Shown in pieces: positions 1 to 64,000 of a stretch of 64,000 nucleotides of DNA. The stretch lies in NCBI RefSeq assembly GCF_035084215.1, contig NC_090343.1, forward strand, positions 31,434,001 through 31,498,000, in the 5' to 3' direction. Under the pieces are notes generated by a model. It searched no databases and was not told the DNA's origin. It saw only the letters and a program-made list of their open reading frames with translations. Each line of letters begins with the position of its first letter. Position 1 is the stretch's first letter. This DNA comes from Heptranchias perlo (taxonomy: Eukaryota). The position numbers and the translations under genes were made by a program.

Positions 1-412
1 TTTAGATCTGTTGTCCTGCATGAAAAAAGGTGAGAAATTACATGCAGGATGTACCCCCCACCCCTCAAAAATTAATGTTTAAATAAAGTGCTGCCAGTTT
101 GAGCTACGCATTTCTACTACCATGGATCTCACCCTCAGAAATGACATTGGAGCATAAAGTGAGCAGAGTTCCATTAGGATATAACTTCCACCTATTTTCT
201 GTTACCAGCCTCCTGATTTATGCTGCAACAATGGGTAGCTGGCAGTAGAAAGTCCAGGCCAAAAGTATGCCAATACAAACAATTTTAGCCCAGTAAAGCT
301 AAAAATCCCAATCAGAGTTGCTCCTCTGATGGGTTGACAGTCACAAAACACTGTATCAATGAACTTATAATTTATATGAGTCAATGAATTGCCCAGTAAT
401 AAATGGCACATT

Positions 413-872
413 GGGGACAATTTTCAATGGAGTATTGGGTTGATGGTGGCCGGACTGTTTTGCCACCTGCCCGATGGCTCCAGTGAGAGGCCTGAACCAT
501 TTTCATGATTGGGCTTCATCTCAATATTTTGGGTGATCTACCAGCACTCAGCAAGCACACACAGGCAGTTCATCACGGGGTGTGGCGGGGGGAGAGCATG
601 AAATCCAGCGGCTCCTCCATGGGTCCAAAGGGACAAGGGGTGGGGGGTGGGGGGGGCACTGAGCAGTTGGCAGTGGGCCTGAAGACTTCTGTGAGGCCCG
701 AAGGGGTCTACTTTGGGTGGGAACAGTAGATCGCTCATTTCGAGGCCCGCTCGAAAATTGAGTCAGGAAGACTTTGGGTGGCCAATGGGCAAGACCTTTT
801 CGTTCAATATTCAACCACCTACCGCCCCAATTTCCAGCATCAACAGAGTGGGTGGCACTTGAAAATCACCGC
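413..872. mobile_element. Non-autonomous DNA transposon (MITE), probably Harbinger-derived
   Basis: GC-rich block bounded by degenerate inverted termini GGGGACAATTTTCAA ... TTGAAAATCACCGC and flanked by ATT on both sides. No coding capacity. Confidence 0.5.
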
Positions 873-1110
873 ATTTATATACTTGCAATGAGTATGTCAC
901 AATTATTGGGCTTGATGTTACCAGGGCTGCGAGTTCGCGGCGGGGGGGGCTATTGGGCGCGTAGGTAACGCGCCCAGCGAAATCAGTCTGCGCCCCGCGC
1001 GATTGCAGCCTAATTGGATCCACTTACCTGGTCTTCCGGGTTCCCCACTGCTGATCTGCGCGTCGGGCGGACTGTGCATGCGCAATAAGGTCTGTCAGCT
1101 GGAGGAGTTC

Positions 1111-1118
1111 TATTTAAA
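1111..1118 (+). promoter_or_regulatory. Possible TATA-like box of the Harbinger Myb/SANT gene
   Basis: TATTTAAA about 58 bp upstream of ATG 1169. The second Harbinger has a similar GATTTAAAGGG at the equivalent place on the minus strand (near 63216-63226). Confidence 0.3.
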
Positions 1119-1168
1119 GGGGCAGTCCTCCACTGACAGATGCTGCAACAAATAGCAAAAATTACAGC

Positions 1169-1749
1169 ATGGAGCAGCCCAGGGGGAAGGCTGCTCCCAG
1201 TTTAATGATGCCTCACTCCAGGTATCATTAGATGGGGTGAGGAGGAGGGGGAGGACAGAGATCTTCCCCCCGGCGGGCGGGAGGAAGCGGCTTGCCTCTG
1301 CCACCAGGAAGGACTGGCTCGAGGTGGCAGAGGAGGTCACCTGCACCACCAACATATCACGCACCTGCATACAGTGCAGGAGGTGCTGCAATGACCTAAG
1401 TAGGTCAGCCAAAGTGAGTACACTTATTCATTCCCCTACACTCCGTCTGCCACATCACGGAGCGCACCCCACATCTCCTTCTGCACTGCCAACACTACTC
1501 TGTTACATCACCCCTCACACCCAGTCAAACCTCATCCTCATCTTAACTGTACTTACTCACCTCGCCAGTACTCATCCCGCCACTACCACTCAACCCAATC
1601 TTCATACAATCTCATGGCTCTATCTCATACTCACCCTCTCGTGCATCTCTTTCACAGTCAGCCTCACTCAACCTGCCACTATCTGTGCTGCAGCCACAGG
1701 GCATGTATCACATATGTGCAGTAGGCAGCGTAAGGCAAGCGTGTCGTGA
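1169..1749 (+). pseudogene. Harbinger Myb/SANT-like DNA-binding protein, frameshifted and centrally deleted
   Basis: MEQPRGKAAP/FNDASLQVSLDGVRRR...KDWLEVAEEV...CIQCRRCCNDLSRSAK, then GTGAGT donor at 1414. One-base frameshift near 1200. The C-terminus QPATICAAATG...SRQRKASVS* matches the end of the Myb gene in the 59450-63442 element. Confidence 0.85.
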
Positions 1750-1832
1750 GTATGAAGGGGATGCACAAGGGTGTTTGAGGGTTTGTCATGGTTTTTACTT
1801 ATATTGAATTTCTGACCAACTCACATTACATA

Positions 1833-2421
1833 TTATATTGGCACCACTACTGCCATGTCTTTGCGAATCTTGTCTGGTTTGTGCAATAATGCCCTTTCCT
1901 GAGGATCACAATGAAGACCCACAACTGATGCCACCGATTGTGTCACTGCAGAGTGGTGTAGGTGTATTTGCAGGGCTCTTTTGTGCAGACGACTGAGAGA
2001 CGTCGGCGATGTCCCTGGTGGCACCCTGGAAGGATGTGGAGGAGAAGTTGTTGAGGGCAGTGGTGACTTTGAGAGCGACAGGTAAGAAGATGGTGCTCGG
2101 GCCAACCGGGAGCAGCTCGGCATGAAAGAGGCTGCAGATGTCCACGACTACATGTCGAGTGACTCTGAGCCTCCGTGTGCACTGCTGCTCAGAGAGGTCC
2201 AGGAAGCTGAGCCTCGGCCTGTGGACCCTGTGGCGAGGGTAGTGCCCTCTGCGACGCATCTGAGGTTGCCCTCCCTCCTGCTGTGCAGGTGGATGTGTCA
2301 CAGCACTCTGTTGTGGAACTCCACGTGTCAGAGGTGGACGGCGTGGCCGGCGAGGCTGGTGAGGCTGGTGATGCTGTTCACCCTCCGAGGAGGTCATGAC
2401 TGCAGCTACGGCGGCCCCCAT
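1833..2421 (-). pseudogene. Harbinger (HARBI1-like) transposase, N-terminal part only; DDE core deleted
   Basis: MGAAVAAV...YPRHRVHRPRLSFLDLSEQQCTRRLR...LPVALKVTTALNNFSSTSFQGATRDIADVSQSSAQK. The IDCTH/GDKGY catalytic region is absent. Confidence 0.85.
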
Positions 2422-3097
2422 CCGGAAGATGTACATCTGAGGGGGTCCGCAAGGTAGGTACATGTCTCTGGACCCTGGGGTAAGTGTGCAAGTTGGTGAA
2501 TGTTCTTGTCAGGAGGAGGGTGGTGGAGGCCAAACTTTGTCCCAAGTGACAGAGTGGCCTCCTGCAATGAGTGAGGGTCTCCCCCCCACACCTGTCAAAT
2601 GGACCTTTGCAGCTGCCACAGGCTGATAGCTGCAACACGTCCATTTGAACTGGGAGTGTTTCCCCCAGTGTGGGAAACAGTCCCAGTTGTTTATAAAATC
2701 CCACCCCTCTTCACATATTCCCCTAATCAGGTCAGTTAATAACCTGAAATAGCAAAGTAAATACTTTTAAGTGGCATCCCGCTGGCTTTAATTGCCTGCG
2801 GGAGTCCCACATGCGGGGGCTGCGCGCGCACGTCGGTGCGTCTGTGGGGAACCCGGAAGTGGGCAGGTTGGAGCCGGTCTCCGGACCCGCTCCGGGATTC
2901 CCCGATTTTCCGAGCCCCCCCGCCAGGAACGCACCCGATAGCCGGTGTTAAAATGAAGCCCATTAATCTTTCAGTGTGAATGTTATTCCGTATCAACAAC
3001 ATGGAGCACAATGGTAGGCAAACAGAGAATACACCACAAAAATATACCTAAAACTGAAAAAAGACCCCCAAAAGAAGAACAGATCCCCAAAAGTGAC

Positions 3098-3391
3098 TTT
3101 TTTTTTATTCGTTCATGGGATGTGGGCGTCGCTGGCGAGGCCAGCATTTAATGCCCAACCTGAATTGCCCTTGAGAAGGTGGTAGTGAGCCGCCTTCTCT
3201 AACCACTGCAATCCATGTGGTGAAGGTTCTCCCACAGTGCTGTTAGGAAGGGAGTTCCAGGATTTTGACCCAGTGACGAAGAAGGAACGGTGAGATATTT
3301 CCAGGTCGAGATGGTGTGTGACTTGGAGGGGAATGTGCAGGTGATGTTGTTCCCATGTGCCTGCTGCCCTTGTCCTTCGAGGTAGTAGAGG
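3098..3391 (-). mobile_element. 3' end of the CR1/Jockey-group LINE family (same as 5185-8415)
   Basis: Near-identical to 5185-5480, with a T-run (A tail) followed by TTCGTTCATGGGATGTGGGCGTCGCTGGCGAGGCCAGC. Confidence 0.9.
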
Positions 3392-3488
3392 ACTGCAAAA
3401 GAATAACTTAATAAAGAGATTCAGAAAATATATTAAGACCTTGTAATTACTCAGAAATATCCATTAGAATTCTCTATATAAAATTGTT

Positions 3489-3662
3489 GGGTAAATTTTC
3501 CTCTGTAGTGTTCCTGGTGGAGAACTTCAGGCACCAGGAGTGCACATTCAGAATTCAAGCATACACTGCCACAAGTTTTCATGCATAAAATCGTCTGAAG
3601 GGTTGTGTGTCCAAACTCCAAAGCTCTGCGTTGGGAGTGCTAAAGATGACAAATTACTCCCC
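3489..3662. mobile_element. Short degenerate MITE
   Basis: GGGTAAATTTTCCTCT ... AGATGACAAATTACTCC imperfect inverted ends. A similar terminus recurs at 33052 and 57221. Confidence 0.35.
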
Positions 3663-4109
3663 CCTCCACCCCATATATTTTTAAATTTTTGTGCCTACTT
3701 TTTCAAAACTGATTATTTTCTTTAAAAACAACTTTTTGAGTCAATCTTTTGTTTGATTGTATTGAACGCAATTGTTTGGAGATGAATAGACCCGGAAAAC
3801 ACAACAATTAATGACTGTCGGGTCTCCCATTGTTTTTAAAGGTAACCTAAAACTAGGTGTGCTATAATTAGACACTTCTACATGAAAAAACAAACAAAAT
3901 CAATAACAATAATAGGAAGTCAGCAATATAATAAATGCAGTAAACAATATATAATGGAGAAGCGGTAAATAAGAATATTTCTTTAGTGACATTCCCAAAC
4001 ACATCCTGAAAGATTCCCAATATATTTTAGGAACATTGCTCAGTTCTTGTTAATACGGATGAGCAGATAAATGTGGCAATTTAATTTCTACCAAGGCATT
4101 ACAATTAAA

Positions 4110-4470
4110 AGCAATGACGATGATTCTGGCAATTTAAGTTATAAGGAAAGGTTAAGAAAGTTTGGCTTGTTTTCTTTGGAAAAGGGAAGACTTTTAGGTG
4201 AAAAGGATCAATAAAATCAACCCAAGTTTTCACTAGGGTGAAATATAGGTTAAATATTGAACAGTTAAGAATTAGAAAGGAAGTCAGGAGGAACTTTATT
4301 ACACAGAAGACAATATAATTGCAGAATAAGCTACCAAGGAATGCTTCAAGAGCCAATTTGATGTATATCTGGAGAGATAAGGGATTAAGTGATATGGTGA
4401 TGGGTAAGATTGAGATCCATCAAAAGGGAGATGGCTTATTGGGTCTAATGGGGTGGAATTTTCTAATGGC
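4110..4470 (+). mobile_element. Old, highly diverged CR1 3' fragment
   Basis: Degenerate equivalents of SYEERL..LGLFSLE.RRLRG and RRNFFTQR seen in the younger CR1 copies. Confidence 0.6.
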
Positions 4471-4574
4471 AATGTCACAGAAAGTATGGCAGCATGGAAA
4501 AATCTCTGCTTAAAGGTATATTTGATTCTGGAATCGCTAATAGAATTTGTGAAAGGTCACCTTGAAGGTGACAA

Positions 4575-4786
4575 GCATCCAATTTTACTGACCACGACGT
4601 TGCAGTCCTCCTACACAAAGTGAAGGTCAGAAGAGGCAGCCTGTTTGGAACATGGGCAAGCCAGCAAAAGGCATTGCTCGGGCACAAGGGAGGGTGGTGG
4701 TATTGGCTGTAAGTGCCACTTCCATGATCCCATGGATGGCAGTTCAATGCCACAAGAAATTTAATGACCTGACAAGGGTAGCATGA
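4575..4786 (+). pseudogene. Isolated Myb/SANT-like (Harbinger-type) DNA-binding domain fossil
   Basis: Manual translation with one frameshift: ASNFTDHDVAVLLHKVKVRRGSLFG.../AVSATSMIPWMAVQCHKKFNDLTRVA. It carries the F.D...VL...V..RR and QC.K.FNDL motifs of the two Harbinger Myb genes. Confidence 0.7.
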
Positions 4787-5250
4787 GGTATCATGACTGC
4801 GTGAATCAGTTGCACACAGAAGAGACTGCATGTGGTGGCATATTGTTAATGGAAAAGGGAAGGTGTAGATAGGACTGTTCGTGGAGTGGACAGATGTTGT
4901 TGTAAAGAGATGGTCTCCTTAACAGTTGCGTATGATGGTTGCCTGCAGCTGGCGATGGCTTGTCCCTCATCCTGTTTATGCTGATGAATCAACTGTTGGT
5001 CTACCTGATGGCTCTGGGAACTTTGGTGGCCCCCTCCTCATCGTCAAAAACCAAAATTGCACATCACCCTTTCCTGGAGACTCAAGCCAAACTGTATTGT
5101 AGAGCCCTCCCAGACTGATCCAGACACTTGAAGTGAATCTTCAGCATTACTGTCATGTGCTTGATGATGACTCTATTGACTGAATTTTTTTTATATATTC
5201 GTTCATGGGATGTGGGCGTCGCTGGCGAGGCCAGCATTTATTGCCCATCC

Positions 5251-8139
5251 CTAATTGCCCTTGAGAAGGTGGTGGTGAGCCGCCTTCTTGAACCACTGCA
5301 GTCCGTGTGGTGAAGGTTCGCCCACTGTGCTGTTAGGAAGTCCCAGGATTTTGACCCAGCGACAATGAAGGAACGGCGATATATTTCCAAGTCGGGATGG
5401 TGTGTGACTTGGAGGGGAATGTGCAGGTGGTGTTGTTCTCATGTGCCTGCTGCCCTTGTCCTTCTAGGTGTTAGAGGTCACGGGTTTGGGAGGTGCTGTC
5501 GAAGAAGCCTTGGCGAGTTGCTGCAGTGCATCCTGTGGATGGTACACACTGCAGCCACAGTGCGCCGGTGGTGAAGGGAGTGAATGTTTAGGGTGGTGGA
5601 TGGGGTGCCAATCAAGTGGGCTGCTTTGTCCTCGATGGTGTCGAGCTTCTTGAGTGTTGTTGGAGCTACACTCATCCAGGCAAGTGGAGAGTATTCCATC
5701 AAACTCCTGACTTGTGCCTTGTAGATGGTGAAAAGCCTTTGGGGAGTCAGGAGGTGAGCCACTCGCTGCAGAATACCCAGCCTCTCTCCTGCCCTTGTAG
5801 CCATTATATTTATGTGGCTGGTCCAGTTAAGTTTCTGATCAATGGTGACCCCCAGGATGTTGATGGTGAGGGATTCGGCGATGGTAATGCCATTGAATGT
5901 CAAGGGGAGGTGATTAGACTCTCTCTTGTTGGAGATGGTCATTGCCTGGCACTTGTCTGGCGCGAACGTTACTTGCCACTTATCAGCCCAAGTCTGGATG
6001 TTGTCCAGGTCTTGCTGCATGCGGGCACGGACTGCTTCATTATTTGAGGGGTTGCGAATGGAACTGAACACTGTGCAATCATCAGCAAACATTCCCATTT
6101 CTGACCTTATGATGGAGGGAAGGTCATTGATGAAGCAGCTGAAGATGTTTGGGCCTAGGACACTGCCCTGAGGAACTCCTGCAGCAATGTCCTGGGGCTA
6201 AGATGATTGGCCTCCAACAACCACTACCATCTTCTTTTGTGCTAGATATGACTCCAGCCACTGGAGAGTTTTCCCATTGACTTCAATTTTACTAGGGCTC
6301 CTTGGTGCCACACTCGGTCAAATGCTGCCTTGATGTCAAGGGCAGTCACTCTCACCTCACCTCTGGAATTCAGCTCTTTTGTCCATGTTTGGACCAAGGC
6401 TGTAATGAGGTCTGGAGCCGAGTGGTCCTGGCGGAACCCAAACTGAGCATCAGTGAGCAGGTTATTGGTGAGTAAGTGCTGCTTGATAACACTGTCGACG
6501 ACACCTTCCATCACTTTGCTGATGATTGAGAGTAGACTGATGGGGCAGTAATTGGCCGGATTGGATTTGTCCTGCTTTTTGTGGACAGGACATACGTGGG
6601 CAATTTTCCACATTGTCGGTTAGATGCCAGTGTTGTAGCTGTACTGGAACAGCTTGGCTAGTGGCACAGCGAGTTCTGGAGCACAAGTCTTCAGCACTAC
6701 AGCCGGGATGTTGTCGGGGCCCATAGCCTTTGCTGTATCCAGTGCACTCAGCTGTTTCTTGATATCACGTGGAGTGAATCGAATTGGCTGAAGACTGGCT
6801 TTTGTGATGGTGGGGATATCGGGAGGAGGCCGAGATGGATCATCCACTCGGCACTTCTGGCTGAAGATGGTTGCAAACGCTTCAGCCTTGTCTTTTGCAC
6901 TCACGTGCTGGACTCCGCCTTCATTGAGGATGGGGATGTTTACAGAGCCTCCTCCCTTTAGTTGTTTAATTGTCCACCAGCATTCTCGACTGAATGTGGC
7001 AGGACTGCAGAGCTTTGATCTGATCCGTTCGTTGTGGAATCGCCTAGCTCTGTCTATAGCATGTTGCTTCCGCTGTTTAGCATGCATGTAGTCCTGAGTT
7101 GTAGCTTCACCAGGTTGGCACCTCATTTTTAGGTACTGCTCCTGGCATGCTCTTCTACACTCCTCATTGAACCAGGGTTGATCCCCTGGATTGTTGGTAA
7201 TGGTAGAGTGAGGAATATGCCGGGCCATGAGATTACAGATTGTGCTGGAATACAATTCTGCTGCTGCTGATGGCCCACAGCACCTCTTGGATGCCCAGTT
7301 TTGAGCTGCTAGATATGTTCTGAATCTATCCCATTTAGCACGGTGGTAGTGCCACACAACACGTTGGATGATGTCCTCAGTGCGAAGACGGGTCTTCGTC
7401 TCCACGAGGACTGTGCGGTGATCACTCCTACCGATACTGTCATGGACAGATGCATTTGCGACAGGTAGATTGGTGAGGACGAGGTCAAGTAAGTTTTTCC
7501 CTCGTGTTAGTTCGCTCACCACCTGCCGCAGGCCCAGTCTGGCAGCTATGTCCTTCAGGTCTCGGCCAGCAGTGGTGCTACCGAGCCACTCTTGGTGATG
7601 GACATTGAAGTCCCCCACCCAGAGTAAATTCTGTGCCCTTGCTCCCCTCAGTGCTTCTCAACATGGAGGAGGACTGATTCATCAGCTGAGGGAGGGCGGT
7701 AGGTGGCAATCAGCAGGAGATTTCCTTGCCCATGTTTGACCTGATGCCATGAGATTTCATGGGGTCCACAGTCAATGTTGAGGACTCCCAAGGCCACTCC
7801 ATCCTGACTGTATATCACTGTACTGCCACCTCTGGTCGGTCTGTCCTGCCGGTGGGACAGGACATACCCAGGGATGGTGATGGAAGAGTCTGGGACATTG
7901 GCTGAAAGGTATGATTCTGTGAGTATGGCTATGTCAGGCTGTTGCTTGACTAGTCTGTGGGACAGCTCTCCCAATTTTGATACAAGTCCCCAGATGTTAG
8001 TGAGGAGGACTTTGCAGGGTCGACTGGGCTTGGTTTCCCTTTGTCGTGTCCAGTGCCGAGTGGTCCATCTGGTTTTATTCTTATTATGACTTTTTTTTTT
8101 AAAAGCAAGATTGTGCAACTGACTGGCTTGCTCGGCCAT
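5251..8139 (-). pseudogene. LINE endonuclease-reverse transcriptase polyprotein, frameshifted
   Basis: APE motifs (TNIWGL, ILTES, GDFNVHH, LDLVLT, SDH) and RT motifs (PISLLS, QFGFR, LDIKAAFDRVWH, FADD) split over ORFs 7648-8151, 6620-7618, 6242-6613, 5478-6098 and 5251-5442. Confidence 0.92.
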
Positions 8140-8334
8140 TTCAGAGGGCAATTAAGAATCAACCACATTGCTGTTGGTCTGGAGTCACATATAGGCCAGA
8201 CAAGGTAAGGACGGCAGGTTTGATGGGTTTTTACAACAATCCAGTAGTTACATTGCCGCCATTACTGATATTAGTATTTTAATTCCAGATTTTATTTTAT
8301 TAATTGAATTGAAATTCCCTAGCTGCTGTGGCAG

Positions 8335-8415
8335 TAAATAGAACTCATAACTCTGGATTATTAATCTGGACCTCTAGATTACTAATCCAGTAACATAACC
8401 ACTATGCTACCGTAC
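8335..8415 (-). promoter_or_regulatory. tRNA-derived head with Pol III type-2 promoter-like boxes
   Basis: Minus strand reads GTACGG-TAGCATAGTGG (A box, 8409-8399)-TTATGTTACTGGATTAGTAATCTAG...GAGTTCTATTT (degenerate B box, 8346-8336). Confidence 0.55.
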
Positions 8416-8784
8416 TCTATATAGGACTACACTGCACTAGTGTTTCACTGGACTAATGGGCAAGTGCCAGATATCATTAGCCTTGTTTCCAAGTCTTTGG
8501 TTCTGAATTTACTCCCTTTTTCAGCACATCATTGGCGCTGGAATTACATTTTTACTACCTCCTTTACGTTGAGTTTCTGCCTCTTAATGGCTGTGGTGCC
8601 ATTTTCAGTTGGATCTGGGGCCTCTGTGTGATGTGGGTGCCACTGCTGCCTGAAGCTTATTTCGATATATGCTAATGAGGAGAAACATTATAGCAAGACC
8701 ACAATCCTATGATTTGCATTCCCAATGCAAGAAGAATAAGTTAGAACAGAAATGGACCAAAATGGTATAAGAAATAGGACTTTT

Positions 8785-9489
8785 AGGTGAAAATTTTTTT
8801 ACAAGCTGTGTCCCTTTGAACAGCACTTCCACTTTCACCGCTGATCCTGCTAAGCCAGTAGGTTGGTTGTAAAACTGGCATTAATTGCAATGATGTTAAT
8901 GAAGTGAAAATGACAGCAAATTGTATGCTCAATGTCATCCCATCATTACCGTATCATTTGCGTATGTCCACATCCCGATCTAAATTGAGCATAGGACCTC
9001 TTTTGCATTAAACTGACAGGCTGCAGATGCCAATCGGGCATCCCAATGCAGCTCGCTGGTTGGGGTCTGAAGCCTAGTCTGCTGGCAAGTAAGTCCTGGG
9101 GGGGTGGGGGTAGGGGGGAGAGGTGAAGTGGAAGGTGGGGGGAGGGACAAGCCCAGGCCAGCAGCAGCCTGCAGTGTTTTTGTGGAGCCAAGAGGAGCAC
9201 TCCTACTCCTCCTAGCTCCACAGAAATGAAACTATTAAAAAATGTTATTACCTTTTTTGAGCAGCCTCCAGTGGTCCCTTTAATGACTGGTTAGGCTGCT
9301 CAAGATTCATAACAACTGGGTGAAGTGTGCACGGTGCAAGCTCCACCTATTTGCAGACCAATTTTGATTTGGCAGCTGACGCAATTCCGGGGGAGATCAG
9401 GCACAGAAGGTCATGATCCAAAATTGGTTCCCCCCAAAGTCAATTTTACAGCCAGAAAAACGGGCACAATGATGTTGAAATTCTCACCC
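8785..9489. mobile_element. Non-autonomous DNA transposon (MITE)
   Basis: AGGTGAAAATTT ... AAATTCTCACCC inverted ends. G-rich interior with GGAGCACTCCTACTCCTCCTAGCTCCACA, resembling the interiors of 24890-25454 and 33770-34559. Confidence 0.5.
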
Positions 9490-11239
9490 AGTGTTTCTGA
9501 ACTAATTTTTAGATGGCACAATTCCTTTGTTTTTGAAAAAAATGCCATGCTATGAAAATGTGTGGCTACTAATCATTATCAGATGATGATGATGATTGAA
9601 CAATCCTAGGGACCAATTTTCTCCAAGGCACATCGTTATTATTTGGGACAGCAGTCAGGAATTTTTCTTTACTTCATTTCAAGGGCAAATGCAAGATTAG
9701 CATCCACAACTGAGTCAAGCTAGAATTTGTTCAATGGAGGTTGCAATGCAGCTATTCAGAGATCAGCATGCTGGCCAACAATGGAGTAAACTATCACTAA
9801 CAGCCTCCAGCTCCTCTCACAGAACAAATATGGCAAACATAATATCAGTGATCTTATCTGTGTGCAGAGTGCAGAATCTAACGTTTTCCAAAAATTAAAA
9901 ACAAAAATGCAGTCTTCTGTTTCTGAAAGATCAAAGTCCATGATAATCAAATAAAAAAAATGTTGAGGCTTTCAATTTTACATTCAAATGAAATCAAATG
10001 TGAAAGGAGGGTGCATTATGTGTAAGCATTCTATGCCTTCTTATCTTGCCACTGTTACAAAACTATGAATTATCTTTTGACCAAAGCCACAGTAACTCAA
10101 TACCAAGACCGTCAGAAATCTGTCTACTAATTTTCTTTGGAAAATGTTGGTTTCTCAAGTTTTTCCAAGGATTTAAAAAAAAACATTAGTTTTGGGAAAA
10201 TAGAAAAATGGACAGAATCACAGAATGGACTGCCCTGATCAGACTGGGTCTCCCTGCTCCCACCTAGGTTGATGTTGATCCCCACAGCTATCCTGCACTC
10301 AGTGATTGCACTGGATGGTACTGTAGCTCATTTTGGGGAGTGATCTCACTTGCTCTTGGCCCAGTCCCAGCTTGTTCCTTCTATTCTGACTTTCCAGCAC
10401 TCTTCACATGCTTGTCTTCCTGTCTCCAGCAGCATGTCTTGCGTTAACTGTTCCAGTTGCTATCACCACTCTGCACAATCACAATTAATGATGCAAAACT
10501 GGGGAAATTGGAATCAGAAAGGCTGCAACCCAGGCAGAATCAGGAAGATCCAATTTGAATCGAGTTGTGATCTAGAGTGATACCTGCAGCCAGGCAGCAT
10601 GTGGTACAATTAACATCAGACTGGGAATGCAAGAGGAAGGACTGAGAGAGGAGGTTGGGAGACCAGTCCTAGAGAGTCCAGAAGAGATAATGGAGTGGGT
10701 CTGCATTAGGACCAGGTGAACTACAGTAACATCCAATGTAATTACACCAGTTCCAAGGATTTCCAAAGAATCATAGGGCAAAATTTAATGATTTTGACTC
10801 AGATTTCCATGATAGGGCAGAGTATTCCCTTCACAGTGCAAACACAAATGGTAGGATATTTCACTGGAGTTATGCCAGAATGTAGAAATTCTTCAGGAAC
10901 CACTCCACCAGCTCTTAGCTGTCATCCATTAATTCTGGGATTGTTTGCCTGAAATGACAGGAGACATACAATATATCTGTCCAACAATGGGTGCGTGTAT
11001 TTACATGACATCCAAATGATGAGAGTACATCATCCTATCACTTGTGCCCTAACAATGCTGTTTACTAGGACTACCTGTGTATTCCTAGCATCCAGAACTG
11101 ATGTGACAGTGAGGGGGATTAAAATTTAAGAAGAGATTGGGATATAAATTTACCTTGGATGGTACTGAATTGGTAGCCTGTTTTGAACTCTACCCGATTT
11201 TCTTTGAAGTCAGAGTGCAAGATGCCTACGTCCTACACA

Positions 11240-13920
11240 GGATGAAATCAGAGCAATAGTGAGAAAGGATATTGGCTCAGAAAATCAAGATGTAGAATCA
11301 GTCTGGGTGGAGTTAAGAACCACAAAGGGGCAGAAAATACTGGTGGGAGTTGTCTATTGGTCTCCAAACAGTAGTGGTGATGTAGGGGATGGCATCAAAC
11401 AGGAAATTAGAGATGCATGTAACAAGGGTACTACAGTAATCATGGGTGACTTTAATCTACATATAGACTGGCCAAACCAAATTAGCAATAATACTTTGGA
11501 GGATGAATTCCTGGAGTGTGTACAAGATGTTTTTTTAGACCAGTACGTTGAGGAGCCAACCAGGGAACAGGCTATCCTAGATTGGGTATTGTGCAATGAG
11601 AAGGGGTTAATTAATAATCTTGTTGTGCGGGGTCCTTTAGGGAAGATTGACCATAACATGATAGAATTCTTCATTAAGATGGAAAGTGAAGTAGTCCAAT
11701 CCAAAACTAGGGTCCTAAATCTAAACAAAGGAAAATACGAAGGTATGAGGAGTGAGTTGGCTATGATAGATTGGGAAGCTACATTAAAAGGCATGACGGT
11801 GGATAGGCAATGGCTAACATTTAAGGAACGAATACATGAATTGCAACAATTATACATTCCTTTCTGGAGCAAAAACATGAAAGGAAAAGCGGCCCAACCA
11901 TGGCTAGCAAAAGAAATTAAGGATAGTATTAGATCCAAAGAGGAGTCAGATAAAGTTTCTAGGAAAAGTAGCAAGCCTGAGGATTGGGAGCAGCTTAGGA
12001 TTCAGCAAAAAAGGACCAAGAAATTGATTAAGAGGGGAAAAATAGAGTATGAGAGTAAACTTGCAAGGAACATAAAAGTGGACTGTAAAAGCTTCTACAA
12101 GAACGTAAAAAGAAAAAGATTAGTGAAGACAAATGTAGATCCCTTACTGTCAGAAACGGGAAAATTTATAATGGGGAACAAGGAAATGGCAGAGCAATTA
12201 AACAAATACTTTAGTTCTGTCTTCATGGAAGAGGACACAAATAACTTCCCAGAAAAGCTAGGGAACCAAGGGACTAGTGAGAAGGAGGAATTAAAGGAAA
12301 TTAGTATTCGTAAAAAAATAGTGCTGGAGAAATTAATGGGACTGAAAGCCGATAAATCCCCAGGACCTGATAATCTGCATCCCAGAGTACTAAAAGAGGT
12401 AGCCATGGAAATAGTGGATGCATTAGTTGTCATCTTCCAAAATTCTATAGATTATGGAACAGTTCCTGCAGATTGGAGGGTGGCAAATGTAACCCCACTA
12501 TTTAAAAAAGGAGGGAGAGAGAAAACAGGGAACTACAGACTGGTTAGCCTAACATCAGTAGTAGGGAAAATGCTAGAGTCTATTATAAAGGATGTGATAA
12601 CAGGGCATTTAGAAAATAGCAACGGGATTAGACAAAGTCAACATAGATTTATGAAAGGGAAATCATGTTTGACAAACCTACTGGAGTTTTTTGAGGATGT
12701 CACTGGTAGAATAGATAAGGGAGAAGCAGTGGATGTGGTTTATTTGGATTTTCAGAAGAACTTTGATAAAGTCCCACATAAGAGGTTAGTGTGCAAAATT
12801 AAACCACACGGAATTGGCGGTAATATACTGGCATGGATTGAAAATTGGTTAACAGACAGGAAACAGAGAGTAGCAATAAATGGGTCTTTTTCGGGTGGCA
12901 AGCAGTGACTTGTGGGGTACCTCAGGGATCAGTGCTTGGGCCTCAGCTATTCACAATATATATCAATGATTTGGATGAGGGAACCAAATGTAATATTTCC
13001 AAGTTTGCTGACGACACAAAACTAGGTGGGATTGTGGGTTGTGAGGAGGATGCAAAGAGGCTTCAAGGCGATTTAGACAAGTTAAGTGAGTGGGCAATAC
13101 ATGGCAGATGCAATGTAATGTGGATAAATGTGAAGTTGTCCACTTCGGAAGGAAAAACAGAAAGGCAGAGTATTATTTAAATGGTGATAGATTGGGAAAT
13201 GTTGATGTACAAAGGGACCTGGGTGCCCTTGTACACCAGTCACTGAAAGCAAACATGCAGATGCAGCAAGCAGTTAGGAAGACAAATGGTATGTTGGCCT
13301 TCATTGCAAGAGAATTTGAGTACAGGAGCAAGGCTGTCTTACTGCAGTTATACAGGGCCTTGGTGAGACCACACCTGGAGTATGGTGTGCAGTTTTGGTC
13401 TCCTTACTTGCCATAGAGGGAGTGCAGCGAAGGTTCACCAGACTGATTCCTGGGATGGCAGGACTGTCGTATGAGGCAAGATTGGGTCGACTCGGCCTGT
13501 ATTCTCTCGAGTTTGGAAGAATGAGAGGGGATCTTATTGAAACATATAAAATTCTGACAGGCCTAAACAGACTGGATACAGGGAGGATGTTTCCCTTGGC
13601 TGAGGGGTCCAGAACAAGGGGTCACAGTCTCAGGATATGGGGTAGGACATTTAGGACTGAGATGAGGAGAAATGTCTTCACTCAGAGGGTGGTAAACCTG
13701 TGGAATTCTCTACCACAGAAGGCTACGAAAGCCAAGTCACTGAATATATTTAAGAAGGAGCTAGATAGATTTCTAGACACAAAAGGCATCAAGGGGTATG
13801 GGGAGAGAGCGGGAATATGGTATTGAGATAAAGGATCAGCCATGATCATATTGAATGGCGGAGCAGGCCCGAAGGGCCAAATGGCCTACTCTTGCTCTTA
13901 TTTTCTATGTTTCTATGTTT
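11240..13920 (+). mobile_element. CR1 LINE (HER1-type), 5'-truncated, ORF2 with frameshifts
   Basis: ORFs 11259-12908, 12845-13180, 13090-13416 and 13395-13826 give APE (GDFN, LDWVL, DH) and RT ([14 protein letters not shown]) motifs. 3' UTR ends in TTCTATGT repeats. Confidence 0.95.
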
Positions 13921-15704
13921 CAACCTCCAGAAGACATCACAACTTTGTAGCAGTCTCCTTTGTGAAGCAGAGGTGCAAAGACAGGTCTCCTCTAACATAC
14001 CCAGGAAGAACCTTTTGCATCACTACATACAGATCCTGGGGTAAGTATATAACGCTTGAGGTATAACCACACATGCCTTTCTTGTCCCCTCAAGATCTGC
14101 CCCTCCTCCTCCAAATAAAGGACTGCCATTGGAATTCCCAAAGGAATTCCCATCTATCCACTTTAGTTGCAGCAAGTGAAATAGCAGCTAGAAACAAGAC
14201 TGTTATAAGAAACATGTTTGGAAACAAAAGTCTTGCAACGTGAAAAATAAAGTCTTAACAAAAATCAATGCACCAGCAAAAATGCTGATAAAGCAATATA
14301 ATAAGGCAAAATAACTTTCCAACTACTAACAAAAGGTGATACACACCTTTAAGAAGCCAATTCACACAGGCCAGGTTATCCATATACTGCTGTTCCTATT
14401 TTATGTGGGCACGCAGTTCTTTCAGCGAACACGTAGTAGAATACTATGAAATCCGATGTTGGACATATTTTTAATAACTACAATCTTTAATGTCACCAGC
14501 AGGGCCTCCAAAAATTTGTTATCTTTTTGTTACTAAATGCAGCATGCTGAGAATTGGGCAAATTAGCTTGCACACCCAATTTCACAAGCCATGCCCACCC
14601 TAGCGAGGATCCATGCCACCAACAAAGTATCGCAAAATTAGGGCTAATGAATAGCTGGGAGTAGCAGAGACAGGCCTGGCTATAGACTGACACTAGATCA
14701 TGCTATATTGTTTTATTTTTACACATGGAAATGGAATCACAATGTCTTTTCTGTTTATATGCAAACCCAATGGTATACAAGCTTATTGTGTTTGTTGTTC
14801 CTAGGTATTTGCATGACAGTTGCTTTTACTATACTTTGTTTTCTTTTTCACTGGTCTCATCAGGCAGCTAACCCTGACAGTGTAATGTTGTAACAGTCTT
14901 CGAAAAAACAATTTATTATTAATAACTCTCATTCAACAGATATGCTCTACAATTTAGTAATTTTGAACATTTTACAAATAATCTCAAAAATATACTACTA
15001 ATTAGGTGCACTACACCTTAACCTGAAGGACGCATACAATTGTTGTTGGAGTGAGTCATTGTTGATCTACCCTGTAACATGAACCCATCCTTGTCTCACT
15101 GCCAAATGGATAATGTGTTGCCATGGAGCTCTTGACATCAGCAATGTACCTGTTCTTGGGAATGCACAGAGAAAGGAACAAACATCACTTAGATATGCTT
15201 TGACAAGCACGTACACTTGGTGGATGAGCTTGAACCACACCTATTAAGCACTTGCCTTTTACCTACATAGGCAAGGATGTTTCTTGAACCTTTAGTGATG
15301 AGTTTAAATCCTATATTTAATATGTACCTTGTTCTATTTTTGTTTCCTCTCATTCATATATAGAGTAACCATCCTCCATTCCAAATATTCACACAAAAAT
15401 CTACTTAATTATTCCATCGGTAAATTAGGGGAATATTATTAACCCTTAAAGTGCCAATCGAAATATTTGTGGTAAGTTCACCATATAAAGTTTCTATTTA
15501 TTCGGAAGGGTAAAGATCAAAAAATAAAATTCATCAAGTTATTCTGATGACTTTTGCAACAACATTCCCTGAAACACTTTGTAACATTATCATTCCATTA
15601 TTACGCAACAATTTGTAAGGCTGTAAATTCAATTGAATTCAGTAGGAAGGAGACTCATCAGATTTTATATTTCACCTTTCTAAACTGGGAAGTCTCTTGT
15701 CCCT

Positions 15705-18030
15705 CATAGAATCATAGAAAGGTTACAGCACAGAAGGAGGCCATTCGGCCCAACGAGTTCGTCCGGCTCTATGCACGAGCAATCCAGCTAGTCCCACTCC
15801 CCCACCCTGTCCCCGTAGCCCTGCACATTTTTTCGTTTCAAGTACTTATCCAGTTCCCTTTTGAAGGCCATGATTGACTCTGTCTCCACCATTCCCTTGG
15901 GCAGTGCATCCCAGATTCCAGATCACTTAGGAACATAGGAACAGGAGTAAGCCATTCAGCCCCTCATGCCTGCTCCGCCATTTGATAAGATCATGGCTGA
16001 TCTGTGATCTAACTCCATATACCTGCCTTTGGCCCATATCCCTTAATACCTTTGGTTGCCAAAAAGCTATCTATCTCAGATTTAAATTTAGCAATTGAGC
16101 TAGTATCAATTGCCGTTTGCGGAAGAGAGTTCCCATCTTCTACAGCCCTTTGTATGTAGAAATGTTTTCTAATCTCGATCCTGAAAGGTCTGGCTCTAAT
16201 TTTTGGACTGTGCCCCCACTCCTAAAATCCCCAACTAGCGGAAATAGTTTCTCTCTATCCACCCTATCTGTTCCCCTTAATATCTTATAAACTTCGATCA
16301 GATCACCCCTTAACCTTCGAAACTCCAGAGAATACAACCCCAATTTGTGTAATCTCGCCTCGTAACTTAACCCTTGAAGGCCGGGTATCATTCTAGTAAA
16401 CCTACGCTGCACTCCCTCCAAGGCCAATATGTCCTTCCGAAGGTGCGGTGCCCAGAATTGCTCACAGTACTCCAGGTGCGGTCTAACCAGGGTTTTGTAT
16501 AGCTGCAGCATAACTTCTGCCCCCTTGTACTCTAGTCCTCTAGATATAAAGGCCAGCATTCCATTAGCCTTCTTGATTATTTTCTGCACCTGTTCATGAC
16601 ACTTCAATGATCTATGTACCTGAACCCCTAAGTCCCTTTGACCATCCACTGCATAAAAAAGTTTTTCCTCATGTCACCTTTGGTTCTTTTACCAATCATC
16701 TTAAATGTATGCCCTCTGGTTCTTGACCCTTCCACCAATGAGAAGAGTTTCTCTCTATCTAACCTATCTAGATCCTTCATGATTTTGAATACCTCTATCA
16801 AATCTCCTCTCAAGCATCTCTGTTCCAAGGAGAACAATCCCAGCTTCTCCAGTCTATCCATGTAATTTAAGTGCCTCATCCCTGGAATCATTTTAGTAAA
16901 TCTCTTCTGCACCCTCTCTAAGGCCTTCACATCCTTCCTAAAGTGCAGTGTCCAGAACTGGACACAGTACTCCAGTTGTGGTCGAACCAGTGTTTTATAA
17001 AGGTTCATCATGATTCCTTGCTTTTGTGCTCTATGCCTCTATTTATAAAGCCCAGGACCCCGTGTGCTTTTTTAAAATGCTTTCTCAACCTGCTCTGCCA
17101 CCTTCAACGATTTGTGCACATATACCTCCAGATCCTTCTGTTCCTCTGCCTCTTTTAGAATTGTGCCCTCTAATTTATATTGCCTCTCCTCATTTTTCCT
17201 ACTGAAAAGCATCACCTCGCATTTTTCCGCGTTAAACTTCATCTGCCACGTGTCTGCCCATGCCACCAGCATCTTGAAGTCTATCACTGTCCTCCTCACT
17301 GTTCACTACCCATTCCAAGTTTTGTGTCATCTGCAAATTTGGAAATTGTGCCCTGTACTCCCAAGTCCAAGTCATTAATATATATCAAGAAAAGCAGCGG
17401 TCCCAGCACCGACCCCTGGGGAACACTGCTGCACCCTCCAGTCTAAAAAACAACCGTTCACCACTACTCTCTGTTTCCTGTCATTTAACCAATTCTGTAT
17501 CCATGTTGCTATTGTCCCCTTTATTCCATGGGCCGCAATCTTAATAGCAAGCCTAACATGTGGCACTTTATCAAACGCTTTTTGAAAATCCATATACGCC
17601 TCATCAACTGCATTGCCCTCATCTACCCTCTCTGTTACCTCATCAAAAAACTCTATCAAGCTGGTTAAACACTATTTGCCTTTAACAAATCCATGCTGGC
17701 TTTCCCTAATCAATCCACACTCATCCAAGTGACTATTAATTCTGTCCTGGATTATCGTTTCCACATGTTTCCCCACCACCAAGGTTAAACTGACTGGCCT
17801 ATAGTTGCTGGATTTATCTTTACACCCTTTTTTGAACAGGGGTGTAACATTTACAATTCTCCAGTCCTCTGACACCACCCCCATATCTAAGGATGTCTGG
17901 AAGATTATGGCCAGTACCTCTGCAATTTCTCCCCTTACTTCCCTCAGAATCCTAGGATGCAAGCCATCCAGATCAGGTGACTTATCTATTTTAAGTACAG
18001 CTAGCCTTTCTAGTACCTCTTCTTTCCCAA
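15705..18030 (-). mobile_element. CR1 LINE, 5'-truncated, interrupted by a second CR1 at 15927-16640
   Basis: Tail (CATAGAAT repeats) at 15705. The sequence breaks at CCAGATCAC (15926) and resumes at 16641. RT ORFs 16628-18043. The uninterrupted homologue is visible at 54380-54480. Confidence 0.9.
15927..16640 (-). mobile_element. Younger CR1 3' fragment nested in another CR1
   Basis: Has its own tail (TAGGAACA repeats at 15928) and ORF 16140-16649 (QRDLGVQVH...LVRPHLEYC...RRLRGDLIE). Confidence 0.9.
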
Positions 18031-18819
18031 TTATTAGCCACACATTTCCATTGGTGATTTACACATATATCTGTTTGTTTTATTTAGAACTCTTACCTTA
18101 TCATCTTACAAGCAGTGACTATCACCATCATCCGCTAACTTAATCTAAACCACAACACACAATCTGCTTTTAGAATTGTCATGGTGATTTCTTCAGGAAA
18201 GACCAATTTCCCCTTCACGTCTACTCTCGTTTCCCCATCTGTGTCATTGCTACAATCGTTCCCTGATTCTTCTTCCTTCTTTGTTTCTTGTTCAAGTTGC
18301 AACAATTATAATAAAATGGAATCTTCCTTGCCATGTTTTTGATGATAGAAATTTGACTGCAAATGGTGGTTGTATGTCATTGTCTTTGTGTTGCCAACAG
18401 CAACATTTGCCCTTAGTTTGAGTCAGTGCTCACACTGTCCTGACTGTATAGAGTTCCTGTTTATTTAGCAAAGTATGGATAGCCTTGTGAAATGTGTTGC
18501 AATTTCCCTGTTTTTACCAACAGTATAGCTATCTTACTGTGTTATTTTCCAGCGATATAAAATTGTCTTCAATGCATAAAAAATGATTAAACTTGTCAAA
18601 GAAAATATGACAATTATCAATAAAGTGTTCTATCTCCAATGATCCACCCAAGTCAAACGGTTGGTCCATTAGAGTTTCATACACATATGGTTGTTGATAT
18701 TTGTACAAATAAATCTAATCAATAATTAGAGATCACTACTTGGTTCATTTGAATATAAGAGATCAAAACAAAATTTGACGAAAGTTGGGAAAAGGATAAA
18801 GAATTTCCTCATATCGTCT

Positions 18820-19300
18820 CACCTCACTCCCTTTGTGACAATTTTAAATTGATGACCCCTCGTCACTGACTGCCCAACCAGAGAAAATAATCTTTCCTTA
18901 TTCATCCTATCAAAACCCTTCATAATTCTAAAAACCTCAATTAAATCTCCTCTTAGTCTTCTCTGTTCCAGTGGAAATAGTCCCAGTATCTCAAGTGTAT
19001 CCTCATAACTATAGTTTCTCATCCTTGATATCATCCTGGTGAATCTGCGCTGTACACTCTCTATGGCTTTAATTTACTTTCATTAATAGGGTGCCCAGAA
19101 CGGCAAACAAATAATACTCATGACTGCAGTCTAACCTTTGCCTTGTACAACCTTATCATTACCTCTTTGTTTTTGAACTCGATGCTCCTATTTATAAAAC
19201 TCAAAATGCTATTAACCTTTTTTTATGCACTTGCGCTTTCAAGGAGTTATGTATTTGAATCCTTAGATCGTTCGGTTCATCTACACCTAACTTTCCATTG
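18820..19300 (-). mobile_element. Old CR1 RT C-terminal fragment
   Basis: ORF 18819-19034: LGLFPLEQRRLRGDLIEVFRIMKG...TRGH. Confidence 0.8.
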
Positions 19301-19307
19301 AATGTTC

Positions 19308-20876
19308 CTTTTTATTCATTCATGGGATGTAGACGTCGCTGGCAAGGTCAGTATTTATTACCCATCCCTAATTGCCCTTGAGAAGGTGGTGGTGAGCCGC
19401 CTTCTTGAACCGCTGCAGCCCATGTGGTGAAGGTTCTCCCACAGTGCTGTTAGGAAGGGAGTTCCAGGATTTTGACCCAGCAACGATGAAGGAACGGCGA
19501 TATATTTCCAAGTCAGGATGGTGTGTGACTTGGAGGAGAATGTGCAGGTAGTGTTGTTCCCATTTGCCTGCTGCCCTTGTCCTTCTAGGTGGTAGAGGTT
19601 GTGGGTTTGGGAGGTGCTGTCGAAGAAGCCTTGGAGAGTTGCTGCAGTGCATCTTGTAGATGGCACACACTGCAGCAACAATGCGCCGGTGGTGGAGGAA
19701 GTGAATGTTTAAGGTGGTGAATCAAGCGGGCTGCTTTATCCTGGATGGTGTTCAGCTTCTTGAATGCTGTCGGAGCTGCACTCATCCAGGCAAGTGGAGA
19801 GTATTCCATCACACTCCTGACTTGTGCCTTGTAGACGGTGAAAAGGCTTTGGGGAGTAAGGAGGTGAGTAACTCGCCACAGAATACCCAGCCTTTGACCT
19901 GCTCTTGCAGCCACAGTATTTATGTGGCTGATCCAGTTAAGTTTCTGGTCAATGGTGACCCTTAGGATATTGATGGTGGTGGATTGGGCGATGGTAATGC
20001 CGTTGAATGTCAAGCGGAGGTGGTTAGACTTTCTTTTGTTGGAGATGGTCATTGCCTGCCACTTGCCTGGCGTGAATGTTGCTTTCAACTTATGAGACCA
20101 AGCCTGGATGTTGTCCGGGTCTTGCTGCCGGGCAACAAGTCCTGCGGGCACGGACTGCTTCATTATCTGAGGGGTTGCAAATGGAACTGAACACTGTGCA
20201 ATCATCGGCAAACATCCCCATTTCTGACCTTATGATGAAGGTCAGAAGTGAGGATGAAGCAGCTGAAGATGTTTGGGCCTAGGACACTGCCCTGAGGAAC
20301 TCCTGTAGCAATGTCCTGGGGCTGAGATGATTGGTCTCCAACAACCACTACCATCTTCCTTTGTGCTAGGTATGATTCCAGCCTCTGGAGAGTTTTCCCC
20401 CTGATTCCCATTGACTTCAATTTTACTGGGGCTCCTTGATGCCACACTTGGTCAAAGGCTGCCTTTGATGTCAAGGGCAGTCACTCTCACCTCACCTCTG
20501 GAATTCAGCTCTTTTGTCCATGTTTGGACCAAGGCTGTAATGAGGTCTGGAGCCGAGTGGTCCTGGCGGAACCCAAACTGAGCATCTGTGAGCAGACTAT
20601 TGGTGAGTAAGTGCCATTTGATAGCACTGTCAATGACACCTTCCATCACTTTGCTGATGATTGAGAGTCGACTGATGGGGTGGTAAATGGCTAGATTTGA
20701 TTTGTCCTGCTTTCTGTGGACAGGGCATAACTGGGCAATTTTGCACTTTGTCAGTTAGATGCCAGTGTTGTAGCTGTACTGGAACAGCTTGGCTAATTCT
20801 GGAGCACAATTCTTCAGCACTACAGCCGGGATGTTGTCAGGACCCATAACCTTTGCTGTATCTAGTGCACTCAGCT
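19308..20876 (-). mobile_element. 5'-truncated copy of the CR1/Jockey-group LINE (family of 5185-8415)
   Basis: Colinear with 5190-6755. RT ORF fragments 19368-20649. Confidence 0.92.
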
Positions 20877-20879
20877 TCA

Positions 20880-23392
20880 GTTACAGTGGGTTTTCAACTT
20901 GCATCTCAACTCATCATGTCCTCTCTCCTCTGAGTTCACTGCCCTCGCCTCCTTTAATCTTTCCCTCCATGTATACTCCCCTACCCATATTAATGGCCAC
21001 CCCCTCGATCGTGCCATCTGACGTGGCCTCTCTATTCCCATCATGTCAATCACAGATAAGGCTATCTCTGATCACTTCCTTGTATCCCCCTCTCCAGTCA
21101 CATTGCCCTTACCCCTCCCAACCTCACTTCCTTCTATGTCTGCCCCTGGGAAAAAATTCTTCCCCAAGTCAATTACAATAGCACTTTCAAATTCCCAACT
21201 GTCTAGCCTTTGGCCCTCCATTCACCACAACATTTCTGTAGCTCAATCACACCCTCACCTCCACCTTTGATGCCCTTGTCCCCTTTAAAACCATTACCGT
21301 CTCTCACCCTGGTCATTCCCCCTGGTATGGCTCTCAACTCCGCTCCTTTAAGTTCAAAGGTCGCAGACTTCAACGTTTATAGTAGACAACTGGTTTAGCC
21401 ATTCATCATCAGATCTGGCTGGACCACATAAAGCACTATTGGGTCCTGTTCTCCTCTGCCAAAACTGCTCACTATTCCAGGATCATCCTGGAACACAAAG
21501 ATAACCCCCTGCTTCTCTTCTCCACTACAAACCGTCTTCTGAATCCCTTCTCCCCTGCCCCCTCCACCCTCACCTCCAACAACAAGTGTAAGGAGCTCAT
21601 GGACTTCTTTGTCACTAAGATTGAGACCATCCATTGAGCTGCCTCTGTCGCTTCCCTCCTTCCCCGAGCCCACAAAACCAAACTTCCCCTAAGGTTCCCT
21701 CCTGCCCTAGTCCTGAACTTGCATTGTTCTATAGTCTCTCCCCTATCTCCCCTCATGCCCTCTCCGAGCTCATCTTGCCCATGAAACCCATCTCCTATTC
21801 CCTCGACCCCATTCCCACCAAACTGCTAACCACTCAACTTCCCTTCCTGGCCCCCATGTTAGCTGATATTGTTAACGGTTCCCTCCCCTCAGGTACTGTC
21901 CTCCTCCCCTTCAAATCTGCCATCATCTCATACCTCCTCAAAAAACCCACTCTTGACCCCTCTGTTCTTGCAAACTACCATCCCACCTCCAACTTCCCTT
22001 TCCTCTCCAAAGTCCTCGAACATGTTGTTGCCTCCCAAATCTGTGTCCATATTCCATGTCTGAACCCCTCCAATCAGGTTTCCGCCCCTGCCACAGCACT
22101 AAAACAGCTCTTATCAAAGTCACAAATTATGACTTATCTGACTGTGACCATGCTAAACCATTCCTCCTCATCCTTCTTGACCTGTCTGCAGCCTTTGACC
22201 TGGTTGACCACACCATCCTCCTCCAACGCCTCTCCTCTGTCGTCCAGCTCGGTGGGACTGCCCTGGCCTGGTTCCATTCCTATCTATCCAGTCGTAGCCA
22301 GAGAATCACCTGCAATGACTTCTCTTCCTGCTCCCACACCATTACCTCTGGAGTCCCCCAAGGATCTATCCTTGGCTCCCTCCTATTTCTCATCTACCTG
22401 CTACCACTTGGCGACATCATCCGAAAACACAACATCAGGTTCCACATGTATGCTGACGACACCCAGTTCTACCTCACCACCATCTCTCTTGACTCCTCCA
22501 TTGCCTTTGATTTGTCCCGCTGCTTGTCCGACATTTAGTACTGGATGAGCAGAAATTTCTTCCAACTAAATATTGGGAAGACCGAAGCCATTGTCTTCAG
22601 TCCACGCCACAAACTCCGTTCCCTGGCCACCAACTCCATTCCTCTCCTTAACCATTGACTGAGGTTGAACCAGACTGTTCGCAACCTTGGCGTCCTATTT
22701 GACCCTGAGATGAGCTTCCGACCATATATCCGCTCCATCATCAATACTGCCTACTTCCACCTCTGTAACATTGCCGGTTTCCACCTCTGCCTCAGCTCAT
22801 CTACTGCTGAGACCCTCATCCATGCCTTTGTTACCTCTAGACTTGACTATTCCAATGCTCTCCTGGCTGGCCTCCCATTTTCCACCCTCCATAAACTTGA
22901 GCTCATCCAAAATTCTGTTGCCCGTATCCTAACTCACACCAAGTCCTGTTCATCCATCACCCCTACGTTCGCTGACATTGGCTGTTGGTCTGGCAATGCC
23001 TCGATTTTAAAATTCTCATCCTTGTTTTCAAATCCCTCCTTGGCCTTGTGCCTCTCTATCTCTGTAACCTCCTCCAGCCCTACAACTCTTCTTGATCTCT
23101 GTGCTCTTCCAATTCTGGCCTCTTGCGCATCGCCGATTTTAATCGCTCCACCATTGGCAGCCGTGCCTTCAGCTGACTAGGCCCTAAGCTCTGCAATTCC
23201 CTCCCTAAAGCTTTCCGGCTCTCTACCTCTCTCTCCTCCTTTAAGATGTTCCTTAAAACCCACTTCCCACCTGTCCTAATATTTCCATATATGGCTCCGT
23301 GTCAAATTTTGTTTGACAACGCTCCCGTGAAGCACCTTGGGACATTTTACTATGTTATAGGTGCTATATAAATGCAAGTTGTTGTTGCTGTT
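20880..23392 (+). mobile_element. L2 (LINE2) element, 5'-truncated
   Basis: C/T-rich sense strand. LDPIPTKLL, QSGFRPCHST.TAL.KVTN, LDLSAAFD.VDH, GVPQGSILG, YADD and LIHAFVTSRLDYSN motifs. Tail GCTATATAAATGCAAGTTGTTGTTG. Confidence 0.93.
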
Positions 23393-24889
23393 TCTGATAA
23401 ATTTGTAGACAATATTTGGCACTTTTTACGTCAACATAAGCATTTCTTATATGTTCTATTAAAAGTAAATTAAAAATATAAAATAATGCATAGAATTTTT
23501 AAAAAATCAAATAAAAAGTGTAAAAATATGAAAAGAGAGAAAAGACTAGCACTAAAAAGGTACTTGGAAAAAGAAAGTAAAATAATATGAAGGAAATCTG
23601 CCCTTAAGAGTTCTATTGAGTAAGGAGTTTCCTTTTATAACCAGTCTAGATGGATGAGCAATGCACGCAGTACAATGTTGTCCTAAATGAATGCACATAT
23701 ACTTCAATTAAACCCATTTTAATCAATCGTAATATTGAAATTAAGTTGTCCCCCATTTCTGGCTAGCCAAAAAGTCATGTACTACAGAAAGTTGTGCAGG
23801 GGTCCTGTGAAAGTGATTCCTTACCCAATGTCCCAACTCTTGCACATCCTGCACTGGTGAAACTCAGGAAAGAAAATATGCCCCCAGTCAGGCATAATGC
23901 AGACACCAGTGACAGTCTATCACAAATTTCAGAGTTAAGTTTGAGCCTAGTCTCTTCTCTGCATCACTTCTAATCTCTGTTGTGGACTTCCAGGTCTTCA
24001 CCGAATCCAAATGCACCTTTTTCATGTTTCCTCATAAGACTTATTTTAAAGGAGCTAGGGACCAACTTGTTCAAACCCAGATATTTTATTAATATCAATA
24101 AAAGCAGAAAACAAGTTAAGACACTACTGAACATCAGAAGTTAGCAATTCTAATGAGAATTGATACTAATTTTTCTGCAAATGAAATATAATTGTGTCCT
24201 AGCCCAGACCTTCAGATTTAAGTAAGTTCGTTACTTGCGAATTTTATATATATAAAAATTATATATAAAAAACAAAATGTAGTGGCATCTCAATGGTACA
24301 GACTTCTTTAAGTGGGCTTCATTGCACTTATTCCTGGTTTAAGCAAAGTGGCACATGATAAAGGATGTGAATGAGAAAATTATGGAGGAAAATTTCCTCT
24401 GTGCACTATTTGTGGCAAAATGTGAACATGTAAATTTGTACAGAAAGAAGTATTGACTTCTGTCGATGAAGCACAAAGCAAATGCAGGGGTGGGAACAAT
24501 TATCAGAATGAGATCTATTATCAGGCCAGGGCTAGGCACACTAATAAGATGTTTGTACAGACCTGCACAGTTTCACATTTGGAACAATTTGTGAGGCTGC
24601 ACCTAACCTCAGACTAAAGGCGAGAAACAAAGTGCACTGAATGGTTGGGTGTACAATAGCTGAAGCTAAATTTACTGTTTTGTCCTTGTTTTCACCTCAG
24701 CAAAGTTCACAGTGTCAATGCCAAAGAGCAATATCTGGCATAAAGTGCACTTGTAATATAAGGAAACACCTAAGAAAGAATAACAACATGAAGCATATTA
24801 CACCCCTCTTGTCTCTAAGTTGAATAGATTGTTTTGTGCTCTTACTAATGTAGATAATGCCATGAATTTTATAAACAGGTGGAGACCAG

Positions 24890-25454
24890 GGGCTCAATTT
24901 TCAATCCTCCCACCCAATGGAAATGGGACACCGGGCCCCAAAAGTGGCATGGAAGAATTTACAGCCACATTGCTGCCATCGCTGTGGCCATCTCCATTTT
25001 GCTGGGGTCCTCCAAATAGGCAGCCCGGGTGACCGCCTGAAGAGAGCAAACAGCTCATTTAGGTATTTAAATTGGGGTCCTATGATATCAATAGGACCCT
25101 GATACCATTCTAGCACAGGACTGAACTGGGCGGAGCAAGCGCTGTGGGGCCGGGAGGAGCAGGAATGCTCCTTCAGGCTGCGCAAAACCAGCCTGGGCTG
25201 CTGCCACTCTGGCTCCCCCTGTCTCTCCAGAGATCAAGCCCCCCTCTCCCATGGACCTACCTTCTTCTGGCTTGGAGGACTGCCAGGCTGCCCCGGGGCG
25301 CTTGGTCTCCAGCTGCAGCCCACCGTCCTGATGCTAATGTGGTCTGGCCCTCAAAATGGACCAGGCCTCCCACCGTGAGTATCAGGTGGTCGGCCAACAC
25401 ATTCCACCATCCAGCCCCCAGAAGTCTGCTCGGGGAGGAAGGGGAGTCTACCCC
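24890..25454. mobile_element. Non-autonomous DNA transposon (MITE), Harbinger-like
   Basis: GGGCTCAATTTTC ... GGAGTCTACCCC termini with CAG on both flanks. GC-rich interior. Confidence 0.55.
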
Positions 25455-26249
25455 CAGATCTCTTAACAGAAACAGGGCAAACTTGTACAAGATATGCTTC
25501 CTGATTTAAAGGTAATGGGATTTACAAGCTCAAAGGCAAATTATTAAGGGGAGATATATCTAGGAGTGAGGCAACCAGACTTGGGCTCAAGAGAAGCCCC
25601 CAAAAAATGTTTTACCTTTAGTTTGCAAGAAAGTTTTAAGACTGAAACAAAATGGAGGCAAGATAAATCTTTCCTAATTAGATTCTTTCTCTAAAGAGAA
25701 GTATGCCCGCTCATAAATCGAGGGAGGAAATTAGAGTGCTTTTTTAAAAATTATATACCAACACTACCTTAAAGCGCGGGCTACTCAATAGCACAACAGT
25801 ACAGCTAGTCATTTACCCACACAAAATATGACTTACCAATTTGTAAATTATTAAAGAGTTACTTTTTAAAGAATATACAGAGGAGCAGTAAGCAGAAGGA
25901 TCAAAAATTGTCAAAAGTTCAGAGAATGAGGGATGGTGACAACTTTTGTTCTTTTGTAGAATTTTTAATGAAACTTAAGTTAAAAAAAATTTGAAAAAAT
26001 GTGCTTTGTTCTCTGGACCAGCAGCATCCTGGTGTAAAAATCAAGAGGATTTTATGTGTTATTTGTTGTTGGGGAGGGAGGGTGGTGAGTGGAAAGAATG
26101 GGTAGCAGCAGTTTCCCCTTTCCTTACAAGAGAGGGCAGACAGCAGAAGATGTAAAGGAGGCTGATGATAAGTTACCAGCTTTCAATGATATCCCTAGAA
26201 ATCCATGTTAGCTATTTTAAGCACTTTATAAAGATCTTTCTGGACTTAT

Positions 26250-28545
26250 ATACGAATACGAACAATGACGGACAGGAAAAGACCATTCGGTATATCCAGC
26301 CTGTGCCACACAATCGTGATACCATATGTATCACAATATATACATTTCCCTACCCACACCATGTGATGTCCTGGAAGAGACGAAAAAACAGATAAAAAAG
26401 CAGGCCAATTTGGGGGAAAATAATCTGGGAAATTCCTCTCCGACCCCTTTGGTGATCGAAACCAGTCCAGTAAATCACTCTGGCCCTGATAATTCTATGC
26501 ATTACATTACCTACCTTTTGTAAGAGGTGATCTCTGCCCCAGCCAGAAACAGGTCCAGTTCTCGCTTGAAGGAATTCAGTGAATCGGCGTCTACCGCACG
26601 ATCCAGCAGCCTGTTCCAGAGGTCCACCATTCTCTGGGAAAAGAACTACCTCCTGACATCTAACCTAGATCTGATCTTGTAAAACTTAAAATTGTGACCC
26701 CTGGTCCTCCCTAACATATTTAATTGGAACAAATGTCAACGGGAACATAATTTATTCCTTACATCATCTTTGAAACCTCAATCAGATTACCCCTAAGTCT
26801 ACACTTCTCTAAAGTGTAGAGCCACAGCTCTGTTAGCCTATCTTGATAACTAAGATGTTTTAAGCTGGGAATTAATCTAGTGGCCCTCTTCCGCACCCTT
26901 TCCAAAGCCTCAATATCATTTACCATGTGAGGAGACCAAAACTGGACACAGTATTCCAAATGAGGCCTGACCAAGGTCTTGTACAAGGACAAAATAGTAT
27001 GTTTTGTCTTATAGTCAATTATCCAATAAATGCATCCAAAATCCTATTTGCTGTAGCTATTGTTTCATGGCATTGATCATGAACCTTTAGAGACCTGTGC
27101 ACAGAACTTCCAGATCTCTTTCTTTCTCCACCTACTTTAACACTTTTCCCTGAAGGGTGTATGTATGTTGAGCATTTGAACTGCTCACATGCAAAACATT
27201 GCATTTCTCCAAATTAAACACCATTTGCCAGTCATGAGCCCGGTCCCCAGACACATCAAGATCCACCTGAAGCAGTCGAGCATCATCTACATCGCGCGGA
27301 TCTTGGTACCATTTGCAAATTTGCAGATTGTACCCCCAATACCTACACCTAGATCATTAATAAAAATAGTAAAAGAGCAACGGTCCCAACACCGATCCCT
27401 GTGGGAAACCATGCGATCTTGTAAAGAAGCCTCTTGTGCCTCCTGTCGAAAGCTTTTTGGAAGTCTAAGAAGATAATGTCTACTGGGATTCCTTCATCCA
27501 CCATCTTGGTGACTTCTTCAAAAAATATAATCAAATTTGTTAGACATGACCTGTTTTTGAAGTCATGTTGGGTGTCCCCAGTATGTCCCTCTTTATCCAA
27601 GTAATCATATATTACAACCCTAATGATTCCTTCAAGCATCTTTCCTAATACTGATGTCAAACTAATGGGCCTATAAATTACCCGGCTCCATCTTGTCTCC
27701 TTTTTTAAAGATGGGGACCACATTAGCCTCCTTCCAGTCTACAGGAACAATCACAGAGAGCAGTGAGCTATTAGAAATACAGGCAAGGGGCTCGCACAGC
27801 ACGTGTCCCATCTCCCTGAGGACCCTCGGGTGGATTTGATCCGGCCCGGCTGCTCTATCTATTTTCAAGTTAATTCAATCTAAAACAATATGTTTATCTA
27901 TGTTAATATTACTAGTTTTAATATTAACATCATTAAATTGTAACAGTCGAGCATTGTGTTCAAGAGTGAAGACCGATGCAAAGTGCTCATTTAATGTATC
28001 TTCCATACCAGTGACTCTTTCATAAACTGTTCCTGAGCTTCCTTCAACGACCCAGTACAGTCTTTGACAGTCCTCTGACTCTTCACAAAACTGAAAAAGC
28101 TTTTCCCATTACTTCTACAATTGTCTACAATTCTCTTTTCCATTATCCTTTTAGCTAATCTAATAGCAGCCTTTGTTTTCTTTAGCTGTTCTTTGTACTT
28201 AACTCTGTTTAGTTCAGTATTAGATATCTTAAGATTGTGGAAATATTTTTGTTTACATCTTATTTGTCTTTGTATATGACCAGTCAGCCACCTTGGCTTT
28301 TTCTTACCACATTCCCTTCTTTAGACTTTGAGTACATATTTGTCTTCCACATTTTTTATCTTGTTCTTAAAAACTTTTCTTTGTATTCTACATCGGGCTC
28401 ATCACCATCCAGTAGGGTTAGCCAATTAAACCGTTCCAAATCGTCTGCCACTTTAGCAAAGTTTGCCCTTCTGAAATCTGGTATGAGTTGTAGATTTTCA
28501 GTACCTTTGGTTCTACTAGCCAATTGTAACTGTATAATGACTTGA
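26250..28545 (-). mobile_element. Diverged CR1 LINE of a distinct subfamily with a long 3' UTR
   Basis: Tail TACGAATACGAAC at 26251. RT fragments 26759-27868 ([31 protein letters not shown]) and 28356-28568 (DFRRANF). Confidence 0.9.
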
Positions 28546-28957
28546 TAGGGTAAAACCCCAAGGATCAATTTTACAAAACATCAAAGACATAACTAGAATT
28601 GAGGGCTGTGAGGATTTCCTGAATCATTTCTATATAACTGTGCCTTCAAGATGAAATAGATTGGCCAGCGGATTTACTTATCTGACAAAAAACCCATTTG
28701 ACTAATGATCAGAAAACCTGAGACAAGGGGAGGATATTCCTCACAATTGTTTTTCCTTAAATCTAAAAGTTTAACATTGGAGAACTCAGTCACTAGGATT
28801 TGACTTGCTATACTTAGCCAATTATCTAAGAGTTTCGAAAGAATCAGCCAAAGGTGCAGGTGCCTCTGGGTAAGACGGGAGGGAAGAATGCCTTTGAAGG
28901 GAATGGGAATACCTGGCAATCTCCCAACTATGAGATCTGATGGATGAAAATTTTCCA

Positions 28958-29130
28958 GGGGGAATTTCCATGGGATTCTCCCGATCTTCCATTTCAACGT
29001 TGGTGGAAGATCAGCGAAGGCCCCGGAGAAACAACATAAATGGCTGTTTACTCCCTTTCTCTGAGGGTTCTGCTGATCCTCCACCAATGTTACAGTGGAA
29101 GACTGGGAGGACCCCACGGAAATTCTCCCC
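28958..29130. mobile_element. Palindromic (fold-back) MITE, ~170 bp
   Basis: Arms GGGGGAATTTCCATGGGATTCTCCCGATCTTCCA... and ...TGGAAGACTGGGAGGACCCCACGGAAATTCTCCCC are complementary with mismatches over about 70 bp. Confidence 0.75.
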
Positions 29131-29666
29131 ATACATGATGAAGAGACTTTGGTAAGCATCTTGAAATCAGATATTGCATAGACAATGGTTGACAGTGGCT
29201 GCCAGCTGCTTCGGGGAGAATACTCTAGAAATAATAGGGCAGAAATTGCTCTGAGCGGCGAACACACATCGCCCGCCACTCATAAGTAACTAAGTCATCC
29301 ATAAACTTTTCATGGGCTTCTGGGCGCCAATTTGCTTTAGTTGAGAAATGCAAGAAGGTCATTCCCGGGCTTCTCTGAGCTGTAAGAGGAGGAAAGGATC
29401 TCTGTGTCCCCTCCAACAATCAGCTTGAAGCAAGCCCGCTGTGAGAACCAGGAAGTGAAGCTCATTCACAAACAGCGCAAACTAACAACCAGGAAGTGCC
29501 GGACAAGATTAGTAAATGTACTATAAAATCAGATAGAGAAAGCAAAATAAAGAGAGGATAAGATTAAAAGACTGAGATAAAAGAGACAGAAAGAAAAAGT
29601 AAAAAACAATTTCTTTTTAGTTTCTTAATTTTTTTTTTAAATGTCCAAGAACTATTAAAATCAGGA

Positions 29667-29828
29667 TGTGGAGATGCCGGTGATGGACTGGGGTTGACAA
29701 TTGTAAACTTTTGCCTGAAAATAGAGATCTTGAAACATTTGCCTGAGGAAGGAGAAAATCTCCGAAAGCTTGTGAATTTAAAATAAAATTGCTGGACTAT
29801 AACTTGGTGTTGTAAAATTGTTTACAAT
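29667..29828 (+). mobile_element. Penelope-like element terminal-repeat (pLTR) fragment with an inverted 5' segment
   Basis: 14-bp TSD TATTAAAATCAGGA (29653-29666 and 29829-29842). The 3' part is homologous to 58810-58900. Confidence 0.85.
29737..29777 (+). ncRNA. Minimal type I hammerhead ribozyme motif (Penelope-associated)
   Basis: ATTTGC-CTGAGGA-A-GGAG-AAAAT-CTCC-GAAA-GCTT-GTGAAT: core boxes, stem II, palindromic AAGCTT, and stem I with G.U pairs. Confidence 0.65.
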
Positions 29829-30298
29829 TATTAAAATCAGGAGTAATGAGACTCCACATTTTTAAAAGTAAATTTTAAATGCCAGAGAGGTTGTTTGGCA
29901 GTCATTAATACTTATCATGTTGTTAAAACCCAGGTTAGACCTAAAAAAAACTCAGCGTACCTGTTTTGTGGCGAGATTAGTTCAGTTCCAGCTGGGAAGT
30001 GGAGCAAGTTGGCGCTGGTTCATTGGTTGCAGCTGGTGAGGTTCCTTTTACGTGCATCTTTCAGATCACCAGCGAACCAGGAAGAGCAAATTCTGGATTT
30101 CCGCATTTGACTGCGCATGTGCGGTTGCCGGAACTTGCTCTTCTATTTCGCCATTAATAACGGTGAGCGCTGTTAGGCTCACCATTATTCTAAAAGCAAT
30201 TTCTGGCCCAATCTATACATAAAATGTGGGCAAATCTAATTTTGAGTCAAAAATACATGAATTTAGAAGTGCTCCAAAAGATTCAAAAGAACCGAGAA

Positions 30299-30469
30299 GA
30301 GGACATGACTGTGGGCGTTCCCCCGATCTATTGTAACTTTGACGGAAGATTGGTGGAACTCATGGAAAAACAGAGCAAACAGCTAAAAACAGCCATTTAC
30401 GCAGTTTCTCTGGGGGTTCCGCCAATGTTATTGCAGTAGATCAGGAGAACTCCAGGGAAATTCTCCCCC
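30299..30469. mobile_element. Palindromic MITE related to 28958-29130
   Basis: Ends GGAAATTCTCCCC. Central ACAGCCATTTA is the reverse complement of TAAATGGCTGT in the 28958 copy. Confidence 0.6.
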
Positions 30470-31269
30470 ACTTGTCTTGAGTGGTGGAGTGAAATAAGTT
30501 GCAATGAAAATAGAGCATCACAGTGCAAGAGGCTGTGCCTATTAGCCAACACCCAGTTCACAGATTTCACTACATGCACATACACAACAGGTTCAATAAA
30601 CAAAATGTCAGAGATTGGGATTTGCTGGAAATGTGGGGAGAGTAATGGAAACTACTGAGTCACCTCCAATTCTGCAGTCTGGTATAGATACCTTGAAGTT
30701 AATGATAGGCGTGGACATTCTCCATAACCACAAATCTTTATATTAGATGTTTACTCAATTCATATTGCTCCTCATTACCACAAAGTTGCAAACAAAAAGT
30801 TACTTGAAGGCTCCACTGGCAGCCAAATGTCTGTTCCTTATAGGGGTAAGTCAGTACACCTCCAGTCTCCAGTCAAGGTGCACTAGATAAAAGTCGTCTC
30901 AGGTGGACAACTGTGAATGGTTGATGGTCTTACATGGAAAACTTTGACAAATTTTGTTAAGTCACATACTATAGAAACAGAAACAAAGAGTGAGTCCTTT
31001 AAAAGATCTGTCTGGTGCTACTGAGTACATTGTGAAAGACAAAAGAACTGACAGCATTGATTCTGCTAGATTTCTGTCTTTGACACTGTGAATATTAATT
31101 AAGAAAAGAAAAGACCAAGGTGGGGCTAACTAAATTATTTGCATTGTTCAGTAGAAAGTTATCCATTGACAAGCCCAAATTTTAAGGTACAGCACTCTTC
31201 CATTTTGTACAGGAAAAAGATCAGCTTTGGTATTCAGTTAGTAAGAGAGTAATGAGTATGGCTTGGCAG

Positions 31270-31835
31270 TCCAACGAACATCCAATCCAAGAATAAAGTT
31301 CTTCTACTCCAACTCACTGAGATTGTTGGTGTATTCAATTTGGATTATTCTTTTGTTCTCTGTTCTTGGCAGGTGGAAATATGGGGTGGGAAAATATTCT
31401 GGAGTTCTGCTTGATTACCTCTGGAAATTAGTCATGCAGAATTTTTCCTCATGAGATTAAATAGGTGATAGGGTAAATCGTACATGGATTTGAAAGGAGT
31501 TCAATGGACCAAAAGGCTTTTTGTCTTTCCTGCATTTTGTTTAAATCGCACCTCATGAAGAGCTGGAAGTATGACAGGTGGGTGCAGCTCACCCCTTTCC
31601 TCCCATACTCCTTGTGAATTTTCTAAATTTCAGCATGTGGGCCTTTTGGTTCATAATCCACATGCACAATAATGAGGAGACAAATTTTTCACTATTCTTA
31701 CTCATCATATGATCCTTAATCTCTATCAACTTCACCAATCCAACGAACATCCAATCCAAGAATAAAGTTCTTCTACTCCAACTCACTGAGATTGCTGGTG
31801 TATTCAATTTGGATTATTCTTTTGTTCTCTGTTCT
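31270..31835. repeat. 97-bp near-perfect direct repeat pair (31270-31366 and 31739-31835)
   Basis: TCCAACGAACATCC...TTGTTCTCTGTTCT present twice with one mismatch. The first copy is flanked by CTTGGCAG on both sides. Confidence 0.95.
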
Positions 31836-32844
31836 GCTTCTCCTTTTTTAGTTGCAGATCACCTTTTGTGTCCCAATAGTTTGCACACTTGAATTATTTT
31901 ATTTTTCTTTAACATTCTAAGGCGCATTGCTTGGGAGAAGGAGGTTTGGGACTCTTAGCTACATCTTATTTATTTTAGTGATGTTAAGGATGCTCTGGAG
32001 ATTGAATTACTCATTCAATTCAGTGGTAATGAAATAAATTTTGCTTAACTGGGCACTAGTCCTTTTCATGGTGCTAATCAGGGCAACCTATCCTCGGGCT
32101 CAATATTTTATTTCTAGCTCCGCTTTGTAGAGGAGGTTTCCCTTCCTCTACCTGTGTTTAATTTCCTTTCCTTCCTAGAACATTCCCATTTTGTTGGATT
32201 TCTTATTTGGATATTAAAGGAAATATATTCATAAAATATTAATTTAGTGATCATTGTACTCAGTCCTTTTGGTAACTGAAACAAAAAGAGGGGAAAGAGA
32301 ATAATCCCTTCATCCATGTGGCAGATGGACCAATAGTAAATCCTCCAAAACAACATTTGGTTAAAGAATTTACCTAAAAACAGGATTCCCCAACACCATC
32401 AGGGCATCAAAATACCTGGGCTGAAACAGCCAAAATGAGGGGAAGAAATCCAAAACACTAAAAGCAGACAGAAACCAGAATGCACACAGGAATCAAAACA
32501 CTTCCACGGTAGAAATTTCAGTGTCAAATCAGAAAAGATGGAGGTCAAGTAAGGATCAACAAGCTACCATGCTTAGATATTCAGCTTTATCCCACCCACC
32601 CTTCACTTGGTGATAGCTGGAGAGAGGAAGTGTCCTGAGGACTCAGGCTACTGGTAATGTGGATGTTACTGTAGAGACTGCATTGCAATGGCCTGTTTGC
32701 ACAATTCACAGTAAAATCATCTGCTGACATTGCAACAAGCAACAAGACTAAGCAGAATGCCAAATTAATCAAACTGTTGACTACATTACAATGCAATTAG
32801 TTACCTTTGCAAATGAAGTTCAGAGATATAGCTTAACGAATGCC

Positions 32845-32922
32845 TCCACTTCAACCTAATTCATTGTCCGTGAAGTGCTTTGGAGTGTTTCTAAAAGATA
32901 TCAAGGTGAAATATAAATGCAC
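32845..32922 (+). mobile_element. Degenerate SINE/L2-type 3' tail
   Basis: TTCATTGTCCGTGAAGTGCTTTGG...AAGGTGAAATATAAATGCA resembles the tail at 40658-40721. Confidence 0.4.
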
Positions 32923-33527
32923 CTTTGTTTAAATCAGTGCTCCATGGAGTCATCTGAACTAAAGGGACAAGTTTAAGTCCCATAGTAGCTGATGTGCCAC
33001 TTATGCCTAAGGCTGACCCTGCATGGATTCATGACAAATTCAAACATACAAGGGTAGATTTTCCTCTATGGGTGCTCGATGGGTGCAATTCTTCAATCTC
33101 TCATAGTGTATTTGGTAGCATTAGATAACTCTAAAGGCTTCACACTTTGTGTGTGATTTATAGAATGTGATTTAAACTATGTCTCAGAAAGCTCTGTATT
33201 TGTTGTCCATTAGCCTTTCCAAATTACTCAGATCAGAGACTGAACTTATTCAGCACACTGTAAATGAAGTCATCAGTTCACGTGAAAAAGGTGCAGCCAA
33301 CTGCCTCACTTTTGACAAACCCCTTTCTTGTATGTAACGCTTTCAGTTTCTGGAGTGTTCCACTATATGTTTTATTTCCTTTTCCTCAGAGTTCTGATTT
33401 TCCCAAGTATGTAAAAGATAGCATGCTTAACTGCCAAATCATTTGCTATTAAAAAATTGCATACCGTGAAAAGTGAAACTACTTAAAATACAGCAGGAAT
33501 CGATTCATCTATACTTATCCGATGATT

Positions 33528-33714
33528 GGGCACTCCCAGTGAGGGTCAGTGCTCGCAGTGAATGCTGGTCAGGAAATCATAGGCCTGCAGAGCTTGATTT
33601 TCAAAACATTTAAATTCAAATTAATGGAGGGAAAATCAGGATGTGGGTGCCTGCGATTGTCTGACGAGCATTTCCTGTGAGCACCACTCCTCACTTCCAA
33701 TGTGGAGTCGGCCC
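33528..33714. mobile_element. Palindromic MITE (second fold-back family)
   Basis: Nested complementary blocks AGTGAGG/CCTCACT, GTGCTCGCAG/CTGTGAGCAC, AATGCTGGTCAG/CTGACGAGCATT and GATTTTC/GAAAATC. Confidence 0.65.
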
Positions 33715-33769
33715 TGTAATGAATGGGTAGATTCTACATTTAAGCAAAGTCAAGTGACATTAGTGACCT

Positions 33770-34559
33770 GGGCCTGGATTTTTACTCTGAACCATGGAGA
33801 GAGCGGGGGTTAGGATTTCCAGATGGGAAACCCAGAAGTATGGGTTTCCCAGACATCCTGGCGATTTAAATTTTTGATTTTTTTGGTAGGTTTCCCACGC
33901 GATAGCCAGCCAGGCTGACAGGCTGATTGCCTGTCAGACGGGAAAGCAGCCGGGGAGCAGATGCCAAGTAAGTCAGACATCGGGGTGGGTGGTTGGGGCC
34001 GGACATCAGCGAGGTGAGGATCGGTCATTGGCGGGTGTCAGCCATCGGCGGGGGGGGGGGGGCGGTCAATGGGGGGAGTAGTCAGTCATCGGGGGGAAGG
34101 GTGGTCATTGGGAGGCGAGGTCAGTCATTGTGGTGGGGGGGGAAGGGGGTCAGTCATCTGGGGGGGGGTCAGACATGGGTGGGGGAGGGGTCAACTGATC
34201 GCATATGTCAGATCGCGGCAGATAAACTTGTTGGGCCTGGAGGAAAAACTCCTGCTTCTCCTGGTCCACAAGCAGTGCAATAAAGGCACTTAGCTGTGGC
34301 GAGAATCACAAGGCCTGGGAACCACGGCCCCCTGCAGTTAAAAATAAAAAAGTTACTATAATGGAGACACGCAGCCTCCTTAAAAGATTTTACTGACCGA
34401 CCCGCCTCCTCTGAGTGGGTTGGTTGCCTCTCCCCACCCCAACTAGCTTCCATTAAAACTGAAAGTGGGCGGTTTGGAGGGGAGTTGTGGTCGGGTTTAA
34501 CATTGCTACCTTCCCACCCATCCTCAACCCACCCTTCCTTGGGGGTTAAGGTTACCCCC
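33770..34559. mobile_element. Non-autonomous DNA transposon (MITE) with G-rich internal repeats
   Basis: GGGCCTGGATTTTTACTC ... GGGGTTAAGGTTACCCCC ends. Internal repeats of GGTCAGTCAT followed by G-runs. Confidence 0.6.
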
Positions 34560-34877
34560 TTGGTATCAGCATGAGGCAGCAGAATGTATTAAATTCCACT
34601 TCCAATTTGACTGAAATATTACTGAAATGCCATACATGCCAGGCTCAGTTGTATCAGGTATTGAGCAGCCTAACCAGCAATTCATAAAGGGACAGCTGAA
34701 GGCCGCTCCTTCGGTCCCCAAAAACTACAGCAGCCCACTGCCAACCCGTTCTCGCCCTACCGCCCGGGGTCTGCTCCCTCCCCCAACAGGACCGATCTGC
34801 CAGTCGGCTCTGCGCCGAAGCTGGCCGATTTCAGCCTTTCAAAAGCAGCGAGTTGCAGCCGAGTACCCGTTTTCATA

Positions 34878-36388
34878 CTTCCCTGCTCTTCTTCGAAAAG
34901 TGCCATGAGATCTTTTACCTCTACCTGAAAGGGCTGACGCTGCCTAATTAATAGAACGTACAGCACAGAAACAGGCCGTTCGGCCCAACATGTCCAAGCT
35001 GTTTTTAAGCTCCAGACAAGCCTCCTCCCTCCCTACTTCATCTAACCCTATCAGCATATCCTTCTATTCCTTTCTCCCATATGTGTTTATCTAGCTTCCC
35101 CTTAAATGCATCTATACTAGTCACCTCAACTACTCCTTGTGGTAGTGAGTTCAGATTCTAACCACTCTTTGGGTAAAGAAGTTTCTCCTGATTCCCTATT
35201 GGATTTATTATTGACTATCTTATATTTATGACCCCTAGTTCTGGGCTCCCCTTCAAGTGGAAACATCTTCTCTACATTTACCCTATCAAACTCTTTCATA
35301 ATCTTAATCAGGTCACCCCTCAGTCTTCTCTTTTCTAGAGAAAAGAGCCCCAGCCTGTTCAATCTTTCCTGATAAGTCTAACCTCTCAGTTCTTGTATCA
35401 TCCTAGTAAATCTTTTTTGCACCTTCTCCAGTGCCTCTATATCCTTTTTATAATATGGAGACCAGAACTGTTCACAGTGCTCCAAGTGTGGTCTAACCAA
35501 GGTTCTATACAAGTTTAACATAAGTTCTCTGCTTTTCAATTCTATCCCTCTAGAAATGAACCCAGTGCTATGTTTGCTTTTTATATGGCCTTATTAACCT
35601 GCATCACAACTTTTAGTGATTTGTGTATCTGTACCCTGAGATCCCTCTGCTCCTCTACCCCATTTAGACTCTTATTTTCCAAGGATTATGTGGCCTTATT
35701 CTTCCTACCAAAATGTACCACCTCACACTGAACTATATTGAAATTCATTTGCCAATTAAATGCCCATTCTGCGAGTTTATTAATCCTGTATATTGTCGCA
35801 GTCCTCCTGAGTATTAGCTATACCCCCAATTTTATTGTCGTCTGCAAATTTTGAAATTGTACTTCTGATTCCCGAATCCAAACCTTTTATGTAAATGATG
35901 AACAACAGTGGCCTCAGCATTGATCCTTGTGGAACACCACTTCCCACCTATTGCCAGTCTGAGTAACTATCTTTAATCCCTACTCTCTGTTTTCTGTTTT
36001 GTAGCCAGCTTGCTATCCGTTCTGCTACTTGTTCCCTGACTCCACATGTTCTGAGCTTGGTCATGAGTCTACTATGCGGTACCTTATCGAAGGCCTTTTG
36101 AAAATCCAAATATATTACATCTATTAAATTACCCTTGTCTACCCTTTCAGTTACTTCTTCAAAGAATTCAATAAGGTTGGTCAAGCATGACTTTCTCTTG
36201 TGAAATCTGTGCTGACTATTCTTTATTATATTTTCAGTTTCTAGATGTATTTGTATTACATCTTCCTACCACTGACAATAAGCTAATTGGCCTATAGGGT
36301 TAAGCTAATTGATTTTTGGCTTGGTTTAATGCCTCATCCAAAAGACAGAACTTCTATGAAAGGAGCACTCCCTCGGTACTGCACTGAA
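34878..36388 (-). mobile_element. SacSINE1/DeuSINE-like fragment split in two (34878-34945 and 36318-36388) by a CR1 insertion
   Basis: CCCTGCTCTTCTTCGAAAAGTGCCATGAGATCTTTTAC... continues at TTGGTTTAATGCCTCATCC...CACTCCCTCGGTACTGCACTG. Reverse complement of the Deu core at 40385-40500. Confidence 0.7.
34950..36297 (-). mobile_element. CR1 LINE, 5'-truncated
   Basis: ORFs 35126-35362 and 35948-36184 (TNLIEFFEEVT...YLDFQKAFDKVPH). 3' UTR with ACAGAAACAGGCC.TTCGGCCC. Confidence 0.9.
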
Positions 36389-36497
36389 AAAGAAAACTAT
36401 CTACAGGTTAAGTGAGATTCTGATAGCAAGTTCCATAAAAGCGGTGTCCGTGAACTGTGCTAATAATTCCGGGCTGTCATTTAGTGACTATACCTTT

Positions 36498-37290
36498 AGA
36501 ATCATAGAAATTTACAGCATCAGAAGGAGGCTATTCAGCCCATCCTGCTTTTGCCGGCTGAAAAAGAACTATCCAGCCTAATCCCACTTTCCAGCTCTTG
36601 GTCCGTAGCCTTGTAGGTTATGGAACTTTAAGTGCATATCCAAGCACTTTTTAAACGCGATGAGAATTTCTGCCTCTACCGCCCTTTCAGGCAGTGAGTT
36701 CCAGATGCCCACCACCCTCTGGGTGAAAAAAAAATTCTCCTCAACTCCCCTCTAATCATTCTACCAATTACTTTAAATCTATGCCCCCTGGCTATTGGCC
36801 TCTCTGCTAAGGGAAATAAGTCCTCTCTATCCACTCTATCTAGGCCCGTCATAATTTTATACACCTCAATTAAATCTCCCCTCAGCCTCCTCTGTTCCAA
36901 AGAGAACAACCCCAGCCTATCCAATCTTTCCACATAGCTAAAATTCTCCAGTCCTGGCAACATCCTCGTAAATCTTTTCTGTGCCCTTTCTAGTGCAATC
37001 ACATCTCTCCTGTAATATGGTGATCAGAACTGTACACAGTACTCTAACTGTGGCCTAACTAGTATTTTATACAGTTCTAGCATAATCGCCCTGCTCTTAT
37101 ATTCTATGCCTCAGTTAATAAAGGCAAGTATCCCGTATGCCTTCTTAACCACCTTATCTACCTGTCCTGCTACCTTCAGGGATCGGTGGACATGCACTCC
37201 AAGGTCACTTTGTTCCTCTACTCTTCTCAGTATCCTACCATTTATTGTGTATTCCCTTGCCTTGTTTCCCACCCCCCCCAAATGCATTAC
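36498..37290 (-). mobile_element. CR1 3' fragment
   Basis: Tail AGAATCATAGAAAT and ORF 36676-37002. Confidence 0.9.
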
Positions 37291-38944
37291 CTCTTTTACT
37301 TTTTTTTAAGTCCCTTACACATTTTCTTCCCTGTAGTGATGTTCAAAATAAAAATTATTTTGTACTGATTGTATCCAAATTTACTCAGGATTTATGGGGT
37401 TCAATTTTTCCTTTGAATTTCTCCCATTTTTTTTACACTAAAATAAAACCAGAAAAAAATCCCCAAAATAGCTATTGGCAATACAAATGGATGCTAGATT
37501 GCTTCTAGATCCTCGATTTACCTATTTGTTTTGATATTTGCAAAGGTTTTAGTCAAGTATCTTTTTGGCTATTTTGTGATGTAGTCTATGCATCTTGGCT
37601 AGGATGTCAGGTGGTAAGCATTATATCCCACATATTGCTTCTTAGTATTTGTGTGCTTCTTATAGGCTAATGCCCAGGTTTAAACTGTGTGGGCCCCATC
37701 CTTTAGGCGTCCCGCACCATTTCCTGACTGAAAAGATAGGCAAAGTGACTTTTCCCCAGGTTGCTCCCAATGGCACTCTTTTAGAATTATTGAAGTGAGG
37801 CAAAGATTGGCTCACCCTGAAATCTTCTCTCCAGGCCTGTGGGGAAGTGCCTCTCCTCTTTTCAACTCCACCCTGATGACTAAATTGAATTTGGGGATTT
37901 ACTCAGTGGGAAATAATAGGCGTTAGCTTCCATTCTACCATTCTGTGGCACAGCATGTCAGTGCACCAATGTGTTGCTCCTCTGAAACCTTTATTTATGT
38001 GGTAGTGAGTCACTGACCCATTTAACAGAAAAAGGCTCACAAATGTATAAATTCATTGTAAAAGACAACATCCAAAACTCATATTACTTTAGGGTGAGAT
38101 TATTGCAGTTTCCAGTAAAAGTCACCTCCATATTCATGTTAGGGAACCTATCTTATTTTAGGAATTTTAAAGTAAAACTTTAAAGCAATTAACTAGCTAT
38201 CAATTATTGTACCACATGCCAAACCCACCCTCTAGAAAACTAGAACTTACCAAAGATGCAGTAAGCTGAGACAGTGTAGGCTTGGGCTCAGTATTTACAG
38301 GGAACCTCACTTTATTTCAGAAGCAAGTTTAGGTATCTCCAATACCCATGCAGTATGAAATGCAAAGTCTCTTCCAGGCAAATCTGGCAAATTAATATAA
38401 TTAGTCAGTTATGCCATCAAGTAATTTCATCTTTAAGAAGGCAGGAGCAAACATGTAGCTTGCAATAATAGACGTGTGGGAGAGGATTATTAGATAAAAG
38501 CACAATGCCATAAACCACAATAGGGAAGTTTACCTGAAGATAGCAGTATGCTACTGCTTTTTAACCCCTTCCTACTTATTCTTTATTAGATATATACTAT
38601 TTTCATTCTAGCCTTACTTAGATTGTCTGGAGATTGTTTGTCAGGGGATTATGCAGTGGGAAAAATATCAGTAAACATTGACAGGAATTGATGTGATATA
38701 CAAGTGTGAGTTTATTAATTATGGTTAGGATTTTCACTTCTGCCCTCCCCAGCCTGCAATTCTCTGCCCATTCATTTTAATGAAGGACTAGAAGGTGAAC
38801 TGTGGATGCCAATTTCTCCCCCATAGTGTATGTGTGAATAGCTGAGGCAACGTGGGATAAGGAAGCTACAGATGGAAGCACAAAAAACTGTCAAAGAGGA
38901 GCAGGCTCCAGCAGTCTAGAAACCTGAGACAAGAAAAAAGCAGG

Positions 38945-39575
38945 TGAACATAAGGGTGCAAACCACCTCACCAGCATGGTGTTCCAAAAGCGGGTCCCCA
39001 TCGCTAGCACCAACTTGTTCCCTCTCCATCCTCTGGAAACGCCAGCACATCCATCCCATATTGCCAGCACTTCCTACCGAAGTGAAAGTGGGAGCTCCAT
39101 TAGGGAGAAAAAACATCTGGAAAATTCCTCTCTGACCCCTTTAGGTGATCAAAACTACACCAGGAGATCACATTGACCCTGATTTATATAACAAGGTATC
39201 TGCTTCTTGTACGAGGTGATCTCCACTCCAGCCAGAAACAGGTCCAGTTCTCCCTTTAAGGAATACAGCGAATCAGTATTCACTGTACAAGCCAGCATTC
39301 TGTTCCCAAGGTCCACTATTCTCTGGGAAAAGTAAAACCGCCTCACATCTAACCTAGTTCTGCCTTTACGTGACTTGTAAGCATAACCCCTAGTCCTCCC
39401 TAACTTATCCAGTCGAAATAGCTGGTCCACGTAAACACAATCTAGTCCCTTCATTATTTTATAAACCTCGATCAAATTGCCCCTGAATCTACGCTTCTCT
39501 AAAGTGTACCGATTCAGCTCTTTGAGCCTATTTGCGTGGCTAAGGTGTTTTAAACTGGGAATCAACCTTGTTGTG
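38945..39575 (-). mobile_element. CR1 3' fragment, subfamily of 26250-28545
   Basis: ORF 39155-39631 (RLIPSLKHLS...RRFYFSQRIVD). The 3' UTR resembles 26390-26600. Confidence 0.8.
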
Positions 39576-39577
39576 CT

Positions 39578-41165
39578 TTTCCTCAAGCTTGTGTTGAGCT
39601 TCATTGGTACAGTGGAGAAGGCTAAAGACAAAGAGGTCAGAGTGGGAGTGGGATGGGAAATTGAAGTGACAGGAAGATTGGAGTCGCACTTGCAGACAGA
39701 ATCACGGTTTTCAGAAAGCGGTCACTTAATCTGTGTTTGAGCTCCCCATTGAAGTAGAGACTGCACCTTGAGCAGCAAATACAGTATACAGGTTGCAGGA
39801 AGTATATATAAATTGCTGTTTCACCCAGAAGGAATGTGTGGGGCCTTGGAACGTGGTATGGGAAGAGGTGAATAGGCAGTTATTGCATCTCCTGCGCTTG
39901 CACAGGAAAGTACCAGGGGAAAGAAAGCAGGAGATAGGGGTGGTGGAAGGCTGAACCAGGATATCATGGAGGGAATGGCCCCCTTTGGAAAGCAGAGACA
40001 GAGGAGGGTGGAAGATGTGTCTGGTGATGGGATCTTGTTGGACTTGGCTGAAATGGCAGAAGATGATCTGTTGAATGTGGAGGCTGTTGGGGTGGAGGGT
40101 TGTGAGGGGGTTAGGGCAGCAGCACGGGATCTGTCCAATTGTCCTGTTTGCCACGGTGGAGGGAAATCATCAGCTGAGTAATAAGGAGGTAATTTCAGAT
40201 ATTTTGGTGTGGAAAGTGGCATCATCAGGGTAGATGCGACTCAGCTGGAGAAACTGGGAGAAAGGAATAGAGTCCTTACAGTGTCAGCCAAGGCACAGTG
40301 GTAGCACTCATACCTCTGAGTTAGAAGGTTGTGGGTTCAAGTCCTACTCCAGAGACTTGAGCATAAAATCTAGACTGACATTCCAGTGCAGTACTGAGGG
40401 AGTGCAGCACTACGAAACTGTGAGTGTTAAACCGAGACTCCATCTGCCCTCTCAGGTGGATGTAAAAGATCCCATGACACTATTTGAAGAAGAGCAGGGG
40501 ACTTCTCCCCACTGTTCTGGCCTATATTTATTCCTCAATGAACATCACTAGAACAGATTATCTGGTCGTTATCACATCACTCTTTATAGAACCTTGCTCT
40601 GCACAAATTGGCTGCTGCGTTTCCTGCATTACAACAGTGATTATACTTCAAAAGTACTTCATTGGCTGTAATGCGCTTTGGGACGTCCTGAGCTCATGAA
40701 AGGTGCTATATAAATGCAAGTCTTTCTTTTTCGTTTTAAGGGAAGGGTGGAAATTTGAAACATAATTAACAAAATTCTCTAAATTGGGACAAGAGCAGGG
40801 AACAATAGTTACAGTCATCGATATAATGAACACTGCAATCAGGGAGGGGATCTGAGTAGAACTGGAACAAGAGTATTCAACATATTTTACAAAAAATCAG
40901 GCATACCTAGGACCCATACGGGTTCCCATAACAACACCTTTTATCTGGAGGAAGTGAATGGAATTAAAGGAAAAGTTGTGCAATGTGAAAACAAGCTCAG
41001 GCAGGTGTAGGATGGTGATGACGAATGGGGACTGGTTGGTCAGGGAAGAAGCAAAGGGCCTGCAGGCCATCCTGCTGAGGGATGGAGGTGTAGGGAGTCT
41101 GTACTTCCATAGTGAAAAGGAGAGTGTGAAATTTGTTAAAGTGGCAGAGGGCATCAGAAGAAGAG
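39578..41165 (-). mobile_element. Decayed Penelope-like retroelement (RT + GIY-YIG), interrupted by a SINE
   Basis: RT motifs NFSFNS.HFLQIKGVVMGTRMGP.YA (40897-41154), HYIDDC and FHPSLK. Linker CKDSIPFSQFL. Cys motif GTFLCKRRRCNNC (39726-40154). Confidence 0.85.
40283..40730 (+). mobile_element. tRNA-headed SINE of the DeuSINE superfamily (SacSINE1-like), near full length
   Basis: A box GGCACAGTGG and B box GGGTTCAAGTCC. Deu-like core TTAAACCGAG...AAAGATCCCATGACACTATTTGAAGAAGAGCAGGGG. L2-like tail. Confidence 0.88.
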
Positions 41166-41174
41166 GGCATCAAT

Positions 41175-41267
41175 AGTGATTACATTTTAAAAGTATTTCA
41201 TTGGCTGTGAAGCACTTGGGACATCCTGAGCACTTGAAAGGCACTATATAAATACAAAAGCTTTCTT
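41175..41267 (+). mobile_element. 3' tail fragment of the same SINE family
   Basis: AAAAGTATTTCATTGGCTGTGAAGCACTTGGGACATCCTGAG...AAGGCACTATATAAATACAA. Confidence 0.7.
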
Positions 41268-41361
41268 CACCCAACACAGATCCAACCCCAATGTCTTTTT
41301 TGAGAGAAACAGGGAATAAACATGACCTGTATAAGAGATCTCCACTTAATTGACATTTTTA

Positions 41362-44300
41362 TGCTAGTCAGAGTAGAAATAGGAGGATATTTCAAATGAA
41401 TACTTGGCAAGAGGAGTGGTGGAAGGAGGAGGGATTCAAATTCCTGGGGCATTGGAACCGGTTCTGGGGGAGGTGGGATCAGTACAAACCGGACGGTCTG
41501 CACCTGGGCAGGGCCGGTTCCGCTGTCCTAGGTGGAGTGTTTGCTATTGCTGTTGGGAGGGTTTAAACTAAAGTGGCAGGGTGTTGGGAACCTGAGCAGG
41601 GAGACAGAGGAAAGCGTGTCAGGAAGGGGCAGAAGGTATGGAGTAAAAGGTAAAGTGTTAAAAAAGGAAAAAGCAGGAACTAAGTGTCACAAAACATATT
41701 TGAAAGTTCTTTATCTGAATGCGCGTAGCATTCGTAACAAAATGGACGAGGTAACGGCACAAATAACTACGTATGGGTATGATCTTGTGACCATTACAGA
41801 AACATGGCTGCAGGGTGACAACGACTGGGAATTAAATATGCTAGGGTATTTAACAATCAGGAAGGACAGGCAGGAAGGAAGGGGAGGTGAGGTGGCTATG
41901 TTAATAAAGGAAGGAATCACTGTAATACAGAGAAATGATATTGGGACAAAGGATCAGGATAATGAAACAGTTTGGGTAGAGATAAGGAATAATAAGGGGA
42001 AAAAAACACTCGTGGGCGTAGTATATAGGCCTCCTAATAGTTGCAACTCTGCTGGAAGAAGTATTAATCAGGAAATAGTCAGGGCATGTAATAAGGGAAC
42101 AGCTATAATTATGGGGGATTTTAACTATCATATTAACTGGACAAATCAAATTGGGCAGGGCAGCCTTGAGGAAGAGTTTATTGAGTGTATTAGGAATGGA
42201 TTTCTTGAGCAGTATGTAACTGATCCTACAAGGGGGAAAGCAACCTTGGACCTGGTCCTGTGTAATGAGCCAGGATTAATTAATAATGTCCTAGTTAAGG
42301 ATCCCCTTGGAATGAGTGACCATAACATGGTTACATTCCATATCCAATTAGCGGGTGAGAAGGTTGGTTCTCAAACAAGCATACGGAGCTTGAATAAAGG
42401 AGACTATGATGGTATGAGAGCGGAATTGATTAAAGTGGACTGGGAAAATAGATTAGATGGTACATGAGCAGTGGTGTTCATTTAAGGAGTTATTTTACAA
42501 CTTTCAAAAATATATATTCCACTGAGGAAAAAAGGGTGTAAAAGAAATGACAGCCATCCGTGGCTAAGTAAAGAAATTAAGGACAGTATCTGACTAAAAA
42601 CAAGGACATATATGGTAGCCAAACTTAGTGGGAGGATAGAAGATTGGGAAGTCTTCAAAAGACAGCAAAAAGTAACTAAAGGATTGATTAAGAAAGGGAA
42701 GATAGATTATGAAAATAAATTAGCAAAAAATATATAAACAGATAGCAAGAGTTTCTATAGTTATATAAAAAGAAAAAGGGTGGCTAAGGCAAACGTAGGT
42801 CCCTTAGAGGATGAGACCGGGAAATTAATGGTGGGAAACATGGAGATGGCAAAAATGCTGAACAAATATTTTGTTTCAGTCTTTACGGTAGAGGACACTA
42901 AGAATATCCCAACACTGGACAAACAGGGGGCTCTAGGGGGGGAGGAGCTAAATACGATTAAAATCACTAAGGAATTGGTACTCAGTAAAATAATGGGACT
43001 CAAAACGGATAAATCCCCTGGACCTGATGGCTTACATCCGAGGGTCTTGAGGGAAGTGGCAGTAGGGATTGTGGATGCTTTGGTAATAATTTTCCAAAAT
43101 TCTCTGGACTCAGCAAAGGTCCCGGCAGATTGGAAAACTGCTAATGTAACACCCTTATTTAAAAAGGGTAGTAGGCTGAAGGCTGGAAATTATAGACCAG
43201 TTAGCCTAACATCTGTGGTGGGTAAAATTTTGGAGTCTATTATTAAGGAGACAGTAACGGAAGATTTAGATAAACATAATTTAATAGGACAAAGTCAGCA
43301 TGGCTTTATGAATGGGAAGTCATGTCTGACAAATTTGCTTGAGTTCTTTGAGGACATAACGTACAGGGTGGATAAAGGGGAACCAGTGGACATAGTGTAT
43401 TTAGACTTCCAGAAGGCATTCGACAAGGTGCCACATAAAAGATTATTGCTCAAGATAAAGAATCACTGGATTGGGGGTAATATTCTGGCATGGGTGGAGG
43501 ATTGGTTATCCAACAAGAAGCAGAGAGTTGGGATAAATGGTTCATTCTCGGACTGGCAACCAGTAGCCAGTGGTGTTCCGCAGGGGTCGGTGCTGGGTCC
43601 CCAACTCTTTACAATCTATATTAACGATTTGGAGGAGGGGACCGAGTGTAACATATCAAAGTTTGCAGATGATACAAAGATGGGAGGGAAAGTAGAGAGT
43701 GAGGAGGACATAAAAAATCTACAAGGGGATCTGGACAGGCTGGGTGAGTGGGCGGAGATTTGGCAGATGCAAAACAATATTGGAAAATGTGAGGTTATGC
43801 ACTTTGGCAGGAAAAATCAGAGAGCAAGTTATTATCTTAATGACGAGAAACTGGAAAGTACTGCAGTACAAAGGGATCTGGGGGTCCTAGTGCAAGAAAA
43901 TCAAAAAGTTAGTATGCAGGTGCAGCAGGTGATCAAGAAGGTCAACGGAATGTTGGCTTTTATTGCTAGGGGGATAGAATATAAAAACAGGGAGGTATTG
44001 CTGCAGTTATATAAGGTATTGGTGAGACCGCACCTGGAATACTGCATCCAGTTTTGCTGTCCATACTTAAGAAAAGACATACTTGCTCTCGAGGCAGTAC
44101 AAAGAAGGTTCACTCGGCTAATCCCGGGGATGAGCGGGTGGACATATGAGGAGAGGTTGAGTAGATTGGTTCTCTACTCATTGGAGTTCAGAAGAATGAG
44201 AGGCGATCTTATTGAAACATATAAGATTGTGAAGGGGCTTGATCGGGTGGATGCGGTAAGGATGTTCCCAAGGATGGGTGAAACTAGAACCAGGGGGCAT

Positions 44301-44700
44301 AATCTTAGAATAAGGGGCTTCTCTTTCAAAACTGAGATGAGGAGAAACTTCTTCACTCAGAGGGTAGTAGGTCTGTGGAATTTGCTGCCCCAGGAAGCTG
44401 TGGAAGCTACATCATTAAATAAATTTAAAACAGAAATAGACAGTTTCCTAGAAGTAAAGGGAATTAGGGGTTACGGGAAGCGGACAGGAAATTGGACATG
44501 AAGCTGAGTTCAGATCGGTCAAGGCCCTGTGGGTGGCGGAGCGGGCCCAGGGGCTGAGTGGCCGGGTCCTGTTCCTACTTCTTGTGTTCTTTAGATTTGA
44601 GGTTAGGATCAGATCAGCCATGATCTTATTGAATGGCGGAGCAGGCTCGAGGGGCCGATTGGCCTACTCCTGCTCCTATTTCTTATGTTCTTATGTTCTT
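41362..44700 (+). mobile_element. CR1 LINE (HER1-type) retaining the ORF1 3' end, full-span ORF2 and a duplicated 3' UTR
   Basis: ORF1 SGNH-esterase block V (FWGRWDQYKPDGLHL) at about 41362-41570. ORF2 41532-42467 plus 42780-44501. Tail TTCTTATG repeats. Confidence 0.95.
41532..44501 (+). pseudogene. CR1 ORF2 endonuclease-reverse transcriptase, disrupted near 42460-42600
   Basis: YLNARSIRNK, ITETW, YRPP, GDFN and SDH. Open 573-aa RT segment with [10 protein letters not shown] and FADD. Confidence 0.93.
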
Positions 44701-45965
44701 AAAGGCACTTAACAATCAGAAGAGAATTTGCATTGGTTAAAAAAAAAAACAAATTACATTCCACAGCTACAGGGAAACTACTTTAGCAATTTCAATGTCG
44801 GACAAATTCAGGAAGTCTGCAGTCTTAGGGCAGAAGCTCATTGGATGGGACTGCAGGTTGGAGAATTGGGGCTGAATTGGGGCTGGAGTGTTATAGCTCT
44901 ATCTCTGTGCACTTTCATATCTAACAAGTCTGTCTCTGGGAGTGCAGCCTGCATTGAATTTGCTCATATATCTGCCAAGAATGAATGTCACATTTCAAGC
45001 TTTCTCCCCAGTGCTTGCTCTCATGTTAATGGATAGGTAGTAGCTTCCAGAAGCAGACTTCTTATAAACTGAACTCGTGCCTTTGTTCATCACCATGTAC
45101 AGGATAGCGTGCCTAGCTTTACCACTTCACCCCTATTCATAGTAAACCACTTCCTGGAAAATATCTAGGATGCCCATCACATTCTCCTGTCACACTCGAA
45201 AGCAAAAGAAACAAACATATTGTCAGACCAGTACATCCAGGCTAAAATGTTTAGTTCAATTTTAGTTTAGGTAAAATAATACATTGAAGCAAAAAGATAC
45301 AGCAAGATACTAAACATCACAATACTTAAAAACAAGAGAACTAGAATCAGTTTACAAGGGATTAATATGTCCATTTCAGGTGTTTCCTACAGTCTCTGAA
45401 AAGCAACAGATCTTATACCAGGTACAGTCTGGTTTATGTTTTGTGTAGGCTTTCACAATTCAATGTTGTACCCAGATATTCTAAGTTTGAACTCATTCAC
45501 AGAGTTTGTTGTTTACACACCAGAAATAAATATTAACTTCTTTCATATTACAGCCACTACGTTTACAATAAAGCAACCAATTGCAGTGCTAATAGCCTTG
45601 CCCCGGGACATAAAGTCTTAATGCCTGAAAGCTGCAGTTTCCTCCATATATTTCATGTAACAGATTTTCTGAATAGTTCGGTAAACATTTGGTATACAGT
45701 TGTCTATGTCACTGCCTGTAAATTCCCATTCATTCACATTTCAAATAGGCTGTTTTAGTCATCAAAGTAACTGTGCTGAAAGCAATGGGTTTCATCCTGC
45801 AACAAATAAAGAATGTTTTTGTATTTTATGTCATAGAATTAAACTAGAGTTAAAATGGAAGGTGTCTTTCACTATTAAACTTCAAAATGGAGACTGCACC
45901 CCAGTTGCCTGTGAGGCATGGGCCAGGTTGTTTGATCTGGAAAATTATCAAGATACAGAGGCTTT

Positions 45966-46234
45966 GAATAGGGAATTTAGGAGAAATTTCTTTACCCAGA
46001 GAGTGGTTAGAATGTGGAACTTGCTACCACATGGAGTAGTTGAGGCAACTAGCATAGATGCATTTAAGGGGAAGCTAGATTAACAGATGAGAAAGAAAGG
46101 AATAGAAGCATATGTTGTTGGGGTTAGACGAAGAAGGGTGGGAGGAGGCTCACGTGGAGCATAAACACCATCATGGACCTGTTGGGCCGAATGGCCTGTT
46201 TCTGTGCTTTACATTCTGTGTAATTCTATATAAT
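45966..46234 (+). mobile_element. CR1 3' end
   Basis: NREFRRNFFTQRVVRMWNLLP...FKGKLD plus 3' UTR GGGCCGAATGGCCTGTTTCTGTG and ATTCTA repeats. Confidence 0.88.
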
Positions 46235-46314
46235 TTATTCTAAATGCTAATCAAATTATACATGTTCAAAGCATTAACAGATATGTTATGTAACCAAGGA
46301 ATAGCATGTAGATA

Positions 46315-46612
46315 GTGAAAAGGAGGGCCCCAATGATGGATACCTAAGTGACACCAGAGGTGACCATGCAAGCAGAGGAGAAGCTGTTGGCAACAATATA
46401 ATACATATGTTGAGTTAGGTTAAGAACAGATTCAGAAAGAGAGTTCCATGGAGGTGGACTGCAGAGAAGATATTGGAGGAAAATAGAGTTATCAACTGTG
46501 TCAAAAGTAGCAGAGAGGTCAAAGAGGACAAGGACAGGTAAGAAGTCATGGTTACAGTTGCACAGGATGCCATTTGTGACTTTGACCAATGCAGTCACAG
46601 TACTGTGGATGG
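46315..46612 (-). mobile_element. Old L2 RT fragment
   Basis: ORF 46344-46598: TALVKVTNGIL...LVLFDLSATFDTVD...SGV. Confidence 0.75.
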
Positions 46613-46644
46613 TTGAGATAATTTTGAATACTATAAAGATAGCT

Positions 46645-47104
46645 GGCCCTGAAATGCCTTGGGGGTTCCATTGGTCTCCCGTAATAACTCTGAAGGGGGC
46701 CTCAAATGTGCCGGCAGTGTGCCAAAGTTTTTTTGTGGGCCCAGGAGGAGACCCACAACAATATAAACTGAAAATTTCTTTGGCCAGCTTTTGAGTGGCC
46801 TCCGTGGTCCCTTTAAGAATCCCTGGTTAGGCCACTCAAAGCCTGGTTCAACTAGGTGAAGCATGTGTGGCGCAAGTCTGTTTGAACCTGAATTTCACAT
46901 GAAAACCAGCATAGGACCCCAATTTGCATATTACAGAGCCTAATGTATGTTTCAGGCAGGCTCCCTGGATGATTAAAAGTCACCCAAGCCAATATGGTGT
47001 TTGGCACAATTCTGGCATAGTTCGGGCGTGGCAGATTGCGCAATGAAATTTGGAGGTCTAGCTCTGATTTTATGCCGGAAAAACATGTGGCCATAAGTTG
47101 ACCC
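46645..47104. mobile_element. MITE-like non-autonomous element
   Basis: GGCCCTGAAATG ... CATAAGTTGACCC ends. Interior GTGGTCCCTTTAAG..CTGGTTAGGC...CAA shared with 9271-9303. Confidence 0.5.
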
Positions 47105-47299
47105 TAACTTTTTTGATTCTATCAAATGGAATGGTTTTAAGGCCTCCAATTTCTGACACAGCTCCTTCTATTGTGCAGTGGTGAACTGCTATTATGGCCC
47201 CTGATGCTTGTTTGGAAATACTCAGATCAGTTGATTCACCCATTAAGGTTGAAATGGTGTAGCTGAATGATGTAAAGAACTCTAATTATTTTGTATCAC

Positions 47300-47551
47300 T
47301 GGATTTTATAGATAGAAGCATTGATTATAAAAGTAACGAAATTAAGTTGAATTTGCACAAAACACAGTTGAAGTATTACGTGCAGTTCTGGCATCCTATT
47401 ATAGGAAGGATATTGGAACCATGAAAAAGACTATAGCTAAGTTTCATCAGAGGGATATTGGGAATGAGAGATTTGAGGTATGAAGAAAGGCTTGAAAAAT
47501 TGGGGCTTTTCTTACTGGAACAGAGAAGCCTAAGTGGCTACCGAATAGAGT
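47300..47551 (+). mobile_element. Old CR1 RT C-terminal fragment
   Basis: LKYYVQFW.../YEERLEKLGLFLLEQRSL. Stops abruptly at TGTCAC (47552). Confidence 0.7.
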
Positions 47552-49790
47552 TGTCACGTTGCAGAATTTTTGATTTTTTTTTTCACAGAAAAGATTTGGG
47601 GATTGAGTTATGTTTAAGTGCTGTGTTTTAAAACAAAGTGAATTTTCACAGGTTTAAAAAAAGAGAGCCAAAGGGGCTGCAGCCAAACTAGCCAGTTTGT
47701 GGAATGTCACAGCTGATAGAATCATAGAATCATACAGAAGTTATGAAGACAGTGGGGCCTATTTTTCAATTGACGAGGAGCTTACTATTCTGTTAACATC
47801 AGCCCACCACTTGCTGCTGTTGGACTTAGCATTTGTGTGGGATTTTAACTGAATTAAAACATGGACCATTTTAATTCCTTTAGACTTTCCTCATTTAGAT
47901 TAGAGGCAGAGATTTTTTTTTAAGAAGTTACAATGAGCCTTTCTGAACATTAAACAAATGGCTGGTGTCTCATCCTCCGCAGGAAACCATGACTCTAGTC
48001 AAACATTTCCCTACCGTCAGGAACTTTTTTTTGTTGACCTCTCGTCCAAAGACCTTGAAAGGTAGGCTCTTGGACTTAAAATAACTGATTCAGACCGCCA
48101 GCAAATTCTATTGGAGCTGGCTGGGAGGAAGTTGCCCAATGGGGAGAACCAAAATGGTTATGTTAGCAGCGTGGCCTTGTTTTCATTCTGTGGGAAATAG
48201 GTCCCAGTGTTACTGTAAATAATATTAAGCTCAATAAAACACAGCACTGAAAAAGTTAACATACTGCTGTTTGGGTTCCGCCAGGAACACTCGGCCCCAA
48301 ACCTCATTACAGCCTTAGTCCAAACATGAACAAAAGAACTGAATTCCAGAGGTGAGGTGAGAGTGACTGCCCTTGACATCAAGGCAGTATTTGACCGAGT
48401 GTGGCACCAAGGAGCCCTAGTAAAATTGAAGTCAACGGGAATCAGGGGGAAAACTCTCCAGTGGCTGGAGAGCACAAAGGAAGATGGTAGTGGTTGTTGG
48501 AGGCCAATCATCTCAGCCCCAGGACATTGCTGCAGGAGTTTCTCAGGGCAGTGTCCTAGGCCCAACCATCATCAGCTGCTTCATCAATGACCTTCCCTCC
48601 ATCATAAGATCAGAAATGGGGATGTTCTCTGATGATTGCACAGTGTTCAGTTCTATTTGCAACCCCTCAGATAAAGAAACAGTCCGTGCCCACATGCAGC
48701 AAGACCTGGACAACATCCAGGCTTAGGCTGATAAGTGGCAAGTAACATTCGCACCAGACAAGTGCCAGGCAATGACCATCTCCAACAAGAGAGAATCTAA
48801 CCACCTCCCCTTGATATTCAACGGCATTACCATCGCCGAATCCCTCACCATCAACATCCTAGGGGTCACCATTGACCAGAAACTTAACTGGACCAGCCAT
48901 ATAAATACTGTGGCTACAACAGCAGGTCAGAGGCTGGGTATTCTGCGGTGTCTACAAGGCACAAGTCCGGAGTGTGATGGAATACTCTCCACTTGCCTGG
49001 ATGAGTGCAGCTCCAACAACACTCAAGAAGCTCGACACCATCCAGGACAAAGCAGCCCGCTTGATTGGCACCCCATCTACCACCCTAAATATTCACTCCC
49101 TTCATCACCGGTGCACTGTGGGTGCAGTGTGTACCATTCACAGGATGCACTGCAGCAACTTGCCAAGGCTTCTTCGACAGCACCTCCCAAACCCGTGACC
49201 TCTACCACCTAGAAGGACAAGGGCAGCAGGCACATGGGAACAACACCACCTGCACGTTCCCCTCCAAGTCACACACCATCCCAACTTGGAAATATATCGC
49301 TGTTCCTTCATCGTCGCTGGGTCAAAATCCTGGAACTCCCTTCCTAACAGCACTGTGGGAGAACCTTCACCACACGGACTGCAGCGGTTCAAGAAGGCGG
49401 CTCACCACCACCGTCTCAAGGGCAATTAGGGATGGGCAATAAATGCTGGCCTTGCCAGCGACGTCCACATCCCATGAACGAATAAAAAAAAATCACCAGA
49501 AGAGATGAATATATAACTTTGTCATTAAAACATTGACAAGAATCACTAAATATTTCAGTAGGTCCTGGACTAGTAACCAAGGCTAGAAATGACCATTTGA
49601 CTTTGAGGTCCTACAGCTGATGAAATCCCAAAGGAGGAAAAGAACAATTAAAAATATTTAGAATGCTTCAGTTTCCAAGTTAAAATCAAAATGTTACTAG
49701 TAATTACAAATCCAGTTGTACATTTTGCCCAGCTCCTGTTATATTTCAGCTCTCCACCTATAGGCTACTGAAAGTAATTAAATTTATAAC
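47552..49790. mobile_element. Possible solo LTR or other insertion interrupting the old CR1, itself interrupted by a LINE
   Basis: Starts TGTCAC exactly where CR1 homology stops. Weak CR1-like sequence may resume near 49800. No clean ...CA end or TSD was found. Confidence 0.25.
48268..49492 (+). mobile_element. 5'-truncated copy of the CR1/Jockey-group LINE (family of 5185-8415)
   Basis: RT fragments 48357-49442. Ends CCACATCCCATGAACGAATAAAAAAAAA. Confidence 0.93.
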
Positions 49791-51179
49791 GTGAGGACTG
49801 TACCCAAAATATGGACTGGATTTGATCCAGGCACAATAGTTAGAAGAAGAATTAAAACTATCTTGTATGCATCTGTGCAATTCTTCAACATTCAAAGTAC
49901 TTGCAATAAATTTGTATTAATGTCGTTAGTACCAGTTTCCATAGAAACTAGTGTAAACACATCTGTGTAAAACAAAGTACAAGACATTAAAATAGTGAGT
50001 CGTGGTGAATTATTGAAGTTATTTCACAGGTATGAAAAGCTGCATACAAATTAAATACACACTGCAATTTGCCTCTGCGTATAGGATAGTCCTGTTATTC
50101 AGTCTCTGGGGCCTTGTTTAGGGTTTCCCAGTCTAAAGGTCCACTTATGGTGGGCAACTACATTAACTGTGCTTACTTTATTGTTATTTCACACTTGGGA
50201 ATTTGTATCACTTCTCCATGGTGCGAAGACAACTACTATATATGAAAATCACAAGTGAGAGATAATGTGTAAATTCGTAAGTGCACAAGCTGCTGCTTAG
50301 GGAACTTTTTCCCCCTCTCGATCCTCAATCCCAGACCAATATGTCACTTCTAAGAGTAAGTAATCCTTTGAGATATCAGTGACTTGATTCTATTGTTTCA
50401 TTGTGAATAAACTTTGCACCATATATCTTTGCGCAAGTTAGATTTAATGACATTGTGGTACTTTTAATTTTTGCTTATACCACAATAGCATTCTGCTGTC
50501 AGGTAGATGGAAGGGAACCGAGCATTCAAGTATTGTTTTTCTACTAGCATGGAAAGTTCCCTTGTATGCATCCTGAAAAAGTAAATAAGATATGATAAGG
50601 GACACATGATAAGGGTGCTGCCTAAAACCATGATTTTGGTGGAGCAGCAAAGCCATTTCATCACATGGCAAAAGAGGACACTGGCTCAAATACTATTAGG
50701 TGGGTACCACAGATTAATTACAATATAACACCACACAAGATATTCACAGTAGTGTAGGATTATTGCATTGTGTTAAGGAGTAGGTGGGACATTATAAAGG
50801 GGACACTGGCAGTGCCACCAATTCAACATGAATGCGTGGTAAGAGCTAGCCCATCAATCTTTTTATTTAACTAGTGATGACTAATGAGTCCTTGCTCCAT
50901 GGCACCAATACTGTCAATATAAAGATGATGTAATAGCCATTTATATAATGTGGAACAGATTTTATAAATCATGCAGATCCAGACACCAAGTGGTTGGAGC
51001 AGGCTCAAGCACAGCCTTTGTGCTGACTTGATCCACATTTATAGTTTTTTGTCTGGAGCTACAATCGGAGATTAAATAGCCCTGCTAAAAGCTTTATGAA
51101 AAAATGTGCTAGAAACGTTAAACTGGGCCAAAACTATTAATGCAGTAGCATAAAACCACATATCACACTACTGAATAAA

Positions 51180-51580
51180 AATAACACCTTCTCAGGATAC
51201 TCTAAAGCTCTTCACAGCTAATTAATTACTTTTGAAGTATAGTCACTGATGTTATTTTGGCAAATGCTGTCAATTTGCATATAGCAAGATCCCAGAAATA
51301 GTAAATGAGATATATAACTAGTTGATTTGTTGTTGGTTGAGGCAGGAATTGTGTTCTTCACATAGCCCCATGTGATTTTTTACATCCACCCGAACAGGCA
51401 GGCATGTCGTTGGTTTAACATCTTGTTTAAAGGATGGTACGCCTCTGACAGTTCAGTACATCCTCAAGTACTGCACTGAAGTGTCAGTTCAGACAATGTA
51501 CTCAAGTCCTGGATGTGGGTCTATGAACATACAACCTCCTGACTCAGAGGTGAGATTGCTACTAAATGAGCCAAGCTGAC
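51180..51580 (-). mobile_element. Diverged SacSINE1/DeuSINE-like copy
   Basis: Reverse complement of 40283-40730: head TCAGCTTGGCTCATTTAGTAGC...CCTCTGAGTCAGGAGGTTG, Deu core and tail. Confidence 0.75.
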
Positions 51581-53242
51581 ACGATAAATTAGCTTTTCAT
51601 TAATGCTCTATCAGCCTGAATTTCATTTGTGCTATTACTGCCAACATAAACAAAATTTAGCCTGTAGAAAACACAAAACAAGCCATGGAGCAGGAATTCA
51701 CTTGGGCTAACTGTTAATATAAATCTGGGCCCCACGGCTGAATTCAGTGGAATGCACTTTCTCTCAGCAACATGCTCTGGAAAATCAAATTGACATTTTC
51801 TTGAGATTACTTTGTAAATGTGCACAAATCTAACTCTACTTCATGAATTTTATGAGTAGTTTTAGAGTTCACTGAATTCAATGCTAGTAAAAAATTAGTA
51901 AGATGCTTGTTCAGTCTTTTGTGTTTATCTGTTTCAGGACTGTAGAAGTGGCACTGAAATATGTCAGAAACCAAGAGAAAGGTCTCTGGAATATTACTGA
52001 ACCATGATAACAACCCTCCCTTTGGACTGTTATCTGGGGATTCAGTGACCTCTGTACTTCAAAATCAAGAACTTCTGATAACTGTTACACGTATATCTGC
52101 ACAAGTAAACAGTGGGTCTAACTAACTGCATGGAACAGAATTTTCTTTGACAAATGATAAACCAGATCGTCTGGTTCAATCTGAAAATATTTCAAAAACT
52201 CAACTTTGTATCAGACAAACACTTCACATGATGAGCCATTACTAATATTCCCTGTGCTCCTGAGTGAAGCAGAATTAAAACGTTTCCCGAATGAGGGCTG
52301 AAGATCTCTTGATGTTTGAAGCTACACACATTGCAGTATAACAATATGGAAAACCTTCTCCAGTATATTACTGAGATTCGGAAAATGCTGCTGAACAGCA
52401 GACGGGTTCGCATCTTTGATTGTCCAAATGGTGAGTTCCCAACTTCAGCTGGCCGTTTGGCGGTGAGAAGTAGTAACAAGACATTCTCCTCAAAAGGAAG
52501 GAAGGAGAAAAGCAGAGGGCAATTGAACACTGGCTCCTCTCATATACCCTATAGCATCGGATCACAGAGCTAAATCGAAAAGAGGAATGCTGTCTGTAAT
52601 CACAAAATATATTTTACTTTCTGAGGTGGCCCTAACTATAATTTATTCACTGCTTCGGGATTTATGAAATGTCCAGTCAGCTTTACTCATGGAAATAAAA
52701 AACACATATTCAACAGACTCTGTTTCTAGGTTATGCAACAAGTGATGATCATCTTAATTTTGTTGCTATGGAACCAAGTATTACTATCTAGTACACAACA
52801 TTACTATTGGAGTGTGCAGACAATCAGTAATCCGGGAAACATAATGACAAGAATGACCATTCATGACCATACTGATCCCACTGCCTCTTTGTTATTGAGG
52901 AACTCATTATATCTCCCTACCTCTGTCTTAACTGGAATTTTTTTTTACAAACTGGGTTGGATATTAGAATTTGAAAAAAATGGAAAAACAGCTTCATAAC
53001 ATAACTTTATATAATGAAAATATATAAAGCCATAGAAATAGAGTGATTCAGAGCCTGTCATGGGACTGTGTTGTATACTGTGTCACATCTAAGTCGGTAT
53101 ATACTGACATTAACATGTCGATTTATAACTTCATCCATCTGGCGAAACCAGGCGTGGGGTGGGCAGTTAAAATAGTGTGTAGGATTTACCCACTCCTTTC
53201 CTGCCCTAAGCTGGCCGGCTGCAATTTTAAATTGCAGGTACC

Positions 53243-53518
53243 AAGAACACCCATTCGGCCCAACAGGTCCATGTTTATGCTCCACATGAGCCTCCTCCCA
53301 CCCCTCTTCATCTAACCCTATCAGCATAGCCTACTATTCCTTTTTCCATCATGTATTTATCTAGCTTCCCCTTAAATGCATCTATGCTAGTCACCTCAAC
53401 CACTCCTTGTGGTAGTGAGTTCCACATTCTAACCACTCTCTGGGTAAAGACGTTTCTCCTGAATTCCCTATTGTATTTATTAGTGACTATCTTATATTTA
53501 TGGCCCCTAGTTTTGGTC
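53243..53518 (-). mobile_element. CR1 3' end
   Basis: Colinear with 34970-35250 and with the reverse complement of 45966-46200. Confidence 0.85.
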
Positions 53519-53916
53519 AGATCTATGAAGAAAAAAACCTAGCAGAAGTGAAACTAAAACAATATTATGTATAAATAACAATGATTCTCACTTAGTTTAC
53601 AGAATCAGTTGCAAAACAATAAAACATATTGTGCCCGATTTATCCTGTCTGTAACCTCCTGTGTGTGTAGTATCCAAGTATTTCTGGACAGGAATTAAGG
53701 CCAGAGACCAATAACACTGATTCACCACCCCTATTACACACGACGAGTATTTCCTGAAGTCACATAGTTAGGAGTGATAGGCTCTCACCTGAAACAGCAG
53801 GACTATTTAAATGGCATTTAAATGATGTGGAACTGAAATCATGACTCCTTCAACATCATTTTCCAGGGTGAAGGTTTGGCCGATACTTGCTTTGTAAGAC
53901 GTCCTTGAAAACATGC

Positions 53917-54058
53917 GGCAGGAATTTTCTCGGAGTTCTCCCAATTACCCACTGCAACTTTGGCAGAAGATTGGTAGAAATCCCGTTTATGCATCTATTC
54001 TGGGTTTTCACCTAAGTTACTGTGGCTGATCGAGAGAACCCCTCAGGAAATGTTTGGC
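53917..54058. mobile_element. Palindromic MITE related to 28958-29130
   Basis: GGAATTTTCTCGGAGTTCTCCC ... GAGAGAACCCCTCAGGAAAT complementary arms. Confidence 0.5.
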
Positions 54059-54156
54059 ATTGCTAGGCTGCAACTTCAGGTCGGAGGAACTTTAAATGGC
54101 CAGGCAGCAACTTACACCTTGATGAGTTTTCTTCATTCAGGTCAGCAATTGGTGCA

Positions 54157-55388
54157 GTATAGTTGCACTGTGTGGGGTGGAGGTGATATTGCTGCAATAT
54201 CATAGAAGCATAGAATGATACAGCACTGAAGGAGGCCATTCAGCCCATCATGCCTGTGCTGGCTCTTTGAAAGAGCTATCCAATTAGTCCCACTCCCCTG
54301 TTCTTTCCCCATAGCCCTGTATTTTATTTCCTTCAAGCATATATCCAATTCTCTATTAAATTTGCTTCCACTACCCTTCAGGCAGTGCATTCCAGATCAC
54401 AACAACTTGCTACGTAAAAGAAAAATTCCTCATGTCACGTCTGGTTCTTTTGCCAATCACCTTAAATCTGTGTCCTCTGGTTACCTACCCTGCCACTGGA
54501 AAAAGTTTATCCTTATTTACTCTATCAAAGCCGTTCATGATTTTGAACACCTCTATCAAGTCTCCTCTTAACCCTCTTTGCTCTAAGGAGAACAACCCCA
54601 GCTTCTCCAGGCTCTCCACATAACTGAAGTCCCTCATACCATTCTAGTAAATCTCTCCTGCACTCTCTCTAAGGCCTTGACATCCTTCCTAAAGTGTAGT
54701 GCCCAGAATTGGACACAATACTCCAACTGAGGTCTAATCAGTGTTTAATAGAGGTTTAGCATAACTTCCTTACTTTTGTACTCTACGCCTCTATTTATAA
54801 AGCCAAGGATCCCGTATGCCTTTTTAAACAGCCTTCTCAACTTGTCCTGCGACCTTCAAAAACTTGTATACGTACACCCCTAGGTCTCTCTGTTCCTGCA
54901 CCCCCTTTTAAATTGTACCATTTAGTTTATATTGTCTATCCTCATTCTTCCTACTAAAATGTATCAATTCAAAACTCTCTGCGTTAAATTTCATCTACCA
55001 CGTGTCTGCCCATTTCACCAGTTTGTCTATGTCCTCCTGAAGTCTGTTACTATCCTTCTTATTATTTACTACATTTCTGAGTTTCATGTCATCTGGAAAC
55101 TTTGAAATTATGCCCTGTATACCTAAGTCCAGGCCATTAATATGTCAAAAAGAGCAGTGATCCTAACCAACCCATGGGGAACACCACTGTATACTTCCCT
55201 CCAATCTGAAAAACAACTGTTCACCACTACTCTCTGCTTTCTGTCCCGTGGCCAATTTTGTATCCACACTGTCACTGTCCCGTTAATCCCATGGGCTTTA
55301 ATTTTGCTTACAAGTTTGCACTGTGTGGGGGGAGGGGATATTGCTGAAGTATGTTTGCACTGTGTGGGGAAAGGGGATGTTCCTGAAC
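54157..55388 (+). repeat. ~39-bp minisatellite (3 units) split by a CR1 insertion
   Basis: Units TTGCACTGTGTGGGG..AGG.GAT.TT.CTG at 54163, 55316 and 55355. Confidence 0.7.
54199..55314 (-). mobile_element. CR1 LINE, 5'-truncated (subfamily of 15705-18030)
   Basis: Tail CATAGAAGCATAGAAT. Colinear with 16641-17550. Confidence 0.9.
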
Positions 55389-57220
55389 TCAGATGAGCAC
55401 CTCTTACTGTACAAGTGTTAATGTTCCATTTCTTACATCAGTTATCTTAATGGCCTCGTTGAATGCAATTGTCAATTTATTGACAATTAATGCTAAATTC
55501 TGGGCAATTTTGTACTGTTGACTATGTCCACTCAGAACTGAGTCGTGATTGCCCAAAATCATTTCACATCGGAACCTTTTGGAAGAAGGGAAAGGAGAAA
55601 GTGGTAACGCATTATGCAACCTACAACCACTTCCTGCTCAATGCTTAGCATTCTTACACCTTCCCCATCCCACTTCTATGTTATATATTGTATACATAAG
55701 GGCTGTAGTGTCACAAGAGTTGCTCCTTATAACCAGAAATATTTTAACCACAGTTGACATTATCAATAAAATGTGACACCCTATAAATTGCATCCAGTTC
55801 CAATGAAGCTCACGTGCAGGAGAACACTGGGACATGTCAGGAGGAGAATCACACAGGCAGGCAATACAACAGTGGTTCATGTACAAATTTGTAATTTGTT
55901 TAATGGAAACAGAAAATGGTGGAATTTGGCATTTAAAAGGAGAAAAATAGTTAAGGTTTCACAATTTTTTTCTGTTTACAATAATGATGATTAATAAAGA
56001 AATTTCATGGCACGTAATTTGCTTTCCTTCCTCAGCCTTGCTTGTTTGCAGGAAAGGTTTATTACACCCATCAGTTCTCTAGAGCAGTTTTATCTACCAA
56101 AATGACAATTATATATATTATATAGAGGGATACTGTGTGACATCATCCACTGGAATAATTCAAGGATTACACTTCCCTAATCAACTTAAAAGCCGATATC
56201 GCAGAGATACAACTAATAACACTGACTAGCCTTCAACTGCTGTGGAAAGGAATATGAATTCAAAAATTATTGTGAACCGTTTAGTTTTCAGTTGTCTACA
56301 TATGTGAAACTTCAGATTAAAGTGAGTGCTGTTCTTGTGGGGGATGGAGTAAGGCTCTCCTTCATGGTGACACTCCCTTGTAGAGATATTTATTGGAGCC
56401 TACCCACTAACCTTATGGATTTTATGTGTCTGCTGGCTTTATATGTTTTGTTTGTCCATTCCTTGGCTTGTACTTTGGACTATACTACTCTTTGGTTAGT
56501 ACACAAAGAGCCTAATAAAAGTTTTCAATTGTAAAAACAGAACAGTGCATAGACACGCATGCACATAAAATAATTGCAATGCTGTGGTGTGCCATTATAA
56601 AATGTAATATTTTCAGCTCTTATTTGGACTGACACTTTATAATTCAACGGCTAAGATTAAAACTAAAGCACACAAGCGTACTAAACTGTTAGGCACATGC
56701 TCAAGCTCCACCCACTTTCCTTATGTGGTCTAGTAGCTGAGCTGTGCGTAGGAGTTGGCTGTGTTGCTGCACATCCTGAAAAACAAGTTAATTTACTGAA
56801 TAAAGTCTGAAGAAAATAGCGTCACTGCTGAATGGCAAGATGGCAACAATGGCTTTAACCGAAAAAAAAAATCACTTTTTCTGGTTACATTTTTCCAATG
56901 TCCCTCACGTAGTACTAATGGCTGGATATCGAAGCCTCCTTTCTACCAACCTCCCCTCACCCAACCTCTGCACAACTTGCCCCTCATACATCCTTGGAAA
57001 AGGCCATCTGGAGTCTCAAAGCACCACAGTGGTGCTAATACTGACAGCTTGGATAGAGGTCTACATCTCTCATTAAATCCCCTTGGATTTGCTGGCCTTC
57101 TCTCCACTCCTAGCACAATAATGAACCCTCTAGAGACAATAGCCATAAACAGATTCAGGGTGTCGCAGAGAAAACCTTCACTAAAATGATTCAGCTATTC
57201 CATAAGGATTGACTTATTAA

Positions 57221-57880
57221 GGTGGATTTTCCCTCTTCAGTGCAATGAAGTGCAAAAAGGAGTGCAGAGCCGTTATGTCAGGTTTCCGCTCCCCCTCCCA
57301 CCCCATCCCCCGCCATACCCTGCGCTGCCGCAGGATTTCCAGAAGATTCCCCAACATTTGTATGTGGGCCTGTATGAAGTGCTGTCCTGCACTTCCATTA
57401 GAACAAGGCAGAAAGGAGTACTCCCAACACACCTACCTCAGTTTCCTCTGGATGCAATTGTTGGGCACCCCAGCGATGGAGCACCTGAAGCTTGGCATTG
57501 GAACTGCTCCCCGGACCTCCGAGGACCGGAGGGTCTGTGACGCTCTTGGGAACAGACCAAAGACTTACCAAGCAAGTTTTCAACTTTTCCTAAAAAAAAT
57601 CCTCAGGATGATCTACACGGTCTAAAGCTCATCTATCTATTGCTCTCCAGCAGCAGCCAGAAGGCCTTGATGTTGACAGCCCGCAGAGCAGCTGCAGCTG
57701 TTCTCCCATTTCGTCCCTCCTGTTCAGGTGCATGACCCAGTTGGGGGGAGGGGTACACCAAGGCTGTGCAAATTATCTGATGCAGGAAAAATGCATGCAC
57801 CTGCTTCTCACAGGCACAGCACACCTGAGGTGAATTGCAACTGTTCGGTGCTCAGTGAGCTCCACTGGAGGAAAATCAAC
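57221..57880. mobile_element. Non-autonomous DNA transposon
   Basis: TIR GGTGGATTTTCCCTCTTCAGTG / CACTGGAGGAAAATCAAC. GC-rich interior. Confidence 0.6.
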
Positions 57881-58398
57881 TCTGTAATCTTTCTGTAGTT
57901 GTTCAGTGTCATATAGTATAATTCATTCCAGCATTTTCAAATTCATCACTGCCTCCAATACTCACCTGTACCCCTCAAACTTCAATGCTAGTTGCTGCCT
58001 TGGAACTACGTGACCACAGCAAGACAGTCAGCTTTGGTGCCCTCCTACATGCTATATTATTATGTAAAATTATACAACTGACTCACTAGCTGTAGGTGTT
58101 TCCCTGCAAGGACTGAATGACCACCTCACCAACTCTCAAAGTTAAAAAAAAACCCTTAAATAAATTATACATCCGTATTTGATGCTGACATCAATATATT
58201 GGGACCACTGTCTATGTGTCGGTGTTTGTGGATGAAAGTCGTCACAGACCAGGCTCCTACTCTTCAGACGTCTACTGCTACCGCTGTTTTAAGTGATTCA
58301 ACTCCACAGGACACTCTGGGTGGGTATTCTTGTCAGATCAGTGGCATTCAATCACTTATAGCAACAACGTGAGGTAGAAATCCCAGAACAATGCTGAA

Positions 58399-58902
58399 TT
58401 CCCTCCCAGTCGGGGAACACTTTAGCAGTCAAGGACATTCAGCCACCGATCTTCGGGTAAGCGTTCTCCAAGGCAGCCTTCGAGACACACGACAACGCAA
58501 AATCGTCGAGCAGAAATTGATAGCCAAGTTCCGCACCCATGAGGACGGCCTCAACCGGGATCTTGGGTTCATGTCACGCTACACGTAAGCAGGGAAAAAA
58601 AAAGTTATCTGTTTTTAATACAACTGGACATTCTCTCTCTCTCTCTGCCTTTCGGGTCTCTTTCTCTCTCTGGCTTTGTAACCTGACCCATTGTGTATTC
58701 AGAACTGTTTTCTGTGGCTAACCTGTCTGAACACCAACGACACCTTTGATTGGTGTGAGCGTGTCCCAGCCTAATATAAGATATGCGATTTGAGAACCTT
58801 TCACTTGCTCACTCACCTGACGAAGGAGATAATCTCCGAAAGCTTGTGATTTTAAAATAAAATTGTTGGACGATAACCTGGTGTTGTAAGATTCCTTACA
58901 TT
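58399..58902 (+). mobile_element. 5'-truncated Penelope-like element: GIY-YIG C-terminus plus terminal repeat
   Basis: SLPVGEHFS..GHS..DLRVSVLQG...RKIVEQKLIAKFRTHEDGLNRD* (58391-58588). 9-bp TSD AATGCTGAA (58390-58398 and 58903-58911). Confidence 0.9.
58813..58849 (+). ncRNA. Minimal type I hammerhead ribozyme motif (Penelope-associated)
   Basis: TCAC-CTGACGA-A-GGAG-ATAAT-CTCC-GAAA-GCTT-GTGA: stem I TCAC/GTGA, stem II GGAG/CTCC, CUGANGA and GAAA boxes. Confidence 0.75.
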
Positions 58903-59788
58903 AATGCTGAAGAGGGAGGAGAAGGGAACAGATTTCAATATTAACTAAGTGAGATGGGAAAGGAGAGTATCAACATGAACAGGAGGAGAAAAGTGCCAAC
59001 ATTAACTGGAGGAGGGGGGTGGGTGGAAGGAGAGTGTCAACATGAACTAATGGCATTGGAAGGAATGTACAATTCTAAATTTGTTGCCCATGGTCTTAAC
59101 AAGAATGATCCTATAGTAAATGGGACTTGGTTTGAATGTCTTACTTGCTATTTTTAAAAGTAAATATTATTTTTTTTAAATATTAATTTTTTTCTCCTAT
59201 CAATAGGTTATCTGGTGAAGTTTCAAAATATAAATTTAAATGAATTACTTTGAAAATGACAAATAGAAACTAGTTTTCAATAAAATTGAGCAATAGTCCT
59301 TTCATTTTTAAATTAGAAGAATTTCAATGACCATGTTTATTGTAAATTACATAATACTGGAAAATGAACCAAATAAAGCATCTAAATCATTTTTTTTTCT
59401 GAGGTGGAGGGGAGGAATTTCCAAAGTCTCCTCTAAAAAAATAAATACTGGGCATGATTTTAAAAGTAAAGTACTTGAAATGTGCATGAATGTAATTAAT
59501 TATGCTGGAAGTGATTTCAACGCTGCCTCAACATGTTTCCCGTGATGTGTGAAACACGACATGGAAACTCAGCGGGTTGTAGCCGGCAGCCATTTGGACA
59601 TTTAAACCCCTGTTTGACAGATGGGGATAAAAGGTGAGTTATTGCAGCAGGGCACTCAGTTCTCTCAGACAAACCTTTGGCTGGGAGATCTTTGTGTTTA
59701 GACTTGAAATTTTTGGTTTACACTCAGAATTGTTCTGTTTACACATATTTACCTATCTTTTGGACCCCCTCAAACTGATGATATCAGG

Positions 59789-61022
59789 ATGGGGGGCACA
59801 ATAGCTGCATTCATCAGTACATCCGAGGAGGAGGAACATCACCATCTTCGCTAGGCAGGGCGTGCAGTTCCGCCACTTGCAGCTCCACCACACGGAGGTG
59901 CGCCACGGGCACCTGCACAAGAGCAGAGAGGGGAATAACAGAGGGACCAACATCGCAGGAGCCACTACCCTCTTGAGAGGGTTTACAGACTGAGGCTGAG
60001 CTTCCTGGACCTCTCTGAGGAGCAGTGCCTACGGAGGCTGAGAATGAGTTACTAGGTGGCCTCCTTCATGCCGAGCTGCTCCCGGCTGGGCCTGGCGGCA
60101 TCACATTGCCGGTCGCAGTTAAAGTGACCCCTGCCCTCAACTTCTTCACCTCCGGATCATTCCAGGGTGCCACCGGTAACATCGCCGGGGTCTCTCAATC
60201 GTCTGCCCACAAGTGGATAAGACAGGTCACCGATGATTTGTTTTGCAGGGCATCCCACTACATCAACTTCCCCACGGACGACCTCAGCCAGACGGAGAGG
60301 GCAGTGGGTTTCCACTTTGTGGCTGGCTTCTCACTGGTACAAGGTGCAATCGATTGCACCCATATAGAAATCCGAGCACCTCCACACGAGCCAGGACTGT
60401 TCATCAACCGAAAGGGGTATCACTCCATCAACGCCCAGCTCATTTGCGACCACCGGAAAAGATTTCTTCATGTGTGTGCCAGATTCCCTGGCAGCTGCCA
60501 TGACTCATGCATTCTGAGGGAATCCAACATCCCACCCTCTTCCACGCACCAAACAGCCATAAGGGCTGGTTCCTCGGAGGCAAGGGATACCCCCTGCACA
60601 CGTGGCTGATGACACCTCTGAGGAACCCCATCAGCGAGGAACAGCGTCGATACAATGACAGTCACATTGCCACCAGGGCTGTCATTAAACATGCACTAGG
60701 ACTGCTGAAGATGTGATTTTGGTGCTTGGATCGGTCTGGGAGAGCGCTTCAATACGCACCGACGAGAGTGGGTAGAATTATAGTAGTGTGTTTTGTCCTG
60801 CACAACATGGCGCAACAGAGAGGGGTACCGGCTGATGAGGCCCCATGCCCTCATCCAGCATCCACATCTGCCATCAACTTTGAGGAGGAGGAGGACAAGG
60901 AAAAGGACAAGGAAGAGGAGGAGGAGGAGGAAGAGGAGGGGGAAGAACCCATCGGCAGAGTAGCAGCTCATCTGGCTGCTTGTAAGGCCAGGGAATCACT
61001 AATATTTGAACGTTTCTCATAA
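59789..61022 (+). pseudogene. Harbinger (HARBI1-like) DDE transposase, with stops and frameshifts
   Basis: [39 protein letters not shown] (normally GD), YNDSH..TR.VIKH (normally IE), VLHN and an acidic tail. Confidence 0.93.
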
Positions 61023-61341
61023 GGACATATGGAAAATGAGGATAGTCCAGTCCTCAGACCACTTGGAAAGAGCAGCGCCAACACCAGCGCCCCCCCACCC
61101 CCGCACAAAACACTCCTACAATTACACATCCACCTACTGTGAACGCACCCACTGGGTGGCAACAAGTCTCACCGTTCATGATGAAGCACATGAAAGGGCC
61201 CTATCACAAAAGGCAGTCAAGAATGGGCAAGATGAGGCAGTAGTGGTGAGAATGATAACATTTAATGTGAATTTGACAAAAAACAAATATAAATGAAAAA
61301 CATGACAGTCTGTCAGACACCCTTGTGCAGACCCTTCGTGA

Positions 61342-63170
61342 TCACAAAACCTTCGCCTTTCTCTTCCTACTACTTCTATGTGGTGCATCCCCTGTGGCTG
61401 CAGCAGAGGTAGTGGTAGGTTGCTCATGTTCATGCCCTGACTGCCTAGAGGTTTTGGAGCCTGCGATGGCCCCGCCAAAGACTGCTCCTCCTGCACCTGT
61501 GCAGGGGCAGACTCGGCCACCTGGATAGGAGGCAGCATTGCGGGTACTGGTTGAGAGGGGGACAATGGGTGGGACGTGGGAGCGCTTTGAGTGGCATCCC
61601 CACTTCCATGTCCCCTTTTGCCATCATCACTCTCCTGGGCCAGGCCCACATCATTCCTACCACCTTGCTGGACGACAGTTTGGAGGGCATGTGTGATGCC
61701 GTGGAAGCCTTGTTGTAAAGTTTCTGTCTGCCTCTTTAAGGCGGCAGAATGTTGTTCACTGTGAGTCCGAATGGCCTGAATGGACTCATCCGAGAGCTGT
61801 GCTTGAAGCTCAATGGAGGTTAGTCTACTCTCCATCACAGACATTCCCACACTTACCTGCATCACTATCTCAGACATTCCCTCCCGTACCTGTGCCACCA
61901 TTCCACTCATGCAGGAGTTGGACTCCTCCATCCTCTCTGCTATTGTGGAGAGTATGCGTGGCACCTGTTCCAGTACTTCGCAAATGTGCTGCTATCCCTC
62001 GATCATTCTCCTTTTAAAGGATGACCCCTGGGGTTCAGCATCTGCGTCCAGCTGAGCAGAGCCTGGAGAGGAGTGCGCCCACCGATGCGGACTCTCCACA
62101 GCTGCCCCTGCCACCAGTGTCTGCTCATGCTCACTTGTGTGTGGTGACTCACCAGGTGCCAACCCAACTAACTGACTAATAGGACTCACCGAGATGTGAG
62201 TATCTGCGCTGGTGGATGGCTCGCTAAGATATGACAGTGAGCCCTCAGAGGCCGGGAGATCCTCTGAGGAATCACCCTCTCTCATCATTGCGGTCGTTGA
62301 AGGGACTGGAAGAGAACAGAAGGCAATATTAAGCATCATCACAGATGTGTAATTTTGCGATGAGCATACTGAGGTGTTCAACATGCCAATCATTGTTAAC
62401 ATCAATTCATGTTGTGTGTGATGAATGTTAAAGTTGTGTCACCAGACGTTTGTGGGGTGTCAGTCTCGGTGTCCCCAAAGGACAGGCACTCGAGCGTGCG
62501 GCTGATCTGCAGGGCCTCCTCCTCCACCTTTGTGAGGACAACTATTTGTTGTGGCCCCCCTCCAGTCCTCGCACTCTCGCGTGCATTTTGCGCTTTCTTC
62601 TCCTACAAAGGGAGAAAGTACAGCTGCATGAGTGAGTGAGGGTGAAATGGTCAGGCAATGAATGCATTGCTTTGGGAGAGGCTGGTCATGAAAGAGGTGC
62701 ATCAGAGGGTGAGTATGAGACAGAGACATCACATTGGATCAGGATTAGGGTGAGTGGTAGTGGTGGGTTCACAAATGGGGAGAAGAGGAAGTGCTCAGGA
62801 AGTGAAGGTAAATTGAGGATAAACCTTAAATGGGTGTGAGGAGTGATGTGATGGAGTAGTCTCGGCAGTGCAGAATGATGTGAGGGGGGGTGGGTGTGAT
62901 GTGCGGCACGGAATGCAGGAGAGTCAGTAAGTGTACTCACTTTTGCTGAACCAGGTAGGTCATTGAAGCGCTTCCTGCACTGGACCCAAGTGTGGGATAT
63001 GTTGCTCCTGCTGGTGACCTCCTCTGCCAGGCCTTCTTGGTGGCAGAGACAGGGCGCTTCCTCCTGTCGGCCAGGTAAAAGTGTTCCCTCCTCCTCCTCA
63101 CCCTGGCCAGCAGCACCTCAAGTGAGGCATCGCTGAATCGTGAAGCTGGCTTGCCCCTCTGCTGCTCCAT
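61342..63170 (-). pseudogene. Harbinger Myb/SANT-like partner gene, three exons (63170-62941, 62602-62443, 62305-61342)
   Basis: Exon 1 MEQQRGKPASRFSDASLEVLL...KKAW...WVQCRKRFNDL with a GTGAGT donor. Exon 2 EKKAQNARESARTGGGP. Exon 3 has a coiled-coil-like region and ends RSSRKRKAKVL*. In-frame stop at 61992-61994 and frameshifts. Confidence 0.85.
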
Positions 63171-64000
63171 TCTGTGTCCTTGCTCCTTGCTCCAGCAAAA
63201 GCCATTGTGCAATGGCCCTTTAAATCCAGATGCTCCAACTGACAGCAGGTCATGCGGGTGCGCAGTCCGCCCGCTGCGCAGCTTTCGGATGGCAAACCCA
63301 GAAACAACGTGAAGGGGCACCAATTAAGTCGCGATCATGTGGGGAATGGTAAGATTTTATGATTCGAGTTACCCGCGGGTCCATTGACCCCCCCCCCCCC
63401 CCCCCCCCGCTGCCACCCCGCTGGCATTTTTAAATTGTGCCCATTGTGCCTTCATTATTTGTATCTTTCTTCAACCTTTTGTGTACTTTTGCTTTTTTTC
63501 CTTCCAATATGAGTGAAGGAGTGTTACAGCTTAAACAGGACATCCGTATCCCATTGCACTTTTAGTATCATTATTTGCTGTCCCATCTGACAGAGTTATA
63601 TTCAGAGACATGACTCAATTATCAGCTTTATTGGAGGTGGGGGTGGCTTCTGTCAGCTTTTTAGAAGCCGTTGGCCAGCTTTTGCTAGTTTACTAGATTT
63701 CCATGTGTAATAAATATTTAGAAACTAAATGAAGTACTGAAGCCTTAGGAATATTTTTACAATTCAGTTTTTATTTCCCTTTGAATTTTAGTTATAGTAT
63801 TCCATTCCCTCTACTCCCCCTGTTATAATGAATGGAATGTCCCTCAGCCTGACTGTAATCTATGTGCTGGTAAGGAACGAACCCTTTTCTCAAAACCTGG
63901 GTCAGAATTCTGATGTTGTAAAAGTACAAATTTCTTTCTGCATCAAGCTTTTGTGATCTAAAATGGCTGGTGCCTGTTGCTGCTTTGGGTTCCTGCAAAG

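Follow-up and report, generated by a model that had tools for sequence, protein, structure and literature searches.

Does a coding LINE that begins with a tRNA-like segment owe that beginning to an accident of its locus, or does it belong to a family that has taken up a SINE promoter? The question is raised by an element on the minus strand, at 8417 to 5185, of the window, by which we mean the whole 64,000-nt stretch of DNA that was analysed. The preliminary description of this element as an ORF1-less LINE with a tRNA-like head is confirmed, except that the ORF is broken; the positions given for a tRNA-like A box (8409-8399) and a degenerate B box (8346-8336) hold, and the approximately 280 bp reported ahead of the ATG at 8139 amount to 278 nt from the 5′ end, leaving no room for an ORF1. 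The following parts were annotated, together with three further copies of the family:

5251..8106, minus strand: single APE-RT ORF of about 950 codons, with 3 frameshifts (near 7657, 6280 and 5340) and 4 stops (6622, 6200, 5480 and 5441)
7409..8010, minus strand: APE endonuclease, broken (Pfam Exo_endo_phos_2, E 8e-10; tblastn to relatives)
5841..6578, minus strand: reverse transcriptase (RT), broken (C-half by Pfam RVT_1, E 1e-15; N-half by comparison with relative P0021)
5207..5251, minus strand: predicted 3′ UTR stem-loop, likely the RT recognition site (folding z -2.75), containing AATAAA at 5242
5185..5200, minus strand: A-rich tail, read in the sequence
8414..8420 (5′ copy) and 5170-5176 (3′ copy), minus strand: possible 7-bp target-site duplication, weak
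19308..20876, minus strand: 5′-truncated sister copy, 88-90% identity
48268..49496, plus strand: 5′-truncated sister copy, 90-93% identity
3093..3391, minus strand: 3′ fragment of the Zenon family, 87-90% identity

Head, body, single APE-RT frame, 3′ stem-loop and A-tail stand together in this one unit, and the head is present once in the window (self-match). The stem-loop sequence is near-identical across the 4 window copies, the A-rich tail is present in 4/4, and AATAAA occurs at the 5242 site in 3/4; another AATAAA lies at 8301, 115 nt from the element's 5′ end. As for the target-site duplication, 2.4% of random flank pairs match equally well. A 5′-truncation gradient was seen among the family copies.

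Assignment to the elasmobranch Zenon family

Judged by its sequence, the element belongs, as a dead copy, to the Zenon LINEs of elasmobranchs (Stuart et al. 2026, PMC13343379). The assignment was made by a motif search of the supplement rows and by-eye co-linearity with the published consensuses, the seven of which were compared over the first 400 nt of each. A head-body motif matched only the 7 elasmobranch Zenon rows (CarCar, RhiTyp, ScyCan, HypSab and SquAca_Zenon-1 to -3) in the part of the supplement available, and the co-linearity extends over these 400 nt, with the SquAca type nearest. A head motif had 0 matches in each of the viral, metagenome and genome contig sets scanned, and a homolog search with an N-terminal piece plus longer lengths found none. 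Head, body and spacer (within the 400 nt), a length of approximately 3.2-3.3 kb, the single APE-RT ORF, the absence of ORF1 and the A-tail are alike in the element and in the elasmobranch Zenons; with no structural difference between them, the element is a member. The name "CR1-Zenon like LINE" appears in the whale shark genome preprint (10.1101/443036), and Zenon accounts for 4.4-6.8% of three shark genomes and 0.7% of two rays (Table S4, PMC13343379).

The family and a head-bearing consensus have been catalogued, which is half of what the preliminary description had named as refuting it, whereas the tRNA origin appears unrecognised: the word "tRNA" is absent from the available text and supplement of Stuart et al. 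2026 (PMC13343379; word search), and these parts do not state a tRNA-derived 5′ end with A and B boxes, the lack of a usable AUG, or head+tail derivatives.

In a quick RT tree of 64 of 65 rows (one CR1 row was lost at the length filter), which included no named Zenon RT, the element did not join the window's CR1 but fell into a group of 8 rows (support 95) that holds invertebrate-type proteins, a lancelet one among them. It further differs from canonical CR1 in having an A-tail and no ORF1; neither an esterase ORF1, nor clustering with esterase-encoding CR1s, nor a microsatellite tail was found. Since it is 3.2 kb long and carries an APE-RT, and is not short and non-coding as a SINE2 is, the element is not a SINE, although it may still be transcribed like one. 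The family's 5′ end lies approximately 400 nt ahead of endonuclease motif I, and ORF1 is absent. ORF1 is missing from Zenon elements in all phyla surveyed, which leaves unsupported the earlier view that its absence is unusual or a result of SINE-head capture; this absence and the A-tail are both known Zenon traits and not news.

The head as the 5′ end of the family

8325..8417, minus strand: tRNA-derived head (loose contig ends; weak Rfam tRNA match; 7/7 consensus starts)
8116..8324, minus strand: SINE-like head body, without about 30 nt at 8221/8222 in this copy

As contigs and consensuses read, the head is the real 5′ end of the elasmobranch Zenon family, fixed in sharks and a ray, and to this extent the interpretation proposed earlier is supported. 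All 7 published elasmobranch consensuses, which are not independent because they share one origin, begin with it in the parts available, while 0/3 hagfish and coelacanth Zenons do. Hundreds of contigs from each run, in five organisms, place the family's 5′ end at 8411-8417, just ahead of the A box; all runs were used as contigs. Loose ends at 8415 number 399, 312, 500 and 31 contigs, plus 426 and 347 in another set, and the flanks beyond them are diverse (agreement 0.36-0.40). Summed contig depth, which reflects shape only and not copy number, falls from about 10^6 to 43 beyond 8440, and no longer copies carrying an ORF1 were found. Contig joints link the head to the ORF or endonuclease in three organisms, so that this locus is not alone in having the junction, and 8116 is bridged with at least 31 letters on each side by 3 of the 32 pieces listed. 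Head+tail SINE-like deletion forms, for which the preliminary description had suggested looking, exist. Lepidopteran Zenon 5′ ends are without tRNA homology or Pol III boxes (PMC6740152), which makes the elasmobranch head a lineage-specific gain. Loose ends at 8221, where this copy is shorter, number 552, 586 and 540 contigs in three runs. Two runs, whose "RNA" label is a guess, cover the whole element, but as contigs, and were not taken to show transcription.

Pol III boxes in the head

8399..8409, minus strand: Pol III type-2 A box TAGCATAGTGG, exact TRGCNNAGYGG match
8336..8346, minus strand: B box, decayed here, canonical in the family (contig majority letters; consensuses)
8374..8390, minus strand: anticodon-arm-like stem with a 7-nt loop (sequence)
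8353..8369, minus strand: second, duplicated stem-loop (self-match), stretching the A-to-B distance to 63 nt

Over the two strands of the whole window, the A-box pattern has just 2 matches, that at 8409-8399 included. When the boxes were scored on the consensuses, as far as available, the A box was present in 7/7 (by eye) and an exact B box (GTTCGAATCC or GTTCAAATCC) in 6/7, that of the ray consensus being damaged; the B box, poor in this copy, is canonical in the family. Its majority letters at 8336, 8338 and 8340 come from few spanning contigs (7-9 in one run). By eye, the consensuses retain both boxes but differ from one another in the spacer and second stem, and the anticodon-arm-like stem is retained in shark and ray consensuses, with a partial deletion in SquAca-2.

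ARAGORN found no tRNA in the 64-kb window, and the Rfam tRNA match at 8416-8362 reaches 12.1 bits (E 4.9), below the cut-off of 29; therefore, the window copy alone does not prove a tRNA origin, and it is the family-level boxes that do. Acceptor-stem pairing was not visible by eye in the heads of the consensuses, the head of this copy is predicted to fold as a long hairpin and not as a cloverleaf, and the z of -1.4 for the whole head leaves a special fold unsupported. The head may bear a likeness to tRNA-Gln.

T runs in the element and in controls

Counts reported earlier by eye were confirmed: the sense strand of the element holds 2 T4 runs (8104-8101 and 5734-5731) and no T5, the 19308 copy 1, the 48268 copy 0, and the two long CR1 copies 6 and 7, with one T4 run common to two window copies, as had been cautioned. 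The avoidance of T4 suggested on this basis does not exceed what chance would give in this copy (2 observed versus 4.9 expected in the element, P=0.125, base shuffles; 1 versus 2.3 in the ORF only, P=0.28, codon permutation), and T4 depletion was rejected as evidence for Pol III. The run at 5731 is missing from the majority letters in 4 contig runs, and that at 8104-8101 falls in the variable spacer. By eye, and in the parts available, none of the 7 headed consensuses has a T4 within its first 400 nt, while T4 or longer is present in 3/3 headless hagfish and coelacanth Zenons.

Runs of T3 or longer number 11 versus 23.8 expected, a deficit reached in 0/400 shuffles, and no other of the 14 independent elements has so low an observed/expected ratio. 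In the control set of 3 CR1s and 9 metagenome LINEs they were not depleted; the latter are remote from the query (27-35%) and were used only for comparing T runs. The L2 copy of the window is poor in T3 as well (15 versus 24.7, P 0.003). ARAGORN found no tRNA in the 9 metagenome loci, A/B boxes are absent upstream of them, and 3 of the 9 show long upstream ORFs. Across four window copies, the first T4 in the 3′ flank lies 0-226 nt beyond the end.

Start of translation

8119..8144, minus strand: hairpin with a 7-nt anticodon-like loop (in MFE and centroid), containing ATG 8139
8103..8107, minus strand: GCU(A) codon-like site, candidate pseudoknot partner of the hairpin loop and putative start of the coding frame

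The ATG at 8139, previously taken as the first, is only the first in frame, with six more upstream in the head. In 6/7 consensuses, in the parts available, the matching ATG is followed by GCC TAG, and it was rejected as the start codon. Read-through of this stop was considered as well; it would be in frame in only 3/6 consensuses and this copy. A second ATG, present in 6/7, is out of frame with the endonuclease, and no conserved slippery site was seen in the available consensus sequence. Both the six upstream ATGs and the stop that follows the in-frame one count against scanning from a cap.

Pairing of the anticodon-like hairpin with the downstream GCUA may start translation without an AUG. 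As far as the consensuses are available, the hairpin stems are invariant in 6/7, with variation at the bulge (by eye), GCTA is invariant in 7/7 and in the majority loose ends of three runs, and the GCU frame matches the endonuclease in 4/7 and this copy, being broken in the 3 Squalus consensuses. The stability of the hairpin is no better than that of shuffles (z -0.5), and Rfam gave no IRES match at E up to 10 on this copy, which is without the approximately 30 nt. In pseudoknot I (PKI) of the Dicistrovirus IGR IRES, according to the available parts of PMC3894237 and PMC3517527, an anticodon-like loop likewise pairs with a codon-like site before a non-AUG frame; by eye, however, the element suggests a PKI-like part only, and PKII/III and SL IV/V were not found.

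Proposed life cycle and alternatives

With SINE-type promoter boxes at its 5′ end, Zenon is likely to be transcribed by Pol III and would need a cap-free route of translation. That the full-length form is transcribed by Pol III from the tRNA-derived head and translated cap-free without a normal start codon has, on the sequence evidence, about an even chance; Pol III transcription taken by itself might equally hold or fail. TFIIIC would bind the A and B boxes, and Pol III would initiate approximately 8-10 nt ahead of the A box, pass the T-run-poor ORF and terminate at the first flank T4, giving an RNA of 3.3 kb. More speculatively, the loop of hairpin 8144-8119 might pair with GCUA and set the frame without an AUG. 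The Zenon protein would then bind the 3′ stem-loop and insert by target-primed reverse transcription, which is established for CR1-group LINEs, and internal deletion would likely yield ready-made SINEs. No natural Pol III RNA of animals that is both coding and 3 kb long is known to us. A Pol III-transcribed autonomous coding retrotransposon, translated uncapped via a tRNA-mimicking, IGR-IRES-like pseudoknot, merging LINE and SINE strategies, repeatedly shedding SINEs by internal deletion and filling up to 7% of shark genomes, is a tentative picture and rather unlikely to hold in full.

A smaller, though appreciable, chance goes to a captured SINE 5′ module that now serves as a Pol II internal promoter or plain 5′ UTR, the RNA being capped and polyadenylated and the boxes kept via short head+tail forms or short divergence. 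In its favour, transcription of LINEs is generally ascribed to Pol II (PMC5786205, in the part available), the AATAAA at 5242, close to the 3′ end, is compatible with Pol II as well, the T4 depletion is not significant here, and the L2 control too is low in T3. However, the 5′ end is positioned exactly as a tRNA-type Pol III start would be, the boxes are kept though spacer and second stem diverge, and both the AATAAA at 8301 and the many upstream ATGs weigh against it.

The sharp 5′ end could also result from host Pol II read-through and cutting of a tRNA-like fold (e.g., by RNase P), comparable to the self-cleaving ribozymes of R2/RTE. While other ORF1-less LINEs process their 5′ ends, according to the sources available in part, and putative RNA-type contigs hold the head inside longer records, the missing acceptor-stem pairing, the long-hairpin fold and the centring of conservation on the promoter boxes render this improbable. 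We consider it very improbable that template switching made the 3.3-kb headed element as a "long SINE" without autonomy, mobilised in trans by a headless Zenon: no headless elasmobranch Zenon is among the 7 consensuses as available, no alternative 5′ sequence occurs among the best-supported loose ends at 8030-8100, and the whole ORF is retained in sharks and a ray. A conserved AUG is absent and intact ORF2 is rare (0/2313, 1/1419 and 3/612 copies; Table S3, PMC13343379), as would suit such an element, but in old LINE families a scarcity of intact ORFs is common. Finally, a LINE inserted by chance into an old SINE at this locus, as the single head in the window might suggest, is refuted by the head-ORF join in contigs of other organisms and in the published consensuses.

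Comparison with other systems and significance

If Pol III does transcribe Zenon, its RNA would be a natural long Pol III messenger on which a cap-independent start is forced. The textbook division has LINEs coding and Pol II-transcribed, and SINEs Pol III-transcribed and non-coding, and holds that "SINEs cannot encode a protein" (both from the available part of PMC5786205); a coding family at 4-7% of shark genomes with a conserved type-2 Pol III promoter would break it. If a non-LTR element carried an IGR-type IRES, the definition of ORF2 would have to be revised, as is noted in the part available of Luke et al. 2013 (PMC3894237). Furthermore, a direct route of SINE birth would follow, as deletion of the ORF leaves a complete SINE. 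Should Pol II prove to drive Zenon, all that would be left is a SINE-derived 5′ UTR that had gone unremarked.

A head with A and B boxes, a body and a LINE-derived tail are likewise combined in tRNA-derived SINEs whose LINE parts are bipartite (Kojima 2018, PMC5786205, in the part available). These are short and non-coding; in the element, however, the head tops a complete coding LINE. The shark SacSINE1/CmiSINE (PMC5499810) also join a tRNA head to a LINE tail, but the tail is from L2 and they are short and non-coding. SINEs that borrow Zenon tails are known as ZenoSINE (PMC6685494) and as Zenon-tailed tRNA SINEs of bivalves (PMC11481361), yet in the lepidopteran and bivalve systems only the non-coding SINE has the tRNA head, the 5′ end of the LINE being without tRNA homology or Pol III boxes. 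As here, the lepidopteran Zenon LINE yields deletion derivatives, in that case Persaeus (PMC6740152).

Architecture of the element and its sister copies

The element is a non-LTR retrotransposon that encodes APE endonuclease (Pfam E 8e-10) and reverse transcriptase (Pfam E 1e-15) domains. This copy is dead, because its ORF is disrupted by frameshifts near 7657, 6280, and 5340 and by stops at 6622, 6200, 5480, and 5441. Together, the family copies in the window, which share 86-94% pairwise identity, account for 9.9% of its length:

5185-8417 (-), non-LTR retrotransposon with APE endonuclease and reverse transcriptase domains
5251 (-), end of the APE-RT frame, followed by a short 3' stem-loop (folding z -2.75) and A-tail
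3093-3391, 5'-truncated sister copy
19308-20876, 5'-truncated sister copy
48268-49496, 5'-truncated sister copy

Head and tail are bordered by a 7-bp repeat (8420-8414 versus 5176-5170), which lends slight support to a single insertion event; an equally good match occurs in 2.4% of random flank pairs. Pieces of the ORF are also contained in the annotated shark proteins P0002, P0009, P0010, and P0015 (61-88% identity), probably reflecting gene-model contamination or exonisation.

Within the head, the A box lies at 8409-8399, as the preliminary description had placed it, and the B box reported there as degenerate was located at 8346-8336, decayed in this copy. The leader preceding the ATG at 8139, previously put at about 280 bp, measures 278 nt. 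ARAGORN identified no tRNA in the window, and the Rfam tRNA model scored only 12.1 bits (E 4.9) on this head, which also lacks approximately 30 nt at 8221; as a single copy, it is hardly acceptable as a tRNA.

The head is shared by elasmobranch Zenon elements

Zenon elements have been reported from five elasmobranchs, coelacanth, and hagfish, and the consulted parts of that report describe all of them as lacking ORF1 and ending in poly-A (PMC13343379). The head motif matches exactly 7 rows of its consensus table, every one an elasmobranch Zenon. Comparing the first 400 nt of the published consensuses by eye, we found that this head opens all 7 elasmobranch sequences, with the same body and spacer; each has the A box and 6 an exact B box, that of the ray being one base short. 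The head is absent from the first 400 nt of the 3 hagfish and coelacanth consensuses, all of which contain T4+ runs there, versus none of the 7 headed ones. The second stem-loop of the head (8353-8369) is retained as a hairpin by eye in the published consensuses; the Squalus-type stem letters differ from those of the other sharks, in part by inversion, a pattern that suggests structural constraint. On these partial sequence comparisons, the element can be assigned to elasmobranch Zenon. Thus, the proposed ORF1-less LINE with a tRNA-like head stands as a structure, whereas the missing ORF1 is no peculiarity but ordinary for Zenon. Named protein fragments of the family are known from several sharks, and a quick tree, whose rows included no named Zenon reverse transcriptase, separated the element from the CR1 of the window and grouped it with invertebrate-type single-ORF proteins.

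At the family level, public contigs were aligned to the element over 5000-8600 and 7880-8470. In all 4 runs, depth over 5000-8600 drops from 3' to 5', persists through the head, and collapses beyond it; in run X1, depth over 7880-8470 is 10^6 on either side of a variable spacer and 43 past 8440. Loose ends accumulate at 8415 (399, 312, 500, and 31 contigs for 7880-8470; 426 and 347 for 5000-8600), with AT-rich, mutually unrelated flanks. The contiguity of head and ORF at other insertions was borne out: position 8116 is bridged, by at least 31 letters on each side, in 3 of the 32 pieces among those listed, and head-ORF joints are present in three organisms (A, D, and E). X1 record 8, covering 7982-8178, has 26 differences from this copy and therefore represents a different locus. 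The few contigs spanning the B box site read a canonical B box.

The head is therefore real and family-wide, its sequence already deposited but uninterpreted in the depositing paper, where the word "tRNA" has no occurrences in the text and supplement searched (PMC13343379). The previously unremarked feature is a tRNA head on a coding element. Full-text literature searches, outside subscription journals, Repbase, Dfam, and SINEBase, listed no account of a coding LINE that has a tRNA head or is driven by Pol III. Unlike the shark head, lepidopteran Zenon/Persaeus elements are described, in the sections consulted, as without tRNA homology or Pol III boxes (PMC6740152). A Zenon-like LINE is known from whale shark, with no matches to "tRNA" in the part of the source covered (10.1101/443036). 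Zenon makes up 4.4-6.8% of the genome in three sharks, 0.7% in two rays, and 0.02% in a chimaera (PMC13343379).

Head-and-tail deletion forms

SINE-like forms consisting of head and tail only, as the preliminary description had anticipated, do exist, since joints from 8116-8196 to 5249-5291 make up 7 of the 15 listed for 5000-8600 (8559 more were recorded) and 211 contigs of run X16 pass from 8117 straight into the tail. As these forms have several breakpoints, we favour repeated deletion from the LINE as their probable origin over the opposite direction, in which a SINE would have donated its head to the LINE. ZenoSINE (PMC6685494), bivalve SINEs with Zenon tails (PMC11481361), and SacSINE1/CmiSINE, which use an L2 tail (PMC5499810), are known, with further background on SINEs and LINEs in PMC5786205.

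Transcription and T-runs

Architecture, family-wide head, truncation gradient, and deletion forms were demonstrated. CR1-group ORFs act by target-primed reverse transcription. The A and B boxes would direct Pol III transcription terminating in the flank, to which we give an even chance. That the captured head was put to Pol II use is possible, if less probable; processing of the element RNA from read-through RNA is unlikely, and mobilisation in trans as a passenger slightly more so.

The earlier T4 counts were reproduced on recount, but the shortage was not significant against codon-permuted controls (1 in the ORF versus 2.3 expected, P 0.28). A third-position null gave 4.4 expected (P 0.03), and one CR1 of the window (CR1b) also reached P 0.04 on it; the whole element has 2 T4 runs versus 4.9 expected (P 0.125). 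The T4 at 5731 is not the majority reading in 4 runs of contigs, yet common to two window copies. T3+ runs number 11 versus 23.8 expected, with 0 of 400 shuffles as low; sister copies give P 0.02 and 0.06. Three CR1s and nine metagenome LINEs show no depletion, but the L2 copy of the window does (P 0.003). The T-run pattern is compatible with Pol III, but no proof of it.

Translation start

The ATG at 8139, proposed as the ORF start, did not hold up: it is preceded by six ATGs, and in 6 of the 7 partly viewed consensuses GCC TAG follows directly. By eye, a later ATG, likewise shared by 6 of 7, does not lie in the endonuclease frame. At 8144-8119, folding predicts a hairpin whose 7-nt loop is anticodon-like; its stems are invariant in 6 of 7 consensuses. 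A GCTA complementary to this loop lies 11-12 nt further on; set between variable flanks, it is invariant in all 7 as well as in the majority reading of loose ends from three runs. The frame from GCTA enters the endonuclease in 4 of the 7 consensuses and this copy (spacers 21, 21, 21, 18, and 27), and fails to reach it in three Squalus consensuses. Loop and GCTA resemble pseudoknot I of dicistrovirus IGR IRESs, as presented in the parts consulted (PMC3894237; PMC3517527). Because the hairpin does not exceed shuffled sequences in stability and Rfam gave no IRES match, we treat an IGR-IRES-like pseudoknot before the coding frame as a hypothesis; provided that Pol III holds, the odds of AUG-free initiation through it would be about even.

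Other repeats in the window

Classic CR1 copies share 63-77% identity, with long open frames of 566 and 587 aa:

11208-13905 (+), CR1 LINE
41532-44697 (+), CR1 LINE
15931-17996 (-), CR1 LINE
35174-37272, CR1 fragment
54203-55296, CR1 fragment

A repeat of approximately 270 bp (34946-35244, 45967-46225, and 53251-53516; 85-88% identical) probably represents the 3' end of a further CR1 family. An L2-type copy at 21625-23180 (+) (RVT_1 E 1.5e-17) has a T3-poor sense strand (15 versus 24.7, P 0.003). Related elements at 1056-2463 and 59747-63281, on opposite strands, with approximately 71% identity and a second ORF, are likely PIF/Harbinger transposons; a DDE_Tnp_4 transposase remnant lies at 60022-60609 (Pfam E 3.5e-14). 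A 100-bp direct repeat (31267-31366 versus 31736-31835; 98% identity, 469 bp separation) is either the product of a recent local duplication or a pair of short LTR-like ends. Finally, an 85-bp repeat (29742-29826 and 58816-58900, 89% identity) is presumably similar to a Penelope-like 3' end.
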